Shown: one piece after another, positions 1 through 64,000 of the stretch
Layout of the letters: each line of letters starts with the position of its first letter
Numbering within the stretch: position 1 is the stretch's first letter
Assembly: GCA_020434365.1 (NCBI GenBank)
Contig: JAGRAX010000001.1
Coordinates: forward strand, 8,568-72,567
Length of the DNA stretch: 64,000 bases
Source: Bdellovibrionales bacterium
GTDB lineage: Bacteria; Bdellovibrionota_G; JALEGL01; JAGRMV01
Reading direction: 5' to 3'
Notes under the pieces: generated by a model
The model's input: only the letters and a program-made list of their open reading frames with translations
The model's database searches: none
Told to the model about the DNA's origin: nothing
Position numbers and translations under genes: made by a program

Positions 1-791
1 AGGTCTTTGCATTTTTGATAAAAGTTTTCGACCTCTGCCCGTTGAACTTTTTGATCTTCATCAAGAGACGTCATGAACTGTCGTTTTGAAGATTCATCTT
101 CGGACTCAACCGTGATCAAACCCATGTTAAAAAACAAAAACAGTGTTTGATAGATTAACAGTTTATCAAGAAAACTGGCTTCAAAAACTTCTTTGACACT
201 GGAGTTGTGTAAGAGCACATCAAATATACTTTGCTGCTCTTTGCTCAGCTCATTTCTTTCTTCTTTCGAAAGCAAAGACAGTTTGGTACTGCCCTCTTTT
301 AACTTAGGTGCGATGGAAAAAATTCGGTCAATAGAATATTCCTGAACCACACGTTCCAAAAAAGCTTTTCGAGAAAGAATCATAGGTACCGTAGCTGGAA
401 ATGTTTGATTGGCAAATACCAATTTGGATTCTTTTTCCCGAGCAATGTTTTGCAGGATATATTCTGCGAGCTCTTCTTTTTTTTGAGAAATTTCGTTAGG
501 TGAAAGCTCAAGATCTTTGACAGCCAAATCCCATTGACGAATGTTGGGGTCTGCGGCCTGAATCAAATAGCTTTCGTATTGCTTGGTGTTGAGGAGCTGT
601 TTTTGAAACAAAAAAGAACCCGGAAGCTCCATTTTTGCATTGGAGGAAACCACCAAACAGTCCCCATCTCTAAAAAGAATCTGCCGAATGCAATGCCCAT
701 TATCGATTTTTAGAATGCCGTTTAGACGATGTCGGTAAATAGAGGAAACTCCCTCGATGAAGTGCAGCTGAGAAAAGGCCTGTTCTTCCAC
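1..791 (-). CDS. DUF4388-like domain protein (C-terminal part beyond the window edge)
   Basis: Not in the ORF track because it runs off the window. The minus-strand frame is open from a GTG at 791..789 (overlapping the TAG stop of the upstream Hsp70 gene by 1 nt, TAGTG) to position 1. The N-terminal ~90 aa (..IEGVSSIYRHRLNGILKIDNGHCIRQILFRDGDCLVVSS..LPGSFLFQKQLLNTKQY..) fits the DUF4388 (PatA N-terminal-like) pattern as I remember it. Confidence 0.4.
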   Translation of the reverse strand, partial: MEEQAFSQLHFIEGVSSIYRHRLNGILKIDNGHCIRQILFRDGDCLVVSSNAKMELPGSFLFQKQLLNTKQYESYLIQAADPNIRQWDLAVKDLELSPNEISQKKEELAEYILQNIAREKESKLVFANQTFPATVPMILSRKAFLERVVQEYSIDRIFSIAPKLKEGSTKLSLLSKEERNELSKEQQSIFDVLLHNSSVKEVFEASFLDKLLIYQTLFLFFNMGLITVESEDESSKRQFMTSLDEDQKVQRAEVENFYQKCKD

Positions 792-2359
792 TATACAACT
801 CCAGGAGCCAGTTCTTCTGGAAGATTTTCAAGGGTTTTTAAACGTTCATTCTCTAGACGGCCCGAGGCCACCAAGCGAACGGACTGCGTATGTTTGGTCT
901 CTACATCTCTTGCCGTCACATTGAGGATTCCATTGGTGTCGATTTCAAAAGTGACTTCGATCGCCACCTCTCCCGCTGCAGCTTTTCGAAGACCGTCCAA
1001 AGTAAACTCGCCCAAAAGTTCATTGTCTTGGGCCTTTGCAGATTCTCCCTGAAAGATTCTAATTTTCACTGCGCTTTGTTCATCTACGTTCGTTGTAAAA
1101 TTTCGCGTATGATCCACAGGCAGAGGCGTATTGATATCAATGATTCTTTGAATGAATCCCCCCCGAATTTCAATGCCCAGAGATAGAGGCGTAAGATCCA
1201 CCAACACTACATCGGAGGTTTGGCCTCCGAGAACGCTTCCTTGAATCGCTGCCCCAACAGCCACAACTTGTTCCGGATCAATTTCAGTTTTGGGTTGTTT
1301 TTGAAAATAACTTTGAACAAATTCTCGAACTGTCGGCATTTTTGTGGGACCTCCGACAAGAATCAAACCATCTAAATTTGAAACCGAAAGATGCGCCTTT
1401 TGGAAGGCCTCATCCGAAACTAAGAATGTTCTTTGCATGAGCTCCTGAATGAGCTTTGCAAAAATGGTTCGAGTCAAAGACACTCGAAGATCAAAGCTCG
1501 TGGTTCCCGGTCTGAGAATGCCTGGAACAAAAATCTCGGCCCCTTCTTCTACTGAAAGAATGTGCTTGGCACGCTCACAGGCTTCTTGAACTTTTTGCAT
1601 CACAACCCGATCGGCTCGTAGATCACTTTGAAATTTTTCCTTTGCAAAGTCTACAACCCATGAAATCAATTTCTCATCGATATCATCTCCACCCAAATAC
1701 GTATCTCCAGCCGTAGAAACCACCTCAAAGACTCCATCTCCAAGCTCCAGGACCGAAACATCAAAAGTTCCTCCTCCTAGGTCATAGATCGCAACTCTTT
1801 GATGCCTTTGGCTTCCAAAACCATAGGCCAAAGCTGCGGCCGTGGGTTCGTTGATGATGCGAAGAACTTCAAGACCTGCGATTTTTCCTGCATCTACTGT
1901 AGCAGCTCGTTGATTGTCATTAAAATACGCAGGAACCGTGATTACAGCTTTGCTAAAACTCTCAGAAAAATATTTCTCTGCAATACTTTTCATTTTTTTG
2001 AGAACCATGGCTGAGATTTCCTGCAGCGTATACTGATTGTTACGAATGAGGAGCTCGATAGAATCGTTGGGCCCTTGAACAATCTTGTAAGGCTTAATCG
2101 ACTTGGCTTTTTCGACCTCTGGTGAGAAAAACTTACGACCAATCAAACGTTTGGCAGAGCTGATGGTATTTTCAGGATCAAGAATCAAATAGGGTTTGGC
2201 CTGGTGCCCCACCAAAATTTTTCCGTCCTCCCGAAAATGAACAATGGAAGGATGTACCTTTGCGCCGTTTTGATCGGGAATGATGAACGGTTTCCCATTG
2301 ACAACCACGGCTACTACCGAGGTCGTTGTACCCAAATCAATGCCTAAAATCTTCTCCAC
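791..2359 (-). CDS. Hsp70-family chaperone paralog (DnaK-like ATPase plus substrate-binding beta domain, no helical lid)
   Basis: 522-aa ORF. N-terminus [18 protein letters not shown] is the Hsp70 phosphate-1 motif, and [10 protein letters not shown] and [10 protein letters not shown] are the other ATPase motifs. The protein ends shortly after the SBD-beta region (..[14 protein letters not shown]..) and is about 100 aa shorter than DnaK. Confidence 0.85.
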
Positions 2360-2399
2360 AATTGACCCTCTACTTGTACAATGCTAGCTAGGGACTCAC

Positions 2400-3635
2400 A
2401 TGAAAGCACCCAAAACAGATGTGGTCCAACTCTCAGATATTGAAAGGGCGCAAAAGCGCATATCCGATTCTCTCTATTGTACACCATGCATTGAGTTTTT
2501 TTCTCCTTTTTTTTCAAAGCCTTCGCCCAAACTCTATCTAAAATTAGAAACCATGCATCAAACGGGCTGCTTCAAAGAACGTGGCGCGTTAAACAAACTT
2601 CTCTCCATTGATGAAAAAAATCTAGGCAAGCGGGTCATCGGAGCTTCTGCTGGGAACCATGCGCAGTCGGTTTCTTATCATGGGGCGCGTTTGGGATTTG
2701 AAGTCTCCATGATTATGCCGGAAAGCACGCCCAACAATAAAATTTTTGCCACCGAAAAATGGGGCGCGCATACGAGATTGCAAGGACATACCGTAGACGA
2801 AGGAATTGTCTTGGCTAAGGAGCAAGCCAAGAAAGAGGGTTGGGAATTTGTTCACGCCTTTGATGATCCAGAAGTTATTGCGGGACAGGGTACGCTGGGT
2901 CTAGAAATTTTGATGCAGGTTCCAGATGTAGAGTTGGTCGTGGTCCCTATCGGAGGAGGAGGATTCATTTCAGGGACTGCCGTCGCGATCAAACATCTCA
3001 AACCTTCTTGCAAAATTATCGGCGTGCAGAGTGAAAAGTTTCCCAGCATGTACCACAAATTTACACATACGCCCGCTCCCCCTCGAAGCCTGGAATCTAG
3101 CATTGCCGATGGAATTGCCGTGAAAGGACTTGGCAGCTATACGCAGCCTCTGATCGAAAAATACGTCGATGACATTGTTTTGGTTTCGGATGAAGAAATA
3201 GCTCAAAGCATTTTACAGCTTTTGGAAGCCCGAAAAATCCTTGCTGAAGGTGCTGGGGCTGCGGGACTAGCCGCCATTCTTCATGGAAAAATCCCGCAGG
3301 CGGACTCGAAAGTCACGGTCACGCCCATTTGCGGCGGCAATATCGATATGAATCTTCTATCTCGGATCATTGAGCGCGGATATATGAGACAAAAAAAGCT
3401 CATTCGTCTCAACGTGGTCATCTCAGATCGACCCGGCTCTCTACACAAACTAACCGGAGTGTTGGCAGAGCTAGGTGCCAATGTTCTTCAAATTCATCAT
3501 CAAAGAGCCTCCACAGAAATCCCTTTTTACAATACAGGAACCGATATCACCTTAGAGACTCGAGGAGAAAAACACAGCCAACAAATTCTCGAACGCCTAG
3601 AAAAAGAAACCTACAAAGTCACCATTAAGAATTAG
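2400..3635 (+). CDS. ilvA: threonine dehydratase (threonine ammonia-lyase), short form with one C-terminal ACT-like domain
   Basis: 411-aa ORF. The PLP-dependent fold-type II motifs SAGNHAQ and GGGG glycine loop are present, and a C-terminal regulatory domain follows. It is divergent from the Hsp70 gene with a 40-nt spacer. Confidence 0.85.
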   Translation: MKAPKTDVVQLSDIERAQKRISDSLYCTPCIEFFSPFFSKPSPKLYLKLETMHQTGCFKERGALNKLLSIDEKNLGKRVIGASAGNHAQSVSYHGARLGFEVSMIMPESTPNNKIFATEKWGAHTRLQGHTVDEGIVLAKEQAKKEGWEFVHAFDDPEVIAGQGTLGLEILMQVPDVELVVVPIGGGGFISGTAVAIKHLKPSCKIIGVQSEKFPSMYHKFTHTPAPPRSLESSIADGIAVKGLGSYTQPLIEKYVDDIVLVSDEEIAQSILQLLEARKILAEGAGAAGLAAILHGKIPQADSKVTVTPICGGNIDMNLLSRIIERGYMRQKKLIRLNVVISDRPGSLHKLTGVLAELGANVLQIHHQRASTEIPFYNTGTDITLETRGEKHSQQILERLEKETYKVTIKN

Positions 3636-3806
3636 AGACTGTTCTGTTCTTTTCTTTATCCCAATGGAAAGCCATTGAAAAAATATCTTTGCCCTTGACA
3701 TTACTCACTTCCCTATCCTAGGGTCATTTCAGATACAATATACGAGACCTAAAAGGAGGTATTTCAAATGAAATAATATATAGGGCGATATGCCATAGGA
3801 GCTTTT

Positions 3807-4277
3807 TTGGCGCTAATGGCCACAACTCAGGCTTATGGAGCGGATGCAAGCATCTCATACAAGATGATCAATGGGACAGAGAACACGTCGTGCAGCTATG
3901 AAGCGCAATGGATCACCGAAGACTCCGTAGATAAAAGTAATATTATCTCTAGAAATGATTTTACCGAAAAAGACTTAGGCAACTATGGGAATATTTACGC
4001 CCAAGTTATCAGAACCTACTACACTCAAAAAGGTAACTTCAAAAATCAAAGTCCAGAAAAACAAATACCGGGACAACAGTCATTTTGTGATTCATTCTCG
4101 GTTTGTGCTCTAACTTTTGTTTGTAAAAATACTGCTGAGAGCACACAAGTAGAAGTCACGATTCAAGATCACAAAGGAAAAACTTCAACCTACAACATCG
4201 ATGTTCATAAAAAAGGGGAAAAAGGGAAACCTTTCGAAGGATCTCATATAGATGGTGTAAGTGTATACGTAAAATAA
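3807..4277 (+). CDS. hypothetical small secreted protein
   Basis: 156-aa ORF with a TTG start, 7 nt after an AGGAG. It has a hydrophobic N-terminus and ends at a strong intrinsic terminator. I recognise no domain. Confidence 0.4.
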   Translation: MALMATTQAYGADASISYKMINGTENTSCSYEAQWITEDSVDKSNIISRNDFTEKDLGNYGNIYAQVIRTYYTQKGNFKNQSPEKQIPGQQSFCDSFSVCALTFVCKNTAESTQVEVTIQDHKGKTSTYNIDVHKKGEKGKPFEGSHIDGVSVYVK

Positions 4278-4298
4278 CTCTAAAAAAATACATACTTT

Positions 4299-4336
4299 AC
4301 CTCCTGGGTTTTCCAAACTCAGGAGGTTTTTTTTGT
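4299..4336 (+). terminator. rho-independent terminator
   Basis: Stem ACCTCCTG / CAGGAGGT with a 13-nt loop, followed by a run of 9 T, directly downstream of the 3807..4277 ORF. Confidence 0.8.
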
Positions 4337-4535
4337 TCGCTACATTTTTTTCATAAAGTCACAAAAGCTTATGTTTTTGAAGAATTCTGATCAATAGAGA
4401 AGAATTTTGATCTCGTAAGAATCTTGGAAATCCCCAAACATCTTTGTAGCTGATTTGAATCCAAGAAAAGGGCAGCATGTTTCTCTTTGAAAAATCTGGA
4501 TCGAACTTTATCTCTTTTGTGTCTGTGTTATATCT

Positions 4536-5096
4536 GTGACCATGTTTGCTTGGATTGTACTGGTGCAGTGGCTTGCACGTTTGATTTTTGCCCTTTTGAT
4601 TGCTCTTTCGATCTGGTCTGTTCGGATCATGTTGGAACGCAAAAAATATTTTGCTTCACTGAAGCTAGATCCTTCGAAAGACTTTGTGGAGCAAGCTGAC
4701 CAGAATGCGTTTTTCGCGCAGGCGCGTGCGTCTCTCTCCACAGCTTCAACTCCAGAATCTGTAGAACGAAAATATCAAAACCATCTTCATTTGATTTCAA
4801 AGGATCTTCAAAAAGATCTTGCAAGTTTGGGTACACTGGGAAGCATCAGTCCTTTTATAGGTCTATTGGGAACGGTGTGTGGAATCATTGCAGCTTTTGG
4901 AGATCTTTCGCAGGGAACGCAAAATACAAATCAGATGATGTTTTCTTTGGCCGAAGCGCTGCTTCTTACAGCTGTAGGTTTGGGCGTAGCCATTCCTGCT
5001 GTGGTTGCCTACAATTATTTTTCTCGTCAGGTCAAAGAAGTGCTGTCTCACCTTACTTGTCTTAAAAACGAACACCTAGAATCTATGGAAAGCTAA
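4536..5096 (+). CDS. exbB: MotA/TolQ/ExbB proton-channel protein
   Basis: 186 aa with three TM segments and the MotA/TolQ/ExbB C-terminal signature (..GLLGTVCGIIAAF..MMFSLAEALLLTAVGL..). It is followed by exbD, a tonB-like gene and a TonB-dependent receptor. Start is GTG at 4536 or ATG at 4542. Confidence 0.85.
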   Translation: MTMFAWIVLVQWLARLIFALLIALSIWSVRIMLERKKYFASLKLDPSKDFVEQADQNAFFAQARASLSTASTPESVERKYQNHLHLISKDLQKDLASLGTLGSISPFIGLLGTVCGIIAAFGDLSQGTQNTNQMMFSLAEALLLTAVGLGVAIPAVVAYNYFSRQVKEVLSHLTCLKNEHLESMES

Positions 5097-5500
5097 TGGC
5101 TTTTTCTCCTGAATCAGAAGACGGCATTTTTGACATCAACATCACGCCTTTTGTGGATGTCGTATTGGTTTTGCTCGTCATTTTTATGGTGACTGCGCCC
5201 ATGCTGGCCAAACAAGCTCTTACACTTACACTTCCCGACTCTAGCGTCTCTGACCCCATACAAGCTACAAGTCTGGGCATTTCGATTTCGGCCTCCGGTC
5301 AGTTCTCCATGTACGGTGAGCTCACTTCCGAAAAAGCCTTTGTGGAAAAAGCCGCGCAGGCCATGCAAAAAGACCCAAACACTCAAGCGATGATCGCAGC
5401 GGATGTCAACTGCGCCCATAAACATGTGATCAAAGTGATCAATCTCTTGCGCCAAGCGGGAGTTGAGCGCTACGCCTTTCAAGTCAGAGTAGAGGAGTGA
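5096..5500 (+). CDS. exbD: ExbD/TolR biopolymer transport protein
   Basis: 134 aa with one TM (ITPFVDVVLVLLVIFMVTAPM), typical of ExbD/TolR. Its start overlaps the exbB stop. Confidence 0.85.
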   Translation: MAFSPESEDGIFDINITPFVDVVLVLLVIFMVTAPMLAKQALTLTLPDSSVSDPIQATSLGISISASGQFSMYGELTSEKAFVEKAAQAMQKDPNTQAMIAADVNCAHKHVIKVINLLRQAGVERYAFQVRVEE

Positions 5501-5503
5501 TGC

Positions 5504-6169
5504 TTGCTCAGAGTTTCCAATCAAAAGCATTGGCTTGTTTCTATTTTTATTCACCTGTCATTGCTGATCATTTGCATCTTGTTGGCTTGGGTGTTTTCAA
5601 AAAATCCAGAAAAAATAGAACGTTTTGAGTTTACGATCAAAGAAGTTCCTGATTTTGAAACGGCTCCTATTGCGAAAAACATAGAAAAAAAAATGCAGCC
5701 CATCCAAAGCAGTACAAAAGAGATTGATACGAATCAAAATCAAAATGTTCCAGAAGTCTTCGGCATTCGAAAAGACTCTCTGAAAACAAGTGGCTCTTCA
5801 GGAATCCATGAAAAAGCAGGCAATACCCTAGGCAAAGATCCTGATTCGCTCATACTTGAGGATGATCGAGAACTCCCCACTCCCAAGCCGGCCTACTTGG
5901 TTTCCCAAATGCCCGTGCTCCTGGCTCAGATTGACCCTGTCTATCCAGAAGAAGCCCGAAAGAAAAATATCGAAGGGCAAGTCGTATTGAAAGTTCTCAT
6001 TGATGAAGAAGGAAAAGTTGCAAGGTCCATCATTGTAGAAGATCCTGGCTATGGTTTTGGAAAAGCTGCAAAGGAAGCCATGATGGACTATACCTTTAAA
6101 GCTGCGCGTATCGAAAATCAAAATGTAGCCGTAGAGATTCGCTATGTTGTGCGCTTTGAACTGAAGTAA
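5504..6169 (+). CDS. tonB: TonB-family energy transducer (C-terminal TonB domain)
   Basis: 221 aa with an N-terminal TM. The C-terminus (..YPEEARKKNIEGQVVLKVLIDEEGKVARSIIVEDPGYGFGKAAKEAMMDYTFKAA..) is a TonB C-terminal domain. Confidence 0.75.
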   Translation: MLRVSNQKHWLVSIFIHLSLLIICILLAWVFSKNPEKIERFEFTIKEVPDFETAPIAKNIEKKMQPIQSSTKEIDTNQNQNVPEVFGIRKDSLKTSGSSGIHEKAGNTLGKDPDSLILEDDRELPTPKPAYLVSQMPVLLAQIDPVYPEEARKKNIEGQVVLKVLIDEEGKVARSIIVEDPGYGFGKAAKEAMMDYTFKAARIENQNVAVEIRYVVRFELK

Positions 6170-6174
6170 ATGTT

Positions 6175-8433
6175 ATGAAATATTACAGCCTTCTCATATT
6201 TTTAATTGCCAGCTTACACAACCTGAGCTCTGTGACTTTTGCACAAGAAAAAATATGCTCTGTTGCATTTACGATCAAAGAAAAGGGCAGCAAAAAGAAA
6301 ATTTCCAATGCGAGCATGTTTCTCCTTCCCGAGGGCCTGGAAAAAATCTCCGATGATCAAGGACAACTGAGCTATGATCACCTAAGCTGCACAACACATG
6401 CTTGGGTCATCAATCTCACGGGCTACCTTCGAAGAGATCTTGAAATCAATGTGGAAGACTCCATGTCAAAAACCATTTTTTTGGAGGCCGCCAGCAGTAA
6501 TGAATTTGAAACCATTGTTACAGCAGATAAAAATACCCGAGATGGATCCAAAAGAAGTATTGCGCAGAAAGATTTTATCTCTGCCATTGGGAGTCGCGGG
6601 GATCCCATCATAGCCTTAGAAAATGAAGTGGGCTTTTCGGGTTTTGGCTCGCAAGGAGGTGTCGTTTTGCAAGGCGCGGATCCTGAAGATACGCGTTTTT
6701 ACATTCATGGACATGAGATTCCTCTGATTTTTCACAACCTAGGCTTTTCTTCGATTCTGATTCCCGACGTGGTGGATTCTGTGCAGCTTTACACTGCAGG
6801 GTTTGGTGCAGAGTACGGACGAAGCATCGGAGGGAACGTCAATTTGGAAACTGTCGATCCTCGAAGTGATCGCATTCATGGAATGAGCTATGTAGATTTG
6901 CTCAATGCCGCGGCATTGGTGGAGGGACCCATTGCAGATCATCACTCTTTTTGGATGGGCGGTCGAATCAGTTACATTGGTCCAATTTTTTCATTGGTAA
7001 CCATGAATGATGACAGTGTGTCTTTCAATCAGGTCCCACAATTTTTTGATCTTGAAGCTCAATACAAATGGGACATTTCAAAGAATCTACAGTTTGACCT
7101 TTTGGGCATTGGATCCAAAGACACTGTAAATGTCTTGCTTCGAAATACGGATGATCCTTATTTCAAAGGAGAACTTGGATCCACCACAGCCTTTTATCGT
7201 TTCATCCCTCGGATTCAATATACATGGAATGAGCAAAATCGATTTGAACTATCTATGGGTCTTGGAAAAGATTATGTAAAATTCTCTCTCGGAGATCAGT
7301 TTTTTGATGCCGAAATTTTTCAACCTACCTTAAGATCAGAATGGGAGCAGCATTGGAACGATCAGTGGATCTCGTATGTGGGTTTGGACTTTCAGTATCT
7401 TGACTTTCAAGCGGATGTAAATTTGCCTGCAGGATCTTTTCCCAATGCAGAGGATGAAAATGTGCCTTTGAGTTTGAGAGATGTCATTGTCAAAGAAATT
7501 GAGCAACAAGCACTGCAAGCTGGAGCATATCTGCGAGTTGATTTTTTGACTCAAGATCAGATTTGGAGATTTTCTCCCAATCTTCGTTTCGATTATTTTG
7601 GTCTCACACACAACCTACACATTCAACCAAGGCTCGAGATCGAATCTCGCATTGATAAGCATTGGCGCGCGAGGCTCTCAGGGGGATTGTACCATCAAGC
7701 TCCTCAACCTGCAGAACTGGAAAGCAGTTTTGGAAATCCAGATCTCGAAGATCCCTATGCCCTTCACTATGTTGTCAGTGCTTTGATGGATTTTAGAGAT
7801 AAAAAAGCAGAAGGTTTGTACGGAGATTTCAGCATTTTTTATAAGGACCTTTACAATCTTGTCGTAGACAGTGATGCGCTGATCACAAGAAATGGCAGCC
7901 TCGTCCCCCAAAGATATAGCAATGATGGCAGCGGCTACAGCATCGGAAATCAATGGTCACTCCGATACAATAAAGGCAGATGGTCTCATGCTTTGGCCTA
8001 TACGCTTCTTTGGTCAGAAAAATTCTCTCCCGATGAAGCGCTGTATCCATCATTAGGAGAGCAAAGACACAATGCAAATCTTCGATCGACGGTGAAGCTA
8101 GGAAACTGGTCATTGGGAGCGCGACTACGTGTCATTTCGGGTCAGCGCTATACGCCGGTGCTATCTGCAGCCTATGATGCGGACCAAGATATTTTCTTGC
8201 CTTCTTTTGGGGCGCGTAATTCTCGTCGCGGACCTTTGTTTTATCAATTGGATCTACGCCTGGATCGAAAATGGATCTATGATCAATGGATTCTTTCCTT
8301 TTATCTCGATATTCAAAATGTAACCAATCGAAATAATCCTTTCGAAGTTGAGTATAATTTTGACTACTCGGAGCAAGAGTACTCATCGGGCATTCCGATT
8401 TTGCCAACTTTTGGAATCAAAGGAGAGTTTTAA
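6175..8433 (+). CDS. TonB-dependent outer-membrane receptor with an N-terminal carboxypeptidase-regulatory-like extension
   Basis: 752 aa with a signal peptide, a plug-like region (..DPIIALENEVGFSGFGSQGGVVLQGADPEDTRFYIHG..), a long beta-barrel, and a C-terminal aromatic residue (..FGIKGEF). Confidence 0.8.
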   Translation: MKYYSLLIFLIASLHNLSSVTFAQEKICSVAFTIKEKGSKKKISNASMFLLPEGLEKISDDQGQLSYDHLSCTTHAWVINLTGYLRRDLEINVEDSMSKTIFLEAASSNEFETIVTADKNTRDGSKRSIAQKDFISAIGSRGDPIIALENEVGFSGFGSQGGVVLQGADPEDTRFYIHGHEIPLIFHNLGFSSILIPDVVDSVQLYTAGFGAEYGRSIGGNVNLETVDPRSDRIHGMSYVDLLNAAALVEGPIADHHSFWMGGRISYIGPIFSLVTMNDDSVSFNQVPQFFDLEAQYKWDISKNLQFDLLGIGSKDTVNVLLRNTDDPYFKGELGSTTAFYRFIPRIQYTWNEQNRFELSMGLGKDYVKFSLGDQFFDAEIFQPTLRSEWEQHWNDQWISYVGLDFQYLDFQADVNLPAGSFPNAEDENVPLSLRDVIVKEIEQQALQAGAYLRVDFLTQDQIWRFSPNLRFDYFGLTHNLHIQPRLEIESRIDKHWRARLSGGLYHQAPQPAELESSFGNPDLEDPYALHYVVSALMDFRDKKAEGLYGDFSIFYKDLYNLVVDSDALITRNGSLVPQRYSNDGSGYSIGNQWSLRYNKGRWSHALAYTLLWSEKFSPDEALYPSLGEQRHNANLRSTVKLGNWSLGARLRVISGQRYTPVLSAAYDADQDIFLPSFGARNSRRGPLFYQLDLRLDRKWIYDQWILSFYLDIQNVTNRNNPFEVEYNFDYSEQEYSSGIPILPTFGIKGEF

Positions 8434-9254
8434 TGAAGTCCTTAATTTTTTATTTTTTACTTTTTTGTCTTTCATCTTGCAGTGACCAGACCATTGAATA
8501 TTTTGAATTGGGAGAATTTAGATTTTTAACAGCCATTGCCAACCTACCGGAAGTCGATGGATCTGTGAGCAACATTGTAAGCATTACGCCTTACATTTCT
8601 GACATTGATGCTGGAGGCAGAACCATTGCTCTCGAAATTTATGCTTGTCCAGATCCTGGAATTTCAAATGGCCAAGAAGCTGCCTGTCAGCCTAGCCTAA
8701 GCACCACACAAAATATTTCCTATTCTTCCATTCACACTTCAAGTTTAGGAAGCAGTTTTACAGGCGCGCTGCCTTCGTTTTCAGTTTCCGTTCCGGCAGG
8801 TCTTTTGACAGGTCTTGCAGATGATGTTCGATTCAATGGGATAGATTTTATTGTCACAATGAATTTTTCTTTTGATCAGGAACATTTTTATACCTACAAA
8901 AGAATCAAAGTTTCGGAAAGGCTTTCAAAAAATACCAATCCTTCTATCAATGAAATTTTATTTTCTCAGAGCGCAAGCAAAGCCTTAGAAGACAAAGATG
9001 AGCTTTCGATTACCACAAGCGGAAATGCCGAAGAAAGTTATGAAATTGCCAAACCCAATACAAACGACAAAGAAACTCTGGAGGAAGAAGCTTTCGTGAC
9101 TTGGTTTACCTACCAAGGAACATCTGCCTTTTCTCGAACTTTTGTAGATGAAGGCACAAGCTTCGAACTTGGAAAAGAGGGAGATATCTCCAAAGCTTTT
9201 GTTGCCGCCATTCTCAGAGATGGCCGAGGCGGCGCAAGTTTTGCGATTCGTTAG
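8433..9254 (+). CDS. lipoprotein co-transcribed with the TonB-dependent receptor
   Basis: 273 aa with lipobox LSSC after an N-terminal hydrophobic segment. Its ATG overlaps the receptor stop (TAATG). No domain recognised. Confidence 0.5.
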   Translation: MKSLIFYFLLFCLSSCSDQTIEYFELGEFRFLTAIANLPEVDGSVSNIVSITPYISDIDAGGRTIALEIYACPDPGISNGQEAACQPSLSTTQNISYSSIHTSSLGSSFTGALPSFSVSVPAGLLTGLADDVRFNGIDFIVTMNFSFDQEHFYTYKRIKVSERLSKNTNPSINEILFSQSASKALEDKDELSITTSGNAEESYEIAKPNTNDKETLEEEAFVTWFTYQGTSAFSRTFVDEGTSFELGKEGDISKAFVAAILRDGRGGASFAIR

Positions 9255-9262
9255 GCACTGAT

Positions 9263-10102
9263 CTATAAAAAATTTTTGCTTTTGAGAGGCTTTTTTCTAG
9301 TTTCAGCAATGGTATCCAGCATCACTCGATGAAGTTTTTTGTTACTGGCTACAATTTGCCTGTTCCAAAAGTCTTTGATTTTTTTTCCCTCATAGTCTGT
9401 GACTTTTCCTCCCGCTTCTTCCACAAGTAGAATCCCCGCAGCCACATCCCAGGGATGAAGTCCCGGTTCCCAAAAGCCATCAAAGCGTCCACATGCAACT
9501 TGTGCCAAGTCTGTTGCTGCAGATCCCGGCCTACGCACGCATCTGGAACGAAGTTCAAAACGAACAAAAGCGGCCATGTTGTTTTCGTCGCTCTCTTTTC
9601 GATCATAGGGAAAACCCGTAGCCAGTAAGGCTTGAGAGAGTTTTTTTGTGGAAGAGACGGAAATTTTTTCTCCATTGCAGTATGCGCCTTTCCCAGACAC
9701 AGCTGTGTACGTTTCTTTCCACAAAGGATGTGCGATGACACCAAAGAGAATTTTTCCCTTGGATACAAAGGCAATGGAGACCGCAAATACCGGAAAGCCA
9801 TGCGCAAAGTTTGTGGTTCCATCAATGGGATCGATGATCCATACCTCACCTTTGCGTGGATCTACGCTGTGATCACTTTCTTCGGCCAAAATCTGATGCA
9901 AAGGAAAATGCTGCCTAATGATTTTTTTGATGGCCGCCTCGCTGGCCAAATCTGCGGTCGTAACCAAGTCGCTCTCGCCTTTCATTGATGTGACGAAATC
10001 CCTTTGTTTGTAATGTTTTCGAATGATGGCGCAGGCTTTTTGAGCCGCAAGTTTTCCTACGGTTTCTATATTTTCAAGATCAATCTTTGAAGTATGTTTC
10101 AT
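9263..10102 (-). CDS. suhB: inositol monophosphatase family protein (SuhB-like)
   Basis: 279 aa with the IMPase motifs ..WIIDPIDGTTNFAHG.. and ..WDVAAG... Confidence 0.85.
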   Translation of the reverse strand: MKHTSKIDLENIETVGKLAAQKACAIIRKHYKQRDFVTSMKGESDLVTTADLASEAAIKKIIRQHFPLHQILAEESDHSVDPRKGEVWIIDPIDGTTNFAHGFPVFAVSIAFVSKGKILFGVIAHPLWKETYTAVSGKGAYCNGEKISVSSTKKLSQALLATGFPYDRKESDENNMAAFVRFELRSRCVRRPGSAATDLAQVACGRFDGFWEPGLHPWDVAAGILLVEEAGGKVTDYEGKKIKDFWNRQIVASNKKLHRVMLDTIAETRKKPLKSKNFL

Positions 10103-10247
10103 GGTCTATTGTGCTTTCTATGCTTATGAGGCCATTTCTGAGTCATTTTTCAGCAAGAGGAACCTGTTTTTTCTCTTAGTGTAAACTTTTGATTCCATTT
10201 TTTTTGCCGCTTTTTTTTAACTAGTGAATATCATTAAAGCAATGCGC

Positions 10248-10262
10248 TGGCACTGCTTTTGC
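10248..10262 (+). promoter_or_regulatory. sigma-54 (RpoN) -24/-12 promoter
   Basis: TGGCACtgcttTTGCT has an exact GG-N10-GC spacing, a perfect -24 TGGCAC and a TTGCT -12 element. It lies ~320 nt upstream of a sigma-54 activator gene. Confidence 0.55.
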
Positions 10263-10437
10263 TAAGTATATGGGCATGAAACAAAGATCAAAAGAAAATC
10301 GAAGGATGGGAAGAATGATCCCTGATCTTATGGATCGCTAACAAAGGCCTGCAGCACTTGGGTCTTTTCTCTCAAGACTCAAGTTGAGGCCAAGGCCCTC
10401 ACAAGAGGGATTATGGTTACCACAACAACGCAAGTAA

Positions 10438-10472
10438 AAGCCTGAATCGCTACCCTGATTCGGGCTTTTTTC
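10438..10472 (+). terminator. intrinsic terminator or attenuator hairpin
   Basis: 11-bp stem AAGCCTGAATC / GATTCGGGCTT (one G-U wobble) with an 8-nt loop, followed by TTTTTTC. It sits ~175 nt downstream of the sigma-54 promoter and ~100 nt upstream of the activator start. Confidence 0.5.
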
Positions 10473-10501
10473 TTTGACTGCCGAAATAATGCACAAATCG
10501 C

Positions 10502-10531
10502 TTGGTTTTTGCGCACAACATCGCGTAAAAT
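10502..10531 (+). promoter_or_regulatory. candidate sigma-70 promoter for the activator gene
   Basis: -35 TTGGTT, an 18-nt spacer and -10 TAAAAT, ending ~48 nt upstream of the ATG at 10579. Confidence 0.35.
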
Positions 10532-10578
10532 AGTAGTCATCCCACCCATTTTTGAGCAGAAAGTAGGCAAACTACAGC

Positions 10579-12417
10579 ATGGAATATGAAAAAACCCAAC
10601 CGCAGTTCATGGACAAAATTGATGACGAAAAATCCGTCCCTCTTGAAAAATCCTATTTGGTCGCTATGACCGGTCCCCAAGCCGGTACTGTATTCACACT
10701 ATCTGATGGGTCCATGATTGTGGGAAGACAACCGACTGCAGATATTTTTCTTAATGATCATCAGGTCTCTCGAAATCATGCCGAATTTGTCACCAGCATG
10801 GGAGAAACGCAGGTCCATGATCTGGGCTCAACCAATGGAACCTTTCTCAATGGAGAAAAACTAGAAAAAAAAGTGGCGATCTCTGATGGAGATGAAGTTC
10901 AGCTGGGCGCAACTTGTTTTCGATTTTCGATTCACAACCCCATCGATGGAAATCGACTGGGCCTGAGCAATCACGGATATTTTGAAACGCGTTTGCACGA
11001 AGAACTCGATCGAGCCTCTAGGTACAAACGAGATCTGTCTGTGCTCATGATCAGTCCTGCCATCGATCCCAAAGAAATTTTAGACAAAGCCAAACTCCTC
11101 TCGGACCACTACCCTGACGTCGTTGAAAAAATTCGAGGCATCATTCGCACCATGGATTTGCTCGCGCACTATGGAAAATATGAATTGGAACTTCTTCTGC
11201 CAGAAACATCGAAAAAAGATGCGTTAATTCTAGCAGAAAGAATCTTGGCCGATGCTACTTTTGGAAAAGATGAAAACCTTTCCATTGGAATGGCTTCTTT
11301 TCCGGAAGATGGGCGCACTCCTGACATCCTTTTAGAGCGATCTCGATTGGCTTTGAAAAAAGCTCGAACGGAGAAAAAAACCAAACCCGTTGTAGACTTG
11401 GCAGAAGAAAGACATCGTCTCATTCTTTCCAATGAAAAAGAAGTCATCGTTCGAAGCGAAAAAATGAAGGAGCTTTTTGATGTTATCGAGCGCATCGCCA
11501 AATCTACCATCACCGTTTTAATTCAAGGGGAGACAGGCGTTGGAAAAGAGGTTGTCGCTGAAACCATTCACACCAAAAGTGATCGCTCTAAAGATCCATT
11601 GGTTTGTGTCAACTGCGCGGCGCTTACGGAAACGCTTCTAGAAAGCGAACTTTTTGGACATGAAAAAGGATCTTTCACTGGCGCAGATCAAACCAAAATT
11701 GGTCTTTTCGAAAGTGCCAATGGTGGAACCATTTTTTTGGATGAGATTGGAGAAATGCCGCTAAAAACTCAGGCCAAACTTCTTCGCGTACTTCAAGCCA
11801 AGAAAATCATGCGCGTGGGATCAAACAAAGAAATTAACACCGATGTGCGTATCATTGCTGCCACTAATAGAAAGCTCGAAAAGCAAGTAGAGGAGAAGAA
11901 TTTTCGCGAAGACTTATTCTATCGACTCAATGCCGCTACGCTCACCATACCTCCACTACGAGAAAGGAAAAAAGAGGTTCCCTATCTCGTACAAACTTTT
12001 ATCAAAGAATGCTGTGAAGAAAACGGCATCGACAACAAGGACATTTCACCCGATGCCCTAGATATTTTGATGAAATACTCCTGGCCTGGAAACATTCGAG
12101 AACTACGAAATACCGTAGAGCGCGCCGTTGTCATTTCTGAAGGTGAGACCATTTATAAAGAAGCCTTGACCAGCAGACTCACCTCTGATGTAGATCAGAT
12201 CACTTCTTCTTCTTCGATCGACAATCTAGATGCGGCCGTAGACTCTACCATGGTCGGAGACATGAAAGAGGTCATCGCCGCATACGAAAGAGATCTGATC
12301 ATCAACGCCCTGAAGAAAACGCAGTGGAATCAAACGAAGGCCTCAGAAATTTTAAATGTTCCCAGAAGAACACTGGTCTCAAAAATCAAAAAGTACAAAA
12401 TCAAAGAGGATGAATAG
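10579..12417 (+). CDS. sigma-54-dependent transcriptional activator with an N-terminal FHA domain and a degenerate GGDEF-like domain
   Basis: 612-aa ORF. FHA motifs are ..GRQPTADIFLNDHQVSRNHAEF..GSTNGTFLNGEKL... The GGDEF-like fold reads ..RYKRDLSVLMISPAID..IRTMDLLAHYGKYELELLLPETS... The AAA+ sigma-54 interaction motifs are VLIQGETGVGKE, ESELFGHEKGSFTGA and GGTIFLDEIGEM, and a C-terminal Fis-type HTH is NVPRRTLVSKIKKY. Confidence 0.85.
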   Translation: MEYEKTQPQFMDKIDDEKSVPLEKSYLVAMTGPQAGTVFTLSDGSMIVGRQPTADIFLNDHQVSRNHAEFVTSMGETQVHDLGSTNGTFLNGEKLEKKVAISDGDEVQLGATCFRFSIHNPIDGNRLGLSNHGYFETRLHEELDRASRYKRDLSVLMISPAIDPKEILDKAKLLSDHYPDVVEKIRGIIRTMDLLAHYGKYELELLLPETSKKDALILAERILADATFGKDENLSIGMASFPEDGRTPDILLERSRLALKKARTEKKTKPVVDLAEERHRLILSNEKEVIVRSEKMKELFDVIERIAKSTITVLIQGETGVGKEVVAETIHTKSDRSKDPLVCVNCAALTETLLESELFGHEKGSFTGADQTKIGLFESANGGTIFLDEIGEMPLKTQAKLLRVLQAKKIMRVGSNKEINTDVRIIAATNRKLEKQVEEKNFREDLFYRLNAATLTIPPLRERKKEVPYLVQTFIKECCEENGIDNKDISPDALDILMKYSWPGNIRELRNTVERAVVISEGETIYKEALTSRLTSDVDQITSSSSIDNLDAAVDSTMVGDMKEVIAAYERDLIINALKKTQWNQTKASEILNVPRRTLVSKIKKYKIKEDE

Positions 12418-12429
12418 ATCGGAGGATAG

Positions 12430-13038
12430 ATGAAAAAAATTGTTCCGCAAAAAAATCTGCACGAGTTTTTTTATCAGGAAATTCAATCCATCTTGGCTCA
12501 AGAACCTGACTCTATTGATCCTGCCGCAAGTTTTTATTTGGTCAATCTTCTCTCCACCATCTATCAAAAAAATGAAACGCAGCAATCTGTCATCAATTTT
12601 TTTGATGAACCCTTGGCCTTACTCCTAGCCCGAGCACATCACAGCAATGATCCAGAAGAAAGATTTACGCTCTTAAAGCATTTGGGAGATCGAGCATTAT
12701 ATATTTCTGGATTTTTTGGGGACAGTCTCGGACAAAGTGCGGTGGATCTTGACTATTATATGGCCATGGGTGGGACGGCCTATCGATCTCTTTCTTCCAT
12801 TTCCAAAGAAAAACCCCGACAAAAAAATCTGTCAGAGCTTTTTCAAAGTCTTGCCGCACATTTTGCGCAGCTTGTAGACATCATCTCACAAATCAGCGAA
12901 GCTTCGGGGATTACAAAAAATGAAGACCTCCTTAGACTTTATGAGAGATGGATTCACACCAAGAGTTCTAGACTTTTGCAAAAACTCAAAGATCAAGGCA
13001 TTGATCCACTAGAGCAACATAAAAAAATTCTTCACTAA
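12430..13038 (+). CDS. hypothetical protein
   Basis: 202-aa ORF 12 nt downstream of the activator gene, with a GGAGGATAG SD-like sequence just before it. No recognisable domain. Confidence 0.5.
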   Translation: MKKIVPQKNLHEFFYQEIQSILAQEPDSIDPAASFYLVNLLSTIYQKNETQQSVINFFDEPLALLLARAHHSNDPEERFTLLKHLGDRALYISGFFGDSLGQSAVDLDYYMAMGGTAYRSLSSISKEKPRQKNLSELFQSLAAHFAQLVDIISQISEASGITKNEDLLRLYERWIHTKSSRLLQKLKDQGIDPLEQHKKILH

Positions 13039-13046
13039 GCTTTCTA

Positions 13047-13697
13047 ATGTTGGGGCATTTTTTACATAAACGTCTTGAGTTGATTTATGGAGCTAGCAGT
13101 TCGTTGCGACTACACGATTTTATTCTTCCTCTCAAAGAGAATCAGGTATCAACAGTTTTTATGATAAGAAAAAAAACTGATGTATCCATCGCCGTCGGCC
13201 TGAAACCTCAAATTTTGGAACTCGCAAAGAGCAAGCAGATCTCTCATAGTTCTATGGAAAATTTTTGGGAACTGGTGGAAGAAATTTCTCATTTTACATA
13301 TTTGACTTTTTGTCTACGGATACAGAAACCCATAAGTCTTTTGGATATGGAAATGCAGGGAGAAATCGACAAGTATGTACTCACACAAGATTTGTTTGAT
13401 ACCGATCACACGCTCTACACAAAACTGTTTCACCAGTATTCATTGAGATCGCATTTAAATCCCGAAGAAAAGCAGCGCTACCATACCGCCAATCGATTGG
13501 GGGCAAAATTTATACGAAGTCTGACTCAGAAGAAATACGGACGTTTTTTTTGGTCTGAAGGGCTTTTGCGTAGGTTTAGAGATTTTTATCGAAGAGCATC
13601 TTTCGAAAAATGTCGTTGGGTTGAATCAAAGTTAAGCTTTTATTCCCGCAAGGAAATGGAGAAAATCTTTGCGCAATCAATGAGATCATGTAGGTAA
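13047..13697 (+). CDS. hypothetical protein
   Basis: 216-aa ORF tightly linked to the flanking genes on the same strand. No domain recognised. Confidence 0.5.
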   Translation: MLGHFLHKRLELIYGASSSLRLHDFILPLKENQVSTVFMIRKKTDVSIAVGLKPQILELAKSKQISHSSMENFWELVEEISHFTYLTFCLRIQKPISLLDMEMQGEIDKYVLTQDLFDTDHTLYTKLFHQYSLRSHLNPEEKQRYHTANRLGAKFIRSLTQKKYGRFFWSEGLLRRFRDFYRRASFEKCRWVESKLSFYSRKEMEKIFAQSMRSCR

Positions 13698-13707
13698 GGA
13701 GTCAAGC

Positions 13708-14052
13708 ATGAGCAAAGAACAAAGATCCGTAAAAAGAGTCCCTTTACAAATCAAAGTTGATTATAAATCCGAAGGTAATTTTCTTTTTGAAAATGCTACC
13801 AACATCAGTGAACACGGGATTTTTATCGAAACGGATCAACCTTTGGACCCCGGAACCGTTCTTCAACTTCAGTTTACCTTGCCTGAAACACGCAAGACAC
13901 TCAAGGTCATGGGTAAAGTCAAATGGATCAACCCTTTCCGAGAAAATGCCCAGGAGAATTACAATCCAGGCATGGGTGTGCAGTTTGAAAGTTTGGGAGA
14001 AGTAGATCGAGAAATTCTTCTCAATGCAATCAAACGCATTGCCGTATTATAA
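13708..14052 (+). CDS. PilZ-domain protein (single-domain c-di-GMP receptor candidate)
   Basis: 114 aa carrying an RxxxR motif (RSVKR) and an NxSxxG motif (NISEHG). It is a paralog of the ORFs at 15979 and 27610. Confidence 0.75.
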   Translation: MSKEQRSVKRVPLQIKVDYKSEGNFLFENATNISEHGIFIETDQPLDPGTVLQLQFTLPETRKTLKVMGKVKWINPFRENAQENYNPGMGVQFESLGEVDREILLNAIKRIAVL

Positions 14053-14622
14053 AATTTGCTTTTCTTTCACCTGTATAAGCTCACCCTTGGAGTTATACTG
14101 TATGTCCCATTGCACTTTAATCCCCAGACGATTTTCCGTTTGAAATTCCATCGTAAAATTTGAGCCCTTTTTGATGGGTAAAAAAGCAGCATTTTGATGA
14201 ATGAGTTTAGATTTTGGACGATGAACGCCTACAAAAGTTCGTACAAATTTTTCGTGATCTTCCAATTTTTGTATCTGAAATTTTTTTGCTGCAATCCATC
14301 CATTCCAAATCTTAATCTCTCTCACATCAAAAATTATGTATTCTGATCCAGATTTGCCCAGAACCCAAAAGGGGTTGGGGAAAAAATCCGTCGCACTGAC
14401 AAAGAACAGCTTCTCTTGAGGAAAAAGCGCGATAGATCTTTCGGAAATCAAAAAATTGCATTGCGCGCAAATGGGATCTCTTTTTTTTATGCTTTGCTCA
14501 ATTTTTTCTTGATCTACTGCAACGGCAGAAGAAGTCAAAAAAAGCGTCAGTCCCAACACCCATAAACATGTCTTAGGGATATGCAATGCCCACCTCCAGA
14601 TTCTCATAGACCGTAAACGCAT
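14047..14622 (-). CDS. hypothetical secreted protein
   Basis: 191 aa with an N-terminal signal-like segment (..CLWVLGLTLFLTSSAVA). The true start is probably one of the internal Met, which shortens the overlap with the upstream gene. Confidence 0.45.
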   Translation of the reverse strand: MRLRSMRIWRWALHIPKTCLWVLGLTLFLTSSAVAVDQEKIEQSIKKRDPICAQCNFLISERSIALFPQEKLFFVSATDFFPNPFWVLGKSGSEYIIFDVREIKIWNGWIAAKKFQIQKLEDHEKFVRTFVGVHRPKSKLIHQNAAFLPIKKGSNFTMEFQTENRLGIKVQWDIQYNSKGELIQVKEKQIL

Positions 14623-15877
14623 TTTTTATGCTTGAGGGGGAAAGTTGCCCTCTCTTTTTTTCCTTATTTAAGCGCTCGATGGCTCTGCGGAGACTTCCAT
14701 CTTTTTCTTTTTGAACGTAGACCATCGCCAAAGAAACGAGGTACTTTACCTCATCAGGCGAACTCGCGGCAGGATGGATGTATATTTTTTTGGAGGCGAC
14801 ATCAAAAATAACAGGCTGTTCTGGAAAGAAGTGTTCCAAACGAACAAAATGATCCACATTGACTACAATGTGTGACACCGTCTGCTCCAACAAGCTCTGA
14901 GTCTTTCTTCGTCCCAAAAGAGTCATCAAATTGGAGAAGTTTTTGTTTGCCGCGCGGCTCCATGGACCGCCACTCTGGTCTGTTTTTTGTAAAGACTCAA
15001 AAAACAGATGTTCAAAATCAATTTTAGATTCTGAAACATATCCCATGACCTGATTTGGCGGCAATGCTTCAAAAGATTCGAGTTCTTGCAAAAAGGAATA
15101 ACTACCTTTTTTTTCATACTGACGAGATTTTCCAATCCACCCTAGACCTCCATCCGCAGACATATGGACATTGCTGCTGGCAGCCACCATAAGCTGGGCC
15201 AAGTTTTCAACTGCAGCTCTGGCTGGAGCAAGCGAGCCCCCAGAAGGTGTACACGAGTTCATCATTTTTGCCATAGACACCGCACGATCCATGCCTGAGC
15301 TTCCCGATCCCCCTCCGCCTGCCACGGGATTTTGCTCTCCGCTCATCGCCTGATCCATTAGACGATTCCACTCCAACAGGTCTCCCAGTGATTTTTGCTC
15401 TCGGATGATTTGGTCACGTTGATCTGCCGGGTTATTTTTTTGACCGGGAACCAAACCTTCAAAAGAAAATATGAGCTCTGTCAAACGATCGGAGGAAAGC
15501 GAAGACCAAGATCCCGACCACAAATGGCTCGACACCAATTGATCCGGTGTTTTAACCCCTACAGTGCAGCGCCCTTCACTGTCGATCACCACACGATACT
15601 CGTTTGTCCCCACACGAAAACGGTAGGTACGGGTCGAAAAGCCTGCTCTTTCTTTAAGTTCTTTGGCCAGCAGAGGCTTGTTTCCAGTGCTTTGTAAGAG
15701 CTCGTTGAGCATTTTCTCAATTTTGGCTTCTTCAGCGGGAGTTTTGGCATAGGCCCCTTGAAAACAAGACAAAACCAGAAACGTCATGATCATATGGATT
15801 GTACCCGACTGCTTCATTTGCATTTCCATTGTATCATGCCAAGGGCCTAGATCCCATGCCTTTGCAATCATAGGCAT
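14573..15877 (-). CDS. hypothetical secreted protein
   Basis: 434 aa. A probable signal peptide starts at an internal Met (MKQSGTIHMIMTFLVLSCFQGAYA), and the protein has a Gly/Ser-rich central linker. No domain recognised. Confidence 0.5.
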   Translation of the reverse strand: MPMIAKAWDLGPWHDTMEMQMKQSGTIHMIMTFLVLSCFQGAYAKTPAEEAKIEKMLNELLQSTGNKPLLAKELKERAGFSTRTYRFRVGTNEYRVVIDSEGRCTVGVKTPDQLVSSHLWSGSWSSLSSDRLTELIFSFEGLVPGQKNNPADQRDQIIREQKSLGDLLEWNRLMDQAMSGEQNPVAGGGGSGSSGMDRAVSMAKMMNSCTPSGGSLAPARAAVENLAQLMVAASSNVHMSADGGLGWIGKSRQYEKKGSYSFLQELESFEALPPNQVMGYVSESKIDFEHLFFESLQKTDQSGGPWSRAANKNFSNLMTLLGRRKTQSLLEQTVSHIVVNVDHFVRLEHFFPEQPVIFDVASKKIYIHPAASSPDEVKYLVSLAMVYVQKEKDGSLRRAIERLNKEKKRGQLSPSSIKNAFTVYENLEVGIAYP

Positions 15878-15941
15878 TTTTGCTGTAAAGAAAGAGACTT
15901 TGAACTTTGATCATCCTCACAAGTTCAAGTAAACTGGCGGA

Positions 15942-15949
15942 TGTATAAT
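15942..15949 (+). promoter_or_regulatory. extended -10 promoter element (TGTATAAT)
   Basis: A TGnTATAAT consensus lies ~30 nt upstream of the PilZ gene start at 15979. Confidence 0.4.
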
Positions 15950-15978
15950 ATGCCTACACCCCATTAGGACTGCGAGAC

Positions 15979-16323
15979 ATGATAGAAAAACGTAAATACC
16001 CCCGGATTGAAGCCAAAATCAAAGTGAGCTTTCATAGCAAAGAAGAGCTCTCACTTGAATACACCAGAAACATCAGTGCAGGAGGGATTTTTCTCAAAAC
16101 TGATAAATTGCTCGACCCCAACTCAGAAATTGAACTGACCTTGGACTTACCGGAAAAACAGGGCGAAGTTCAAATCAAAGGAAAGGTGATGAGAGTCATG
16201 AGCATGAGTCATCCAGTGGATCCCGAAAAAATGGTCTACGGTGTGGGGGTCCGTTTCATCAACTTAACTCCAGAAATTTCTGAAAAAATTGAAACCTGCT
16301 TACAAAAACTAAGCGGCTCATAG
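15979..16323 (+). CDS. PilZ-domain protein
   Basis: 114 aa with RxxxR (RKYPR) and NxSxxG (NISAGG) motifs intact. Confidence 0.8.
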   Translation: MIEKRKYPRIEAKIKVSFHSKEELSLEYTRNISAGGIFLKTDKLLDPNSEIELTLDLPEKQGEVQIKGKVMRVMSMSHPVDPEKMVYGVGVRFINLTPEISEKIETCLQKLSGS

Positions 16324-16334
16324 AAGCCTATACC

Positions 16335-17603
16335 GTGAATTTTCTTCTTTCACTTTTTTCCCGTTCCCACTATCTGCCGATGTGGAGAAAATTTACGTTT
16401 CCGCTGCTTTCCATGATTGCATTTTTTGTGATGATCAACGCAGCTTGGACCTATTGGGTACTTTCTCAGGAAGTGGTCATTCGGGACTTGTTACAAACTT
16501 TAGCCACTCAACTTGAAATCAGGCCTTACAACGCTGTGGCCCTGTTTAGAGAGGATCTCGACAGTCAGCTGACAGACTACGGTCAAATTGCTTACATCAC
16601 CTATCAATCCCTGGTTAATGAAGATCGACATGGATACATAAACCTTCGCAGTTTTTCTCAAGGGGCTGGAAAGCTCGGCGATGTATTTTTTTTGCAGGGA
16701 GAAAAAAGAAGCTTAGAAGCCATTTTTCAAAATGAGAACTATTTTGCTTCTCCTTACCTAAAAGAACTGTCACAAAAAATTTATGACGGCCGCATTCCTG
16801 TGGGTCTACTCAAAGCGGGCTTTATTTTTCCAGGATATCATTCCTCATTGTCTTGGCTGGGCAGAGGTTTTGTCAGCATTCTTTTGCTTTTGAATATGTT
16901 GTGGGCCACATTGCTTCTTTTCTTTCTTCGAAAATCTCGACCCTTGCTCGAAAGATGCAAAAGATTAGAAGAGGCAGGAGACAAATTGATGGATCAAGAA
17001 ATTGAAGTCAAAATTTCCAAAGATTTAGCTTGGCTTAGTCATCCAAACGCAATGGATGCGCAGGACGACGAAGATACAAAAATCAATCAGCCGATCAAAG
17101 GAAAATGGAATGAATTATTTTCTGAGAACGATCTTCGACATATGAACTCGCAAGGACAATGGTATGTTCACAAACATCATGTCATTGGATTTCCCTGGGG
17201 AAGCTGCCTGACCATGAAAGAAAAATTGCATTCCCAATCTTATGATTTTGAGGTGGAGGTGCAAAAAATTTCTGGCATGGAAGGGTTTTTGCTTTTGTTT
17301 CCCTGCAATGGACATCAACTTTATTGGGTATTGGGTGGATGGAAAAACAAAAGAAGTGAAGTTGCCGGATATCCTCAAACCGTCTCCAAAAGCAAAATCG
17401 AAAGAGGCCGACGTTACTATTGCAAAATCGAGGTCGACGCGCATGAGGCACGTGGTTTTTTAGATGGGGTTCATGTTTGGACACTGCAAAGAGAAGAAAT
17501 TGATCGACCCTCCCCAGATGCCGGTCTTGCAAAAGGTCTGGGCGTAGGCGTTTGGAATTCTCTGACTCGCTTTGACCGCATCCGCATCGTTGAAAATATA
17601 TAA
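16335..17603 (+). CDS. hypothetical membrane protein, probably co-transcribed with the PilZ gene
   Basis: 422 aa with two to three predicted TM segments and a C-terminal ~170-aa soluble domain. It starts 12 nt after the PilZ stop. Confidence 0.5.
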   Translation: MNFLLSLFSRSHYLPMWRKFTFPLLSMIAFFVMINAAWTYWVLSQEVVIRDLLQTLATQLEIRPYNAVALFREDLDSQLTDYGQIAYITYQSLVNEDRHGYINLRSFSQGAGKLGDVFFLQGEKRSLEAIFQNENYFASPYLKELSQKIYDGRIPVGLLKAGFIFPGYHSSLSWLGRGFVSILLLLNMLWATLLLFFLRKSRPLLERCKRLEEAGDKLMDQEIEVKISKDLAWLSHPNAMDAQDDEDTKINQPIKGKWNELFSENDLRHMNSQGQWYVHKHHVIGFPWGSCLTMKEKLHSQSYDFEVEVQKISGMEGFLLLFPCNGHQLYWVLGGWKNKRSEVAGYPQTVSKSKIERGRRYYCKIEVDAHEARGFLDGVHVWTLQREEIDRPSPDAGLAKGLGVGVWNSLTRFDRIRIVENI

Positions 17604-17619
17604 ATTCTGATTCAAATAC

Positions 17620-18393
17620 TTATGAAATCGCAAAAAGCCTCTTGGCGTTTTCTGTACTCTTTTGAATGAATTCATGAATCCCCAGACCATGAAGTGCGGC
17701 CACGTGATTTGCTACATGTGCTACAAAAGCCGGTTCGTTGGTTTTTCCACGATGTGGCACAGGAGCCAAATAAGGACAGTCGGTTTCAATCAAAATTCGA
17801 TCTAAAGGGACAATTTTGCATGCTTCTTGAACACTTTGAGCTTTTGCAAAAGTAACAATTCCCGAAAAAGAAATGTATGCGCCTAAATCAATATATGCCC
17901 GGGCTTCGTCTGGACTTCCAGAAAAGCAATGAATCACACCTCCGACTTTGCGAAAAATATCTGTGGAGGTAAAAATTTCAATGGAGTCTGCTGCTGCTTC
18001 TCGGGTATGAATACATACAGGCTTGGCCACTTCAACGGCCAAATCTAAAAGCTGCGCCAAAACATTTTTTTGAACCTCTTTGTCAGAATGCTCATAGTAG
18101 TAGTCCAAACCAATCTCTCCCAATGCAACAACCTTTTCTTTCTTTGCATAGGATCTAAGAAGGTTCAGATGCTCCGATGTGAAATGTTTGGCATCATGCG
18201 GATGAAAGCCTGCAGCCATAAACAGCTGCGGCCACGCCTGCACAAGAGCATAGGCCTGATCATATTTTTCAAACTCAGGACCCAATGCGATTTGAATGAT
18301 ATGCGTAAGCCCCGCAGTTTTTGCTCTTTCTAAAATTTGATCCAATTGACCTTGATACTGCGGAAAATCTAAATGCGCATGCGTGTCGATCAT
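17620..18393 (-). CDS. tatD: TatD-family metal-dependent hydrolase
   Basis: 257 aa. The start MIDTHAHLD and the internal ..GEIGLDYY.. and ..ETDCPYLAP.. motifs are those of TatD. Confidence 0.9.
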   Translation of the reverse strand: MIDTHAHLDFPQYQGQLDQILERAKTAGLTHIIQIALGPEFEKYDQAYALVQAWPQLFMAAGFHPHDAKHFTSEHLNLLRSYAKKEKVVALGEIGLDYYYEHSDKEVQKNVLAQLLDLAVEVAKPVCIHTREAAADSIEIFTSTDIFRKVGGVIHCFSGSPDEARAYIDLGAYISFSGIVTFAKAQSVQEACKIVPLDRILIETDCPYLAPVPHRGKTNEPAFVAHVANHVAALHGLGIHEFIQKSTENAKRLFAIS

Positions 18394-19199
18394 AATTGAG
18401 GCTTTCGAAGGTGCAGCAAAAAATTCTCAAGACCCAGTTGGATATTTCCATATCGATGGTAGATGCTAGATTCCAATTCTAGACATTGAACATACTGAGT
18501 TTCCCAGTGATAAAAGAGGCTGCTATCCCTATGGGCTTGTAAGATTTGTCGCAGTTTTTTTTGGAGAAAGAAAAAAAACTCCCTAAGCTCTTCTCGATCC
18601 TTAGAAAAACTCTGAGAAAAATCTAAGATCTCTTTGGCCGAAACCTTCTGGTCCAAATCATTAATGTGTTCTAGTGCCTGCCCCCAAAAGGGTGGCTCTT
18701 TTTCTTGTTCTTGAAAAAAATGCACATTTGGGAACTGCACTGAAAAGCAGCGAGAGGTGATGGTCTTAAGCATCGAGCTTTCATTGGGCGCAGAAAGAAA
18801 GAGCGTGAGATAACTTGGCGGCTCTTCTAAAATTTTTAGGAGCGCGTTGGACGCCGCGGGATTGAGCCTTTCGGCTTCGGGTATACTTAGAACTTTGCTC
18901 GCGTTTTCTATGGGGCTACGATGGGCCCACTTCGAAAACTCTCGAACATCATCGACTTTGATCTGCGCTGCCTCACTTTGTAGACAATAAAAATCAGGGT
19001 GCGAAAGGTTTATAATTTTACTTGCTACTTTTTGTTTTCGTTCTGGGTCCTTCTCTTCTAGAGCCAGCAAATAGACCGCAAGATCTAAGACACATCGCGC
19101 TTTGAGTTCTGTATCTAGACCCAAAAAAAGAAATGCGTGGTGCAATCGGCCTTTTTTATGCATTTCTATGATACGTTCTGTAAGCAGTGACATTACCAA
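18390..19199 (-). CDS. holB: DNA polymerase III delta-prime subunit
   Basis: 269 aa with ..LHHAFLFLG.. and ..ASNALLKILEEPP..TLFLSAPNESSMLKTITSRC... It sits in a tmk-holB-tatD arrangement. Confidence 0.8.
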   Translation of the reverse strand: MVMSLLTERIIEMHKKGRLHHAFLFLGLDTELKARCVLDLAVYLLALEEKDPERKQKVASKIINLSHPDFYCLQSEAAQIKVDDVREFSKWAHRSPIENASKVLSIPEAERLNPAASNALLKILEEPPSYLTLFLSAPNESSMLKTITSRCFSVQFPNVHFFQEQEKEPPFWGQALEHINDLDQKVSAKEILDFSQSFSKDREELREFFFFLQKKLRQILQAHRDSSLFYHWETQYVQCLELESSIYHRYGNIQLGLENFLLHLRKPQL

Positions 19200-19822
19200 G
19201 AAGCTTTCCGGTCAATACTTTGAATCAATTGCTGAGATAAAAGAGTTGAATCTTGTGTGCCGTCAAACTCTTTGATCCTGTCAGATTGTTTCTTGCATAA
19301 ATCTTGATACCCTTGTCTCACCTTTTCATGAAATCTTTGATCTTGTTTTTCAAAACGATCCTTGTTTCCACTTTGCCGTTGGTCTACTCGCTCAAGAGAA
19401 AGCTCGACAGGAATATCCAAAAAAATTGTGAGATCTGGAACGAGACCTTGAGTGGCAAATGCATTGATCTGATGCACGGTATCTACATCCAAATCCCGAC
19501 CCGCAGATTGATAGGCCACGGAAGAGTCCATATAGCGATCACACAAAATCAAATCGTATTTTCCCATGGATGGAAGCAGCAATTCTTGAACATGTTGAGC
19601 TCTGGCTGCAGATACAAGCAAAAACTCGCAGCGATCGCTCATTTTTTCTTCTTGTGTAAAAAGCGCGCGCATGCGCTCTCCCAACTTGGTCCCTCCCGGC
19701 TCACGCGTAGACAAAACAGAACGGCCCTGGGCCTGATAGTGCTTTTGCAGAAGTGAAATTTGCGTGGATTTCCCGCTACCTTCTATGCCTTCGAAGCTGA
19801 CAAACAGCGTCTTCGATGACAT
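19193..19822 (-). CDS. tmk: thymidylate kinase
   Basis: 209 aa with a P-loop FVSFEGIEGSGKST and the ..REPGGT.. motif. Confidence 0.9.
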   Translation of the reverse strand: MSSKTLFVSFEGIEGSGKSTQISLLQKHYQAQGRSVLSTREPGGTKLGERMRALFTQEEKMSDRCEFLLVSAARAQHVQELLLPSMGKYDLILCDRYMDSSVAYQSAGRDLDVDTVHQINAFATQGLVPDLTIFLDIPVELSLERVDQRQSGNKDRFEKQDQRFHEKVRQGYQDLCKKQSDRIKEFDGTQDSTLLSQQLIQSIDRKASW

Positions 19823-19992
19823 CAGAAAGAATTAGGAAAGAGGTCCGAGAATAGAATCAAGCGAAGGAGTCGTACCCTTAGATCGAAGCTCACGCTTGCG
19901 ATCTTTACCCGCACGACGGTCTTTGCGTTTTCGAATCTTTTTTGTTTTTCGATAAGGCGATGCCATAACCCGACGCTTATAGTCTTTTTTGA

Positions 19993-20637
19993 CTAAGGAT
20001 GCAAGATGAAGCCTTCAATTTTTTTTCGCTTAAGGTGAGATAGGCTTTTTTGTGCCATGAGCTGCGTGGCATAGGGTCCCAGCCAGACCTTGAACAGGCT
20101 ATTTTCTTCATAAATTCCAATATTTACATCCCCTACCCGGTCTTCCATGCTCTGCGAGTATTTCTCGGCTGAGCCCTGACTCGAAAAACTTCCCAGCTGG
20201 ATGTAGGTCATGTTGCGCGCGCTTTGACGGGGTTTTTTCTCAATTTCGATCAATACTTTGGCCGTTCCACTCCCGATCATATCGATCTTTTCCGCAGCTC
20301 TTCGAGACAAATCAATCACGCGTCCTCGAACAAAGGGGCCACGGTCATTGACTTTGACCACCACGCTTTTTCCATTGCTCAGATTGGTCACGCGAACCCA
20401 TGTATGAAATGGAAGTGTCTTATGCGCCGCCGTCAATTTGTATTGATCATAGACTTCACCCGACGCAGTTTTTCGCCCGTGAAATTTTCCACCATACCAC
20501 GAAGCGTATCCATGAAGTTGCGATTTGGAAGTTCCCTGAGGGATCTGCGTTTTCGAATAACACCCGCTTAACAAAGCCATCCACAGACAAATCAAGAGGC
20601 CAAAGATTTTGTGTCCTTTTTTTGTTTTCAGCTTCAA
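19993..20637 (-). CDS. rlpA: septal ring lytic transglycosylase RlpA family lipoprotein (DPBB plus SPOR domains)
   Basis: 214 aa with lipobox LSGC. The DPBB signature is ..[44 protein letters not shown].. and a C-terminal SPOR-like domain follows. Confidence 0.8.
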
Positions 20638-20690
20638 ACTTTGCTACCCTACCGATCTACGATCAAGTTTACAAGAATTGAAGGTCAAAA

Positions 20691-21116
20691 ATGAAGCGCG
20701 CGCACTACATTCATCGCTTTGGAGCCAAGGCCATAGACTTAGGTCCATTTTTATTTTTCTATGGGGATCTATCTTTTTTTTGGCTTCTGCTTGCTGGCGC
20801 TTACATTGCATGTGCCGATGGCCTATTTAAGGGACAGAGCATAGGAAAACGCATTGTGGGTCTTCGAACCTTAGAAATCATAGATCCTGTAGATCATAAA
20901 ACACAAGCTTGTTCTTACTTGGCTTCGGCCATTCGTAACAGTCCCTTTGTCCTCATGCTTTTTTTGGGAAAAATTCCGCTTCTCAATATTTTATTTTGGT
21001 TGGTGGGCGGCCTCTTTGTGTTGGTCGAAATGTATTTTATTTACACCGATGAGGAGAGCACACGCATTGGTGACATCTATGCAAAAACGCAAGTCGTGGA
21101 AGCCGATCACTATTAA
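20691..21116 (+). CDS. RDD-family membrane protein
   Basis: 141 aa with an R..A..ID N-terminal motif and two or three TM segments. Confidence 0.5.
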   Translation: MKRAHYIHRFGAKAIDLGPFLFFYGDLSFFWLLLAGAYIACADGLFKGQSIGKRIVGLRTLEIIDPVDHKTQACSYLASAIRNSPFVLMLFLGKIPLLNILFWLVGGLFVLVEMYFIYTDEESTRIGDIYAKTQVVEADHY

Positions 21117-21142
21117 GGCCCGTAAGCATAAAATTTTCGTGA

Positions 21143-21835
21143 ATGAACGTCGGCACTAGAACATTATCATCGATAACTTTGATCGTTTTTTTCTGCATCT
21201 TGCAAGCCTGCGGGAAAAATTCTAAGCCTTCTTCTGTTTCATCCTCCAAGAAAAATACTTCCCTACGCATTGTGTGGATTACTTCTCTAGAACATGATCC
21301 ATGGTTTGATTCATTTCAAAAGTGTTTTTCTCATCAAAAAAATATTGTGCTTGTGAAAAAAAAAGAAGGCTCTGATCTTTATGATGCGTCGATGACCTTG
21401 ATCCCGGGAAAACTACCCTCACTGAAAGTAAAAAATAGCGCTTCTCCCGAAGGAAAAATGTTTTCCATGGATGAGAACCCAAGCTGTGAAACCTGGCAAT
21501 ATCTTGCAGGCTTTGTATTGATTTTTTCTTCGCCTCCCGGTGCAAATGTTTTTGTTGATGGAATGCAAAGACCTTCCGCACCGAGCTGGGCATTTGTAGA
21601 CAAGGGAACTCATGAACTTCGCTGCAGCTCCAAAGATCAAAGCTTCCGACAAAAGAATTTTTCTTTCCCCGAAAATCTACGACTCCTATGCGAAAGAGAG
21701 AACACTCAAACCACAACTCAAGAAGTGATGGACTTTGGCTCCGAAGATCAGGAAAAAAAGACAGCCTGGATCATGTATGTTTTTTTGGCCTTGGGCGCTG
21801 TAGGCAGTTTTCTTCTTCCTCTATTTATTTTCTAA
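21143..21835 (+). CDS. PEGA-domain lipoprotein with a C-terminal TM anchor
   Basis: 230 aa with lipobox LQAC and a PEGA-like segment (..SPPGANVFVDGMQ...KGTHELRCS..), ending in a hydrophobic helix. Confidence 0.45.
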   Translation: MNVGTRTLSSITLIVFFCILQACGKNSKPSSVSSSKKNTSLRIVWITSLEHDPWFDSFQKCFSHQKNIVLVKKKEGSDLYDASMTLIPGKLPSLKVKNSASPEGKMFSMDENPSCETWQYLAGFVLIFSSPPGANVFVDGMQRPSAPSWAFVDKGTHELRCSSKDQSFRQKNFSFPENLRLLCERENTQTTTQEVMDFGSEDQEKKTAWIMYVFLALGAVGSFLLPLFIF

Positions 21836-21845
21836 GGGTTTTGCT

Positions 21846-23399
21846 TTAGGGAACGATCAAACTTGTACCCGGATGAAGTGTGGCTTTTGGGCTTATTTGA
21901 TTGATCTGCGCCAAACTTGCTACCGTAATCCCATGCTTTCGAGAGATGTCCCAAAGAGAGTCTCCTTTTTGAACAAGATATTGCCTTTTGGGCTCATCTG
22001 ATTGCAATGAAGCATCGAGACCTTGGGAAGCATCACCTTTCACACGAATCCACTGACCTGGCCTGAGATCACGAGGACTCGTGATACCGTTCCATTGTTT
22101 CAAATTCGTTACGGTAACTCCGAAACTTTTGGCCAGATCCCACAAAGTGTCTCCATATTGAACTTTATACATTCCCTTTGCATTGGAATGATAGACTTTC
22201 TTGACCCTTTGAGGTGAGCGCGTAGTTCCTTGATTGGGAATGGGAATCACCAATTTTTGTCCGGCGCGAATTTGATGCGCTGACCGAAGGTTGTTGTAGC
22301 TCACAATGCTATACGTAGATACACCGTACTTTCTTGCAATCACTGAAAGTGCTTCACCTGAACGAACGCGATGAACCATCACATCTGTATATTCGTACTC
22401 TGGCAACTCCCCTAAGGCTGCAAGCAAGATCTCCCCTGTTCCTACAGGAACATGAAGTTCATACTGATCATACTTTGGAGGCGTAACGTCTCTCAAAAGG
22501 TCTGGATTGAGAAAGCGCAGATCTTGCACCGTAACCTCAATGGCTTTGGCGATATGTTTGAGTTCGATGGGTTTGGAAACAGGCACTCGGTCATAACTGA
22601 TAGGCTCTTCATAATGGATATCCGTAAACCCATAATGTTCTGGATTTGACGCAATCATCGCCGCTGCAAGCATTTTGGGAACATAGTTTTTGGTTTCTGG
22701 TTTTAGATATCGATATTTTGATATTTCCCAGTAGTCTTCTGTGCGATATCTAGATATAGCGCGCGCTATTTTTCCTTCGCCTGCGTTGTAACCTGCTGCA
22801 GCTAGGTACCAATGTTGAAATTCTTCATATAAATCTTTTAAATATGCAGCAGCCGCTATGGTTGATTTTTCAGGATGTCTGCGTTCATCAATCCACCAGT
22901 TGACCTTGAGTCCGTACCTCATACCTGTTCTTCGTACAAACTGCCAAGGTCCTACAGCTGCAGCTCTAGAATAAGCGTGAGGTGTAAAACCACTTTCGAT
23001 CATTGACAAATACACCAAGTTGTCGGGAAGTCCGTTTTCTCTCAGTATACTTTGCATCATCGGAATGTATCTTCCAGATCTCGCAAGCCAACGAGCAAAA
23101 GAGCCGCTACCTCGACCTTGAAAATACTCAATCCAGCGCTCGACTTTGTGATTTACCATTAGAGGCACATCAGGAATGCCCACTTCTTGGCTGGCAAACT
23201 CTTCTATTTCTTTTCGCTCCTGATCCGACATGGAACTGATCTGTGTCGTATCTTCAAGTTCTGCTCCTTGAAGTACTTGGGCAGGAGACTGTTTTGACAA
23301 AGACTGCGCTCTACGTGCTTTGATGGACTGACATCCCATACTCAAAAGCAATAAAGAGCCAAAGGCAAGGTGAAAAAATTTGCGATGATCGATCATCAT
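21846..23399 (-). CDS. mltD: membrane-bound lytic murein transglycosylase with three C-terminal LysM repeats (MltD-like)
   Basis: 517 aa with the SLT catalytic region ..YLSMIESGFTPHAYSRAAAVGPWQF... Three LysM repeats each carry Y.V..GD.L..IA or similar. Confidence 0.8.
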   Translation of the reverse strand: MMIDHRKFFHLAFGSLLLLSMGCQSIKARRAQSLSKQSPAQVLQGAELEDTTQISSMSDQERKEIEEFASQEVGIPDVPLMVNHKVERWIEYFQGRGSGSFARWLARSGRYIPMMQSILRENGLPDNLVYLSMIESGFTPHAYSRAAAVGPWQFVRRTGMRYGLKVNWWIDERRHPEKSTIAAAAYLKDLYEEFQHWYLAAAGYNAGEGKIARAISRYRTEDYWEISKYRYLKPETKNYVPKMLAAAMIASNPEHYGFTDIHYEEPISYDRVPVSKPIELKHIAKAIEVTVQDLRFLNPDLLRDVTPPKYDQYELHVPVGTGEILLAALGELPEYEYTDVMVHRVRSGEALSVIARKYGVSTYSIVSYNNLRSAHQIRAGQKLVIPIPNQGTTRSPQRVKKVYHSNAKGMYKVQYGDTLWDLAKSFGVTVTNLKQWNGITSPRDLRPGQWIRVKGDASQGLDASLQSDEPKRQYLVQKGDSLWDISRKHGITVASLAQINQISPKATLHPGTSLIVP

Positions 23400-23636
23400 G
23401 GTTCCTTACAGTAAAATAACTACAAAAAAATAAAACAACATCAATTTAAATACAGGGCTTTTGGCCCGATGCATTGATTTGTAAAAAATCCTACATCAAA
23501 ACTCAAAGAGTAAAGAAAGTCCTCTAGACTGTCAACCACATGCGGCTTTCAAAAACACTGATCCATGGAAGAGAATATCAAAGCTTTTGAATGGCGTGAA
23601 AGCTAGGCATTTGTATCGACAAATGCATCGACATTT

Positions 23637-26366
23637 TTGGGCCCCTCCCCTATGATGTGCAGCGTTTTGATTCGAAAAATTGTATTGGTTTTGGGCTGCG
23701 TCCTGCAAAGCTTCTGGGCACAAGCGTCTTCTCTTTCTGTTCACTATGACTTGAAAGTACAGATGCTCGATCCTAAAAGTCGTACTCTTGAGATTGAGCA
23801 AATCTCGACCATCGAAAACCATGGAAACAAAGAACATTCTCAGCTTACATGGCTGGTGTATCCCAACCGCTTTCAAAAACCTCTGCCTCATTTGGGAGAT
23901 CTCAACTATCACCGCATTTATCCACATGGCTTTTCAAAAGGTGAGATTGTATTTTCTCACATCTCTGTACCAGGACAGAAAAGCGCTGACCTTAAGGATT
24001 CTTTTTCAACCATATCTTTTTTGAATATGCCCAAAGGCATCGCCTACACTCAGCGCTTGGACAAAACGTTAAAACCCCAAGAGTCCATCACAGTCAAAAT
24101 GAACTATAAGCTAATCATCCCCAACAAACTTGGTTCTTTTGGTTTTTATCGCGATATCTTGACCCTCTCGGGAGGATGGACACCTTACCTTGCATCACTT
24201 AACCAAAACGAAGAATTTGATCTGCGCGCTCCACCAGAAAAGAGTTCTTGGAACATCAACATTGATAGCGCCTGGCCTTTTGTGATCAAACACAAGTACT
24301 ATCCAAAAGGACAACATCATATCGAAATGAAAGAAGTTTCTCAGGTGAATATGCAAAGCTCGCCTCGTTTTTTTTCTTATCAAACTACGCATGCAGGTCG
24401 TACTGTGGAAGTTTTTTATCCAAAGAAAAAAAATCGAAAAATTCAAAAAAACATGGAGATTTTTTTGCTGGAATTTTTACGCTACGTAGAAAAAAATTCA
24501 CAGCTCTTTGCACAAAGTCCTCATAGGCTTTCACTTTCTCAAGCACCTCTACGAGAGATGCTTGCAGTACAAACATCCGGAAGTTCTTATTTTTCAGATC
24601 GTACATTTAAAACTGTTGAGTTTTTGCGTAGCTTTCACACTTTTCCACTACTGCAAACTCTTTTTGGTCAATTGGTCTACGACAAAACCCATCGTCTCGA
24701 AAGCAATCTAGATGCTCTATGGGTCACAGAACTTTTAGCTCAAAAATTGACTCAAGAGTTTATTGCCTATCAAAAATATCAGCACACTGATGCACGAGAC
24801 ATTCAGGCCATCAAAACCTTAAGTATCTTTCCCATTGTAGATCAGGTCATTCATTCCCCGCAGTTTGCTTTTTTTGATGTTTTTTATGATTTTGCCTACC
24901 CTTATGACCCTGTCCGAGATGATTTTTTACGCTTCAATCATCGAAGAGCTTATGGAAGGTCTATGATGTCCAACATGGAGGATGTTGTTGGAGAAGAGCT
25001 TGTAGAAAAAACCATATATCAATACCTAGTTTCGTCTGAAAAAAACTTTATGCGTCTTTTGCAAGAGCACGAAGATGATGACCTTGGAAAATCTTTTTCG
25101 CAATGGATTGCGCCACGTCCTCCCATCAACTACAAATTGAGTTTTAGAAATACAGAAAAAAAAGATGGCCAGCTTTTCCATCAAGTTTCACTCATCAAAG
25201 AAGGTCCCAAAGATTTTGTCGAACCTGTTGAGCTACGAGTCAAAACAAAAGGCAAAGATCAACTTCTCATATGGGATGGGGAGGGAAGCACACATGAATT
25301 TGAATTTCAAAGTACGTATCCGATAAAACTGTTAGAGATTGACCCCAGACGCAGACTCCTAGAAACTGATCTTTCTGACAATCGAAAACCTGCCAAAAGA
25401 AAATTTGTTCTAACTGAAAGTTATTTCAATTATGACGTGGTAGCAGAACAGCCTCAAATTTTTATTGCGGGGCAGTTGCGAAAAACTCATGGAGGTGCCA
25501 ATCGCTTTAACGTTCGAGCTACGTATCTCAAAGATATCTATGGAGTGAATTTTTCCTATCTCAGACTTTTTGGAAGTTCTTTGGATCACATACGTTTGAG
25601 CCATGGAATCAGCGCTGGTATTTCCATCAATCGCATCGCAGATGATTTCGCGCTGGTCGATGCTGGATCTGGACCCACTGCAGTTCAAATCGGACAAGAA
25701 GGTTGGATCACTTCGGTCACCAGTTCCTATCTCTATGGAAATCAGGTGTCTTTTACCAACCCTCTGGAGGGTGGATACGGCTCTGTAAGTCTAAACCTTG
25801 GAACCACAATCCTGGGAGGGGATTCAAATTATTACCGCATTTCGACCCATCACGCATGGATTCTTCCTCTTCATCCCAATCATTTTCTCGCTTTTCGGGG
25901 ACAATTTGGAACCTCAGGACAAAGCGGCGTACCTAGCCAAGTGCAATTTCGCTTGGGGGGTATCGATGCAATGAGAGGTCTTCCACTAGACGACAATCGA
26001 TTTACAGGTCGTCACCTTCTCCTGTTGACTGGAGAGTATCGCCACTTTCTCTATCAAGACTTTGATGTTAATTTTTGGCTCTTTCGAGTTCGATCCATTC
26101 AGGGAGCTTTGTTTAGCAATGCGGGGCGTGTCACACACACCACTGAAGAAAAAGCCCTGCATTTGATTGACTCTACTTCTTCTGTTTCGGGGCTGGCCGA
26201 CTTATTTAGACCTGATCAGATGCTTGTAGATGTTGGATATGGTTTACGTTTTCACATTGAGTACTTTGGAGTTTCTCCAAGCCTCTTAACCTTTGACATT
26301 GCCCGCAGCATTTCTGATCTGGGAACAGGTCTACAATTTTATTTGGGCGTAACTCAAACTTTTTAA
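23637..26366 (+). CDS. large outer-membrane protein with an Omp85/BamA-like C-terminal beta-barrel and a ~600-aa N-terminal region of unknown function
   Basis: 909 aa with a signal peptide. The C-terminal region (..RLGGIDAMRGLPLDDNRFTGRHLLLLTGEYR.., ending ..LQFYLGVTQTF) resembles the bacterial surface antigen (D15) barrel. Confidence 0.45.
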   Translation: MGPSPMMCSVLIRKIVLVLGCVLQSFWAQASSLSVHYDLKVQMLDPKSRTLEIEQISTIENHGNKEHSQLTWLVYPNRFQKPLPHLGDLNYHRIYPHGFSKGEIVFSHISVPGQKSADLKDSFSTISFLNMPKGIAYTQRLDKTLKPQESITVKMNYKLIIPNKLGSFGFYRDILTLSGGWTPYLASLNQNEEFDLRAPPEKSSWNINIDSAWPFVIKHKYYPKGQHHIEMKEVSQVNMQSSPRFFSYQTTHAGRTVEVFYPKKKNRKIQKNMEIFLLEFLRYVEKNSQLFAQSPHRLSLSQAPLREMLAVQTSGSSYFSDRTFKTVEFLRSFHTFPLLQTLFGQLVYDKTHRLESNLDALWVTELLAQKLTQEFIAYQKYQHTDARDIQAIKTLSIFPIVDQVIHSPQFAFFDVFYDFAYPYDPVRDDFLRFNHRRAYGRSMMSNMEDVVGEELVEKTIYQYLVSSEKNFMRLLQEHEDDDLGKSFSQWIAPRPPINYKLSFRNTEKKDGQLFHQVSLIKEGPKDFVEPVELRVKTKGKDQLLIWDGEGSTHEFEFQSTYPIKLLEIDPRRRLLETDLSDNRKPAKRKFVLTESYFNYDVVAEQPQIFIAGQLRKTHGGANRFNVRATYLKDIYGVNFSYLRLFGSSLDHIRLSHGISAGISINRIADDFALVDAGSGPTAVQIGQEGWITSVTSSYLYGNQVSFTNPLEGGYGSVSLNLGTTILGGDSNYYRISTHHAWILPLHPNHFLAFRGQFGTSGQSGVPSQVQFRLGGIDAMRGLPLDDNRFTGRHLLLLTGEYRHFLYQDFDVNFWLFRVRSIQGALFSNAGRVTHTTEEKALHLIDSTSSVSGLADLFRPDQMLVDVGYGLRFHIEYFGVSPSLLTFDIARSISDLGTGLQFYLGVTQTF

Positions 26367-26386
26367 GTTACGCCAAGCGAAAACTT

Positions 26387-27457
26387 TTATGCTGTAATCG
26401 AAGAAGTTTGCTTACGTGAAGTTGTTTTTCTTGCGCTACTCTTGCGACGACTTTTTGTTTTGATTTTACTTACCGTATCGCTTGTTTTTTTGCTTTTGGT
26501 TTTTGAAGTGGATGTTTTTTCTGTTGGTGCTTTTGCAAGATAAATTTTTTCAATGGATTTTCTAAACTTGGGGTCTTTTGCATCTTTTCGAATTGCATCC
26601 AAAATGGACAAGGTCTTTTTTGGGTCCCTGCTGTTAAATACTTCTCCATTGGCATTGAGCTGAATGTAGGGTTGTGCTCGTTTCTTTTCCAACTCTACCC
26701 TTGAAACAAAAGAGATGCTTCCAACAGCTTGAGGAAATCGAAAGGCCAAATTGGATGGCTCTTGGTCAAACTCCACTACACGTTCCAAAATTTGATAATT
26801 ATCAATCATTTTTTTGGCATCTAAAACCGTCATGGTTTTTTTGTTTTCGTAGGGATCTTCATTTTCATTTTGTGCATCGTATTCAATAAAACGAATGTGT
26901 ACTTTACGTTCTCGGGTCATTCGTGCGATTTCTACAATTTCATCTTCGTTGATGCCTTTAAGCAAAAGAATATTGAGAACAATGTCGCTGTATTTTAGTT
27001 TCTCAACTTTATCGATACCGTCCAATACACGATACAAACTATCATGACCGGTAATGCGCTGATACTTCATAAAGTGAAGCGTATCAAAATTGACATCCAC
27101 TTTTTTAAGGCCCATTTTTCGCAAAGGATCTGCATAAGCTTTGAGATATGTACCGTTGGTAATCAAGCGAACGTCTTGAATTTTTTTGTTTGCATGTGCA
27201 GCTTTCACAAAACTTGGAGCATCTTTTCTAAGAAGCGGTTCTGCGCCTTCGATAAGTACTCGATTGATTCCAAACTCACCTACGATTTTTACAAATTTAT
27301 TTACGTCCGAAGCGCTCAAAGATTTTTTGAGCTCGAAAAATTCTTTGTCGTGTTCCAAAGCTTTGCAATAAAAACAATTTAAATTGCATTCCCCCGTGAT
27401 GGATAGTTTTAAGGTCCGAATGTCTCCCAGAGGTTCAAAATGCTTTGTTGCAGCCAC
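26387..27457 (-). CDS. MoaA-like radical-SAM protein lacking the C-terminal auxiliary-cluster cysteines, with a Lys/Ser/Thr-rich basic tail
   Basis: 356 aa. The CX3CX2C motif LSITGECNLNCFYC is clearly MoaA-like, as are ..GAEPLL.. and the twitch-like ..IRFIEY... The C-terminal 60 aa are a KTSTSKTKSKK..SRRKSSARK low-complexity tail. Confidence 0.7.
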   Translation of the reverse strand: MAATKHFEPLGDIRTLKLSITGECNLNCFYCKALEHDKEFFELKKSLSASDVNKFVKIVGEFGINRVLIEGAEPLLRKDAPSFVKAAHANKKIQDVRLITNGTYLKAYADPLRKMGLKKVDVNFDTLHFMKYQRITGHDSLYRVLDGIDKVEKLKYSDIVLNILLLKGINEDEIVEIARMTRERKVHIRFIEYDAQNENEDPYENKKTMTVLDAKKMIDNYQILERVVEFDQEPSNLAFRFPQAVGSISFVSRVELEKKRAQPYIQLNANGEVFNSRDPKKTLSILDAIRKDAKDPKFRKSIEKIYLAKAPTEKTSTSKTKSKKTSDTVSKIKTKSRRKSSARKTTSRKQTSSITA

Positions 27458-27609
27458 AAATACGCTCCTTAGTTATAAATTCGAAGAACATCAAAGTTGA
27501 TGTGCCAATCCGGCATTGAAACCGATCCTATATAGAAATTCAAAACTCTTTGTCAAGCTTTGCTTTTTTTGACGCGCTGAACCTCTTTATTTTTGACGTC
27601 TTGGAGAAA

Positions 27610-27954
27610 TTACTCTTTTTTTAATTTTTTGTACTTTCTGAAAAGCTTTGAAATGATCTGTTTGCCAGCATCATTGAGCTCCATAAACTGAATGCCCATG
27701 CCTTTTCTTTTGCTGGGGTCTTTTTCAACCCACTTTACAATTCCGGTACCTTGGATGCTCTCTTCTTGGTTTTTGACGCGAAACTCAAAATTAAGCTTGG
27801 TCCCTATGGGTTTTGGACTGTTTGTGACCAGGAACAATCCGCCTTCACTTAAATTTTCTAGGAGAACTTGATCCCGTTGATCTTCTTGCGCGAAAAGAAT
27901 CTTTACGTTGCTCTCTAAAAAAATACGGGCAAATTTACGGCGTTCATCAGACAT
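27610..27954 (-). CDS. PilZ-domain protein
   Basis: 114 aa with RxxxR (RKFAR) and NxSxxG (NLSEGG) motifs. Confidence 0.8.
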   Translation of the reverse strand: MSDERRKFARIFLESNVKILFAQEDQRDQVLLENLSEGGLFLVTNSPKPIGTKLNFEFRVKNQEESIQGTGIVKWVEKDPSKRKGMGIQFMELNDAGKQIISKLFRKYKKLKKE

Positions 27955-28059
27955 CAGCGGTACTTTCCTCTATTCCTTATGCTCAATTGGTGATAGTCTC
28001 CTAAGCTACTTGAAGGCATAAGTATCAACAATCAGTAGTATAAAATCATTGTAAGTCAG

Positions 28060-30507
28060 ATGTTTCAAAATTGGAAAAAATCTATCATGAAAATCTTTGC
28101 GGCCATGCTTGTTGTTGTGGCTTTGCTCGGTTTTGGCGTTCTGGGATATTTTTATTCCAACTTGCCTTCCATCGACATGCTTCGAAATTATCAACCTTAT
28201 TTGGCGACGGAGGTGTTCTCTAGAGAATACATTAAAATTGGAGAATTTTTTCAGGAGCGAAGAATTTTTACACCTCTCGAAGAGATTCCTCCCATGATTG
28301 CCAAGGCCTTCATTTCAGCTGAAGACGCAGATTTTTATTCTCATCGTGGAATTTCGCCGATTGCCATTGCCAGAGCCATGGTAAAAAATGCAATTGCAGG
28401 ATACAAAAAGCAAGGCGGAAGTACCATTACGCAGCAGGTAGCAAGAAGTGTGCTTCTGACTCGTAAAAAAAGCTACACACGAAAAATTCGGGAAGTTTTG
28501 CTCGCGCTAAAAATGGAGCGAGAACTGAGTAAAGATGAAATTTTAGAGATCTATCTCAATCATGTGTATCTCGGTCACAGTGCATATGGTGTGCAAGCCG
28601 CGGCCAAGGTGTACTACAATAAAAATCTCAAAGAGCTTTCCATTGCTGAACTTGCAGTCCTTGCGGGTCTTACCAAAGCTCCCAGCCGTGACAATCCATA
28701 CAGCAGCCTCGAAAAAGCCAAAGGGAGACAGGCCTACGTTTTGTCTCGATTGCAGGCAGAAGGTCATATTTCTGAAGGAGAAAAAAAAGAAGCGCTTTTG
28801 CAGCCTCTCATCATTCAATCAGAATCTGACATCAACCTTTCTGTGGCGCCCTATTTTGTCGAAAGCATTCGCCGCTACGCTATGGATAAATACGGAAGTC
28901 AAAAAATTTTGGGAGAGGGTTTACAGATCATCACCACACTCAAATACGACGCTGCACTTGCAGCCAATCATAGTCTCAAGCAAGGTGTGATTGAATTGGA
29001 TCAAAGACAAGGCTATCGAGGCCCCTTGGAGCAAATTCAAGAGGACCAGGTTGAGCAGCGCTTGGAGCAAATCAAAGCCAATCAAGAAAGTTTTGTACTG
29101 AGCACCGATCAAAACTATCAAGCCTTGGTCACTCAAGTGGATGATCAAAAAGGTATCAGCTACATCGACTTGGGTTTTGTCCAGGGCTCCATCGAAATCG
29201 AAAGCATGCAATGGGCACGAAAACCCAACTCGGATGTATTTTGGGAGAACAACAAAATTACCAAAGCTTCTCAGGCCCTGAAAAAAAACGATGTCATCCT
29301 TGTGCGTTGGAGAGATGAAAACAATGGCACGCAGCGATTTTTGCTGCATCAAGAACCCCTAGCCCAAGGCGCGCTTATTGCCATGGACCCACACACCGGT
29401 GCCATCGCAGCCATGAAAGGAGGATATGATTTTCGAAGCAGTCAATTCAATCGCATCATGCAAAGTGAGAGGCAACCTGGATCGAGTTTCAAACCTTTCA
29501 TTTATTCATCGGCCCTGGATCATAACTACACACCTGCAAGCATCATTGTGGATGCACCTCTTGTCTATGACGATCCCACAACTGAGCTTCGATGGAAACC
29601 CAAAAACTACGGCGGAAAGTTTTATGGTGATACCATTTTCCGAGACTGCTTGATCAAATCTAGAAACGTTCCAACCATCAAAATTGTTCAAGACTTGGGC
29701 ATTGATACCGTGATTGAATATGCTTCTCGTTTTGGATTTACAAGTTCATTAGATCGCAATTTTTCTCTGGCTTTGGGTTCCTCGGCACTCAAACCCATTG
29801 AACTGGTCAGTGCCTACGCTGTGTTTGCCAACGGAGGTACGCTTCCTCAGTATCATATGATCAAAAAAATTATGGATAAGGATGGGCAAATTTTGGAACG
29901 CCATAGTTTTGACGATCCAGCTTTGAGTATAGAAGAACAATTGCAAATCCGAAAACAAGCTCTGCTTGAAAAGCAAAAACATCGAGACGCCATCGTGCAG
30001 GGCTTGCAAGAGGAAAATAACATAGCAGAAAATTATGTGATTTCGCCCCAGACCGCCTATATGATGACGCATCTTTTGAAAGAGGTCATTACCTCAGGAA
30101 CAGGCAGAAGAGCTTTGAAACTCGGAAGGCCTGCTGCAGGAAAAACGGGCACAACCAATGACAACTTTGATGCATGGTTTGTTGGATATACACCACAGCT
30201 TGTAACTCTTGTCTGGTTGGGCTATGACCAAGCCAAAGACTTGGGCGTTCTCGAAGGTGGGGGAAGAACTGCCGTTCCTGTTTGGAGCGAGTTCATGCTC
30301 AAGACTCTCAAAGATGAACCCAAAATTGATTTTGATATTCCTCAAGGTTTGGTTTTTGCTCAAATTGATTCCCAAACTGGAAAACTTGCAAATGAAAAAA
30401 GTAAGGAAACGCTTTTCGAAATTTTCAGGGAGGGGTCTCAGCCTACCGGATATTCGGATCAAGCCATTGGTTCTTCGCAGTCGCAAGATTTTTTCCTTGA
30501 TGAGTAA
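28060..30507 (+). CDS. mrcA: penicillin-binding protein 1A (bifunctional glycosyltransferase/transpeptidase)
   Basis: 815 aa with GT51 motifs ..EDADFYSHRGI.. and ..GGSTITQQVAR.., transpeptidase SXXK (SSFKP) and KTG (AGKTGTT) motifs, and an N-terminal TM. Confidence 0.9.
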   Translation: MFQNWKKSIMKIFAAMLVVVALLGFGVLGYFYSNLPSIDMLRNYQPYLATEVFSREYIKIGEFFQERRIFTPLEEIPPMIAKAFISAEDADFYSHRGISPIAIARAMVKNAIAGYKKQGGSTITQQVARSVLLTRKKSYTRKIREVLLALKMERELSKDEILEIYLNHVYLGHSAYGVQAAAKVYYNKNLKELSIAELAVLAGLTKAPSRDNPYSSLEKAKGRQAYVLSRLQAEGHISEGEKKEALLQPLIIQSESDINLSVAPYFVESIRRYAMDKYGSQKILGEGLQIITTLKYDAALAANHSLKQGVIELDQRQGYRGPLEQIQEDQVEQRLEQIKANQESFVLSTDQNYQALVTQVDDQKGISYIDLGFVQGSIEIESMQWARKPNSDVFWENNKITKASQALKKNDVILVRWRDENNGTQRFLLHQEPLAQGALIAMDPHTGAIAAMKGGYDFRSSQFNRIMQSERQPGSSFKPFIYSSALDHNYTPASIIVDAPLVYDDPTTELRWKPKNYGGKFYGDTIFRDCLIKSRNVPTIKIVQDLGIDTVIEYASRFGFTSSLDRNFSLALGSSALKPIELVSAYAVFANGGTLPQYHMIKKIMDKDGQILERHSFDDPALSIEEQLQIRKQALLEKQKHRDAIVQGLQEENNIAENYVISPQTAYMMTHLLKEVITSGTGRRALKLGRPAAGKTGTTNDNFDAWFVGYTPQLVTLVWLGYDQAKDLGVLEGGGRTAVPVWSEFMLKTLKDEPKIDFDIPQGLVFAQIDSQTGKLANEKSKETLFEIFREGSQPTGYSDQAIGSSQSQDFFLDE

Positions 30508-32297
30508 TGCATCCAAGACATGTGTGTAGGTTTATGAAAATAAAAAAACTGCTTCATTGCAAGCCGTCTGACTACAAAAATAAATCCTATCTGCACCTTA
30601 TTTTTTTTCTCAGTTTATTTATGATTCCGGGATGTGGTCCTGTGCATGTTGGACCCAGTCCAGAGATACGCGTAACAAAAAAACCCAGAGTCATTTTGCA
30701 CCCTACACCTTTGGGAGATGGAGGATTTTTATCTAGAGATTTGTTTCGCAGTTATTGGACACCTCCATCTTCGGATGATGACTTGATCAGCATCGGCGTG
30801 GTGCTCTCCGAAGATGAAATTCAATTTCGTGGGGACAAAGATTTTTTGATTCGCATTTATAATGATCACACCTCTCTGGACATCGCGTCTCCTGCAGGTG
30901 TGTTGTGGAGAGTCAAAGACTTGCATATTACGCGACCGGCTCTCATTCGTTATTTTGCAATTACAGAAGAAATGCTTCTTTCCTCAACGCAAAGTCCAAA
31001 TCTTGCTGCACTAGAAAAACTTAAAGCCCAAGGTTTCGCATCAGCGCAGTGGATTGGCCCTCCCAAAATGGATGCCATGAAAAAAAATCCTGAACTTGGA
31101 AGGTGGTTTTTGAGTTATCAATCTTTTTCCAAAATCGATGCTGCCAAACAGTTTTGCTGGAGACAAAAAAAACAAGGACAAAAAAACTGCAAAGTCATTT
31201 CACGTGTGGGCATTCCCCCCTTGGCCTCGGGTACTTTAAAAGCGCATCAGAGCAGTTTTTCAAAACACTTTGAAGGCATCATTGAACTGATCTCTCCTCA
31301 AGGTCCGATAGAAATATTTGATGTAAAAAATCATTTGATGTCTGATGAGCTCTCTCATGGTCAGGCTTATGCTTCGAGGCTATTTATCATTCCCAATGCG
31401 GAATCGAAATTTTCTTTGGTCCAACAAACTTCATTTTCAGAATATCTCGAAGGCGTTGTCCCAGCAGAGACTTTTCCAGCGGCGCATATGGAGGCACTAA
31501 AAACTCAAGCCATCATTGCGCGAACCTACGCCCTAAGCCATGCGCCCATTGAGTTTTCTTCGATGCCTTTTTTTACCTGCGCGAGCACGCGCTGCCAGGT
31601 ATATCGAGGAGAGGGCGCAAAAACGCAGAGAACTTCTACCGCTGTGGAGCAAAGCAAAAACTTGGTTTTAAGAGACAGAGAAGGAAGATTTGCACATACA
31701 TACTATCATTCGGTGTGCGGTGGACATACCGAAGACAAAATCTCTAGTTTGGGAGGCAAAGGCTTTGACTATTTGAGAGGCCTACCCGATGGTCCCGGAC
31801 ATTTTATATCTTTACAAAATGAAAGGCAGCTTCAAGATTTTGTTCGAAATCCTCAGGGCGCCTATTGCGAAACATCCTCTTATTCCTCCAAATCAAAATA
31901 TCGCTGGACACAAACTCTCTCTCAAAACCAGCTCCGCAGCATTGCCAAAAGCCAAGGACTCGATGGTAGCCTCACAGACATCCGAGTACTGTCCAGAGGC
32001 GTATCTGGCCGAGCCGAGAAACTTTTACTCTCACATCGAGATCAGCAAAAAACCATTCATGGCGAGTTCAAGATTCGCAGCGCATTGGGGGGATTGCCCT
32101 CTTCTCTTTTTATCTTGGATTCTATGAAAAAAGGAGGAACCATACATAGCCTTCGAATTGAAGGCGGCGGCTTTGGCCACGGTGTTGGGCTGTGCCAAAT
32201 TGGGGCCATTGGCCGCGCAGAACAGGGTCAGAGTTTTCGAGACATCCTCCAGGCCTACTATCCGGGTTTGACTCTGGATCGAATCATTGAAAAATAG
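30507..32297 (+). CDS. SpoIID/LytB-domain protein (probable lipoprotein)
   Basis: 596 aa. The C-terminal region ..GGFGHGVGLCQIGAIGRAEQGQSFRDILQAYYPG.. is a SpoIID amidase-enhancer domain. The likely start is the internal Met (MKIKKLL) with lipobox MIPGC. Confidence 0.7.
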   Translation: MHPRHVCRFMKIKKLLHCKPSDYKNKSYLHLIFFLSLFMIPGCGPVHVGPSPEIRVTKKPRVILHPTPLGDGGFLSRDLFRSYWTPPSSDDDLISIGVVLSEDEIQFRGDKDFLIRIYNDHTSLDIASPAGVLWRVKDLHITRPALIRYFAITEEMLLSSTQSPNLAALEKLKAQGFASAQWIGPPKMDAMKKNPELGRWFLSYQSFSKIDAAKQFCWRQKKQGQKNCKVISRVGIPPLASGTLKAHQSSFSKHFEGIIELISPQGPIEIFDVKNHLMSDELSHGQAYASRLFIIPNAESKFSLVQQTSFSEYLEGVVPAETFPAAHMEALKTQAIIARTYALSHAPIEFSSMPFFTCASTRCQVYRGEGAKTQRTSTAVEQSKNLVLRDREGRFAHTYYHSVCGGHTEDKISSLGGKGFDYLRGLPDGPGHFISLQNERQLQDFVRNPQGAYCETSSYSSKSKYRWTQTLSQNQLRSIAKSQGLDGSLTDIRVLSRGVSGRAEKLLLSHRDQQKTIHGEFKIRSALGGLPSSLFILDSMKKGGTIHSLRIEGGGFGHGVGLCQIGAIGRAEQGQSFRDILQAYYPGLTLDRIIEK

Positions 32298-32320
32298 AGG
32301 CTTTTTCTCTCTATTGAGAG

Positions 32321-32938
32321 TTGAAAGCCATTTCCAGCCTCTATATAATAGAGGAAATCATGAGTTTAACCCGTTTTCAAGATGTGGAGCAAATCGAAAA
32401 GGACTTGGAAAAGCTATCTGCATCCATCGAAGAGCTTAAAATCAAGTACGAGCAGTATTTTATAGGTCTAAATAAGGAAGAGCCTGCCAAACTCAGAGAT
32501 AAAGTACAATCCATGGCCAGAAACTATTATGGCCTGAGCATTCAAAATGCTGGGCTCAAATTTCGCTATCAACAGGCCATTGCCAAGTACAACACCTACA
32601 GTACACTTTGGGATCGCACGCTCAAACGCATTGAAGAAGGCACGTATGAGAGAGACTTGTTCAAAGCGCGCATTCGATCCAGTGCCTATCAACAGGGTGC
32701 TCAAAGCCATAGATCAGAAGAGTCTTCAGATGATGGGCCTTCAAAACAGGAGCTCAATCAACTCTACCAAGAATATCAAGAAGCGGCTGGAAAGAAGCTC
32801 GACTTTGTTTCTTTTCGCCAAAACATCGCGCCAAAAATTATGGCGATCAAAGAAAGAACGCAAGACAAAGACGTTCAAATTCGCATCGTCAGAGAAGGCG
32901 CAAAAATTCGCGTAAAAGCCTACAAAAAGAAAAGTTAA
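32321..32938 (+). CDS. hypothetical protein (coiled-coil rich)
   Basis: 205-aa ORF. An alternative start lies at MSLTRFQD. No domain recognised. Confidence 0.4.
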   Translation: MKAISSLYIIEEIMSLTRFQDVEQIEKDLEKLSASIEELKIKYEQYFIGLNKEEPAKLRDKVQSMARNYYGLSIQNAGLKFRYQQAIAKYNTYSTLWDRTLKRIEEGTYERDLFKARIRSSAYQQGAQSHRSEESSDDGPSKQELNQLYQEYQEAAGKKLDFVSFRQNIAPKIMAIKERTQDKDVQIRIVREGAKIRVKAYKKKS

Positions 32939-33041
32939 TCATTATTTTTCTACTAGAGGCTTGATAGGCATAGGCTCTTTAGATTTTTTTGGGTATATTG
33001 CCTGGCCGATGTCATTGATCCTTCAAGAGTGTAAAAAAACC

Positions 33042-34370
33042 ATGCACCTCGCATGGCCGATGGTGATCTCTCAGCTCACGGGCGTGGCAATGGGAACCAT
33101 CGATACCATTATGGTGGGACAGCTTGGAACCAAAGAGCTCGCTGCAATGGCCATGGCAAATTCGCTACTCTATTTTTGTTTTGTTTTTGCCTTTGGCGTA
33201 CTTAATGCTTTGAGCCCTTTGGTCAGTGAACGTTTCGGTTCACGAGATCTCCATCAAATTCCTCCACTGGTTCGCCAAGGCATGCGCATTGCTATTTTGT
33301 TTTCGGTTTTTTCCATTGTGCTGTTCTTTTTTTCTCGTACTTTATTTGTTTGGATGCATCAGCAAGCAGATTTGATTGAACTCGGCCATCAGTATTTGCA
33401 ATATATATCTATAGGGATGCCCGCCTTGTTTTTGTTTTTGACCCTGCGGATTTTTATGGAAGCGGTATCTGACCCCAAACCCTCCATGTATGCAACACTG
33501 ATTGGAATTTGTCTTAACATTGTATTCAATCAAATTTTTATTTACGGGTACCTCGGTTTTCCTGCCATGGGCGTGGCCGGCTCAGGTCTTGCTACTTCGA
33601 TGGTGTATATCTGCATGTTTTTGTTTTTGCTTGTATACATTGAAACATCCAAAACATATGAGTCTATGAGAATTCTTGTAGGCCCTTTTGCGACGGACTG
33701 GAATCGAATCAAAATGATTTTTCAAATTGGTTTGCCTTTTGGACTCAGCTGGACCTTAGAAATCGCTTTCTTTATTTATACCTGTTTGATGGTGGGAAGT
33801 TTGGGGCATATGCAACTGGCTGCGCATCAGATTTCAATTAATTTTTGCGCGACAGTATTCATGCTCTGCGCAGGAACGGCTCTCGCCGTTTCGGTTCAAA
33901 TTGGACAAGATCGTGGTCGTGGAGATTGGCATTTGATCAGATTGCATGCATGGATTGGATACCTTGTGGTTGTGGCCGTGGGATTGTTATTTATGTTCGT
34001 CATTTTTCAATTCCCAGAATTCATTATTGGCATCTATACAAAAGATATTGAGCTTACAAAAATCACTATACCTATTGTCCTCATTGGGGCTTGGTTTTTG
34101 ATCACCGACGGTGCGCAGTCCATTGGAATGAATATCTTAAAAGGTCTCAAAGATACCACCACTCCTTTGATCAATTCATTGATTGCCTTCTGGATCATTG
34201 GTGCGCCTCTTTGTTATTATTTGTGCTTTGTTCAGGAGATGGAAGAAGCTGGCGTGTGGTGGGGAATGGTCGTGTCTCTTTGTTTGGCTGCTGTTTTTCA
34301 TTTGATTCGATTTTTGTGGGTGACCAAAAACTCACATATGAAAGAATATAAAAAAACACAGGCGACATAA
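33042..34370 (+). CDS. MATE-family multidrug efflux transporter
   Basis: About 12 TM segments and the typical MATE N-terminus (..LAWPMVISQLTGVAMGTIDTIMVGQLG..). The track ORF starts at 32961, but the MATE-typical Met is at 33042. Confidence 0.8.
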   Translation: MHLAWPMVISQLTGVAMGTIDTIMVGQLGTKELAAMAMANSLLYFCFVFAFGVLNALSPLVSERFGSRDLHQIPPLVRQGMRIAILFSVFSIVLFFFSRTLFVWMHQQADLIELGHQYLQYISIGMPALFLFLTLRIFMEAVSDPKPSMYATLIGICLNIVFNQIFIYGYLGFPAMGVAGSGLATSMVYICMFLFLLVYIETSKTYESMRILVGPFATDWNRIKMIFQIGLPFGLSWTLEIAFFIYTCLMVGSLGHMQLAAHQISINFCATVFMLCAGTALAVSVQIGQDRGRGDWHLIRLHAWIGYLVVVAVGLLFMFVIFQFPEFIIGIYTKDIELTKITIPIVLIGAWFLITDGAQSIGMNILKGLKDTTTPLINSLIAFWIIGAPLCYYLCFVQEMEEAGVWWGMVVSLCLAAVFHLIRFLWVTKNSHMKEYKKTQAT

Positions 34371-34427
34371 AACATTACACTTTATGTCGCCTGTCAGGGA
34401 AAAAGATTTTTGCATAAAAATCTTTTT
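34358..34427. terminator. bidirectional terminator region (two hairpins)
   Basis: A 14-bp perfect inverted repeat ACAGGCGACATAAA/TTTATGTCGCCTGT spans the MATE stop. A second 12-bp A/T-rich perfect inverted repeat is AAAAAGATTTTT/AAAAATCTTTTT. On the minus strand the GC-rich hairpin is followed by a T-run (hsp20 terminator). Confidence 0.55.
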
Positions 34428-34435
34428 GGAAAAAA

Positions 34436-34911
34436 TTACTGTGCCTTGATGGTAATTTTTTTCTGTGTTTTGGCTTCTTTGCTTTTTGGTAAAGTTACCG
34501 TGAGCACTCCTTTTGAAAACACGGCTTCAACTTCATCTTCATTAACTTCTGTAGGAAGCGTAAAGCTACGTGAGAAACTTCCGAAGCTACGTTCGACGTA
34601 ATAGTGATTTTCATCTTCTTTTTTATTTTCGGATTTTTTCTCTCCTTTGAGTGTGAGCACACCCTCATGAATGCTCACATCCACGTCTTGCTCCGAAAGA
34701 CCTGGAAGCTCTGCATGTAGCAGCAAGGCCTTAGGTGTTTCTTTTACATCAATTGCAGGAACAAAGCCCATCGCCTGCGACGAAGATGAAACCCCAGTCT
34801 GAAAATGGTTGAAGAGATCATTGACCTCGCTCCAGAGCGATCCAAAAGAAGGATCTACTCCAACACGGTCAAGACCTTGTTTGCGAAACGGTGAAAATTT
34901 TACGAGTGTCA
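34436..34911 (-). CDS. Hsp20/alpha-crystallin family small heat-shock protein
   Basis: An alpha-crystallin domain (..AIDVKETPKALLLHAELPGLSEQDVDVSIHEGVLTLKGEK...GVLTVTLPK) is present. I placed the start at the ATG preceded by AAGGAG (10-nt spacing); the track ORF extends upstream to 34942. Confidence 0.85.
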
Positions 34912-35032
34912 TAACATGACTCCTTTCTTGTTGTATGTACACAAGAAAGGCACAAAAAATATCTTGTCAAGAGCTCTGTAAGCAAATCAACCCTATGCAA
35001 TTGGTTTTTTCTTTTGATTAAGAATTGAATTT

Positions 35033-36031
35033 TTGTCATTCCAAAGATACAAATACGAGGCAATGAAACACCTTGTCTCTCCCTATCTCTTAGCTGGTCA
35101 TTCGATTGCTCCAGGGAGCCAGAAAAACTTTGAACTGCCCGCTTTTCGATTGCCTACACAAACCATGATCTCTCTGCCCATCTCGGTTATTCATGGGCAA
35201 AAGCCGGGACCCACTCTTGGGCTTTGCGCAGCGATACACGGCAACGAAATCAATGGAATTGAAAGCATTCGAAGAATTACAGAAAAGCTAGATCCTAAAA
35301 ATCTTTCAGGAACGGTCATTTGTGTTCCCGTAGTCAACGTGTATGGCTTTATGAGCGATTCTCGCTATCTTCCAGATGGCAGAGATCTCAATCGAAGTTT
35401 TCCGGGATCGAACCGAGGATCCATGGCCTCACGTTTGGCCTTTTTGTTTCGAACCGAGGTCATTGAACGCTGTGATCATGTCATTGATTTTCACACAGCC
35501 TCAAGTGGCAAAAAGAATCATCCTCAGATTCGATGTGATTTGACCCATCAGTCAAGCTTCAATTTGGCCAAGGTTTTTGCAGCTCCTTTGATTGTGCATT
35601 CAAAAACCATTTCAGGATCTTTACGGGAGTGCGCCGCGAGTACGGACTGCTCAATGCTCGTCTACGAGAGTGGAGAGCCCAGTCGTTTCAACCAAAGGTC
35701 GGTTCAAATTGCTGTGGAAGGCTGTTTTCGTGTGATGCGGCGATTAAAAATGGTGACCAAGGATCCTGAGGCCAAAAAAGGCAAAAGTGTGATTTGTGAA
35801 GAAACGCGATGGATTCGGGCATCTCGAAGTGGAATCTTTCTTTCACATGTAGATTTGGGCGATCGAGTCAAAAATCATCAAATCATTGGCAGCATCAACA
35901 ATATTTTTGGAAAACCTTTGAGCAATATCCGGAGCCCCTATGCTGGAGTGCTTGTAGGAATCTCCACTCACCCTTCTGTCCATCAGGGCGATGCCCTGAT
36001 CCATATTGGAAAACAAAACCCCTCTCTATAG
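35033..36031 (+). CDS. succinylglutamate desuccinylase/aspartoacylase family (M14-like) zinc hydrolase
   Basis: 332 aa. ..GLCAAIHGNEINGIESIRRI.. and the downstream His/Glu pattern are typical of the AstE/AspA family. Confidence 0.7.
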   Translation: MSFQRYKYEAMKHLVSPYLLAGHSIAPGSQKNFELPAFRLPTQTMISLPISVIHGQKPGPTLGLCAAIHGNEINGIESIRRITEKLDPKNLSGTVICVPVVNVYGFMSDSRYLPDGRDLNRSFPGSNRGSMASRLAFLFRTEVIERCDHVIDFHTASSGKKNHPQIRCDLTHQSSFNLAKVFAAPLIVHSKTISGSLRECAASTDCSMLVYESGEPSRFNQRSVQIAVEGCFRVMRRLKMVTKDPEAKKGKSVICEETRWIRASRSGIFLSHVDLGDRVKNHQIIGSINNIFGKPLSNIRSPYAGVLVGISTHPSVHQGDALIHIGKQNPSL

Positions 36032-36220
36032 ATAGGGACGTATATATTTGAGCTCCGACAGGTAGAACATACCTCCACCCATACCCAAAGGTCGCAGTTG
36101 AGAGTTTTTTGCTGAAAAATGGCACAAAGACGTCAATGGGTCACAAAACATTTTTCAAAATAAAAACAAATACTTATTTCCGACTCGCGATTGGCATGAG
36201 TCTTGAGATGAAAGTGGGGG

Positions 36221-37243
36221 ATGGATAAGGTGGAAAATACTATGAATACACTCACATTTCGACTCAGAGCCTCTTGGCTGCTTTTTGGTTTTGTATTTTT
36301 GATGGCTTGTCAGGAAGTGCCTCCTGCGGGAAAAAGCAGCGGTGGAGATGTTCTTTCAACGGTTACCTGCTCAGACGGAAGTGGAAGTTGTACGGTCCTT
36401 TCTTGGAGTGATTTGCAACAGTGGCTCAATACGCAGCTGATGGGCTACGTCAAATCTTCTGACCTAGAAGTACCCAGCATTTACAATCAACTCAAACAAG
36501 AGTGTACCTTGCAGTGCGTAAGCGCAGAAGATCCTAGCTGCGTTTCGGGAACTTTTCCCAATCAGACCATTTCGAGCTCAGGCAGTTGTCCAAGCCATGA
36601 AAATGTCTGCGAAAGTCGATGTGATGATTTTTTAAGTTCCATGATCGGAGGCTCTGAACCTCAAATTCAAATTCCTGAAAACTACCACGCTGTGAAAGTA
36701 GAAATTGATTTTTGTTCCAATCCGGGAACCAACCACTTGGTGTTTGAAGGACCTACTTTTCAATTCAAAAGAACACGCGGAGGCCTCATTGCTCCTCTTA
36801 GAACCTTCGTACCTCAAGAAGTGGGATATGGAGTGTTGTGTAAAAATCAAAACAATGGAAACACACGTAGAAATGCTCCCGTTCGAATCATTCCCCAAAC
36901 CGGCAACAATGTAACGCTTCCCAATGGTAAGCTTGTGTACATTGAACCGCTCACAGGTCTACCTGCAGTCATCGAAGGAAACTTGCGTAACCCTGCCATT
37001 CACCGCTTTGGCTTGCGTAGCCTGATCGACAAATCGGATTTGCATGATGTGATTTGGGTCGTCAACGACATCAGTCAAATCGGAGGATCGGTCAAACCCG
37101 CTCTGAAAAATCTAGAAAGTTATGACAATGGAATCATGGGATCAGCTCATTCTACAAGCATTCACTGGTTTCAATATCTAGCACAAGGAAAACAAACGAT
37201 CAGCATGTGGGCCTTCATTCCCCCAAGAGCCAAAGTACAGTAA
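36221..37243 (+). CDS. hypothetical Cys-rich lipoprotein
   Basis: 340 aa with lipobox LMAC and many Cys in the N-terminal half. No domain recognised. Confidence 0.45.
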   Translation: MDKVENTMNTLTFRLRASWLLFGFVFLMACQEVPPAGKSSGGDVLSTVTCSDGSGSCTVLSWSDLQQWLNTQLMGYVKSSDLEVPSIYNQLKQECTLQCVSAEDPSCVSGTFPNQTISSSGSCPSHENVCESRCDDFLSSMIGGSEPQIQIPENYHAVKVEIDFCSNPGTNHLVFEGPTFQFKRTRGGLIAPLRTFVPQEVGYGVLCKNQNNGNTRRNAPVRIIPQTGNNVTLPNGKLVYIEPLTGLPAVIEGNLRNPAIHRFGLRSLIDKSDLHDVIWVVNDISQIGGSVKPALKNLESYDNGIMGSAHSTSIHWFQYLAQGKQTISMWAFIPPRAKVQ

Positions 37244-37255
37244 GGAACAATTGAG

Positions 37256-38998
37256 ATGAAAAGGGTAGAACATATGAAAACAAAGTATATGAAAATGTAT
37301 CTTCAAGGAATTCTCAGTATGGTACTTGCGATTACAGCCACAGCTTGTGGCAATGGTACAAGCGAAGGAATTCCCGGAAGAACCTTGATCAGAAACCTGG
37401 AGGCTCCTTTCAACCTTTCTGCCCAGGCCATCTCAACCAACGCAATTGAACTGACTTGGAGCAACCCCAGCATCAGCGGAAGCTATCAAATTGGAATTGA
37501 AAAAAAACAGGCCAACAATAGCTCTGCTACATTTCAACCTTTGGCCATGTTAAATCAGTCTCAAAACTATACAGCTGTAGGTCTGGTTCCCAATACAGCC
37601 TATGAATTTCGCGTTTTTGTTAGCAACAACAGCAGCCAAAGTGAATATGCTGTTGCTACAGCGGTAACTTTCAATGTCATTGGCGCGCCAGATCCCGTCA
37701 CCAATCTTAGCGCTACGCTTACGCAAAACACTCCTCCATATGAAGTCACTTTGAGTTGGAATCACAATCTATCTTCAAGCGTAGATTATTATCTGGTCAC
37801 CAAAAGAGAAAATTCAAGCAACAATACTGCAGCGGTTCAGTATATTAGCAACACTTCATTTACAAGTCTCATTGACAACACCAGCAACTCATACTTTATG
37901 TATTCAGGTTCTTACCTAGGCTTTCAAAGTAACACCGCATACTACTATGAAGTACAAGCCTGTATTGTAGGTGCTTGCTCTGCAGCACAAAACATCACCC
38001 AAGCCATTCCAGGCGTGGGCACACAAAAACCTCATATTACAAGCTTTACAGCCTCAGACAACCAATCTGACAAAGTCGTTGTGGACTGGGCTTTTGATAT
38101 TCCCATCAACAATACCGTAAGCAGTATCACTGTAACCCGAGGCAGTGGCGGACAACCCTTATTTTTCTGGAATGGATCTGGTAACATCCTGACTCAAGTC
38201 ACTGACAATAACACCGTCAATGGAACCATCTATACTTACAAAATCAAAATGGTCTACACAGACAATAGTTTTGAGGAACTTATTGACGACGGTCAATCTG
38301 TTGCAAACTCAACACAAATGGCCCCGCCAACTTTTGAAAGTTTCAATATTGATCACTACGCACCCAATGCAACTCAGGTAGATTTTCGCTGGTCGCATGC
38401 CGATATCAATATGGGTACCAACGATTTCATCATCAAGAAAAAAATTGGAAATACCTATAGCAACATCTTTGGTACCGTTGTGTACAACTCCGGAACGCAG
38501 GACTTTAGAATGGATAACGTCTCTGTGGGTTGTGCGGATAGTTCGGTAAGTCATAACGTAAAAATTTCCATTGTGGCAAAGGATCCTTTGGCTTCGGGCA
38601 AATCTGACTCCACGGAAGTTCTGTCTACGATCTTTACCTGTTACTCTACTGTACCCGCGCCTACTTTGAATGCATTTATGATTGCAACTCCATCTCAAAC
38701 GCAACAAGGACAGTATGATTTTCCTTTGGGCTTTTCACACATCAGCGCTGTAAAGCCGGTGCTGACCTTTAACGGATTTGAGGCTCAGTACCGCAAAAAA
38801 GGAAATGGAAGTTCGACCTGGGGAAGCTATGTTACTGTCGGAAACAACTTTATCACTCAAAGTGGTTCAAGTTATACCGTCAAGGTTACCGATACCTGCC
38901 CTTCTGGAACGCAATTTCAATATCGAATTCGGTCCAAGAGTACGGCCTCAGGAGAAGAATCGGCATGGATCACAGGACCCACCGCGACTTGCAACTAA
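37256..38998 (+). CDS. lipoprotein with tandem fibronectin type III-like repeats, very Asn/Ser/Thr-rich
   Basis: 580 aa with lipobox ATAC. Repeated ..AIELTWSNP...YEFRVFV.. Fn3-like units are present, and the gene sits 12 nt downstream of the preceding lipoprotein gene. Confidence 0.5.
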   Translation: MKRVEHMKTKYMKMYLQGILSMVLAITATACGNGTSEGIPGRTLIRNLEAPFNLSAQAISTNAIELTWSNPSISGSYQIGIEKKQANNSSATFQPLAMLNQSQNYTAVGLVPNTAYEFRVFVSNNSSQSEYAVATAVTFNVIGAPDPVTNLSATLTQNTPPYEVTLSWNHNLSSSVDYYLVTKRENSSNNTAAVQYISNTSFTSLIDNTSNSYFMYSGSYLGFQSNTAYYYEVQACIVGACSAAQNITQAIPGVGTQKPHITSFTASDNQSDKVVVDWAFDIPINNTVSSITVTRGSGGQPLFFWNGSGNILTQVTDNNTVNGTIYTYKIKMVYTDNSFEELIDDGQSVANSTQMAPPTFESFNIDHYAPNATQVDFRWSHADINMGTNDFIIKKKIGNTYSNIFGTVVYNSGTQDFRMDNVSVGCADSSVSHNVKISIVAKDPLASGKSDSTEVLSTIFTCYSTVPAPTLNAFMIATPSQTQQGQYDFPLGFSHISAVKPVLTFNGFEAQYRKKGNGSSTWGSYVTVGNNFITQSGSSYTVKVTDTCPSGTQFQYRIRSKSTASGEESAWITGPTATCN

Positions 38999-39123
38999 TA
39001 TTTCTTACCATGATCTATCCATCTAAAAAGGGGGACGTAGAAGATTCTACCGTCTCCTCTTTTACCTATGAAAAGGTTCCATTGTAGAGCCTCAGCTATG
39101 TTATACTTCTCACAACGATAATC

Positions 39124-40068
39124 ATGAACAAAAAATCCAATCACAATGATCCATCTGCGGAAATCAATGCCTTGGCAGAGCGATATCTGCAACGCGCCCA
39201 AAGAGGTCAAACGAAAGAAGTTGATGAAAGTTATACCATCAATTTTGATGGGGAAGCCAGTAAGAGTTCTACGCTCGCGTCTATTGATCTGCAATCGGGC
39301 AACCCTCGAAGTCGTTTGACCGCCTATATTCTTTCGTGGATTTTCCCTTATGCCGGAGCGATGTACGCTCGATTGACTCTTTTTGCTTTGTTTTTTTTCT
39401 TATGTTTGAATTTTTCTCTTTATTTGCTCTTTGCTTTGATCCATCCGCAGACTTTAGACAACATCAAAAACTCTTCTGCTTTATGGGGAGAGCTTTATTC
39501 GCAGCCTTGGATATTTTCTTTTCTTGTTGGGCTCATTTATTTTTTTTGGACTTTGGGTTTTGTCGCTGGACCCCTGGCCATTCATCGAAGAAAAAAGAAA
39601 GAAAAGGAAAGCACATTGAGAAAGGCATTATGGATGTGGCTTCCTGCCTTTCATGAATTTGGAAGATCAAAAATATACAAAGGCTCTCTTCTTCACCTGT
39701 CTCTATCTTGGTCTTTATTTTTTCCTGTGATAGCGTTGTTACCTTGGATTCCAACTTTTGATATTCAAGATGCGCACTACAGTCATTTTCTTTCTTGGGG
39801 TTTGACTCTATTCGGTAGCAGCATTTTGATCTGTCTCTCGAGTTTTCTCTACCGTTTTTATATTTTGTTTCGAAAAGATCGAGGTCTAGCTAGGCTCCCT
39901 GGAATTTTTGTGTACACTGTGGCCTTAGCTTTTCTTATATTGTTTTTTGTAGGATCTTCTACAAAGACCAATGAATCAAACAATCAAGTCCAATCTTTTT
40001 TGGAGCTTTTTTCCTCAAAAGGTCTACATCAAAGCGCTGACTACCTTGGAGATGTTTTAAAAAAGTAA
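39124..40068 (+). CDS. hypothetical polytopic membrane protein
   Basis: 314 aa with several hydrophobic helices. It is convergent with atpC. Confidence 0.4.
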   Translation: MNKKSNHNDPSAEINALAERYLQRAQRGQTKEVDESYTINFDGEASKSSTLASIDLQSGNPRSRLTAYILSWIFPYAGAMYARLTLFALFFFLCLNFSLYLLFALIHPQTLDNIKNSSALWGELYSQPWIFSFLVGLIYFFWTLGFVAGPLAIHRRKKKEKESTLRKALWMWLPAFHEFGRSKIYKGSLLHLSLSWSLFFPVIALLPWIPTFDIQDAHYSHFLSWGLTLFGSSILICLSSFLYRFYILFRKDRGLARLPGIFVYTVALAFLILFFVGSSTKTNESNNQVQSFLELFSSKGLHQSADYLGDVLKK

Positions 40069-40092
40069 GCGCCCGAAAAAAAAGATATCCGC

Positions 40093-40494
40093 TTAAGAAC
40101 TTAGAGCCTGCTTCTGCGCATCTAGCCACTCTCTCTGCGCAAAAAGATGTTCCCGATCTTCAATCGATATCTCTTCCGAAAGAAGTTTGGTTTCCAAGTC
40201 CTCTAGTTCTCGATCGAGTTCGTTTTTTTGAATCTGATCAGGAAACAAAGCCTGATCGGCAAAAATCATGACATTGTTTTCGCGCACTTCAAAAAAACCA
40301 TCTCGAAGTGCAAGATGCTTTTTTTGATCGCCCTGATCGATCACCACAACACCTGTGCCAAGCACCGCCACGAGCCCTGCATGCTCAGGCAAAATGCCTT
40401 CCTGACCTTTGGCCGTGGGAAGATATACATCCACACAGGTCGTATCAAGCACATGCTTGGAGGGCGTCACAATGGAAAGCTTGAGCTGACTCAT
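40093..40494 (-). CDS. atpC: F0F1 ATP synthase epsilon subunit
   Basis: 133 aa with an epsilon-like N-terminal beta-sandwich (..LSIVTP...EGILPEHAGLVAVL..). It lies immediately downstream of atpD. Confidence 0.9.
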   Translation of the reverse strand: MSQLKLSIVTPSKHVLDTTCVDVYLPTAKGQEGILPEHAGLVAVLGTGVVVIDQGDQKKHLALRDGFFEVRENNVMIFADQALFPDQIQKNELDRELEDLETKLLSEEISIEDREHLFAQREWLDAQKQALSS

Positions 40495-40496
40495 TC

Positions 40497-41933
<1,437 letters not shown>

Positions 41934-41946
41934 CTAGTTTTTCTAT

Positions 41947-42813
41947 TTATTGAATTGCCTCAGCCCCTGAAATGATTTCTACCAATTCATTGGTAATGGC
42001 AGCCTGTCTCACACGGTTCATATGCAAGGTCAAACTGTCGATCATCTCTCCTGCATTTCTTGTGGCGGCGTCCATCGCCGTCATTCTCGCGCCATATTCA
42101 CTGGCCAAGGAATGCAAGTTGGCTTGATAAAAACTTCCTTCTACTGCTTTGGGCAAAAGCAGTTGGATGATTTGCGCTTTTCCGGGTTCAAACAAGTAGT
42201 CTATTTCTTGTTCCAAATCATTTTCCGCGCCCTGACTTTCTTCTTTTTGAAGAGGAAGCAAAGTCAAAGATTTTGGTTTTTGTGTCATGACAGATTGAAA
42301 TTCGTTGTACAAAATTTCAATGCGGTCGACCTTTCCATCCAAAAAATCTTGCGTCAGGTTTTGACAAAGGTTTTTTGCTTTTTGATGATCAAAGTCTGTC
42401 CAGTAGTCTTCCACAATGTGATGGATTTTATCTTTTTGATTTCGAAAATAACTGATGGCTTTTTTTCCAATCAGAATCAAAGAAGTCTCATACTCTGTTT
42501 GAGACAATGCGCTCTCAACTTTACGAAACAAACTTGCATTGAAAGCGCCACAAAGTCCACGGTCCGAAGACAGCACCACAAGATAACGTTTGTTTCCTTG
42601 AGGCCTTTTTAATAGTGGATCCACACTGTCTTCCACAAAAGGAAGAAGTTTGGCTAGCAAGCTTCGCACTTTTTCTTGATAGGCTTTGCTCTGAGACACA
42701 GCTTCTTGACTTCGACGAAGGCGCGCGGCTGCGACCATTTTCATGGCGCGCGTAATCTTCTGCGTAGAATTTACGCTGCGGATTCGATTGCGAATTGCTC
42801 GAAGATTGGCCAT
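41947..42813 (-). CDS. atpG: F0F1 ATP synthase gamma subunit
   Basis: 288 aa, MANLRAIRNRIRSVNSTQKITRAMKMVAAARL.. and a C-terminus ..ITNELVEIISGAEAIQ. Confidence 0.9.
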   Translation of the reverse strand: MANLRAIRNRIRSVNSTQKITRAMKMVAAARLRRSQEAVSQSKAYQEKVRSLLAKLLPFVEDSVDPLLKRPQGNKRYLVVLSSDRGLCGAFNASLFRKVESALSQTEYETSLILIGKKAISYFRNQKDKIHHIVEDYWTDFDHQKAKNLCQNLTQDFLDGKVDRIEILYNEFQSVMTQKPKSLTLLPLQKEESQGAENDLEQEIDYLFEPGKAQIIQLLLPKAVEGSFYQANLHSLASEYGARMTAMDAATRNAGEMIDSLTLHMNRVRQAAITNELVEIISGAEAIQ

Positions 42814-42819
42814 GAAAAA

Positions 42820-44343
42820 TTACAATCCTTGTTTAACGGGGTTAAATTCTTTTTTAAGCTCTTCCAAGGCTTTGACCAGAGAAGCTTTGACCTCGTCATT
42901 GACTTCTCCTTTTTCTCGGATCATGCGAAGCACTTCTGGATGTTTTTCATCCATAAAACTCAAAAGTTCTTTTTCATACTGCGCGATCGCCCAGGTTTCG
43001 TACTCATCCAAGTATCCATTGATCGCCGCATAAACCACAACAACTTGTTTCTCTACTGGGTAGGGAACATATTGTCCTTGTTTGAGAACTTCGACCAATC
43101 TTTCACCTCGAGCCAATTGTTTTTGTGTGGCTGCATCGAGATCCGAACTAAACTGCGAAAAAGCAGCGAGTTCTCGAAACTGCGCAAGTTCCAATCGCAG
43201 GGTTCCTGCAACTTTTTTCATGGCTTTGATCTGCGCAGACCCACCCACGCGAGACACTGAAAGACCTACGTTGATCGCAGGGCGAACACCCGCAAAAAAT
43301 AAATCTGATTCCAAATAAATCTGACCATCTGTGATCGAAATCACGTTGGTAGGAATATAGGCCGAAACATCTCCCGCTTGCGTTTCAATAATGGGAAGCG
43401 CGGTCAACGATCCACCACCAAGCTCGTCATTGAGTTTGGCTGCGCGTTCGAGCAAACGAGAATGCACATAAAACACATCCCCCGGGTAGGCTTCCCGGCC
43501 GGGAGGACGACGAAGCAAAAGTGACAACTGACGATAAGCTACCGCATGCTTGGACAAATCATCATACACAATCAAAGCGTGCATTCCGTTGTCTCTAAAA
43601 TATTCACCAATGGCCACACCTGCATAGGGCGCAATGAACTGCATGGGCGCAGATTCAGAAGCGTTGGCTGCAACGACGGTGGTGTACTCCATCGCGCCGT
43701 GTTTTTCGAGTTTGTCTACAACCTGAGCAACGGTGGATTGTTTTTGTCCAATGGCTACATAGATACAGTAGACGTCCAAACCTTTTTGGTTGATGATGGT
43801 ATCGATGGCTACCGCTGTTTTTCCCGTTTGACGATCACCAATGATGAGTTCTCGCTGACCTCGACCAATGGGAACCATTGAATCAATGGCTTTGAGTCCT
43901 GTTTGCAAAGGTTCATGTACAGATTTTCTTGTGACAATTCCTGGGGCTTTGAGTTCCACACGTCTTTGCTCTGCTGCCTGAATCTCTCCCTTGCCATCAA
44001 TGGCTTGTCCGAGTGCATTGACAACGCGCCCTACAAGTTCCTTACCGACAGGAACCTGAGCGATCTCTCCGGTTCGCTCTACAATGTCACCTTCTTTGAT
44101 GAGCGTATCATTTCCAAACAGCGTTGCACCTACGTTGTTTTCTTCAAGGTTAAGTGCCATGCCATATACATCATGAGGAAACTTCAAAAGTTCTCCGGCC
44201 ATGACATTTTCTAAACCATAAATTCGAGCAATCCCATCCCCAACAGAAATGACTTTTCCCGTTTCGGAGACTTCCATGCGCGTGTCATAGTCTCGCACCT
44301 GCGTTTTGATCAGCTGTGATATTTCTTCGGCTCTTATGTTCAT
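42820..44343 (-). CDS. atpA: F0F1 ATP synthase alpha subunit
   Basis: 507 aa with P-loop GDRQTGKT and other hallmark alpha-subunit sequence. Confidence 0.95.
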
Positions 44344-44372
44344 GATGTTTCCTTATTGTATCCTTACATTTT

Positions 44373-44915
44373 TTAACTTTGCTTACTCATTCGATCCAAA
44401 TATCCGAGAACAGAAGCATCAAACACAATGCCTCCAACCTGTGCTCGAACGCCCCCTATCAACTCTGGGCTTTCTTCGACCTGAAGGTTGATTTTTTTGC
44501 CCACAGCTTTTTCCAAAGCTTTTGTTATTTTATCTTGCTGCACTTGGCTCAAGGAAAAGGCTGTTTGCACAAAAGCTTTGGTTTGTGCGCGGAGCTCTGA
44601 AAGTTCTTTTTCAAAAGCCTGCGCCACTTCTTCCATCAAATAAAGGTGACCTAGCTGCGCCAAGCACTGCGTAAACCTTTGTATCGGGGCAGAGATTTTA
44701 TATGTCGTAAATATACTTTCGAGGACTTGGTTTTTTTCCTCAGCGTCGAATACAGGATTAGAAAAAAATCCCTTGATCTCACCTTGACTGAGAACGGAAA
44801 GCTGCTCAAGCTGCTGAGCGCTTTGATCATATGCTTTTTCATTGGCCTGTTCCTGAAGAACATCCAATAGAGCGTGCGCGTAGCGAGCTGCGAGCTGATC
44901 ACTTTTTTGTGCCAT
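44373..44915 (-). CDS. atpH: F0F1 ATP synthase delta (OSCP) subunit
   Basis: 180 aa (OSCP-like ..RYAHALLDV..). It sits between the b and alpha genes. Confidence 0.8.
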   Translation of the reverse strand: MAQKSDQLAARYAHALLDVLQEQANEKAYDQSAQQLEQLSVLSQGEIKGFFSNPVFDAEEKNQVLESIFTTYKISAPIQRFTQCLAQLGHLYLMEEVAQAFEKELSELRAQTKAFVQTAFSLSQVQQDKITKALEKAVGKKINLQVEESPELIGGVRAQVGGIVFDASVLGYLDRMSKQS

Positions 44916-45398
44916 TTAAATCTGCTCTCCTAACTGCGAAACAAACTGATCCACAAACTGATCGTGGTGTTTTGAACTCATTTGTTTTTTGAGCTCTAAC
45001 TTACTTTCTTCAAGAGCTTGGCCCATGAGTTTTTGTGCCAGCCTTTGCTGCGCAAGTTTTTGCTCTTTTTCAGCTTGGCGCTGCGCCGCCTCTACAATTT
45101 GATCTGCTTGTCTTTGCGCGCGTTGTAAAATTTTTTCTTTTTCAATTTGTCCGTCCTGTTGGGCCTTATGTAAGATATGCTCAACTTCTTGATCTAGAGC
45201 ATTGATTTTACGATCAATGTCTTTGAGCTTTTCTTCAGCTTGTTTTCGAAGTTTTTCACTCTCATCGATATTTTGTGCAATGTCTTCTTTACGCTGCGCC
45301 AAACTTTGAGCGACTGACTTTCTCATGAGAAAAAACAAGGCCAAAGCCAAAAGCACGAGATTTAAAAAAGGTGCAATCAATGACGACAATCCGTGCAT
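44916..45398 (-). CDS. atpF: F0F1 ATP synthase b subunit
   Basis: One N-terminal TM plus a long coiled coil. I placed the start at the internal ATG (MHGLSSLIAPF..), which gives a TAAtATG junction with the upstream b' gene; the track ORF extends to 45503. Confidence 0.75.
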   Translation of the reverse strand: MHGLSSLIAPFLNLVLLALALFFLMRKSVAQSLAQRKEDIAQNIDESEKLRKQAEEKLKDIDRKINALDQEVEHILHKAQQDGQIEKEKILQRAQRQADQIVEAAQRQAEKEQKLAQQRLAQKLMGQALEESKLELKKQMSSKHHDQFVDQFVSQLGEQI

Positions 45399-45399
45399 A

Positions 45400-45972
45400 T
45401 TATGAAGCCCTCGTTGCTTGAGTTTGGCTTTGCGCTCGAGGCCTTTGCTTCGCATCGACTTGTCCCAACACTTTTTCAACAATGCTTTGGGCAAGCTCAT
45501 CACGGTGAGAAGACAGCCCGCTTTGCGCGTCTTTTTCCTGTGAAGCGATTTTTTCTTTTTCTTTTTCTAGCCATTGGCTGGATTTTTCTCGGGTGGCTTC
45601 TAACGATTTTTTCTCTTCTTCTTCAGCTGCCAAAGCCAGCGCCTCACGAGTTTGCGTGGCCTTGATCTTGGCTTCTTCAATGCGCTGCTGATACATGTCC
45701 CATTTTTCCTGACTCAAGAGCTCGTCTTTTTCTGCGAGTTTTCTTTTTCCAAGGGTTTGAGCATCTCGCTCATCGGCTGTCCGTATATAAGGTTCAAATA
45801 CTGTCATCTGCAAAAGCAAAAGAAGTCCCAAAAACAACAAGCCTTGATACAAATATCCATGAGGAGCTTCGACTCCAATGGCTTTCCAAAATCCAACAAC
45901 AGGAAGCAAGAGCGCAAAGGCGGAGAAAACTCCAGCCAAAACAAAAATGTAGGTAAAGGAATGTTTTTTCAT
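45400..45972 (-). CDS. F0F1 ATP synthase b' (second b-type stator) subunit
   Basis: 190 aa with an N-terminal TM (IFVLAGVFSAFALLLPVVGFW) and a charged coiled coil. It lies directly upstream of atpF. Confidence 0.7.
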   Translation of the reverse strand: MKKHSFTYIFVLAGVFSAFALLLPVVGFWKAIGVEAPHGYLYQGLLFLGLLLLLQMTVFEPYIRTADERDAQTLGKRKLAEKDELLSQEKWDMYQQRIEEAKIKATQTREALALAAEEEEKKSLEATREKSSQWLEKEKEKIASQEKDAQSGLSSHRDELAQSIVEKVLGQVDAKQRPRAQSQTQATRAS

Positions 45973-45975
45973 CGC

Positions 45976-46461
45976 TTAGGCTTGAGGACTGATTCCGTTT
46001 TTGCTTTTGTCGGCTGTGGCCTTGACTGCAGCAAAGGGCGCATTTTTCTTTTGATGAGCAGACTTACTCATGCTGCACTTTCCATCAAACTGTACTCCAT
46101 CTTCGATAACAAGGGATGGGGTATCAATGTCTGCTTCTACAACTGCATTTTTGTGGAGTTCAACGCGGGTTTTTGCATGAATGTTTCCCTGAAAACTTCC
46201 CGAAATGGATACTGAACCCACATTGATGTCACCTTCGACTTTTCCGCTTTCGCCGATGACCATGTGTGATTCGGAATAAATTTGACCCTTAAATGTGCCG
46301 TCGATGCGAACCGTACCCTCAAAGGTGAGCTTGCCTTCGAACTCACTACCACGATCTAAAATCGCATTGAAGCCACCGACAGGGGTCGTTACTTTGTGAC
46401 CTGCTCCGTTGGTACTGAAACTCTCGCTCTGTGTACTTCGTTCATTTTTTAGGATTCCCAT
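45976..46461 (-). CDS. bactofilin (polymer-forming cytoskeletal protein, DUF583)
   Basis: 161 aa with the bactofilin beta-helical repeat pattern (..GKLTFEGTVRIDGTFKGQIYSESHMVIGESGKVEGDINVGSVSISGSFQGNIHAKTRVELHKNAVVEADIDTPSLVIEDGVQFDGK..). Only 3 nt separate it from the downstream b' gene. Confidence 0.85.
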   Translation of the reverse strand: MGILKNERSTQSESFSTNGAGHKVTTPVGGFNAILDRGSEFEGKLTFEGTVRIDGTFKGQIYSESHMVIGESGKVEGDINVGSVSISGSFQGNIHAKTRVELHKNAVVEADIDTPSLVIEDGVQFDGKCSMSKSAHQKKNAPFAAVKATADKSKNGISPQA

Positions 46462-46684
46462 GATTTTTTCTCCTCGAGCTACTTGGGCCGTATACAGACG
46501 GATTGACAGCCCACAAAGCCTACGCCGGAACTATAAAATTCGCTCTCAACTGTCAAGGAAAGAGTGGCTCAGGGGCGCTTTTGGCATGCTTTTGCTGCAA
46601 TGCTACCTAAAAATCTTACGCTGCCGATATGATATGAGTCTGACTCGTGACGTCGCTGCTTTTTTGATCTACACTTAAAGCCAC

Positions 46685-47623
46685 ATGCCAAAACCCACCC
46701 TTCTTTTTCTGCTTGTCATCGTATCTTGTTCCCGGCTATGGGCTCAGGAAAAATCTCATCCAGAGGACGCTTTTCCTTGGGTTGAGTTTCGGCAAAGGCC
46801 TTTTTCTATCCAAAAGCCGGAGCGTATTCGACATCAGGTTTGGCACAGCGCCTGGATCAAGGGCATTCATAGGAAGTTCATTCTACAAAACAAGACCCAA
46901 GATCCACCAACTGGACCTACGATCTGCGCGCCTGTGAAAGAGTTAGACCATGCGTATCTTTGCATCAGTGCGAGGCAGGAGGACCAAAATCGGCTCTTTT
47001 CTCGTATGTCGATTTTTTCAGAAGGCACCAAGGCTCTCGCTCCTGGAACCTGGGTGGAACTTTCAAACCCTTGGTATCAATACTATAGTTATATGGTCGG
47101 TGGTCACGATCTGAGACAGAGCGTTCTTCAGGATTTTTTCTCTCACAGCCAAGCAAGCAAGCGGCCTTTATCTCCAAGGGAAGATGCTTTTTATAGGGAG
47201 GTATTTCTTCCTCTGGAAAAGAAATATTTCGACCCCTCGCCACAAGCTGAAAACATAAAAGACTTTGGATCCATGCAAGCCTATTCGATCATTACAGCAT
47301 CTGTACAAAGTCATTTGGATTTTGAGGTGGTTGTAACGCATGAGTTTTTGCATGCGCAGTTTTATCTAGACTCTCAACTTCAAAAACTTTTGTTAGAATA
47401 TTGGAAACGTAAACTTACAGAAAAAGAAAGGGCGGACATCACCCTCGCTCTTTCGAAAGCTGGATATCACAAAGAGGATTTGTATGTTGTCATCAAAGAA
47501 TTTTATGCCTACCTTTTTCAGAAAGATGCGCAGCACTCACGCATGAAACCTTGGGTCAACACTCATCAAAAAAAAATTCGCCGAAGATTAAAAAAAGCAG
47601 GCATTCCCGCATACACATTTTAG
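46685..47623 (+). CDS. hypothetical secreted protein with an HExxH motif
   Basis: 312 aa with a signal peptide and a single HEFLH motif. No confident family assignment. Confidence 0.4.
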   Translation: MPKPTLLFLLVIVSCSRLWAQEKSHPEDAFPWVEFRQRPFSIQKPERIRHQVWHSAWIKGIHRKFILQNKTQDPPTGPTICAPVKELDHAYLCISARQEDQNRLFSRMSIFSEGTKALAPGTWVELSNPWYQYYSYMVGGHDLRQSVLQDFFSHSQASKRPLSPREDAFYREVFLPLEKKYFDPSPQAENIKDFGSMQAYSIITASVQSHLDFEVVVTHEFLHAQFYLDSQLQKLLLEYWKRKLTEKERADITLALSKAGYHKEDLYVVIKEFYAYLFQKDAQHSRMKPWVNTHQKKIRRRLKKAGIPAYTF

Positions 47624-47626
47624 TGT

Positions 47627-48544
47627 TTATAAAGATGAAAAGCCAAAAGACTCTAGCGCAGCTTTTGCAACTTGCTCGCCATGCTCTTGTACAAAATGCC
47701 CCGCCTGCGAAAGACATAGCGGAGGCGGGCAGTTGGCAATAACTTTGCTCATGGGTAGCATCACATCCGGTCCAAGAATGGGATCTTTCATCCCAATGGC
47801 CATAAAACTGTCTCCACTCCAAGAAGTCTTCCACCACGCAAGAGCTTGCTGCGAAAGTTTGGCAATTGGGTCGTCAGATGAGGTAGGTACAAGATCTGGA
47901 AAACGTCGTACTCCAGCGCAGTAACGTCCATTTGGAAAAGGCGCGCTATAGGCCGATGCTTCTTCTTGGCGTATTGAAGGTTCCCATTTTTGCATCAGCC
48001 TGTCCACGTGAAGAAAGTCATGCTTTCGATTGAAATCTCTCCACTGCAAAAAAGCCTCGTTGACCTTTCCGATTCCAAAACCCGTATTCATGATTAACAG
48101 TCTTGTGAAAAGACTTGGCATTTCCATGGGAAGCGTTAAGCCCAAAAGACCTCCCCAGTCCTGGCAAACCAAGGTGATATTTGTAAGCTCTAGTTTTTCG
48201 ATCAAGGCAATCAAAAGGTTGCGATGAAAGTTAAAGGTATACACTTCATCGTCAACAGGTTTGTCTGATTGTCCAAATCCGAAAAAATCTGGAGCCACAA
48301 CGCGAATCCCCTTTTGCACAAAAACAGGAATCATTTTTCGGTAGAGATAACTCCATGTCGGCTGGCCATGCAAACACAAAAAAATATCTTTGGAATCTTT
48401 TGGACCTTCATCGAGATAAGCAAGACTCAATCCCTCATAGCCAGGTACATTTTCGAGTCTGAGTGTAGAGAATGAATACCCTGGCAAAGCTTCGAAGTTT
48501 TCCTGCGGCGTCCGAAGAACTTGAGTTGATCGCATCAGACTCAA
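47627..48544 (-). CDS. haloalkane dehalogenase-like alpha/beta hydrolase (HLD-I / DhlA-like)
   Basis: 305 aa with long stretches resembling Xanthobacter DhlA as I recall it. ..FLCLHGQPTWSYLYRKMIPVF.. and ..APDFFGFGQSDKP.. are present, as is ..ITLVCQDWGGLLGLTLPM.. with the Asp nucleophile in QDWGG and catalytic His in ..AGHFVQEHGEQVA... Its ATG abuts the parB stop. Confidence 0.7.
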   Translation of the reverse strand: MSLMRSTQVLRTPQENFEALPGYSFSTLRLENVPGYEGLSLAYLDEGPKDSKDIFLCLHGQPTWSYLYRKMIPVFVQKGIRVVAPDFFGFGQSDKPVDDEVYTFNFHRNLLIALIEKLELTNITLVCQDWGGLLGLTLPMEMPSLFTRLLIMNTGFGIGKVNEAFLQWRDFNRKHDFLHVDRLMQKWEPSIRQEEASAYSAPFPNGRYCAGVRRFPDLVPTSSDDPIAKLSQQALAWWKTSWSGDSFMAIGMKDPILGPDVMLPMSKVIANCPPPLCLSQAGHFVQEHGEQVAKAALESFGFSSL

Positions 48545-49480
48545 CTAGTTTCGAAGTTTATCAAAAAAACCTTGCAGCTCCGATCGCGAAAAATAGCTGA
48601 TCGTGATCTCACCCTTTTCATGGGTTTTGGGTTTGATTTGTACTTTGGTTCCCAATTGTCTTTGTAAATTTTCTTGAAAGTTTCGAAGAAACACATCCAA
48701 ATCCGAAGTGCTTTGAGTTTTTTTACTCTTGCGGTTGGGGTTTGCAATTTCGTTTTTTACAAGATTTTCAATCTGCCTCACAGAGAGATCTTCTGCGATG
48801 CTTCTTTGGGCTAAGCGTGTTTGTTTGTTGGGATCTGAACTTGCAAGCAGCGCACGTGCATGCCCCATGCTCAATTGTTTTTCGCTTACAAGTTTTTGAA
48901 CAGAGTTGGGAAGTTTGAGCAAGCGAAGCATATTGGTCACCGTGCTTCGATTTTTTCCTGCTTTTTGTGCGAGTTCTTCATGACTCAAAGAAAACTCTTT
49001 TTGAAGGCGCTGATAGGCAAGAGCTTCTTCGATGGGATCCAAATCTTCCCGTTGTAAATTTTCAATGAGCGCGATTTCCAATTGTTCTTGGTCTGTGCTG
49101 GAACGAACAATGACGGGAACATTTGTAAGTCCGAGTTTTTTGCAAGCTCGAAGTCTTCGCTCACCCGCAATGAGTTCATAGTGAATGCCCACACGTCTGG
49201 CAACCAAAGGCTGAATGACTCCATGCTCTTTGATGGAGGCAACCAGATCTTCCAGGGCTTCATCCCGAAAATATTTTCGAGGTTGGCGTGGATTGACTTG
49301 GATGTCCTGAATTAAAACATCTCGAACAAGCGCGCTGGTTTCAAAATTTTTTTCTTCCGTAACACTATTTTTGCTCACTGTAGATGCGTTTGTAGAAACT
49401 GCACTTTGAGCCTTTTCATCAAAGGATTTTTTTTGAGGAATCAGTGAAGAGAGTCCTCTTCCGAGTCTTTTTTCTTTCAT
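48545..49480 (-). CDS. parB: chromosome partitioning protein ParB
   Basis: 311 aa with ParB box motifs (..GERRLRACKKLGL..) and an HTH. It is downstream of parA. Confidence 0.9.
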   Translation of the reverse strand: MKEKRLGRGLSSLIPQKKSFDEKAQSAVSTNASTVSKNSVTEEKNFETSALVRDVLIQDIQVNPRQPRKYFRDEALEDLVASIKEHGVIQPLVARRVGIHYELIAGERRLRACKKLGLTNVPVIVRSSTDQEQLEIALIENLQREDLDPIEEALAYQRLQKEFSLSHEELAQKAGKNRSTVTNMLRLLKLPNSVQKLVSEKQLSMGHARALLASSDPNKQTRLAQRSIAEDLSVRQIENLVKNEIANPNRKSKKTQSTSDLDVFLRNFQENLQRQLGTKVQIKPKTHEKGEITISYFSRSELQGFFDKLRN

Positions 49481-49483
49481 TGC

Positions 49484-50317
49484 TTACAGCCTTTCTATGT
49501 TTGCAGGTTCTGAGTTTGTTTGCAGTTCTTGCAGGGGCGCTTGTTGTTTTTGTTTTTGTCGGTCAAAAAACTCTTTGGCGAGAGCCAGATAGTTTTGCGC
49601 ACCACTACTGCGAATGTCATACATCAAAATAGGTTTTCCAAAACTCGGTGCTTCACTTACGCGTACATTTCTTGGAATTTTTGTTCGATACAAAATCCGT
49701 CCGAAATGATTTTTGACTTCGAGTTCTACCTGATGACAGAGAGAATTTCGTTTGTCGAACATGGTCAGAAGTATGCCTTCCAATCGAAGTTTGGCATTGA
49801 GGTTTTCTCGGACGAGATCAATGGTTTGAACCAACCGACTCAAACCCTCTAAGGCGTAATACTCCGCTTGCAGGGGAACAATCACTTGGTCTGCGCAGCT
49901 CAAGGCGTTGACTGTGAGTAGGCCCAATGATGGTGGGCAGTCAATAAGAATGTAGTCGTACTGCTCGCTCACCTGCTGCAAAAGTTTTTTGAGTTGGTAT
50001 TCCCTCTCGGGCAAATCTACAGCTTCGATTTCAAAACCAATCAAATCTGGTGTCGTAGGCATGACATCCAAAAAAGGTGTGTCCGTTTTTTTAATGATCT
50101 GCTCTGCACTGCTCTGTCCAATCAATCCGTCATATAGCAGATGCTCTTGACCTGCGGTCACACCTACGCCGCTGCTTGTATTGGCTTGTGGATCTAAATC
50201 AACCAAAAGAACTTTTTTTTCTTGAACCGCAATAGAGGCTCCCAGGTTGATGGTGGAGGTGGTTTTACCCACACCACCTTTTTGATTGGACATGGCGATG
50301 ATTGTAGCTTTGCTCAT
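49484..50317 (-). CDS. parA: chromosome partitioning ATPase ParA (Soj)
   Basis: 277 aa with a deviant Walker A KGGVGKTT. Its start overlaps the mnmG stop. Confidence 0.9.
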
Positions 50318-52197
50318 GAATTCTCCTTGATGGATTGGCTTTGGAATTTCTTTACGTACATAGAAACAATACTCACAGCTGCGGGCGTAACACCGGAAAT
50401 TCTAGAGGCCTGTCCCAGTGTGTGAGGTCTGATGCGTGAGAGTTTTTCTCGAACTTCTGTGGAAAGACTTGGAAGCTGAGCATAGTCAAAAGTTTTTGGA
50501 ATCACCGTGTGCTGCTCTTTTTCACTTCTGGAAATGTCTTGCTGCTCGCGCGAGATATATCCCTCATATTTGCAAGCAATGTGAAGGTTTTCAATGTAGT
50601 CATGCTGCTCTTTTTCCAACTGTGGTGCCAAAACTTGTAAATGTTTCCACTCCACTTCCGGCCTTTTGAGAAAGTCCCACAAACTGTTGGGACTCTTGAG
50701 CGGTGTCAAACCCATCTGCGTGATTTTTTCGTTGGTTGCGGGTGTGGGTGTAAGTCGAAGGCTTTGAAGTTTTTGTTTGCTGTGCTCGATGAGGTGGTTT
50801 TTTTCCTTAAACTTTTGATAACTCCACTCCTCAACCGTTCCAAGAGCATAGCCTTTTTCTAGCAGTCTTTGATCTGCATTGTCTTCCCTTAAGTGCAGGC
50901 GATGCTCTGCCCGTGAGGTAAACATGCGATATGGCTCCGTCGTCCCTTTGGTTACAAGATCATCGACCAAAACGCCGATGTAGCTTTCTGACCTAGACAG
51001 CACAAAGGGTTCAAAGTTTTTGTCTAGAGACTTTGCAGCATTCACACCTGCAAGCCAGCCTTGAGCTGCGGCTTCTTCATAACCTGTGGTTCCATTGATC
51101 TGCCCTGCATGAAAAAGTCCCGGAATTTTTTTCACCTCAAGCCACGGCGAAAGTTCGGTAGGATCAATATAGTCATATTCAACGGCATAGCCCGGGCGCA
51201 TCACTTCAACCTTTTCCAGGCCTTTCATACTACGGAGAAACTCCACCTGTGTTGCCAAAGGCAAGGAATTGGACAGGCCGTTGGGATAGATTTCTGCTGT
51301 TTCTAGGCCCTCAGGTTCTAAAAACACTTGATGTGCGTCTTTGTCAGCAAATCGAACAATCTTGTCCTCAATGCAGGGGCAGTAGCGGGGACCGACACTT
51401 TGGATTTTTCCGCTATACATGGCAGATTGTGAAAGTTTGGATTGGATGATTTGATGAGTCCGAGCATTGGTATAGGTCACATGGCAGGGAAGCTGCTTTT
51501 GACGAGTAGGTGTTCGGAAAAAAGAAAACTGTGGCGTGGGCTCGTCCCCAGGTTGCTCTTCTAAGATATTGAAATTAATAGTTTTTTTATCAAGTCTGGG
51601 CACGGTTCCTGTTTTCATCCGCCCTCTGCGAAGCCCCACACCCAAAAGAGTTTCACTCAAAGACTTCGAGGCCTTGTCGCCAGAGCGACCTCCGGACAGA
51701 CTCAAAGCTCCGATATGCATCAGACCATTGAGAAAGGTTCCGGTTGTCAAAATGACGGCCCCCGCTCTGAGCTCTTCACCAAAGTGAGTGACAACACCCA
51801 CACATCGACCTTGATCCAAGATAAGGTCCTCTACCATAGCCTCTCGGCATACAATAGAAGAGTGAGATTCAATGATACTTTTGGTTTTTCGTGCGTAGAG
51901 ATCTTTGTCAGCCTGCGCCCGCGTTGCCCAAACCGCTGGGCCTTTGCGTGTATTCAGGGTTCGAAATTGTATACCTGTTTCATCAATAGCCCAGGCCATC
52001 ACTCCACCCAAGGCCTCGACTTCTTTTACCAAGTGTGACTTTCCCAAACCCCCAATTGCCGGATTGCAGGACATATGCCCAATTCGATCTAAATTACTGG
52101 AAACCAAAGCTACTTTTGCTCCCATTTGAGCCGCGGCCCAGGACGCTTCGATCCCGGCATGACCTCCTCCAACAACAATGACATCAAAAGTGTTCAT
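50314..52197 (-). CDS. mnmG: tRNA uridine-5-carboxymethylaminomethyl modification enzyme MnmG (GidA)
   Basis: 627 aa with an FAD-binding N-terminus [14 protein letters not shown] and conserved MnmG blocks throughout. Confidence 0.95.
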
Positions 52198-52198
52198 G

Positions 52199-52921
52199 TT
52201 ACCGTCTCACCAAGCTTTCAGTTTCATAATAACGATTGGCCACAGAGACATTGGGATACACAAGACAAGCTGGGGCCATCAGCACACCGGGGTTTAAAAC
52301 GCTGTTACATCCTGTTTGACAGCCGTCACCTATAATGGCGCCCATTTTTCTCAAGCCTGACTCTATGTCATCCCCTTGAATTCGAAGCTTGACTTCTCCA
52401 TCCGTAATTTTCAAGTTCGAAACTTTCGTACCCGCTCCCAAATTGACCTCATTGCCAAGAATGCTGTCCCCAACATAGGCAAAGTGCGCGGCCTTAGCGC
52501 CGTTACAAAAAATAGAACTTTTCACCTCTGTCGCATGACCAATCACACAGTGTTCTCCTGCAATCAAACCTCCCCGGATATAGGCTGATTGGCGAATCTG
52601 ACTGTGAGGACCTATAATACTGGGTCCCTGAATGTAGGCTCCAGGCTCAACGGTCACACCTTCTCCAAGCTCAACCTCTCCCTCAAAGTAAGCTCCAGCT
52701 TTAATATAGACCTTTCCTCCCCCTCTGGACCTTAATTCTGTATCTTCTAAAATCAGTCCCTGTGGAGTGTTCGGTGAAATTTGACTTTCAATCCACTCTT
52801 CTTTTACTCCCTTTGACAAAATATCCCAGGCAAATTCTAGATCTTGAAAAAGATCACGAAACCACAAAAGCTTTGTGTCGACATAGTGATCAATATTATA
52901 TGTTTCACGTGAAACATTCAT
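52199..52921 (-). CDS. hexapeptide-repeat (left-handed beta-helix) protein, probable acyl/nucleotidyl-transferase-like
   Basis: 240 aa with repeated [LIV]G..x..x hexads through the central region. It lies 1 nt upstream of mnmG, and its first codons contain an 18-bp palindrome. Confidence 0.5.
52900..52917. promoter_or_regulatory. perfect 18-bp palindrome ATGTTTCACGTGAAACAT (copy 1)
   Basis: 9+9 perfect inverted repeat overlapping the start codon region of the 52199..52921 gene. An identical core occurs at 53064..53083. Confidence 0.5.
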
Positions 52922-53063
52922 GGCTGGAAACTATACCTTCTTTTCTTCCTCAAGTGGAGCAGAAAAACTCTTCAATGAATGAATTTTTCGTTTTCGAAAT
53001 AATTTTATAGTAATCCTATAAAATCGATCACATTCTATAAATAAAAGTGGTTAAAAAATCTGT

Positions 53064-53083
53064 CATGTTTCACGTGAAACATG
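53064..53083. promoter_or_regulatory. perfect 20-bp palindrome CATGTTTCACGTGAAACATG (copy 2)
   Basis: Starts 15 nt downstream of the dnaN stop. It shares the core of copy 1 with one extra base pair on each side. Confidence 0.5.
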
Positions 53084-53097
53084 GAACTACTTTATCT

Positions 53098-54222
53098 TCA
53101 GACACGCATAGGCATAATGACACCAAAATAGCTTGGGTCATCAGGAATTCGAACTACCCCAGGGCTTTGCTCGTGGTTAAACTCAAAAACAACTTTGTCT
53201 CCTTGACTTGCGCTCAAGGCATCCAAAACATATTTGGCGTTAAAACCAATATTGAGTTCTCCCCCATCAAACTCGCCAAAAATTTCTTCCTCTGCTTCTC
53301 CCAACTCTGGTGAGTTGGCTCGAAGTAATACTCCCTGTCCATGGATTCCAAATTTTACACATTTGGATTTTCCTTCTGAAAGAAGCGAAACTCTACGTAA
53401 ACTCTGATAAAAAGATTCTTTTTCCAAGGTAAGTTTTTTGTTGTTGTTTTTAGGGATGACAGCTGTGTAATCTGGAAACTCTCCTACAACCAGTCTCATA
53501 AAAAGTTTAGTGTCTTTAACTTTACATACGGCATTACCTTGACTCACAGCAAAATCTATCTCATTTTCTTTGGCATCCGAAAGAAGTTTTTTCAATTCAA
53601 AAACACCTTTTCTGGGTAATATAACACTCTTATCAAGGTTAAAATTCTCATTTTCATCTAAGTCTTTGTTATAAAAAGCTAAACGGTGTCCATCTGTCGC
53701 AACCATTCTAAATATTTTTTTTCCATTACCTAACGTTTCTGTTTCTATAAGCGAGCCGTTGAGATTATATCTCATCTCATCAGTACAAATGGCAAAAGAG
53801 GTTCGATCAATGGCATACTTGAGTGTGTTGGTTTGCAGACGAGAAAATTCTATATCTGAAGACGAGGGCATCTTTGGAAATTCACTGCCATCTACGCCTG
53901 CGATTTTAAATTGGGCCTTGCCACTGTGAATTGTAATCCAAGATTGATCGCTGGATACAAGTTCGCCCTGCTCTGCAGGAAGTTCCTTAATAATGCTTAT
54001 AAAATAACTCGAAGGAACGCAGATCCGTCCCGGCTCTTCAACTTTAGCTTCGATCTGAGTTTGAATTCCTATTTCTAAGTCTGTGGCTTGAATCAAAAGA
54101 CATTGGTCTTTGGCTTGAATTAAAATATTTCCCAAAATGGGCATTGTAGTTTTTTTCTCAGCTACGCTGGAGACACGACTCAATGCTTTAAGAAAAGGAA
54201 CTTTATCAAACTGAACTTTCAT
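53098..54222 (-). CDS. dnaN: DNA polymerase III beta sliding clamp
   Basis: MKVQFDKVPFLKALSRVSS...TMPILGNILIQ.. aligns with the E. coli DnaN N-terminus, and the C-terminus is ..VIMPMRV. The track ORF starts 3 codons upstream at 54231. Confidence 0.9.
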   Translation of the reverse strand: MKVQFDKVPFLKALSRVSSVAEKKTTMPILGNILIQAKDQCLLIQATDLEIGIQTQIEAKVEEPGRICVPSSYFISIIKELPAEQGELVSSDQSWITIHSGKAQFKIAGVDGSEFPKMPSSSDIEFSRLQTNTLKYAIDRTSFAICTDEMRYNLNGSLIETETLGNGKKIFRMVATDGHRLAFYNKDLDENENFNLDKSVILPRKGVFELKKLLSDAKENEIDFAVSQGNAVCKVKDTKLFMRLVVGEFPDYTAVIPKNNNKKLTLEKESFYQSLRRVSLLSEGKSKCVKFGIHGQGVLLRANSPELGEAEEEIFGEFDGGELNIGFNAKYVLDALSASQGDKVVFEFNHEQSPGVVRIPDDPSYFGVIMPMRV

Positions 54223-54231
54223 TACACACAC

Positions 54232-54479
54232 TCCCTTAAGATAGTATATTCTTTAATATAAAATTCGTCGTAATAGAAGATCTTGTGGATAATTTTTTTC
54301 TTCTATACAAGTTATGAATTTTATTTATGAAATCGTTAAAAAACCCCTGTGGAAAAAAACCATTTTGTAAAAGTTTATTCCAAGACATGTATTTTCCAAA
54401 GTTGCAAACCTGTGGAAGATAGAGCAATTTTCCACAGAAGTTCACATGCTTTGTGGATAAGATAGTAAAAAAAAGTTTA
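54232..54479. other. candidate oriC: DnaA-box cluster in the dnaA-dnaN intergenic region
   Basis: Perfect TTATCCACA boxes (as the complement TGTGGATAA) lie at 54283..54291 and 54451..54459. Near-perfect boxes lie at 54347..54355, 54411..54419 and 54427..54435. AT-rich stretches are at 54249..54280 and 54460..54479. Confidence 0.6.
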
Positions 54480-55826
54480 TTAGACATGCTCATGAAGGGC
54501 CTGCTGAAGGATTTGCATCGTCTGATGAAGCTGTGGATCCTGACTTAAGGTTTTAGAAATTTTAGAAACGCCGTGCAAAATGGTGGAGTGATCCTTTCCT
54601 CCAAAAGCTTGACCCAATTCAGGAAAAGATTGTTTGGTTAATTGTCGACAAAGATACATCGCAATTTGTCTGGGTTGTGCGACAACTTTATGTCTTTTGT
54701 TTGATTTAAGATCAGAAACTTTGAGATGAAAAAATTTTGCAACGGTCTGAAGAATCATTTCCACTGTGATTTCTTTTTCTTTGGGGGTCATCGAATGAAG
54801 AATTTGTTTGGCAACAGTCAAAGAAATAGGCTGCCCCGAAAGAGAAGTATACGCGCCCAAACGAATCAAACAACCTTCCAAAACACGAACATTGGTTTTC
54901 ACCTGGCTCGCAATGTAATAAGACACCTCGTCTGGAAGGTCTATATGATCGGCCAAAGATTTTTTTCTAATGATCGCAACCCTTGTCTCTACGTCCGGAG
55001 CTTGAATGTCACAGAAAAGACCAGATTGAAATCTAGATCTAAGCCGTTCATCCAAATCGGGAATTTCATGAGGCATACGATCAGAAGTTAAAACAATCTG
55101 TTTATTGTTTTGAAAAAGTTTATTGAAAGTATGAAAAAACTCTTCTTGAGTTCTTTCTTTCTTTGCAAAAAACTGAATGTCGTCAAGTAGAAGCAAATCA
55201 CATTGCCTTCGATACTGATCTCTAAACCTTTCAGTCTGGCCGTTTCGAATGGATTGAATCAACTCATTGACAAACTCTTCAGAACTTCGGTACAAAACTT
55301 TCGCCCTAGGGTTTTTGTCAAGCCACACATGTCCAATGGCATGAAGCAAATGAGTTTTTCCCAAACCCACTCCCCCATAAATCAGCAAAGGGTTGTAGCT
55401 TTTTCCAAGTTTACTGGCTACGGCTTGCGCCGCAGCATGCGCAAATTGATTGTTTGGCCCCACAACAAACTCATCGAAACGATATTTTTGATTCAAACGT
55501 AAAGAAGGTCCAAACTCCTTTTTTTCTTTCAAAGAGACTATGGAGGGTTTCTCTTCCAAATCAGGTGTATGCATTTGTTTTTCAACTTGCGCAGAGATCG
55601 AGAGCCTTACTTCGCCACCCAGGCGTCCAGAGTGATGTACCAACATTTTCTCAATGGTGGAAAGGTAATCCTTTTGAACCCTAATTTTATAAAACACATT
55701 GGGAACTTCTAGGATCCAACCCTTTCCCGAGTTTTTGCAATCCAAAGGCTTGATCCAAGTATTGAATGCGTGAGTTGAAAGCTGCTCCTTGAGTTCCGCT
55801 TGAGTTTTTTGCCAACAGTCGTTCAT
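54480..55826 (-). CDS. dnaA: chromosomal replication initiator DnaA
   Basis: 448 aa with AAA+ Walker A GGVGLGKTHLL and Walker B LLLLDDIQF. The C-terminal DNA-binding domain reads ..IAMYLCRQLT..SFPELGQAFGGKDHSTILHGVSKI... Confidence 0.95.
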   Translation of the reverse strand: MNDCWQKTQAELKEQLSTHAFNTWIKPLDCKNSGKGWILEVPNVFYKIRVQKDYLSTIEKMLVHHSGRLGGEVRLSISAQVEKQMHTPDLEEKPSIVSLKEKKEFGPSLRLNQKYRFDEFVVGPNNQFAHAAAQAVASKLGKSYNPLLIYGGVGLGKTHLLHAIGHVWLDKNPRAKVLYRSSEEFVNELIQSIRNGQTERFRDQYRRQCDLLLLDDIQFFAKKERTQEEFFHTFNKLFQNNKQIVLTSDRMPHEIPDLDERLRSRFQSGLFCDIQAPDVETRVAIIRKKSLADHIDLPDEVSYYIASQVKTNVRVLEGCLIRLGAYTSLSGQPISLTVAKQILHSMTPKEKEITVEMILQTVAKFFHLKVSDLKSNKRHKVVAQPRQIAMYLCRQLTKQSFPELGQAFGGKDHSTILHGVSKISKTLSQDPQLHQTMQILQQALHEHV

Positions 55827-55939
55827 AAATTTTTTTAAGGTTCTAAAGTGTTACTCGTGTAACGGGTGTAAAAATTATGTCTATATCGAACTTCAGGTGG
55901 TACCGGCATAAGGAAGTTTTGGTCAAGAAAGAAAACTTT

Positions 55940-56400
55940 CCCTTTTTTCAAAACGCTTATCCACAACTATATCTTTCAAATTAAAAAATTGTAAGGCTTT
56001 GAAAATGCAACCAATAGTCAGACAATTTCGATTCTCCCAATCAAAGAAAAAAAAGATTCCTATCCACAGTTTCACCTTCGGTCACCGCAGACCGAAAAAA
56101 ATACGCGCCCAAATTCTTCTTCACTATCAAAGACTAAGAAATTCATTGTACATGTTGTTCTATAAGTCATCGACCATAAGCTTTTAAAATCAAGACAAAA
56201 AACCAAAGGAAAAAAATCACATACTCATTTTACCAGGTGTTTCTAGGTCCAAACCTAAAACGAAGACATTCCCTGTGGACAAATAAAAAAGACAAAAGCT
56301 CATAAAAAAAAATCCAAAACAAGAAACGTAAATATCTAAGAAAAAAAACCATGTGATACTAAGCGATTACATGAAATTTAAAGAAGAATTTGCAGAATAT
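55940..56400. other. second DnaA-box/AT-rich region upstream of dnaA (possible bipartite origin or dnaA autoregulatory region)
   Basis: A perfect TTATCCACA lies at 55947..55955 and a one-mismatch box (TTGTCCACA) at 56275..56283. Positions 56150..56400 are strongly A-rich, inside an ~870-nt non-coding gap between dnaA and rpmH. Confidence 0.45.
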
Positions 56401-56697
56401 ATATTTCTCATTTTTTTCAATGGCCTGCCCCAGGCCTGTGAAAAGATCTTGCCGCGAGAAACTTTTGATCGTTGACTTGAGGATCAACATATGGTCTAAG
56501 CATTCTGATCTCTTAGGTCGCTAGCATTCCAGGCACAGCAATGCTCAGGTTTATTATGTGTCAATATGAGGAAGGCCCTACAAAAGAGACCCTCGCAGCC
56601 AGGAAATGAAACTGGCCGAGAGCAAGCCCGCTTTTAGGGATATGAAGCAAAAAAGCTTCAAAAAATTAACGAGTTGAACATTTAGGGAAGAAAAAAA

Positions 56698-56847
56698 ATG
56701 AAACGTACATATCAGCCGAGCAACATCAGCAGACTACGCACACACGGTTTTTTAAGTCGCATGGCCACAAAATCAGGTCAAAACGTCATCAAAGCCAGAC
56801 GAAGAAAAGGTCGCAAAAGACTCTCTGTTTCAGCTGCGAGCAAATAA
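56698..56847 (+). CDS. rpmH: 50S ribosomal protein L34
   Basis: Not in the ORF track (49 aa). [49 protein letters not shown] matches the L34 consensus. It is preceded by GGGAAG and followed by rnpA. Confidence 0.9.
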
Positions 56848-56850
56848 GAC

Positions 56851-57222
56851 ATGTCTCAGGTCCAGGCTGGACCTTTGTCTTTTTCTGCCAACATGAGAGT
56901 TCGAAAGGCTTCGGATTTTCGATATATTAAAGAAAGAGCTCAGGTGCAGCACTCTACAACAATGCTTCTGTTGTCTGCAACACAGGAGCAAGGCCGAGCC
57001 AGATTGGGTTTGGTCGTAACCAAAAAAACCGGATGCGCGGCTGTGCGAAATCGTTGGAAGCGCAAAATCCGTGAATACTTTAGACTTCACCCTGAAAACT
57101 TTCACAACGATCAGGACTACGTTTTTATCGTTAAGTCCAAAACCAAAGGCATGCCTGGTACAAGGCTGGAGCAAGAAATTGAATATCTGCTTCGAAAGCA
57201 AGACCAGGGGAGGATGCTTTGA
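56851..57222 (+). CDS. rnpA: ribonuclease P protein component
   Basis: 123 aa, basic, with the RnpA-type ..[11 protein letters not shown].. motif. It sits between rpmH and yidD. Confidence 0.85.
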
Positions 57223-57440
57223 TGAGGCTATTGATTCGTATGTATCAAATTGCGCTTTCACCTTTTTTACCCGCGAGTTGTAGGTTTCATCCGACTTGCT
57301 CGCATTATGCTCTAGAAGCTTTTGAGCAGAAAGGTGCGCTCAAAGCTCTGGGCCTCACACTGCTTCGCTTGTCCAAATGTCACCCCTTCCACCCTGGTGG
57401 ATTTGATCCAGTTCCTCAACCCAAAAGAGAAAGATCCTAA
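57219..57440 (+). CDS. yidD: membrane protein insertion efficiency factor YidD
   Basis: 73 aa with ..[49 protein letters not shown].. Confidence 0.9.
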
Positions 57441-57441
57441 G

Positions 57442-59079
57442 ATGTCGACTGAAAAAAGAATGCTGCTGGCCATCGTGCTCATCATGGGCGTAACCTTTGT
57501 TTGGTCCAAACTGTTTTTTCCGCAGCAGTCTCAACAAAGTACAAACGCAAAAAATATCATTGCTGAACAGAACTCAGACCAAGCTGCTCAAACCGCGACC
57601 GAAAGCCTCCCTCAAGTTTTGGATCTTACACCCGATCGCAAAAAAACAAGTCAGGCCAAAGTCATTGCCTTGCAAAATATTGAATTTGAAACTCCAGAAA
57701 GTTTTGGAACTGTAAGTAGTCATATGGCGAGCTTGCAATCGTTTGAACTGACAACATACAAGCTCCAGCAAAAACAAGGGGCTCCAGGCGTGTCCTTGGT
57801 TCCCTTTACTCCTGATTCCAAAGCTCCTCTGCAGTGGAAGTACACGCTAGGTGAAAAAACTTTTTTTGATCGAGACCTTTACTATCAAGTTGTTGAAAAA
57901 GACACAGATCATGTGAGTTTTCGCGCGCAGCTTCTGCCACAAGTTTTTGTAGAAAAAACTTGGTACTTTCAAAGCAAACCTTATGTTCTGGATCTAGATC
58001 TTAGAATCATCAATCAGAGCTTAAGTGATCAGGCCTTAAACGTTCAAATTCAAAACTTTGCGCGCCCGAAAGAAAACACAAAGAAAACAGGAATCTTTTC
58101 GATGTTTTCTTCCCGTGAACAGCCTCTGCGAGCCATGGCTTATGTAAACGAAAAAAACTATCACTGGACCTATGAAGACATTTTGGATGGTGAGAACCTC
58201 TCGCCCAAAGGCTCTGTGTCATGGCTTGGCTTTGATTCGCAGTATTTTGTTTTTTCTGTGCTTCCTGATCAGGGCAATTGGTCTGGCGTTGAGGCTTCTA
58301 CCCAAGACGAGCAAGCTGTGATTTCAGCAATCTATCCAGATCGAACCCTTGCCTCGGGCAAGGTCCAGGAGTTTTCTGTAAAAGTATATGCGGGTCCTAA
58401 AGACATTGATCTTCTTCGTGAAGTTGGAAATGATTTGGACCTGAGTATTGATTACGGAATTTGGGGACCGATTGCACGACCCATCTTGAGTTTGCTTCGT
58501 TGGATTCATGGCTTTGTTCCCAACTATGGTTTTGCCATCATTATTTTAACCCTTTTGGTTCGGGCTTTGATGTTTCCCTTGGTCCAAAAGCAAGCGCGTT
58601 CGATGAAAAAAATGCAGGCGCATCAACCTGCAATGAATGCTCTGAAAGAAAAACATGGTGAAGATAAAGAGGCCTATACACGCGAACTCATGACCTATAT
58701 GCGCACCCATAAAATCAACCCCATGGGAGGTTGTTTGCTTTTGCTACCGCAAATGCCCATTTTCTTTGCTTTGTATCGGGTGCTCTACAATGCTGTTGAG
58801 CTACGTCATGCGCCCTTTGCACTTTGGATCAAAGACCTTTCGAGTCACGATCCTTTTTACGTTTTGCCGGTGCTTGTGGGAATCACCTTTTTCCTACAGT
58901 CCAAACTCAATCCCACACCCACCAGCGATCCAGCACAACAAACAATGATGAAAATCATGCCAGTCATGTTTTCTGTTTTTATGGTTTTTCTCCCTTCGGG
59001 CTTAAATCTGTATATTTTTGTAAGCACCGTTTGGGGAATCGTTCAACAATACATTGTCCAGAGAAAGCCGGCCGTATAG
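57442..59079 (+). CDS. yidC: membrane protein insertase YidC
   Basis: Probable start at ATG 57442 (MSTEKRMLLAIVLIMGVTFVW..); the track ORF starts at 57322 and overlaps yidD. The conserved C-terminal insertase core is ..GFAIIILTLLVRALMFPL..PMGGCLLLLPQMPIFFALY... Confidence 0.9.
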   Translation: MSTEKRMLLAIVLIMGVTFVWSKLFFPQQSQQSTNAKNIIAEQNSDQAAQTATESLPQVLDLTPDRKKTSQAKVIALQNIEFETPESFGTVSSHMASLQSFELTTYKLQQKQGAPGVSLVPFTPDSKAPLQWKYTLGEKTFFDRDLYYQVVEKDTDHVSFRAQLLPQVFVEKTWYFQSKPYVLDLDLRIINQSLSDQALNVQIQNFARPKENTKKTGIFSMFSSREQPLRAMAYVNEKNYHWTYEDILDGENLSPKGSVSWLGFDSQYFVFSVLPDQGNWSGVEASTQDEQAVISAIYPDRTLASGKVQEFSVKVYAGPKDIDLLREVGNDLDLSIDYGIWGPIARPILSLLRWIHGFVPNYGFAIIILTLLVRALMFPLVQKQARSMKKMQAHQPAMNALKEKHGEDKEAYTRELMTYMRTHKINPMGGCLLLLPQMPIFFALYRVLYNAVELRHAPFALWIKDLSSHDPFYVLPVLVGITFFLQSKLNPTPTSDPAQQTMMKIMPVMFSVFMVFLPSGLNLYIFVSTVWGIVQQYIVQRKPAV

Positions 59080-59109
59080 CTTTGAGTGGCAATATAAGGA
59101 GTAAATAAA

Positions 59110-60141
59110 ATGGGTATGTTTAATATTTTTAAAAATCTGACCAAGAAAAAAGAAACCTCGCATGTTCGTCACGGACAAAATGACGAATGGATTGAAATCA
59201 AAGCCAGCGACAAAAAAGAAGCCATTGAGAGAGCGTGCAACGCCCTCAACATTCAGCGTTCGCATGTGGAGATCGAAGACCTAGGTGGAGGAAGAATCAG
59301 AGCCAGAAAAAAATCAGCCAAAGCCAACACACAAACAGAGGAAAACGAAGGCAGAGAAAAGAAACCTCGAAGAAAAAACTACAAAAAAAAACCAGCGCAA
59401 AAAAAACGCGTTCAAGAAAGAAAAGAAGCCAGCAATAAATCCTCAGATGAGGATGAGTATTACGGTGAGAATGAAAGAACGGTAAGCCGAAAAAATCCCT
59501 TTGACTATGATGAGTCCGAACTGGTTGGAGATCAGTTTGAGGAAGAAGTCGAAGAGGAAACCGAGCAAGGCAAAGTTGCCAAAGAGTATTTGGAAAAAAT
59601 CGTTGCACAAATCAAAGAAGGCACAACGGTTGAACTTTTTGAAACCAACAGGCAAATTCGTTTAGAAATTGAAAGCGATGAATCAGGACTCTTTATCGGA
59701 AAGCATGGTTCTACATTAGAAGCGATTCAACATTTGCTTTCAAAAATGTGCCGTGCGGGAGAAGACGAAAACAAACGCATTGTCATCGATGCCGAAGACT
59801 ATCGCGTGCGTCGAGAAGAAGCCTTAGAAGCCAAAGCGCAAAAGCTTGCAAAAAAAGCTCGCAAAGAAAGAAGGCCTGTAAGCGCAGAGCCTATGAATGC
59901 AATGGATCGACGTGTATTGCATATGGCTCTCAAAGGTGAGCCTGGCGTAGAGACCAAAAGCGTGGGTGAAGGTAGTGGAAGACGTGTATTGATCGTTCCC
60001 AAAAATGCTCGACCAAACTCTTCCCGAAATGGTGGTCGAAGAAACTCCAGAAGCGAGGACAGAGGCAATCGAAGAGAGCGTTTTGAATCTTATGAAATGC
60101 CCAGCCATGACGATAACTTTGGCAACAACGACTACGAATAA
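59110..60141 (+). CDS. jag: Jag/KhpB RNA-binding protein (Jag-N, KH and R3H domains) with a long Lys/Glu-rich linker
   Basis: 343 aa with a KH-like ..GLFIGKHGSTLEAIQHLL.. and an R3H ..PMNAMDRRVLHMAL... It lies downstream of yidC as in other bacteria. Confidence 0.8.
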   Translation: MGMFNIFKNLTKKKETSHVRHGQNDEWIEIKASDKKEAIERACNALNIQRSHVEIEDLGGGRIRARKKSAKANTQTEENEGREKKPRRKNYKKKPAQKKRVQERKEASNKSSDEDEYYGENERTVSRKNPFDYDESELVGDQFEEEVEEETEQGKVAKEYLEKIVAQIKEGTTVELFETNRQIRLEIESDESGLFIGKHGSTLEAIQHLLSKMCRAGEDENKRIVIDAEDYRVRREEALEAKAQKLAKKARKERRPVSAEPMNAMDRRVLHMALKGEPGVETKSVGEGSGRRVLIVPKNARPNSSRNGGRRNSRSEDRGNRRERFESYEMPSHDDNFGNNDYE

Positions 60142-60188
60142 AAAACGCAGCTTTTCAACCAACCGATTCTCGGAGACCGATTGTAGTA

Positions 60189-60215
60189 TGGCACCTTTTC
60201 CGGGAAAAGGTGCCA
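60189..60215 (+). other. perfect 11-bp stem / 5-nt loop hairpin between jag and mnmE
   Basis: TGGCACCTTTT ccggg AAAAGGTGCCA. No T-run follows, and the mnmE start is 18 nt downstream. Confidence 0.5.
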
Positions 60216-60232
60216 GGCACCATTTGGGTTAG

Positions 60233-61597
60233 GTGGCTGTGGATACGATTGTTGCGATTTCTACCTCTACGGCGAGTGCTTCGGGCATTGGTGTGATTCG
60301 GCTTTCGGGTCCTAAGGCCAAAGAAATCGCGCAGCGCTGTTTTTTTTCATCAGAAAAAAAAATTCAAAGTCATCGCGTGTATTATGGACGCTTTGTAGAT
60401 GTTAACGAGCACGTTCTCGATGATGGTTTGATGGTTTTTATGAAATCTCCCAAAAGTTTTACGGGAGAGGACCTGGTAGAAATTTCCTTGCACGGAAACC
60501 CCTTGATTTTATCTCAGGCGGTAGAAACTTTGATTGTCAGAGGCGCACGCCTTGCCCGTCCTGGAGAATTTAGTGAGCGGGCGTTTTTGTCGGGAAAACT
60601 CGATCTCATGCAGGTGGAAGCCATCGCACAGCTGATCGCATCTGGGAGCAGCGAAGAAGCGCGTCAGGCCAGAAGACGCTTAGATGGAAAAAGCTCTTTG
60701 TTGATCACGCAGCTCATGGAAAAGACCACGCACCTGCTTGCGCAACTCGAAGCGGATATTGATTTTCCTGAGGAGGATATAGATCCGGATGTAGAGGATC
60801 AGCTCCTGCAAAAATGTCAGGAATTGATGGATCTTTCCAAAACACTTTTGTCGAGTTATGCCCATATCCAAAAACTTTCGTCCGGGTATCATGTTCTTAT
60901 TGCAGGTCTTCCCAATGCAGGTAAAAGTACGCTATTTAATGCGCTTCTTGGAAGTGAGCGCGCCATTGTGACCGACATCGCGGGCACGACTCGTGACACG
61001 CTCGAAGAAGAAATATGGATTGAGGGTCGAAACATTCGTTTAATCGATAGCGCGGGCTATGCACCCCAAACCCAAGATCCCATAGAAAAACAGGGCATAT
61101 CGCGCATGGAAGACAAACTCAAACATGTCGATTTGCTGTGCTGGATATGCGACGTCTCAGATCCTGACTTTGAAGCTGCGCACAAAATCTTTGCCTCCGT
61201 CCCCCCACATCGGCGTTGGTGGATCTGGTCCAAAACAGACTTGCCTTCTCCACTTCCCCCAAAGCCAGATCTTGAGCTGGACCATGTTTTGGGCTTGAGC
61301 GCCAAAAGTGGCCAAGGTTTGGAAGCCTTCCGGCAGGATCTACAAAAACGATTTTCTACGCAAGTTCAGGACATTGAGGGGGGAGGCATCGCCAATGATC
61401 GCCAAAAAAATCTCCTAGAAGCCTTTTATCAATCTTGTTTTCAAACCTCCCAATCTATTGCCAGGCATGACTCCCCTGAGCTTATTGCTTTTGAACTGAG
61501 GCAAGGCTATCGAAATCTTCAGGACATGCTGGGCCAGGATATAGATATGGAAAAAGTCTATGATGAAATTTTTTCCACTTTTTGTGTGGGAAAATAA
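60233..61597 (+). CDS. mnmE: tRNA modification GTPase MnmE (TrmE)
   Basis: 454 aa with G-domain motifs GLPNAGKST and DSAG, and a C-terminal CxGK (FCVGK). Confidence 0.9.
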   Translation: MAVDTIVAISTSTASASGIGVIRLSGPKAKEIAQRCFFSSEKKIQSHRVYYGRFVDVNEHVLDDGLMVFMKSPKSFTGEDLVEISLHGNPLILSQAVETLIVRGARLARPGEFSERAFLSGKLDLMQVEAIAQLIASGSSEEARQARRRLDGKSSLLITQLMEKTTHLLAQLEADIDFPEEDIDPDVEDQLLQKCQELMDLSKTLLSSYAHIQKLSSGYHVLIAGLPNAGKSTLFNALLGSERAIVTDIAGTTRDTLEEEIWIEGRNIRLIDSAGYAPQTQDPIEKQGISRMEDKLKHVDLLCWICDVSDPDFEAAHKIFASVPPHRRWWIWSKTDLPSPLPPKPDLELDHVLGLSAKSGQGLEAFRQDLQKRFSTQVQDIEGGGIANDRQKNLLEAFYQSCFQTSQSIARHDSPELIAFELRQGYRNLQDMLGQDIDMEKVYDEIFSTFCVGK

Positions 61598-61760
61598 GAC
61601 CTCGAAACGCCGTTTATTTGTATTTGAGTAGTTTTTTAGGAATTTATTTGATTTTTGACTTTATCTTCGTTGATAATAGTACTGTTCTAACCCGGACATT
61701 TCTTCTTGCTCCCCATAATACTTTGTAACTTTGTAACCCTCAGCAAAGGAAGTTTATCCT

Positions 61761-62237
61761 ATGAAAAATCGCTGCTCGGCAAGTGGCATGCCTGGACCTG
61801 ACACTCCACAAGAAACAAGCCAAAATATGGACTCAATTTCAGAATCCCTCCGCAAAAAAAAACTCATACTACTCGTAGATGATGAGCCCGATCTTCGAGA
61901 AGTGATTTCTTTGAGACTCCGAACCGCGGGTTTTGATGTGGTTGTGGCGAGCAATGGTCGTCAGGCTGTGAACATGGCCAGAAACTTCAAACCTGATCTC
62001 ATTGTGATGGATCTGTACATGCCCGAAATGGATGGACACCAAGCCATCGAGGCCATTCGAAAAGAAATTCCAGAGCATTTCCCTGTTATCATTTTAACAG
62101 CGAGCAATGAGATGGAAGATGTCATGAATGCATGTGTCAATGAGGCGGATGCCTACCTGACCAAACCTTTTAATCCAGCCGAGCTGATCAAAACGGCGGA
62201 CCAGCTGCTAGCCAAAAAGTTTCAAGGAAAAAAATAA
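61761..62237 (+). CDS. single-domain response regulator (CheY-like receiver) with a 35-aa N-terminal extension
   Basis: 158 aa with ..LLVDDEPD.., the phospho-acceptor context ..LIVMDLYMPEMDG.. and ..YLTKPF... AAGGAAG lies 10 nt upstream of the ATG. Confidence 0.85.
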   Translation: MKNRCSASGMPGPDTPQETSQNMDSISESLRKKKLILLVDDEPDLREVISLRLRTAGFDVVVASNGRQAVNMARNFKPDLIVMDLYMPEMDGHQAIEAIRKEIPEHFPVIILTASNEMEDVMNACVNEADAYLTKPFNPAELIKTADQLLAKKFQGKK

Positions 62238-62291
62238 GAGCCCTAGACTCACGCATGGTTTTTTGTGCAAGCCTTTAAGGCTGACCCTTGT

Positions 62292-63815
62292 TTATGTTTC
62301 AACTTTGAACGAGCCTTTGAGCTTGGAGCAAAAAGCTTGCAAACTCAATTCATTGAAATGTCTCTTTTCAAAGTTTTGATGCGCAACTTCTATGCCTTGA
62401 TCTTCTTCAGAGGGCTTTACAAACCTATGAACGATGCTGCGCAAGTTCTCTTCTCTTTTTTTGATCATCAAAATGATGTAGCCCTGTTCTAGATAGTCAT
62501 TCATGACCTCATCTTTTCTTGCAATTTGCTGAATGCGCTCCCATATCGGAGCATTGTCAGAGCCCATGTGATGATTTTTAAAGATAACAAGCCCGATGCT
62601 ATCAGAGCTTTCTTGAAAATTTTTCATAGAGCGCAATCGATCGATCAAGCTACTAAAATGAGGATTGATGTTTTGGTAGAGTGGAAGCTGAAAACAAAAG
62701 GTAGCACCCTTTCCGATTTCGCTGATGAGTTTGAGTTCACTACCATGCATTTCCACAAGCTTTTTGGAAATGGCCAGCCCCAAACCTGTGCCCTGTTTTC
62801 CGGGTTTGTATTTTCGATTAATCTGAACAAAACTATCAAAGACGCGGATCTGATTTTCTTGGCTGATCCCAGGCCCTTTATCTTTGACCGAAATCTCGAT
62901 TCCATTTTCTTTTTTTTCTACTTCTAAAAATACTTCCCCCTCTTCCGGTGTAAATTTCAAGGCATTGCCCATCAAATTCATCATGACTTGAAAAATTTTG
63001 GATTCATCCATAAAAACATCGGGAAGATTTTCGTCCATTTTTAGGCGAATCTTTCGATTGCGATGAGATTTCTGAAATTGCTCCACGATCGAAGTTAAAA
63101 GTTTGTCGATGGAGCCTTTTTTCCTAATGACCTCAAGTCTTCCAGAATTGATTTTTTCCAAATCCAAAACATCATTGATCAAATCCGTCAAACGATTGCA
63201 GTTTTTTACACAGGCGCTTAGAGCCTCTTTTTGTTCTTTGCTTAGAGCGCCCATAGAACCCTCATACAAAAGAGAACAATATTCCTTAACCACGGTCAAA
63301 GGTGTGCGAATTTCATGAGACACCACAGAAACAAATTCTGATTTGTGCCGGTTGATATCTTGCAGGGCCTTGATGGATTCTTTTTGAGCCTCAATGGCGT
63401 GTTGTTTGGTTTGTTCAATTCTGTAATGGTCCAAGACCAATTGAATGCTTTTTTCAAGTCTGGTGGTGTTGATTTGCTCTTTGATCAAATAATCTTGCAC
63501 ACCACTTTTAAAAGAAGAAACGGCGGTTTTTTCATCACCCCTTCCTGTGAGCATAATGATGGGAATGTCGATCTGCTGACTGCGTATATTTTTTACAATT
63601 TCAACCCCGTTTTGTGGCATCATTTGATAGTCACAAAAAACAATGTCACTGTTTTTAATTTCTTCTTGATGTTTCTGAAGATCAAAATCTAGTTCATAGT
63701 GGACTTGAGCTTTGAATTTTTCAAATCGTTTGCAAAGCTCAATGAAATAATCAATGTCCGCTATGGAATCATCAATCAGATAAATTCGAAGCTCTTCCTG
63801 TGTTTCATTTGTCAT
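62292..63815 (-). CDS. hybrid sensor histidine kinase: N-terminal receiver, HisKA, HATPase_c, and an uncharacterised ~130-aa C-terminal domain
   Basis: 507 aa. The REC domain reads ..IYLIDDS..CDYQMMPQNG..IIMLTG.., the H-box is SVVSHEIRTPL, and the N/G boxes are ..NALKFT.., DKGPGI and GTGLGLAI... Confidence 0.85.
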   Translation of the reverse strand: MTNETQEELRIYLIDDSIADIDYFIELCKRFEKFKAQVHYELDFDLQKHQEEIKNSDIVFCDYQMMPQNGVEIVKNIRSQQIDIPIIMLTGRGDEKTAVSSFKSGVQDYLIKEQINTTRLEKSIQLVLDHYRIEQTKQHAIEAQKESIKALQDINRHKSEFVSVVSHEIRTPLTVVKEYCSLLYEGSMGALSKEQKEALSACVKNCNRLTDLINDVLDLEKINSGRLEVIRKKGSIDKLLTSIVEQFQKSHRNRKIRLKMDENLPDVFMDESKIFQVMMNLMGNALKFTPEEGEVFLEVEKKENGIEISVKDKGPGISQENQIRVFDSFVQINRKYKPGKQGTGLGLAISKKLVEMHGSELKLISEIGKGATFCFQLPLYQNINPHFSSLIDRLRSMKNFQESSDSIGLVIFKNHHMGSDNAPIWERIQQIARKDEVMNDYLEQGYIILMIKKREENLRSIVHRFVKPSEEDQGIEVAHQNFEKRHFNELSLQAFCSKLKGSFKVET

Positions 63816-63834
63816 AGGTAGTAACTTTTTACGT

Positions 63835-64000
63835 TATTTTGGAAGTGTAAAATGGATGAGGATTCCAATTTTGTCTTGAGGCTCCTCAATGTGAATTTCC
63901 CCTCCATGAAGTTCGATGGATTTTTTGCATATTGCGAGTCCCATGCCCACGCCCTCATATTGATCTTTGGAATGGAGTTTTTGAAACAAATCAAAAATTT
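63835..64000 (-). CDS. histidine kinase, C-terminal HATPase fragment (5' part beyond window edge)
   Basis: The minus-strand frame reads ..IFDLFQKLHSKDQYEGVGMGLAICKKSIELHGGEIHIEEPQDKIGILIHFTLPK with a stop at 63837..63835 (G2 box GxGxGL present). The ORF-track entry at 63812..63994 is a different, spurious frame. Confidence 0.6.

Follow-up and report, generated by a model that had tools for sequence, protein, structure and literature searches.

A BacM/Bd3904-type bactofilin gene apparently heads the F1/stator ATP synthase operon in a Bdellovibrionales bacterium

In a 64,000-nucleotide stretch of the contig JAGRAX010000001.1 from a Bdellovibrionales bacterium (the window), a bactofilin gene at positions 45976 to 46461 of the minus strand lies directly upstream of the F1/stator ATP synthase genes. 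We lean, with slightly better than even confidence, toward the reading that this gene is the BacM/Bd3904 orthologue heading their operon and that its link to atp reflects an inherited origin-proximal order and a shared promoter, that is, history and not function. The layout recurs throughout the relatives, among them the model predator Bdellovibrio, and represents an old arrangement retained close to the replication origin rather than a new system. The point is small and apparently unreported; our literature search found no paper commenting on a bactofilin-atp operon.

RESULTS

The open reading frame encodes a canonical bactofilin of the BacM/Bd3904 type

The 161-amino-acid open reading frame matches PF04519 (Bactofilin, DUF583) with an E value of 1.7e-31 (108.8 bits, model positions 2 to 97 of 98), and by sequence it also matches solved right-handed beta-helix bactofilins, PDB 2N3D (BacA; E=6.5e-10) and 6RIA (E=1.2e-07). 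These matches bear out the family assignment made in an earlier, sequence-only reading of this DNA, and by its sequence the protein is a canonical bactofilin. No NCBIfam model matches it. Its layout comprises an N-terminal MGILK tail, a beta-helix core, and a C-terminal tail rich in K, A, and S. The residues of the head and tail polymerization interfaces (L35 and I124/F125 in BacM, F130 in BacA) are kept as L35 and F125 in the window protein. L35 is invariant across an alignment of 24 sequences, and F125 aligns with BacA F130, a position at which all orthologues have F or L. The orthologues’ N termini conserve MG(I/L)LK, which has a hydrophobic pair and a lysine, yet is unlike the published membrane-targeting consensus MFSKKKK. 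The protein would be expected to polymerize via its conserved hydrophobic end interfaces (L35 and F125) into nucleotide-independent filaments, which are possibly membrane bound through the MGILK N terminus. By analogy with BacM, from which its cellular role is extrapolated, it may act as a general scaffold.

Within the bactofilin family, the window protein groups with the origin-proximal type. In a Myxococcaceae genome (L075), the bactofilin beside parB contains BacM peptide strings that we decoded from published primers, and the window protein is about 43% identical to it. Judged from these comparisons, the window open reading frame is an orthologue of the BacM/Bd3904-type origin-proximal bactofilin.

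The bactofilin stop codon lies 3 nt from the b' start codon

On the minus strand, the bactofilin TAA stop (45978 to 45976) is followed by GCG (45973 to 45975) and then by the b' ATG at 45972, exactly the 3-nt spacing that had been claimed. The genes that follow, all on the same strand, are atpF' (b'-type stator subunit, 190 amino acids, 45400 to 45972), atpF (b, 160 amino acids counted from the ATG at 45398, 44916 to 45398; PF00430, E=4.7e-13), atpH (delta/OSCP, 44373 to 44915; PF00213, E=2.7e-37), atpA (alpha, 42820 to 44343), atpG (gamma, 41947 to 42813), atpD (beta, 40497 to 41924), and, as the operon’s last gene, atpC (epsilon, 40093 to 40494). The alpha gene was assigned from its translation, which aligns to genes of related loci that carry the ATP-synt_ab Pfam domain; gamma and beta were assigned from translation and alignment to related loci, and epsilon was assigned from related loci. 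The true atpF start is 1 nt past the b' stop, and from bactofilin through b', b, delta, alpha, gamma, and beta to epsilon the intergenic gaps are 3, 1, 0, 29, 6, 22, and 2 nt. Genes for the a and c subunits are absent from the operon, and a motif scan of the 64-kb window, which is weak evidence, found none, in support of the suggestion that they lie elsewhere.

The atpF' product scores 28.5 bits against PF00430, barely over the cut-off of 28 bits, and its matches to the NCBIfam B/B' models are weak, every one of them under the cut-off. Since BLASTP detected no similarity between b' and b, the “b-prime” label rests on Pfam and position. By hydropathy, the N terminus of atpF' carries an additional hydrophobic segment.

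The bactofilin gene has a Shine-Dalgarno sequence, GAGGAG, 7 nt before its ATG, and b' has none. Lacking its own ribosome-binding site and starting 3 nt past the bactofilin TAA, b' probably depends for its translation on termination-reinitiation coupling with bactofilin.

A conserved promoter-like box precedes the bactofilin gene

The divergent intergenic region upstream of bactofilin (223 nt, 46462 to 46684, minus strand) contains, besides the strong Shine-Dalgarno sequence, a promoter-like element at 46530 to 46556: TTGACA (46556 to 46551), a 15-nt spacer, and TATAGT (46535 to 46530), matching 11 of 12 consensus positions about 95 nt before the ATG. Our default promoter scan missed this element because of the 15-nt spacer; a relaxed scan recovered it as the sole 11/12 match on the minus strand of 45300 to 46700. 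A perfect TTGACA box was present in each of 11 related genomes, 65 to 128 nt 5' of the bactofilin ATG, and in two of these (L007 and L008) it is located between parB and bactofilin. The −10 hexamer is poorly conserved among the relatives and the 15-nt spacer is short, and the promoter is known as a consensus match. The TTGACA box is the only conserved noncoding element that we found around bactofilin.

Scans for a terminator or a separate promoter splitting bactofilin from b' found neither: the coding strand from bactofilin to b' has no terminator-like site, and within the bactofilin gene there is no promoter-like match of at least 9/12, with spacers of 15 to 19 nt allowed. An Rfam scan of 44000 to 48000 gave chance-level matches only, so no riboswitch or small RNA was seen in the leader or the junction. 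Given the 3-nt gap, the lack of an internal terminator- or promoter-like site, and the conserved upstream box, co-transcription of bactofilin as the promoter-proximal cistron of the F1/stator operon appears to be the only reasonable reading, in agreement with the earlier proposal. Transcription of bactofilin most likely starts at the conserved sigma-70-like promoter, and the transcript would run unbroken through atpF'-atpF-atpH-atpA-atpG-atpD-atpC.

It could instead be that the two are adjacent without shared expression and that atp is driven mainly by an unrecognized promoter or processing site in the 3' part of the bactofilin gene. Noncanonical promoters escape consensus scans, the levels required of a scaffold protein plausibly differ from those required of ATP synthase subunits, and the bactofilin-b' gap of 75 to 122 nt in some relatives (L086 and L087) could house such elements, with a hairpin in that of L086. 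However, the internal scans described above argue against this idea, as does the fact that the sole conserved noncoding element found is 5' of bactofilin, and transcripts begun upstream of bactofilin cannot terminate within 3 nt. We therefore regard separate expression as highly unlikely.

Gene order in relatives

A bactofilin orthologue was detected in 551 genomes, of which 80 were fetched, and synteny was counted in 62 evaluable loci from Myxococcota and Bdellovibrionota. The order parA-parB-bactofilin-atp(F1) was present in 31 of the 62 and was interrupted by inserted genes between parB and bactofilin in 4 more. Bactofilin followed parB without atp in 13, Myxococcaceae among them, in which the atp genes are elsewhere; it preceded atp without parB in 5; and neither neighbor was nearby in 9. 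These nine loci were considered as possible paralogues, but they are nested among the orthologues in a rough neighbor-joining tree. The full parB-bactofilin-atp block is present in each deep clade of the same rough tree. As judged from these sequences, mnmG-(rsmG)-parA-parB-bactofilin-atp(F1/stator) is the ancestral arrangement for both Myxococcota and Bdellovibrionota.

In the window’s own clade, the atp genes are directly 3' of bactofilin in 14 of 14 genomes, and the arrangement is therefore not due to chance. Across the 12 callable genomes (L016 and the frameshifted L045, in which b' is unclear, are omitted), bactofilin and b' are spaced by −4 to 122 nt, and the relatives’ junctions include spacings of 2 nt and 1 nt, a TGATG overlap, and a −4-nt overlap. 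The widest gaps (75 to 122 nt) are large enough to accommodate an attenuator or a second promoter. On the other side, parB is directly beside bactofilin in only 2 of 12 evaluable genomes of the clade, and the genes inserted in the interval differ from lineage to lineage. Thus, comparison with relatives shows a fixed atp junction and a conserved par-linked block, as had been proposed, but a parB link that is loose in the window’s own clade.

Two inserted genes separate bactofilin from parAB

The window’s parB (48545 to 49480) and parA (49484 to 50317), both on the minus strand, were identified by the Pfam domains ParB_N/HTH_ParB/ParB_C and AAA_31/ParA. From the end of parB (48545) to the bactofilin start is 2,083 nt with two genes between, rather than the “about 1.5 kb” of the sequence-only reading. 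These two genes appear to have been inserted in the window genome. One, on the plus strand (46685 to 47623), is divergent from bactofilin and encodes 312 amino acids with a signal-peptide-like N terminus and an HEFLH (HExxH) motif; it has no family match in Pfam or NCBIfam, and a homologue is present in the insert of one relative (L005). The other (47627 to 48544, minus strand) encodes a haloalkane-dehalogenase-family alpha/beta hydrolase (NF002043, 318.6 bits against a cut-off of 265; PF00561) and adjoins parB on its downstream side. Just past the hydrolase stop is a terminator-like hairpin with a T-run (47597 to 47610, minus strand), which would end a parAB-hydrolase transcript ahead of bactofilin. 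A position immediately downstream of parAB, as seen in HD100 and in the 44 of 62 evaluable related loci with parB less than 500 nt upstream of the bactofilin orthologue, is not found in the window. The window locus is therefore a derived state of the parAB-bactofilin block.

These observations bear on whether the bactofilin is a ParABS-organizing scaffold like BacNOP/PadC, positioning ParB-parS or sequestering ParA, with the atp adjacency incidental. The proximity of parB in those 44 loci favors such a role, as do two perfect parS sites (TGTTTCACGTGAAACA, 52901 to 52916 and 53066 to 53081, no strand assigned) about 6.4 kb from the bactofilin start, and BacNOP show that bactofilins are able to organize ParABS (PMC5703909). 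Reverse transcription-PCR in Bdellovibrio bacteriovorus showed read-through from parA3 and parB into bd3904, for which the authors propose a ParB-restraining role (PMC7186360); the bactofilin can therefore join the par transcript where the genes adjoin. However, the bactofilin immediately 3' of parAB in Myxococcus xanthus is bacM, whereas bacNOP and padC form a separate operon, and deletion of bacM leaves the localization of both ParA and ParB unchanged (Lin et al. 2017, PMC5703909). The earlier link of BacNOP/PadC to parAB in myxobacteria was thus a misassignment. Moreover, tblastn of the 64-kb window gave one bactofilin match and one ParB match, with no further bactofilin paralogue and no second ParB-like open reading frame of the PadC type. 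The divergent gene, the terminator-like hairpin, bactofilin’s own conserved promoter-like box, and the rarity of direct parB adjacency in the clade also weigh against a ParABS scaffold, which we consider unlikely.

DISCUSSION

The bactofilin-atp junction could also be read functionally. The bactofilin might polymerize at the membrane and recruit, cluster, or help assemble the peripheral stalk (b'/b) or the whole F1Fo at particular sites, being made stoichiometrically with b' through translational coupling. The atp genes follow bactofilin throughout the clade, several with overlapping or 1- to 3-nt junctions, while the parB link decays freely; b' has no Shine-Dalgarno sequence of its own; and the clade’s b' has the unusual additional N-terminal hydrophobic segment. 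Bactofilins bind clients via the short cytoplasmic tails of membrane proteins (PMC12448750), and in Helicobacter pylori, pull-downs with Csd5, which partners with the bactofilin, also recover ATP synthase, but the Csd5-ATP synthase contact is bactofilin independent (PMC9507126). Furthermore, the atp genes are elsewhere in the 13 loci that keep bactofilin with parAB, and the Gammaproteobacteria have mnmG-rsmG-atp with no bactofilin at all. An apparent parB-bactofilin-atp “operon” in Anaeromyxobacter was rejected, since an opposite-strand hsp20 gene splits bactofilin from atpH there, and neither b nor b' follows bactofilin. A shared promoter alone suffices to explain the never-broken junction. 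A partnership with ATP synthase is accordingly unlikely, and functional coupling of a polar scaffold to energy metabolism, as the sequence-only reading had envisaged, was not supported.

A narrower version seems more speculative still: in Bdellovibrionota/Oligoflexia the bactofilin would be a dedicated ATP synthase partner, made in fixed ratio with the unusual two-segment b' through translational coupling, that anchors or clusters F1Fo through the peripheral stalk as a membrane polymer, for example at the pole. We give this little credence; if true, such a bactofilin would be a cytoskeletal organizer of a bioenergetic machine.

We return to the preferred reading, inherited order plus a shared promoter. 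The origin-proximal order may have been frozen once the operon promoter came to lie upstream of bactofilin, because a break there would strip the ATP synthase of its promoter. The locus is a clean example of an origin-proximal order, mnmG-parAB-X-atp, kept across phyla, in which the shared promoter would hold one link and the neighboring boundary acts as an insertion hot spot. A linkage that is invariant throughout a clade would also arise if bactofilin and ATP synthase were functionally related.

The par-linked bactofilin of Myxococcota and Bdellovibrionota is of the BacM/Bd3904 type, not BacNOP, which corrects how the locus is read. In the Bdellovibrio lineage, the bactofilin appears to be at least as closely tied in transcription to the F1/stator operon as it is to parAB. 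For work on B. bacteriovorus, this means that knocking out bd3904 would probably have polar effects on ATP synthase, and that bd3904 expression may track the atp genes and not parAB. In published B. bacteriovorus expression data, ParB cycles strongly and Bd3903/Bd3902 are flat; the published proteome and RNA-seq supplements that we examined contain no entry for Bd3904 (Q6MGM1), for which we found no published function.

Comparison with known systems

One of the closest counterparts is Bd3904. The parA-parB-bactofilin-atp(F1) block of B. bacteriovorus HD100 spans Bd3906 to Bd3897, in the order Bd3906 (parA), Bd3905 (parB), Bd3904 (bactofilin), Bd3903 and Bd3902 (ATP synthase b), and Bd3898 (gamma). 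The window shares the phylum-level lineage and the parA-parB-bactofilin-b'-b-...-gamma order, and orthology rests on this position and clade. In HD100, parB is directly adjacent, whereas the window has the insertion and the terminator-like hairpin.

Origin-proximal atp operons without a bactofilin show the same general plan. In Pseudomonas and Vibrio, parAB lies between mnmG-rsmG and atp. Escherichia coli has oriC-mnmG-rsmG-atpIBEFHAGDC and no bactofilin, and the mnmG-to-atp order therefore exists without one. Like the window, atpI-led operons are origin proximal (mnmG...atp) and carry a small noncatalytic gene in the promoter-proximal slot, but AtpI, a membrane protein, is unrelated. Genes for a and c are present in the E. 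coli operon, whereas that of the window opens with bactofilin-b'-b and has a and c elsewhere.

Among myxobacterial bactofilins, the window protein resembles BacM (MXAN_7475) in its SEFEGKLTFEG-VRIDG core, its L35/F125 interface residues, and its origin-proximal block downstream of parAB. BacM is described, in papers citing Koch 2011, as maintaining cell shape and undergoing N-terminal proteolytic processing. The loci differ in that the atp genes are no longer 3' of bactofilin in Myxococcaceae (L075), while the window gene is two genes away from parAB and is joined to the atp operon instead. BacNOP/PadC of M. xanthus shares the bactofilin family with the window; it comprises three co-polymerizing paralogues and the ParB-fold adapter PadC, encoded in a separate operon not beside parAB, whereas the window has a single bactofilin and no PadC-like open reading frame.

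Bactofilin heads the F1/stator operon

The bactofilin gene (161 aa, 46461..45976, minus strand) matches PF04519 (E=1.7e-31) over nearly the whole Pfam model. Its product matches both solved bactofilins, 2N3D and 6RIA, and shares 100% identity with a protein recorded for a 'Bdellovibrionales bacterium' MAG. Three nucleotides, GCG, separate the bactofilin TAA stop from the start codon (ATG) of the b-type stator gene b' (190 aa, 45972..45400, minus strand), which confirms the sequence-only reading that bactofilin lies directly ahead of b'. The b' protein scores 28.5 bits against PF00430 (cut-off, 28) and weakly against the NCBIfam B/B' models. The real ATG of b, at 45398, comes 1 nt past the b' stop, and b, delta, alpha, gamma, beta, and epsilon follow in order on the minus strand with gaps of 1, 0, 29, 6, 22, and 2 nt. 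As had also been claimed, the a and c subunit genes are absent from the operon, and a motif scan of the whole 64-kb window detected neither.

The b' protein has two hydrophobic segments (approximately residues 4-35 and 40-63) versus one in b, and its Pfam ATP-synt_B match begins at residue 43. Relatives keep the extra segment (MKKHSFTYIFVLAGVFSAFA...), which may act as a signal peptide that is cleaved off or as a second helix in the membrane.

Because the gap is only 3 nt, there is no room for a terminator. Consensus scans found neither a separating terminator-like site on the coding strand between bactofilin and b' nor an independent promoter-like site within the bactofilin gene, in keeping with the earlier proposal of cotranscription. 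A relaxed promoter scan (spacers of 15-19 nt, minus strand, 45300-46700) gave exactly one strong match (11/12), TTGACA (46556-46551), 15 nt, and TATAGT (46535-46530), approximately 95 nt upstream of the bactofilin ATG, where we infer promoter activity. We consider it very unlikely that the atp genes are expressed independently from an internal promoter unseen by these scans. A strong Shine-Dalgarno sequence (GAGGAG) precedes bactofilin, and b, delta, and most later genes also have one, but b' does not; the simplest reading of these signals is that b' would be coupled to bactofilin by termination-reinitiation.

An Rfam scan of the leader gave no match. A second conserved block (GCAGCAAAAG, 46575-46600, minus strand) lies approximately 35 to 40 nt upstream of the TTGACA box. 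Shared by the window and the relative L005, and conserved less well in L045, it may serve as an UP element or as a site for a regulator.

The window lies beside the replication origin

Directly upstream of bactofilin are a 223-nt intergenic region and a divergent 312-aa ORF (46685..47623, plus strand) of unassigned family, with no match in Pfam or NCBIfam. Its signal-peptide-like N-terminus and HEFLH (HExxH) motif suggest that it may be a secreted zinc metallopeptidase, and a homologue lies within the corresponding L005 insert (6918-7817). Next is a haloalkane-dehalogenase-family hydrolase (48544..47627, minus strand; NF002043, 318.6 bits; TTG start). The parB end at 48545 abuts its start, as if the hydrolase had been added to the end of the parAB transcription unit. 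Just past the hydrolase stop stands a terminator-like hairpin and T-run (47610..47597, minus strand), and the gene that follows is read from the other strand; therefore, parAB read-through into bactofilin is unlikely here. The parB-to-bactofilin distance is 2.1 kb rather than the approximately 1.5 kb first claimed; apart from this distance, the feature had been rightly described, and it is real and conserved.

Farther upstream, in order, are parB, parA, mnmG, an LbH (left-handed-beta-helix) acetyltransferase-like gene, two parS sites, dnaN, and dnaA. The dnaA/dnaN genes, parS, and the parAB-mnmG order place the window beside the replication origin. The parS sites are perfect 16-bp palindromes (TGTTTCACGTGAAACA; 52901-52916 and 53066-53081), 165 bp apart and both approximately 2.6 kb upstream of parA, one in the first codons of the LbH gene and the other intergenic before dnaN. 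The Bdellovibrio bacteriovorus origin region is likewise drawn with two parS sites. The mnmG and parA genes overlap by 4 nt (50314-50317), with no rsmG (gidB) between them; rsmG is present at that position in Escherichia coli, Anaeromyxobacter, and B. bacteriovorus (bd3908) and is also missing there in the relatives L001, L088, and L086.

The atp junction is fixed and the parB interval is variable

Besides the window, the clade set comprised the relatives L005-L010, L016, L045, and L086-L090 (14 genomes in all), the last five (Bdellovibrionota/Oligoflexia) being added later. The atp genes lie directly downstream of bactofilin in 14 of 14. The gap from bactofilin stop to b' start was called in 12 genomes, L016 and the frameshifted L045 being left out: 3 nt in the window, 2 in L005, 1 in L006, a TGATG overlap in L008, -4 in L089 and L090, 13 in L007, 21 in L088, approximately 28 in L010, approximately 75 in L087 and L009, and 122 in L086. 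At the other boundary, parB and bactofilin are directly adjacent in only 2 of the 12 evaluable genomes (L007 and L008). The others carry one to seven genes that differ by lineage. For example, the window has the HExxH ORF and dehalogenase, L005 has DUF938 and a Trp repressor, L089 has a thioesterase and DJ-1/PfpI, and L086 and L088 have unknown ORFs. No parAB was found within 6 kb in L087 or L090.

Each of the 11 genomes with upstream sequence has a perfect TTGACA 65 to 128 nt ahead of the bactofilin ATG, with an A/T-rich hexamer 15 nt past it; the box of L007 and L008 falls between parB and bactofilin. By a back-of-envelope estimate, chance would place TTGACA in a given 130-nt stretch approximately 3% of the time, and thus the box is a phylogenetic footprint. 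Taken together, the fixed atp junction, the variable parB interval, and the conserved box make bactofilin the promoter-proximal cistron of the F1/stator operon in this clade. The parB/bactofilin boundary falls between transcription units and can accommodate inserted genes.

A bactofilin that is a true ATP synthase partner would also fit the invariant junction and the unusual b' with its two segments. In Helicobacter pylori, Csd5 binds a bactofilin, CcmA, and also binds ATP synthase in a CcmA-independent manner (PMC9507126). We regard such a partnership as unlikely.

The L086 spacer (6562-6683, 122 nt) includes a perfect hairpin, TCTCGCC-AAAGA-GGCGAGA, that lacks a T-run and may mark a place of processing or attenuation within the operon. 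The database bactofilin calls in L002 (10001-10618, 205 aa) and L086 (6001-6561, 186 aa) begin upstream of the conserved MGLLK and run across the TTGACA box; these starts are probably miscalled.

The gene is of the BacM/Bd3904 type

The sequence-only reading had taken the parAB-linked myxobacterial bactofilin to be BacNOP/PadC. It is actually bacM that lies immediately downstream of parAB in Myxococcus xanthus, with bacNOP and padC in a separate operon (Lin et al. 2017, PMC5703909). The parB-adjacent bactofilin of L075, a Myxococcaceae genome, carries LLGKGS...DKGVIFEGTMKMENL; decoding the primers that Zuckerman et al. 2015 used for mutagenesis gives the same strings for BacM. The window protein is 43% identical to the L075 bactofilin. 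Mutating L35 and F125 abolishes BacM polymerization; both residues are retained in the window protein, with F125 aligning with BacA F130. The window holds one bactofilin, with no further bactofilin or second ParB-fold ORF found in it; therefore, the gene is of the BacM/Bd3904 type. On these grounds, and since bacNOP-padC is not beside parAB, a BacNOP/PadC identity was rejected.

A scaffold for ParABS is also improbable. In B. bacteriovorus, RT-PCR covering parA3-parB-bd3904 showed bd3904 to be cotranscribed with parA3 and parB, and a ParB-restraining role for it is speculation by the same authors (Milner et al. 2020, PMC7186360). Deleting bacM leaves ParA and ParB localization unaltered, and the function of BacM is in cell shape (Lin et al. 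2017, PMC5703909).

An ancestral block beside the origin

Context look-ups and a one-genome-per-species scan yielded 80 loci of exclusively Bdellovibrionota or Myxococcota type, to which window proteins were mapped by tblastn. The bactofilin-atp arrangement recurs there, as the requested synteny comparison was meant to establish. Among 62 loci with enough flank, parB-bactofilin-atp was found in 31, the same order with extra genes between parB and bactofilin in 4, parB-bactofilin only in 13, bactofilin-atp only in 5, and neither parB nor atp in 9. In a rough NJ tree of bactofilins, the full block occurs in every deep clade and is thus the ancestral state. In Anaeromyxobacter, an opposite-strand Hsp20-like gene is wedged between bactofilin and atpH (L023, 10507-10953, minus strand), which shows that the block is synteny and not always an operon. 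Most Anaeromyxobacter loci have similar 650- to 850-nt gaps, and the first gene of the F1 operon there is delta, b and b' both being absent.

On balance, we lean toward the following joint reading. The window bactofilin would be a BacM/Bd3904 orthologue within a modified descendant of the ancestral origin-proximal block, driven together with atpF'FHAGDC by its own conserved promoter, with b' translation coupled to it. The protein would be a polymer-forming scaffold, probably membrane associated, with a general (shape or envelope) function; its atp linkage would be historical, kept because the operon promoter lies upstream of bactofilin, so that a break at any point would kill or severely impair the cell. 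Breaks between parB and bactofilin would be harmless.

A full-text literature search for bactofilin, parAB, and ATP synthase returned no title on a bactofilin-atp operon. Three small points are apparently unreported, namely the fusion with the atp operon across the clade, the conservation of the promoter box, and the contrast with the unstable parB boundary. In Pseudomonas and Vibrio, parAB lies between rsmG and atpI. The E. coli order, oriC-mnmG-rsmG-atpIBEFHAGDC, implies that the mnmG-to-atp neighborhood is older than bactofilin and independent of it. The bactofilin-atp arrangement itself is nothing unusual in this lineage and occurs in a model organism's reference genome: by locus tag, B. 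bacteriovorus HD100 has Bd3906 (parA), Bd3905 (parB), Bd3904 (bactofilin), Bd3903 and Bd3902 (both ATP synthase b), and Bd3898 (gamma), and so shares the window's order of parA, parB, bactofilin, and atp genes.

Follow-up and report, generated by a model that had tools for sequence, protein, structure and literature searches.

It is likely that the gene directly downstream of parB in the stretch of DNA analysed here (64,000 nucleotides, hereafter the window) encodes a haloalkane dehalogenase (HLD) of subfamily HLD-I with a DppA-like cap, that this gene occupies a variable slot and is probably co-transcribed with parAB, and that it came to lie next to parAB through a chance insertion in this lineage, without being functionally coupled to these genes. 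The family membership, the pentad, the fold and the lack of conserved linkage are shown by the analysis, whereas the enzymatic activity, the substrate range and the co-transcription are inferred. The positions of the gene, of its catalytic codons and of the neighboring features are collected in Table 1.

An earlier note on this DNA had placed a haloalkane dehalogenase gene at positions 47627 to 48544, without naming a strand. According to the ORF list and the sequence of the window, an uninterrupted ORF lies at exactly these positions on the minus strand, and the gene is real and intact. The same note had stated that the ATG of this gene abuts the parB stop codon, and this point has to be corrected. 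The codon abutting the parB TAG (48547-48545) is TTG (48544-48542), which is in frame with the HLD gene, and the first ATG (48535-48533) is 9 nt past the parB stop. In the NCBI annotation of this MAG, the gene starts at the TTG and encodes a protein of 305 aa (MCB0326029.1, "alpha/beta fold hydrolase [Bdellovibrionales bacterium]"). With the ATG, which is the start chosen by other gene callers, the protein has 302 aa (protein P0001 is 100% identical). Because the HLD homologues begin 3 residues ahead of the conserved LRTP, the ATG start is favored over the TTG start. Residues of the HLD protein are numbered from this ATG. A strong Shine-Dalgarno sequence is lacking in front of the ATG, where there is just GAG at -7 to -5. 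Two independent records contain the junction of parB, the HLD gene and the downstream region with 100% identity: one is a Logan contig from SRR7638773, the other an ENA contig listed under two samples (ERZ27309108). Therefore, an assembly chimera is unlikely.

Table 1. Features of the parB-HLD locus in the window (positions in nucleotides of the window)
Feature	Position	Strand	Description
HLD-I haloalkane dehalogenase CDS (putative), from first ATG	47627..48535	-	302 aa; TAA stop 47629-47627
Spacer from parB stop to HLD ATG	48536..48544	-	9 nt; junction AAC TAG TTGAGTCTG ATG
Nucleophile Asp126	GAC 48160-48158	-	= DhlA D124, DppA D123
First halide-binding Trp127	TGG 48157-48155	-	= DhlA W125, DppA W124
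Cap-domain halide-binding Trp165	48041..48043	-	= DhlA W175, DppA W163
Catalytic acid Asp251	47783..47785	-	= DhlA D260, DppA D249
Catalytic base His280	47696..47698	-	= DhlA H289, DppA H278
Candidate intrinsic terminator, weak	47597..47610	-	GCGGG-AAUG-CCUGC then U7; 17 nt after HLD stop
parB	48545..49480	-	311 aa; Pfam ParB_N, HTH_ParB, ParB_C; TIGR00180; directly upstream of HLD
parA	49484..50317	-	277 aa; Pfam AAA_31, CbiA, ParA; start overlaps mnmG stop by 4 nt
mnmG (gidA)	50314..52197	-	627 aa; Pfam GIDA domains; heads co-directional gene string
Convergent orphan gene	46685..47623	+	312 aa; signal-like N-terminus; conserved HExxH; stop 3 nt from HLD stop
Bactofilin gene	45976..46461	-	Pfam Bactofilin 1.7e-31
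Perfect parS, copy 1	52901..52916	.	TGTTTCACGTGAAACA
Perfect parS, copy 2	53066..53081	.	second perfect copy

The sequence and the predicted structure of the protein clearly point to a haloalkane dehalogenase of subfamily HLD-I. At 318.6 bits, the match to the NCBIfam model for haloalkane dehalogenase (NF002043) exceeded the curated cut-off of 265, and the scores for two other dehalogenase models (NF002938 and NF002873), which probably describe the other HLD subfamilies, were far under their cut-offs. Pfam Abhydrolase_1 was matched at 2.7e-21. In a sequence search of the PDB, the top matches were DppA (2xt0, E 6e-109), DhlA (1b6g, E 2.5e-108) and DpaA (7avr, E 8e-105); further down came the more distant HLD-I enzymes DmrA, DpcA and DccA (1e-53 to 1e-60), followed by HLD-II enzymes (about 1e-18 to 1e-20). 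The earlier note had reported long near-identical runs with the HLD-I prototype, and this observation holds: the protein is 56.5% identical to DhlA and shares with it exact stretches such as PTWSYLYRKMIPVF. An AF2 model built with 120 homologues was confident (mean pLDDT 95.3, pTM 0.93) and has a helical cap (residues 160-237) on an alpha/beta-hydrolase core. The top Foldseek match for this model was DppA (2xt0), with a TM of 0.96 and an rmsd of 0.9 Å, and all of the best 50 matches in the PDB were haloalkane dehalogenases. The enzyme is a new, somewhat divergent member of a well-known enzyme family, from Bdellovibrionota, and its nearest sampled homologue is 68% identical.

We also considered an epoxide hydrolase. 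No epoxide-hydrolase model was among the NCBIfam matches of the protein, and when the PDB was searched by sequence, the nine top-ranked distinct entries were all dehalogenases, as were the 50 best Foldseek matches. The protein is therefore much closer to dehalogenases than to epoxide hydrolases. Neither a closer kinship to epoxide hydrolases nor a loss of catalytic residues, two of the findings that the earlier note had named as speaking against its assignment, was observed.

The residues of the catalytic pentad were mapped via HMMER alignments to DhlA and DppA, and all five are conserved (D126/H280/D251/W127/W165; Table 1). The motifs pointed out in the earlier note (the Asp in QDWGG, a His near the C-terminus and halide-binding Trp residues) were all found: the nucleophile Asp is in CQDWGG, and His280 is followed by 22 residues up to the C-terminus. 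When the 120 best homologues from the database were aligned, no variation was seen at D126, W127, D251 and H280 (120/120), and the position of W165 is Trp in 116 of the 120. The pentads of the HLD subfamilies have been described (PMC6100074, PMC3938430), as have the pentad of DppA (D123/H278/D249 and W124/W163) and its SN2 mechanism (PMC6100074). In the window protein, the catalytic acid is an Asp at the HLD-I/III position after strand beta7, not the HLD-II Glu after beta6, and the second halide residue is the cap Trp, which forms a Trp-Trp pair, not the Asn of HLD-II/III. The position of the HLD-II Asn is occupied by Gln58 (HGQP), and across the clade this position is E or Q. The pocket residues F162, F212, P213, V216, L254 and F281, which correspond to DhlA F172, F222, P223, V226, L263 and F290, are conserved. 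DhlA F128 is replaced by Leu, like in most of the clade. The change of DhlA E56 to Gln (HGEP to HGQPTW) was considered as an oddity and dismissed, because it is an ordinary polymorphism (66 E versus 54 Q among the homologues).

By analogy with the characterized enzymes, the product of the gene would be a cytoplasmic HLD-I haloalkane dehalogenase (EC 3.8.1.5). Asp126 would attack the halogen-bearing carbon by SN2, while Trp127 and the cap residue Trp165 would hold the leaving halide. The resulting alkyl-enzyme ester would then be hydrolyzed by a water molecule activated by His280, with Asp251 orienting His280, and an alcohol would be formed together with a halide and a proton.

Outside the active site, the window protein is unusual in its clade. 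Of about 109 columns conserved at 93% or more, 8 have a non-consensus residue in this protein (Y26R, L30V, R37S, H39A, P173D, D174F, K206C and G224I). This is more than in any of the 119 homologues compared (mean 2.15, sd 1.43, maximum 6), although part of the excess reflects a long branch because the comparison set was chosen by similarity to the window protein. Y26R, L30V, R37S and H39A cluster in the N-terminal strands, two deviations are in the cap and none is catalytic. The excess of deviations suggests that constraint on the protein may be relaxed or shifted.

The setting of the gene is as the earlier note had described it in two respects. The upstream neighbor is a genuine ParB with three Pfam domains and is preceded by ParA. 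The locus is also origin-proximal: dnaA, dnaN, DnaA boxes and two perfect parS sites are within 8 kb. Upstream of the locus, yidC, rnpA, dnaA and dnaN are encoded, and the DnaA boxes cluster around dnaA. On the other side, the interval between parB and the bactofilin gene consists of the HLD gene and the convergent orphan gene. Only one homologue of the convergent orphan was found among 5.8 billion proteins; HEFLH/HELLH is conserved in their alignment, and the AF2 model of the orphan has a pLDDT of 44.7. Rfam and tRNA scans of the window gave no matches. Genes for catabolic partners (alcohol or aldehyde dehydrogenase, haloacid dehalogenase) were not found adjacent to the HLD gene.

The composition of the HLD gene is ordinary for the window. 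Its GC content is 0.453 (window, 0.429 ± 0.026), its GC3 is 0.415 (window, 0.404 ± 0.043) and the z value of its codon-usage likelihood is about -0.8. Signs of a recent horizontal transfer were found in none of these three measures. Therefore, an acquisition of the gene, if there was one, is either old or involved a donor whose composition was similar. Flanking repeats could not fit into the gaps on the two sides, which measure just 9 nt and 3 nt. HLD relatives on plasmids, including those on dhlA plasmids (54.4%), are at most 57% identical to the window protein. Because sampling has yielded only a single close relative, the time of an acquisition is poorly bounded.

The HLD gene is probably co-transcribed with parAB. 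In a scan from the parA start to the HLD start, no promoter-like site was found on the minus strand. Given this result and the 9-nt gap to parB, the HLD gene is most likely the last gene of a (mnmG-)parA-parB transcript. The poor Shine-Dalgarno sequence is compatible with re-initiation after parB. The candidate terminator behind the gene falls within the 3′-terminal part of the convergent orphan, and its hairpin (dG -10.8 kcal/mol, z -1.26) is not significant. Overall, promoter- and terminator-like sites were as frequent as expected by chance. Because of these two results, we can only infer the transcription unit.

The earlier note had asked whether the linkage of parAB and the HLD gene is conserved in relatives. 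It is not. The source genome is an uncultured Bdellovibrionota MAG, and its lineage is thinly sampled and may be predatory. A ParB scan of 185,579 species genomes detected one close relative (L006), whose ParB is 74% identical; in a ParB search of 5.8 billion proteins, the next ParBs after L006 were at most 54% identical. Gene order in L006 matches that of the window to either side of the parB-bactofilin gap: on one side, dnaA (77%), dnaN (81%), LbH (70%), mnmG (77%), parA (83-84%) and parB (74-76%), and beyond the gap bactofilin (75%) and atpA (89-92%). The gap itself contains six minus-strand genes in L006, namely a DUF938 methyltransferase gene, four orphans and a homologue of the convergent orphan (45%), and an HLD gene is not among them. 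Two more distant loci, L090 and L091, keep the backbone LbH-mnmG-parA-parB-bactofilin-atpF'-atpF-atpH-atpA. In L090, the gap is empty and bactofilin follows straight after parB; in L091, the gap contains one unrelated gene of 502 aa. Neither has an HLD gene there. Counting these two, four contexts from relatives with a ParB at most 54% identical were examined, and none has an HLD gene. Thus, the parB-bactofilin gap is a variable slot with 0, 1, 2 or 6 genes according to lineage, and the HLD gene is present in it in the window genome only.

We looked at the linkage from the side of the enzyme as well. Eighty-three other HLD-I loci were available, of which 80 were metagenomic and three were copies of the locus of the closest homologue. 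ParA or ParB was encoded in the flanks of none of them (0/83), and 59 of the 83 have at least 1 kb of upstream sequence. The gene for the closest HLD (68% identical) is in a genome of 52% GC, between small hypothetical genes and an HTH gene. The 132 nearest neighbors of the other HLD-I genes fall into 101 Pfam families, the commonest of which, TetR_N, occurs in 5. Hence no family is enriched among these neighbors that could point to a native pathway. In this clade, HLD-I genes stand alone and lack a conserved context, and the same is true for the HLD gene in the window. The earlier note had seen meaning in the position next to parB; with the linkage missing in L006, L090, L091, Bdellovibrio bacteriovorus HD100 and the 83 other HLD-I loci, this idea is not supported.

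As only one genome has an HLD gene next to parB, this arrangement seems to result from an accidental insertion rather than from a functional partnership. The opposite idea, that the gene was recruited to the parAB operon for expression timed with replication or segregation, or for action together with ParAB, could draw on the 9-nt gap to parB and on the absence of an internal promoter-like site. Moreover, the parAB operon of B. bacteriovorus is cell-cycle regulated (PMC10547168), so a passenger gene in such an operon would inherit this timing. However, the slot contains 0, 1 or 6 unrelated genes in the relatives, none of the 83 other HLD loci is near parAB, and there is no plausible chemistry between a haloalkane hydrolase and DNA partition. 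We therefore regard a functional linkage as extremely improbable. Hardly more credible is a related reading, in which the HLD gene was captured as the last gene of a cell-cycle-regulated parAB transcript, so that the enzyme would be made specifically in the growth and replication phase and might, for example, detoxify halogenated metabolites of prey or of an algal host. If it were true, it would offer a rare handle on the natural role of an HLD-I enzyme. In the literature searched, we found no link between haloalkane dehalogenases and the biology of Bdellovibrio.

A different doubt concerns the function of the gene itself. Left over from an old transfer and under relaxed selection, it could be a passenger that is decaying or neutral and does little or nothing in this organism, as the 8 substitutions at conserved columns, the weak Shine-Dalgarno sequence and the lack of an HLD gene at this locus in the only close relative (L006) might suggest. 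Against this, the frame of 302 codons is intact, every catalytic and pocket residue is kept and the AF2 model is confident. The native-like codon usage implies a long residence without inactivation, and genes that are retained are typically packed as tightly as this one (gaps of 9 nt and 3 nt). Therefore, we think a passenger improbable. Somewhat less far-fetched, but still unlikely, is a protein that has the HLD-I fold and pentad and a different native reaction (compare OleB, a beta-lactone decarboxylase of HLD-III), with dehalogenation as a side activity. This would fit with the deviations from the consensus, in which the window protein exceeds all of its relatives and which extend into the cap, and with the lack of adjacent catabolic partner genes. 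What HLDs do in vivo is in general not known, and there are HLD-III members with other native reactions (PMC10503415). However, the Trp-Trp pair is conserved in the window protein and in nearly all of its relatives, as described above. To our knowledge, this halide-binding pair has no role besides the stabilization of halide. Furthermore, the characterized relatives of this branch (DhlA, DppA and DpaA) have PDB entries as haloalkane dehalogenases, and the activities of DhlA have been tabulated (PMC3938430). The suggestion of the earlier note that the enzyme may have a non-xenobiotic substrate is equally applicable to any genomic HLD.

With a stand-alone HLD-I enzyme in a variable slot as the preferred reading, the practical result is an upgrade of the annotation from "alpha/beta fold hydrolase" to HLD-I haloalkane dehalogenase with a DppA-like cap, which has little meaning beyond annotation. 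The enzyme is a divergent HLD of Bdellovibrionota, with no sampled sequence more than 68% identical to it, and could be screened by enzyme miners. The parB-bactofilin junction of this clade can be viewed as a slot that takes up lineage-specific genes. The case also calls for caution, since operon adjacency in a single genome is a poor guide to function.

Finally, we compared the locus and the enzyme with known systems. In B. bacteriovorus HD100, parA (bd3906) and parB (bd3905) are followed directly by the bactofilin gene (bd3904), and two parS sites are upstream (PMC10547168). The window resembles this locus in the order parA-parB ... bactofilin and in the two upstream parS sites. The two genes parB and bactofilin are adjacent in HD100 and also in L090, a MAG locus, whereas in the window the HLD gene and the convergent orphan are between them.

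Among the characterized enzymes, DhlA from Xanthobacter autotrophicus GJ10 (PDB 1b6g, 2had, 1edb and others), the HLD-I prototype, is 56.5% identical to the window protein over 292 columns, and the pentad and six pocket residues are identical. The two proteins differ in the cap. The stretch from N150 to W165 contains 14 residues in the window protein, whereas that from N148 to W175 in DhlA contains 26. DhlA thus has a 12-residue insertion of its own, which is missing in the window protein and in its 120 nearest homologues, all of which have the short cap form of 14-16 residues. This insertion reportedly consists of short tandem repeats, which have been interpreted as an adaptation to 1,2-dichloroethane that arose recently. 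At the positions of DhlA F128 and E56, the window protein has Leu and Gln. Furthermore, DhlA is encoded on a plasmid, in association with IS elements (PMC6299022), unlike the window gene, which is chromosomal and of native composition. We considered a narrow enzyme of the DhlA type, adapted to 1,2-dichloroethane, and rejected it because the extended cap segment is absent, with a gap of 12 columns in the alignment to DhlA. The description "DhlA-like" in the earlier note therefore holds in the sense of an HLD-I enzyme with its pentad; it does not hold in the strict sense of the DhlA type, because the cap insertion is missing and the best structural match is DppA.

DppA from Plesiocystis pacifica SIR-1 (2xt0) is the best match both in the sequence search (E 6e-109) and in structure. 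Its pentad is identical, its identity to the window protein is 52.6% over 293 columns, and its cap loop is short, with 15 residues from Asn to Trp against 14 in the window protein. Because of this short loop, the alignment of the two proteins needs just one single-residue gap. DppA reportedly favors 1-bromobutane and refuses chloroalkanes. The differences are that the identity is only about 53% and that the host of DppA belongs to Myxococcota and that of the window gene to Bdellovibrionota. DpaA from Paraglaciecola agarilytica NO2 (7avr), another HLD-I enzyme, is similarly close (about 53% identity, TM 0.95-0.96), and has a feature of its own, a tetrameric structure that is unusual in HLD-I (PMC10503415). 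Because the 12-residue insertion of DhlA is absent and the cap has the same short form as in DppA and DpaA, the window enzyme is closer to these two than to the 1,2-dichloroethane specialist. By analogy with these enzymes, we would expect it to act on bromo- and iodoalkanes and on small dihaloalkanes, and not to share the specialization of DhlA for 1,2-dichloroethane.

The gene convergent with the haloalkane dehalogenase gene encodes a 312-aa orphan protein, which has a signal-peptide-like N-terminus and no match in Pfam. Among 5.8 billion proteins, a single homologue (45-46% identical) was found, in the only close relative MAG (L006), and its gene is also located in the parB-to-bactofilin gap. 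The HExxH motif is conserved in the orphan protein (THEFLHAQFYL). This protein may be a secreted zinc-metallopeptidase-like protein that is lineage-specific. In the context of a more distant relative, L091, the only gene between parB and bactofilin encodes a 502-aa protein, for which Pfam gave no match. With this gene, the slot has a second, independent occupant. In codon usage, the 187-aa ORF is the most atypical of the window, with a GC3 of 0.543 and the lowest codon likelihood, and it is almost certainly spurious.

Features in the window and in L091
Feature	Position	Strand	Remark
ORF, 187 aa	45652..46215	+	antisense to atpF' and bactofilin genes
Convergent orphan gene, 312 aa	46685..47623	+	
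mnmG	50314..52197	-	
Left-handed beta-helix (LbH, hexapeptide-repeat) protein gene, 240 aa	52199..52921	-	precedes mnmG
parS	52901-52916		perfect (TGTTTCACGTGAAACA)
parS	53066-53081		perfect (TGTTTCACGTGAAACA)
DnaA-box cluster	54284-54460		matches to TTATCCACA
DnaA-box cluster	55957-56282		matches to TTATCCACA
L091 gene, 502 aa	5033-6541	as parB/bactofilin	between parB and bactofilin

The order LbH-mnmG-parA-parB is a clade signature because it is also found in L006, L090, L091 and L092. In the window, the mnmG stop and the parA start overlap, and rsmG (gidB) is absent between these genes. In L006 parB (10001-10922), query residues 1-259 and 261-310 match in different frames, which points to either a frameshift or an assembly error in the L006 record.

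When up to one mismatch was allowed, four DnaA-box sites were found in the dnaA-dnaN spacer (54284-54460) and three upstream of dnaA (55957-56282). These two clusters are candidate oriC segments. The two parS copies are spaced by 165 nt; the hexapeptide-repeat gene holds one of them within its 5' end, and the spacer between dnaN and that gene holds the other. This pair resembles the two upstream parS sites described in B. bacteriovorus.

Follow-up and report, generated by a model that had tools for sequence, protein, structure and literature searches.

Two copies of a perfect palindrome that lie between dnaN and the mnmG-parAB genes of an uncultured member of the Bdellovibrionota are very probably chromosomal parS sites, the centromere-like loading sites of a ParABS origin-segregation system; on the evidence of the locus sequence, we put the probability of this reading at roughly 0.93. 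The ParB protein encoded 3.4 kb away is most likely the protein that would bind both. A dimeric DNA-binding protein of the helix-turn-helix type almost certainly uses the two palindromes as a pair of binding sites, and since the sites are canonical parS in sequence, their main role would be to nucleate a partition complex at the origin and not to serve as operators of a regulon. Every property of parS that a sequence can reveal was found within the window (the whole 64-kb stretch of DNA analysed here) or in a relative: the consensus itself, a cognate ParA and ParB, the arginine and glycine residues that specify parS, proximity to the origin and conservation in a related genome.

The 18-bp palindrome ATGTTTCACGTGAAACAT was located at 52900-52917 and again at 53065-53082, both by reading the sequence and with a repeat finder, and the two copies share the unstranded 16-bp core TGTTTCACGTGAAACA (52901-52916 in site 1 and 53066-53081 in site 2). 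Site 1 falls inside codons 1-7 (MNVSRET) of a hexapeptide-repeat gene, covering codons 1-6 and the first base of codon 7 of an ORF that opens ATG AAT GTT TCA CGT GAA ACA TAT (MNVSRETY). Site 2 is intergenic and widens to a perfect 20-bp palindrome, CATGTTTCACGTGAAACATG, at 53064-53083, which begins 15 nt beyond the dnaN stop codon (53098-53100, minus strand). The copies are 165 bp apart from start to start, with 146-147 bp between them, and according to the repeat finder their flanks show no repetition past 18 bp. As a search pattern the site is written TGTTNCACGTGRAACA, and as a 20-22-bp duplex GGATGTTTCACGTGAAACATCC.

These measurements bear out much of what the sequence-only reading had proposed, namely an 18-bp perfect inverted repeat over the first hexapeptide codons, a 20-bp version just past the dnaN stop codon, a separation of about 145 bp and a location between dnaA-dnaN and the mnmG-parAB block, the last of which agrees with the gene map. 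It had also held that the pair was not due to chance, and the counts uphold this: base composition predicts 2.2e-5 occurrences of the exact 16-mer core per window, and two are present, which is far beyond chance. When the 64 kb were searched with up to three mismatches to the 16-bp core, two matches were returned, both exact and both near the origin; a degenerate search of the window with up to five mismatches gave nothing credible besides these two, the matches with four or five mismatches being scattered and AT-rich. Perfect 16-bp palindromes of any sequence number three in the window (about 1.1 expected by chance), two of which are the pair described here. The remaining one is CAATGCCGCGGCATTG at 6903-6918.

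At both sites the core agrees with the chromosomal parS consensus, TGTTNCACGTGAAACA, with 0 mismatches. The optimal parS of Bacillus subtilis is exactly TGTTTCACGTGAAACA (PMC4333373), and a review gives the B. subtilis site as TGTTNCACGTGAAACA (PMC7022226). Hyphomonas neptunium likewise has TGTTTCACGTGAAACA as its parS, with a total of two copies that both fall in the ori domain (PMC7022226), and the same sequence serves as the Caulobacter parS oligonucleotide, 'parSCc' (PMC10547168). Nothing contradicts the parS reading, on which TTTCACGTGAAA, if sought throughout the genome, should turn up as a few parS sites near the origin and not at promoters.

The genes around the sites lie on the minus strand and were assigned from the ORF listing and Pfam domains. 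In the direction of transcription they are dnaA (54480-55826), dnaN (53098-54231), the hexapeptide-repeat gene (hex, 52199-52921; LbH, GlmU-C-terminal-like), mnmG (50314-52197), parA (soj, 49484-50317), which encodes a partition ATPase with AAA_31 and CbiA/ParA domains, and parB (48545-49480), whose product, a CTP-dependent DNA clamp with ParB_N, HTH_ParB and ParB_C domains, is the presumed ligand of both sites. Beyond dnaA, rnpA-, yidD- and yidC-like ORFs appear in the ORF listing on the plus strand. The gaps within hex-mnmG-parA-parB (48545-52921) are 1, -4 and 3 nt, parA overlapping the end of mnmG by 4 nt and stopping 3 nt ahead of parB, and this tight packing makes the four genes look like one operon. 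The product of its leading gene is a stand-alone left-handed beta-helix protein of 240 aa, similar to the C-terminal (acetyltransferase) half of GlmU-type enzymes, and rsmG (gidB) is absent between mnmG and parA, where the common order is mnmG-rsmG-parA-parB.

The two sites bracket the dnaN-hex spacer (52922-53097, 176 bp, minus strand), and because this is the sole non-coding stretch upstream of the packed genes, it presumably holds their promoter. A promoter scan of the 176-bp spacer, run with rules that do not cover this phylum, gave no sigma-70-type match, and a permissive Rfam search of 52500-53500 gave no RNA family. Between the sites the repeat finder also reported a perfect, AT-rich inverted repeat with 9-bp arms, ATTTTATAG-N5-CTATAAAAT, at 53002-53024. 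It may serve as an element of a promoter or operator, bind a factor that modulates access to parS, or have arisen by chance in AT-rich DNA. Translation of the sites themselves leaves traces in the ORF listing: two spurious plus-strand ORFs (52762-53010 and 53047-53313) contain the peptide FHVKH, which is translated parS, and VSRET is parS translated in frame on the other strand, so that in-frame parS sites yield recurrent pseudo-motifs. The peptide pattern MNV[SP]RET[YF], again translated parS, matched 600 metagenome stretches, 0 of them related to the hexapeptide protein.

The ParB encoded in this operon is a 311-aa protein that is full length by its three Pfam domains (ParB_N, HTH_ParB and ParB_C) and passes the NCBIfam model TIGR00180 with 192 bits against a cutoff of 58. 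Its best match in the PDB is B. subtilis Spo0J (6sdk, E = 5e-54), and the matches to Spo0J and to the Thermus, Caulobacter and Helicobacter ParB structures span E = 1e-42 to 5e-54 (about 1e-54). The translation contains a GERRLRA box, which we take from general knowledge of the family to be the CTP-binding motif, and an N-terminal LGRGLSSL peptide, presumably the motif that stimulates ParA.

Residues R173 and G201 of Caulobacter ParB are reported to be absolutely conserved in ParB orthologues and to specify parS, the corresponding residues of Noc being Q and R (PMC7383237). In the ParB studied here, GKNR...SMGHAR pairs with GKSR...SMGHGR of Spo0J, and the equivalents of R173 and G201 are Arg and Gly. 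The specificity positions 173, 179, 184 and 201 in Caulobacter numbering read R, M, K and G, which places the protein in the RXXG class; the numbering was carried over by counting offsets in the Spo0J and Noc alignments, with no direct alignment to Caulobacter ParB. By the same offset count, four of the six reportedly conserved DNA-contact residues of ParB and Noc are kept (G170, K171, N178 and R204). The other two, counted from the Spo0J alignment, are apparently substituted (Q162 to H and S172 to N), which counts against the parS reading.

Searching for DnaA boxes as TTATCCACA with at most one mismatch revealed two unstranded clusters, one of four boxes, two of them perfect TTATCCACA, in the dnaA-dnaN spacer (54284-54460; candidate oriC) and one of three boxes upstream of dnaA (55957-56282). 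Cumulative GC skew is lowest at about 56-58 kb, and together with the two clusters this marks a candidate oriC that is possibly bipartite. The parS sites lie 1.2-1.6 kb from the four-box cluster and 1.2-3 kb from the probable oriC as defined by both clusters and the skew minimum, as parS should. Taken together, the parS sites and DnaA boxes would pin the replication origin, and mark the centromere, in the genome of an uncultured member of the Bdellovibrionota.

Relatives were found by scanning a genome collection with DnaN, which also placed the window in the Bdellovibrionota. The closest (L001), a Bdellovibrionota MAG with 81% DnaN identity, has the gene order dnaA-dnaN-[two extra ORFs]-hex-mnmG-parA-parB, which otherwise matches that of the window, and inside the same dnaN-mnmG interval it carries two parS sites, at 11717 and 12274. 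The site at 12274, TGTTCCACGTGAAACA, occupies the matching codons of the hexapeptide gene (ATG AAT GTT CCA CGT GAA ACA), and its sole difference from the window site is non-synonymous (S to P) and falls on an N position of the parS consensus. The site at 11717, TGTTCCACGTGGAACA, carries a symmetric double substitution that leaves the palindrome perfect, and is identical to the parS of Bdellovibrio bacteriovorus, which has been shown experimentally to be bound by ParB. In L001 the distance between the two sites is 557 bp. Between dnaN and the hexapeptide gene this relative has about 1.1 kb of additional DNA (11138-12268), which holds a 180-aa ORF (11145-11687, plus strand) and a convergent minus-strand ORF ending at 11738, and the intergenic parS (11717-11732) sits between the 3' ends of these convergent ORFs.

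A metagenome scan with the body of the hexapeptide protein yielded 22 loci (124 kb), all non-syntenic, and these were used as a negative control and not as further evidence of conservation, since they are non-syntenic and lack parS: no parS-like site with up to three mismatches was found in the 124 kb. Homology to these distant hexapeptide homologues starts at about residue 6-12 (one alignment running through a stop codon was ignored), so the residues encoded by parS are not conserved among them. That the 22 homologues have neither parS nor conserved N-terminal residues argues that the constraint is on the DNA at the origin-proximal locus and not on the protein. In a more distant Bdellovibrionales MAG (L002; DnaN identity 63%), the gene order of the origin region differs (stretch 1-11589), and no parS with up to two mismatches was found within 10 kb downstream of dnaN, a result confined to that stretch; parS placement would thus appear to differ within the phylum. 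Past dnaN, this genome has ORFs of 359, 816 and 816 aa, which by size are like recF, gyrB and gyrA. Pelagibacteraceae loci (L003-L007) were left out as too distant.

The mechanism that we propose draws on established knowledge of the ParB family and extends it to this genome, for which the present findings are at the level of sequence. A ParB dimer would recognize each 16-bp palindrome, with each monomer reading one half-site by its helix-turn-helix domain, and binding of parS together with CTP would close ParB into a clamp. Such clamps would slide onto the flanking DNA, so that many ParB molecules would gather round the two sites beside oriC, and the resulting partition complex would stimulate the ATPase of ParA, which would move the duplicated origins apart. 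In other species the partition complex also loads SMC/condensin, and it probably loads SMC here as well. For this organism, ParB binding, spreading and origin segregation are thus what we infer from homologues in other bacteria.

An alternative interpretation, and the one closest to the sequence-only reading, is that the palindromes form an operator pair, besides or instead of a centromere, with ParB or another dimeric regulator bracketing the 176-bp spacer and repressing or roadblocking hex-mnmG-parA-parB, either as autoregulation or to control read-through from dnaN. The earlier proposal of paired operators for a dimeric regulator holds in so far as these are sites for a dimeric DNA-binding protein, but its regulon framing is not supported, since the sequence is that of parS and the ligand would be the ParB of the very parAB block that had been named. 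The position of the pair lends the interpretation some weight, as the only spacer upstream of the packed operon is flanked by both sites and one of them overlaps a start codon. We nevertheless consider it unlikely, and then as a secondary role only: effects of chromosomal ParB on transcription are usually weak or modest, the scan of the spacer gave no promoter, and the bracketing geometry is not conserved, given that in L001 the distance between the sites is 557 bp and two additional ORFs separate dnaN from hex. The exact parS consensus, moreover, makes a separate non-ParB regulator unnecessary. B. bacteriovorus has the same layout, with parS upstream of parAB, and there the expression of parAB and the accessibility of parS are regulated with the cell cycle (PMC10547168), which is in line with an operator role. 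In Streptococcus pneumoniae, ParB spreading from parS reportedly modulates neighbouring genes (PMC4488948); because spreading affects neighbouring genes in some species, the parS sites could conceivably influence expression of the downstream hex-mnmG-parA-parB operon as a secondary effect.

A more specific version of such a side role is that ParB loading doubles as a CTP-dependent autoregulatory switch that ties parAB expression to occupancy of the centromere, while flanking DNA, for instance the repeat at 53002-53024, might attract a factor specific to the Bdellovibrionota that hides parS when cells are not replicating. The idea follows from both sites bracketing the sole spacer presumed to hold a promoter, with one overlapping the first start codon, and a factor masking parS in non-replicating cells has been postulated for B. 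bacteriovorus (PMC10547168). We regard it as speculative, and as somewhat less probable than the general operator role. With one parS site in the opening codons of hex, which heads the genes for ParA and ParB, autoregulation would be easy to test, and the arrangement invites comparison with parS masking in B. bacteriovorus.

It is also improbable that the dnaN-proximal palindrome doubles as an intrinsic terminator at which the dnaA-dnaN transcript ends. It begins 15 nt past the dnaN stop codon, and a terminator scan flagged 53083-53064 on the minus strand as a weak terminator-like hairpin (stem of 8 bp, loop of 4 nt, tail ACAGATTTTT). The sequence-only reading had seen no T-run after either copy, which is correct for the copy in hex but not for the dnaN-proximal one, where the sense strand continues with ACAGATTTTTT, a T-run past a 5-nt spacer. 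Against termination, however, the stem is AU-rich (G-C pairs 3/8), the U-run begins only past that spacer, and the sense-strand fold is no better than those of shuffled sequences (z = -1.25; 19/200 shuffles fold equally well). In L001 the next ORF starts 8 nt after dnaN, so that no parS or hairpin directly follows the gene. What would mark an intrinsic terminator, a stable G+C-rich stem-loop with an immediate U-run, conserved after the gene, was thus not found at this site, and termination cannot explain the pair because the other copy lies within a coding start and has no U-run.

That the palindromes are instead Noc-binding sites (NBS), or sites of some other ParB-like protein, is extremely unlikely. 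The Noc model does give the highest raw NCBIfam score for this ParB (239.6 bits), and Noc structures are its second-best PDB matches, but the score is under the curated cutoff of 315, the gene is paired with parA, and Noc uses Q173 and R201 where this protein has R and G. The half-site, too, has G at position 1 and A at position 6, the positions that separate parS from NBS (PMC7383237). Noc is confined to Firmicutes and has Q173, K179, K184 and R201 (PMC7383237), and on the strength of the R/G residues, the score below the cutoff and the Bdellovibrionota host we rejected a Noc/NBS identity. Chance, or dispersed REP- or MITE-like repeat copies without specific function, is suggested only by the sequence occurring twice and is effectively refuted by the expected count (2e-5), by the lack of copies or near-copies elsewhere in the 64 kb, by flanks that are unrepeated past 18 bp and by a site kept at the orthologous position in L001.

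The parS sites described here are best seen against systems of the same kind. They are real but ordinary, of a kind already known and well described, and they bring no new biology; the particulars of this case are that the host is an uncultured Bdellovibrionota MAG, that one site overlaps the start of a hexapeptide gene and that the mnmG-parAB block lacks rsmG. Spo0J/parS of B. subtilis and the parS of Caulobacter and Hyphomonas have the identical 16-bp palindrome, TGTTTCACGTGAAACA, with no difference in kind, and in these ParABS systems the sites are likewise origin-proximal with parA and parB nearby. The ParB proteins of known ParABS systems share the three-domain architecture, the GERRxR CTP-binding motif and the R/G specificity residues. 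One site is embedded here in the start of a hexapeptide-repeat, acyltransferase-like gene, whereas in B. subtilis a site lies in parB/spo0J (PMC4333373).

Noc-NBS of Firmicutes pairs a paralogous protein of the ParB fold with a related 16-bp palindrome, but differs by Q173/R201 in place of R/G and by the pairing with ParA seen here. Plasmid ParB/KorB centromere-operators also consist of a palindrome bound by a ParB-family CTPase, which can in addition repress transcription, and so offer a precedent for an autoregulatory side role; the match of the window ParB to KorB is distant, however (E = 5e-8), and the locus here is chromosomal and origin-proximal, with the chromosomal parS consensus.

A similar layout is found in B. 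bacteriovorus, of the same phylum as the window host, where a pair of identical parS sites lies close to oriC and upstream of parAB (PMC10547168). Its purified ParB binds parS, slides off linear DNA upon addition of CTP and accumulates on closed DNA, and its parS is masked by flanking DNA in a cell-cycle-dependent manner (PMC10547168). The B. bacteriovorus site, TGTTCCACGTGGAACA, has two symmetric differences from the window site, and its neighbours are the rsmG-like bd3908 and bd3907, in contrast to the hexapeptide gene and mnmG, with no rsmG, found here. Hyphomonas, too, has just two sites, both exactly TGTTTCACGTGAAACA, to be compared with a window count that covers 64 kb. With the sites so counted in 64 kb, the organism would have a ParABS system that is both complete and canonical, its centromere a minimal one of two sites, as in B. 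bacteriovorus and Hyphomonas.

Follow-up and report, generated by a model that had tools for sequence, protein, structure and literature searches.

The intergenic region between dnaA and dnaN in the window (the whole stretch of DNA that was analysed, 64 kb in length) is proposed to be the chromosomal oriC, a single-module origin of the Bdellovibrio/Bacillus type, with a probability that we put slightly above 80%, and it is predicted with nearly the same confidence to be the site of DnaA-dependent unwinding. As judged from the DNA alone, all the features of a DnaA-dependent origin that can be tested on sequence appear to be present in this gap, and the GC skew of the window is uninformative. 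The preliminary description of this stretch had suggested a likely oriC between dnaA and dnaN, with a placement like that reported for Bdellovibrio. The first suggestion is supported by a cluster of DnaA boxes, by a conserved module of box, trios and AT-rich DNA and by the GC-skew minima of five relatives, and the second agrees with the mapped oriC of B. bacteriovorus, which also lies in the dnaA–dnaN gap and contains boxes of the form NN(A/T)TCCACA.

The gap is bordered by the following features.

53098–54222, minus strand: dnaN (TIGR00663, E = 3.9e-87), with the ATG at 54222 taken as the start
54232–54238, minus strand: dnaN ribosome-binding site AAGGGAG, read from the sequence (AGGGAG in relatives)
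54480–55826, minus strand: dnaA (TIGR00362, E = 6.8e-162; Pfam DnaA_N, Bac_DnaA and Bac_DnaA_C)

The true start of dnaN is most likely the ATG at 54222: position 1 of the NCBIfam dnaN profile falls on residue 4 of the GTG-started ORF, AAGGGAG is found 7 nt upstream of this ATG, and ATG AAA is the dnaN start common to ten of the 11 loci that were compared, the called start in L091 being GTG GGG. With this start the gap measures 257 bp (54223–54479), which corrects the 248 bp claimed previously. The origin-proximal gene set described around the gap (rpmH–rnpA–yidD–yidC–jag–mnmE, dnaA–dnaN and mnmG–parAB) was identified in full, in the order parB, parA, mnmG, hexapeptide transferase, dnaN, dnaA, rpmH, rnpA, yidD, yidC, jag and mnmE, where the genes from rpmH to mnmE are divergent from dnaA and extend from 56698 onward. 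The hexapeptide-repeat transferase gene between dnaN and mnmG was missing from the earlier list. A bactofilin gene and a gene for a hydrolase of the haloalkane-dehalogenase family (45976–46461 and 47627–48544) adjoin the parAB block, and ATP-synthase b/delta-like genes are located at 44373–45972. Just past mnmE, on the right arm, the gene for a stand-alone response-regulator receiver protein (61761–62237, plus strand) is convergent with that for a hybrid histidine kinase (62292–63815, minus strand), which has a receiver domain of its own. No Rfam family (no tRNA, rRNA or riboswitch) reached its gathering score in the 64 kb.

The window was compared with ten relatives (L082, L083, L085 and L087–L093), fetched with their flanks, giving a sample of 11 loci with DnaA identities of 50–77%. 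The closest relative is L082 (GCA_041391365.1, 'Bdellovibrionota bacterium'), with a DnaA identity of 77%, and the other nine show identities of 50–56%. The 11 loci are not independent, as L087 and L088 are near-identical in this region and the same holds for the window and L082. A search of the GTDB species representatives with DnaA gave relatives of at most 48% identity, mostly Firmicutes, which are too distant for footprinting. The source of the window is a metagenome-assembled genome; its DnaA is identical to an NCBI protein labelled as from a Bdellovibrionales bacterium MAG and is also found on the Logan assembly of SRR7638773. In the nine more distant relatives, recF and/or gyrB–gyrA follow dnaN, and parBA–mnmG is located behind mnmE. 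The window (52199–61597 compared) and L082 have the opposite flanks, with dnaN followed by the hexapeptide transferase, mnmG and parAB, and the simplest explanation would be that the core segment mnmE…rpmH/dnaA–dnaN is inverted relative to its flanks in these two loci. After such an inversion all of the genes stay co-oriented with the replication forks, and it is of no help in choosing between the gaps on the two sides of dnaA.

The following DnaA boxes were assigned in the gap and in the 3' end of dnaA.

54284–54292, minus strand: box E, perfect TTATCCACA; unwinding-proximal, the equivalent of E. coli R1 and B. bacteriovorus box 1
54348–54356, minus strand: box D, TTTTCCACA, one mismatch; the phased partner of box E
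54392–54400, plus strand: weak box TTTTCCAAA
54411–54419, minus strand: box C, TCTTCCACA, two mismatches with the core TCCACA intact; 63 bp from box D, not conserved in L082
54428–54436, plus strand: box B, TTTTCCACA, one mismatch; the sole reverse-oriented strong box, with a degenerate counterpart, GTATTCACA, in L082
54452–54460, minus strand: box A, perfect TTATCCACA; 20 bp past the dnaA stop, position kept in L082
54532–54540, minus strand: candidate sixth box, GGATCCACA, in the 3' end of dnaA

The box search of the gap thus returned the two perfect and three imperfect boxes in both orientations that had been listed before, and the AT-richness ascribed to the gap is likewise borne out (72% A+T versus about 57% across the window); no 40-mer in the 64 kb is less stable than 54289–54328, which lies inside it. 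Boxes A–E and the box in the 3' end of dnaA, six in all, fit NN(A/T)TCCACA. The relaxed Bdellovibrio consensus core, WTCCACA, has 34 matches in the 64 kb, and six of these are located inside 300 bp, forming the densest cluster, whereas more than three boxes per 300 bp were never reached in 500 first-order Markov (dinucleotide-frequency-matched) randomizations of the window; the Poisson probability of the cluster is about 2e-8 per window. The cluster could be read as box-like words that have piled up by chance in an AT-rich intergenic region, considering that a 9-mer with two mismatches is common (220 matches in 64 kb), but this reading is refuted by the shuffle and Poisson tests and by the positional conservation across the 11 loci, and we regard it as next to impossible.

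The start offsets of the same-orientation boxes E, D, C and A are 0, 64, 127 and 168 bp, spacings that are close to whole helical turns and place these boxes on one face of the helix; the D–E spacing is the only one of them that is conserved across the clade. The GGATCCACA box is found at the same position in L082 (−60 from the stop) and in none of the other relatives, and because it overlaps conserved Asp-Pro-Gln codons its conservation in L082 is ambiguous. Two other features of the gap were set aside. An 85-amino-acid ORF spanning it (54236–54493, minus strand) was rejected as a gene because of 7-nt indels relative to L082 and because the small gap ORFs called in L083, L087, L089 and L093 fall on inconsistent strands. 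An exact direct repeat of 10 nt, TAAGATAGTA (54237–54246 and 54458–54467), has one copy adjoining the dnaN ribosome-binding site and one adjoining box A; it has no conserved counterpart in L082 and is probably a chance occurrence.

The proposed unwinding module adjoins box E on its dnaN side and contains the following elements.

54280–54283: 4-bp spacer, AGAT on the minus strand; 4 bp in all 11 loci
54262–54279, plus strand: DnaA-trio array, 5'-AAT TCG TCG TAA TAG AAG-3', that is 3'-GAA GAT AAT GCT GCT TAA-5' when read away from the box
54239–54279: proposed duplex unwinding element, comprising the trios and the AT block, about 78% A+T

From dnaA towards dnaN, the order is box D, interspace, box E, the 4-bp spacer, the trios, an AT-rich stretch of about 30 bp and the dnaN ribosome-binding site. 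When the 11 loci were anchored on box E, the dnaN-proximal box, its orientation was identical in all of them. The information content, computed on the first eight loci, is highest in box E (1.71 bits per column), followed by the trios (1.51), and is 0.71 in the D–E interspace. The triplets CTT CTA TTA are found on the strand reading TTATCCACA, and 3'-GAA GAT AAT-5' on the other strand. The middle A of trios 1–6 is present in 11, 10, 8, 8, 7 and 9 of the 11 loci, respectively, with a background base frequency of 0.36, and the second trio is 3'-GAT-5' in nine of 11 (GAC in L091 and GCC in L093). Only three trios of the window are canonical (3'-GAA GAT AAT-5'), the fourth and fifth being the non-canonical GCT, as in L082. 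The loose trio pattern (NAN, at least three) is common by chance in AT-rich DNA, and the argument from the trios therefore rests on their conservation. The trios were placed on the strand that carries the box as TGTGGATAA, an assignment that we derive from the 3'-GAT-5' notation and from the E. coli oriC. In the E. coli oriC, the T-rich upper strand located 5' of R1 (TGTGGATAA) is the strand bound by DnaA, and box E has the same orientation relative to the AT-rich region as R1.

As described for the basal unwinding system of B. subtilis (Richardson 2016, 2019; Pelliciari 2021), a DnaA box is followed, after a spacer of up to 16 bp, by at least three NAN trios with the consensus 3'-GAT-5'. The system is predicted in most bacterial origins, with the spacer being a GC-rich region of 4 bp on average; tandem boxes beside the trios occur in 57% of the predicted systems and are not obligatory, single-box systems being recognised. 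In the window, the box, for which up to two mismatches are allowed, is perfect and directed toward the trios, the 4-bp spacer lies inside the allowed range of 0–16 bp and the first three trios follow one another as NAN, whereas the spacer, AGAT, is not GC-rich, unlike that of the described system, and no tandem second box was found within 3 bp upstream of box E.

Comparison of the window with L082 gives 100% identity from box E through the AT block, about 66 bp, whereas identity is about 75% in the 3' coding end of dnaA and about 50% in the interspace. The critical parts of the gap thus appear to be under stronger selection than the adjoining coding DNA. The A+T content of the trio-bearing segment on the dnaN side of box E is 0.64–0.75 in the eight loci measured, and part of the conservation of the AT block could serve the expression of dnaN, as this block overlaps the dnaN 5' leader.

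The second conserved element is the distance between boxes D and E, which enclose the following region.

54293–54347: D–E interspace, 55 bp; proposed region of bending or looping rather than of primary unwinding

A box in the same orientation as box E (box D) is located 62–64 bp from it, start to start, in all 11 loci, which corresponds to about six helical turns. The interspace is 53–55 bp long in all 11, with an A+T content of 0.38–0.78 and a poorly conserved sequence. The thermodynamically weakest duplex of the window is found in this interspace and not in the proposed unwinding element. The interspace was considered as the primary unwinding element and rejected, with A+T contents as low as 0.38–0.57 in relatives and with the trios on the other side of box E, and the unwinding element was placed at about 54239–54279 because of the trios, the conserved AT-richness and the match to the mapped element of B. 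bacteriovorus. By analogy, the fixed interspace is probably a bend or loop that brings the DnaA on box D to the box-E complex, a reading based on two precedents: the phased distal box of B. subtilis and the R1–R5M interspace of E. coli, which is bound by IHF or HU. The E. coli interspace, about 45 bp by our count, compares with 55 bp in the window. Inspection of the interspace by eye gave no convincing match to the IHF consensus.

The cumulative GC skew of the window declines steadily over the first 59 kb or so, to a minimum at 58997. Only some 5–8 kb of the window are located to the right of the origin, where the skew is dominated by noise, and with so little sequence on that side the window skew is uninformative for the origin. 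The local cumulative skew of five relatives (L089, L090, L091, L092 and L093) has its minimum inside the dnaA–dnaN gap, which makes up 1–2% of each locus. In four of these five, dnaA carries the skew sign of the left arm although it is transcribed rightward (the value is near zero in L091), and the skew switch is therefore related to replication and not to the point of divergent transcription between rpmH and dnaA. No usable skew signal was found at the locus scale in L082, L083, L085, L087 and L088. The coding bases to the left of the origin in the window comprise 22.8 kb on the minus strand versus 27.4 kb on the plus strand, a weak bias that does not localise the origin.

These data bear on the possibility that the boxes are transcriptional or titration sites for dnaA and dnaN, with the origin between rpmH and dnaA, where Pseudomonas has it, or beyond the ends of the window. 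Control of the dnaA and dnaN operons by DnaA boxes is known from many bacteria, the dnaN leader and the conserved AT block overlap, and the skew minimum of the window, 58997, is to the right of both gaps. However, the sequence to the right of the origin is too short for an informative skew, the minima of the five relatives fall in the dnaA–dnaN gap with dnaA of left-arm sign in four, the in-register 3'-GAT-5' trios beside a correctly oriented box have no known role in transcription, and the rpmH–dnaA gap is poorly conserved and contains no trio module. An origin elsewhere is thus considered very unlikely, and the dnaA–dnaN gap is retained as the proposed oriC.

Upstream of dnaA, the rpmH–dnaA gap (55827–56697) is unusually long and measures 871 bp, compared with 526–769 bp in the relatives in which rpmH is called, and contains the following features.

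55921–55926, minus strand: TTGACC, −35-like, putative dnaA promoter (function inferred)
55957–55965, plus strand: perfect DnaA box, −139 from the dnaA start; at −138 in L082 amid diverged sequence
56060–56068, plus strand: DnaA box CTATCCACA, −242; L082 counterpart TCATCCACA at −241
56274–56282, minus strand: DnaA box TTGTCCACA; this stretch of the gap is absent from L082

The gap is poorly conserved as a whole, and the clearest blocks common to the window and L082 are the box at 55957–55965 and the TTGACC block, a 17-nt sequence, TTTTCTTTCTTGACCAA (55915–55931), that is identical in L082. This block is located about 30 bp downstream of the box and about 100 bp before the dnaA start. The three upstream boxes most likely serve autoregulation of the dnaA promoter, a reading suggested by the position of the best conserved box about 30 bp upstream of TTGACC, which is the classic dnaA arrangement. 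A scan for promoter and terminator consensus sequences gave nothing above the shuffle expectation, and no Rfam match was found in the rpmH–dnaA gap in the locus and whole-window searches. A GC-richer stretch is located at about 56420–56660, upstream of rpmH.

The same boxes might instead belong to a bipartite origin, in the style of incAB plus incC in B. subtilis or oriC1 plus oriC2 in H. pylori, and cooperate with the dnaA–dnaN gap by looping across dnaA. Three boxes with at most one mismatch in 871 bp compare with about 0.19 expected (shuffle mean), two of the upstream boxes keep their positions in L082 despite the divergence around them, a perfect TTATCCACA is found upstream of dnaA in seven of the eight relatives scanned, in gaps of 526–769 bp (none in L089), and distal boxes in B. 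subtilis are able to act over hundreds of base pairs by looping. On the other hand, the upstream boxes are few and widely spaced, their number and orientation vary among the relatives, the best conserved one has the layout with TTGACC that is typical of autoregulation, the rpmH–dnaA gap contains no conserved box-plus-trio module and the B. bacteriovorus oriC is defined as the dnaA–dnaN region alone. A bipartite arrangement is thus judged to be unlikely, and a single module between dnaA and dnaN remains the preferred reading.

By the criteria that can be applied to sequence, the window origin falls into the class of origins built from DnaA boxes and DnaA-trios. Among characterised origins, its nearest relative appears to be the oriC of B. 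bacteriovorus HD100 (BdoriC; Makowski et al. 2016, PMC5124646), a 232-bp dnaA–dnaN gap with NN(A/T)TCCACA boxes that was mapped by footprinting, P1 nuclease and replication-initiation-point mapping. Its footprinted boxes include those in the 3' end of dnaA, and its unwinding element of about 55 bp is located some two helical turns from box 1, with GAT trios behind a short spacer (PMC5124646). The two origins occupy the same gap (232 versus 257 bp) and have the box types TTATCCACA, GGATCCACA and TCTTCCACA in common, and TTTTCCACA of the window also fits NN(A/T)TCCACA. In both, rnpA–rpmH is located upstream of dnaA, and the unwinding element (the proposed one in the window) contains GAT trios and is found past the final box, towards dnaN. 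The candidate GGATCCACA in the 3' end of dnaA may correspond to the boxes of BdoriC in that position. They differ in that the window has five or six boxes versus eight, that its spacer is AGAT and not GC-rich, that GCT GCT follows its first three trios, and that the downstream genes are the hexapeptide transferase, mnmG and parAB versus recF–gyrB–gyrA. The two DnaA proteins are distantly related, and the origins were compared by published description.

The likeness to incC of B. subtilis consists of the location of the module between dnaA and dnaN, the succession of box, short spacer, 3'-GAT-5' trios and AT-rich DNA, and a helically phased distal box. The window differs in having a single box beside the trios in place of the tandem boxes 6 and 7 and a sparse cluster of three boxes upstream of dnaA, and its organism is Gram-negative and predicted probably to lack the DnaD/DnaB loaders. 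Compared with the Left-DOR of E. coli (unwinding element, R1, IHF region and R5M), the unwinding-proximal box is oriented as R1 and the next box has the same orientation after an interspace of fixed length, which is compatible with the model of bending and single-strand recruitment, whereas the E. coli oriC is located between gidA and mioC and the proposed origin of the window lacks 13-mer repeats and has a single GATC in place of GATC clusters. The oriC1–dnaA–oriC2 arrangement of H. pylori is similar in having boxes on either side of dnaA and unwinding downstream of dnaA, whereas the upstream set of the window is small and promoter-associated in appearance.

Two parS sites were found close to the proposed origin.

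52901–52916: perfect parS TGTTTCACGTGAAACA, 16 bp, at the 5' end of the hexapeptide-transferase gene
53066–53081: perfect parS TGTTTCACGTGAAACA, 16 bp, located 17 bp downstream of dnaN

The pair is 1.2–1.4 kb from the boxes, and 0.56 matches with up to three mismatches would be expected in the window. All seven relatives that were scanned have parS-like sites at this gene boundary as well, regardless of where the block of hexapeptide transferase, mnmG and parAB is found. The preliminary description had included neither the unwinding module nor the box cluster upstream of dnaA nor the parS sites.

In the proposed mechanism, ATP-DnaA would bind first to the perfect boxes E and A and then to the weaker boxes D, C and B. 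A DnaA filament starting from box E would extend onto the trios of the plus strand and stretch this strand, the stretching would open the AT-rich region 54239–54279, and the helicase would be loaded there. Across the bent interspace, box D would probably make contact with the unwound strand or with the complex on box E, and the parS pair 1.2 kb away would load ParB for segregation of the origin.

The proposed origin is of an ordinary kind and does not change the understanding of how bacterial origins function, and the mildly interesting residue is the clade-wide lock of a second box six turns from box E. A more specific reading, which we regard as a tentative possibility, is a clade-wide minimal hybrid origin that combines a single-box Bacillus-like module with an obligatory box six turns away; in the sub-lineage of the window, an inversion of the whole core from mnmE to dnaN would in addition have spared the module. 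If this were true, a fixed bend bridged by DnaA–DnaA contacts, possibly stabilised by HU or IHF, would be essential for opening and would be placed directly on the dnaN leader, and the 53–55-bp interspace would be free to vary in sequence. The 11 loci together amount to a natural experiment that tests the basal-unwinding-system model independently: the box, the spacer length, the trio register and the phased second box are conserved, and between the two boxes the sequence drifts. The lineage is uncultured and has predatory relatives, and a base-level annotation of its proposed origin (boxes, trios, unwinding element and parS), as given here, would be useful for replichore assignment, for estimating growth rates from metagenomic coverage and for assembly checks.
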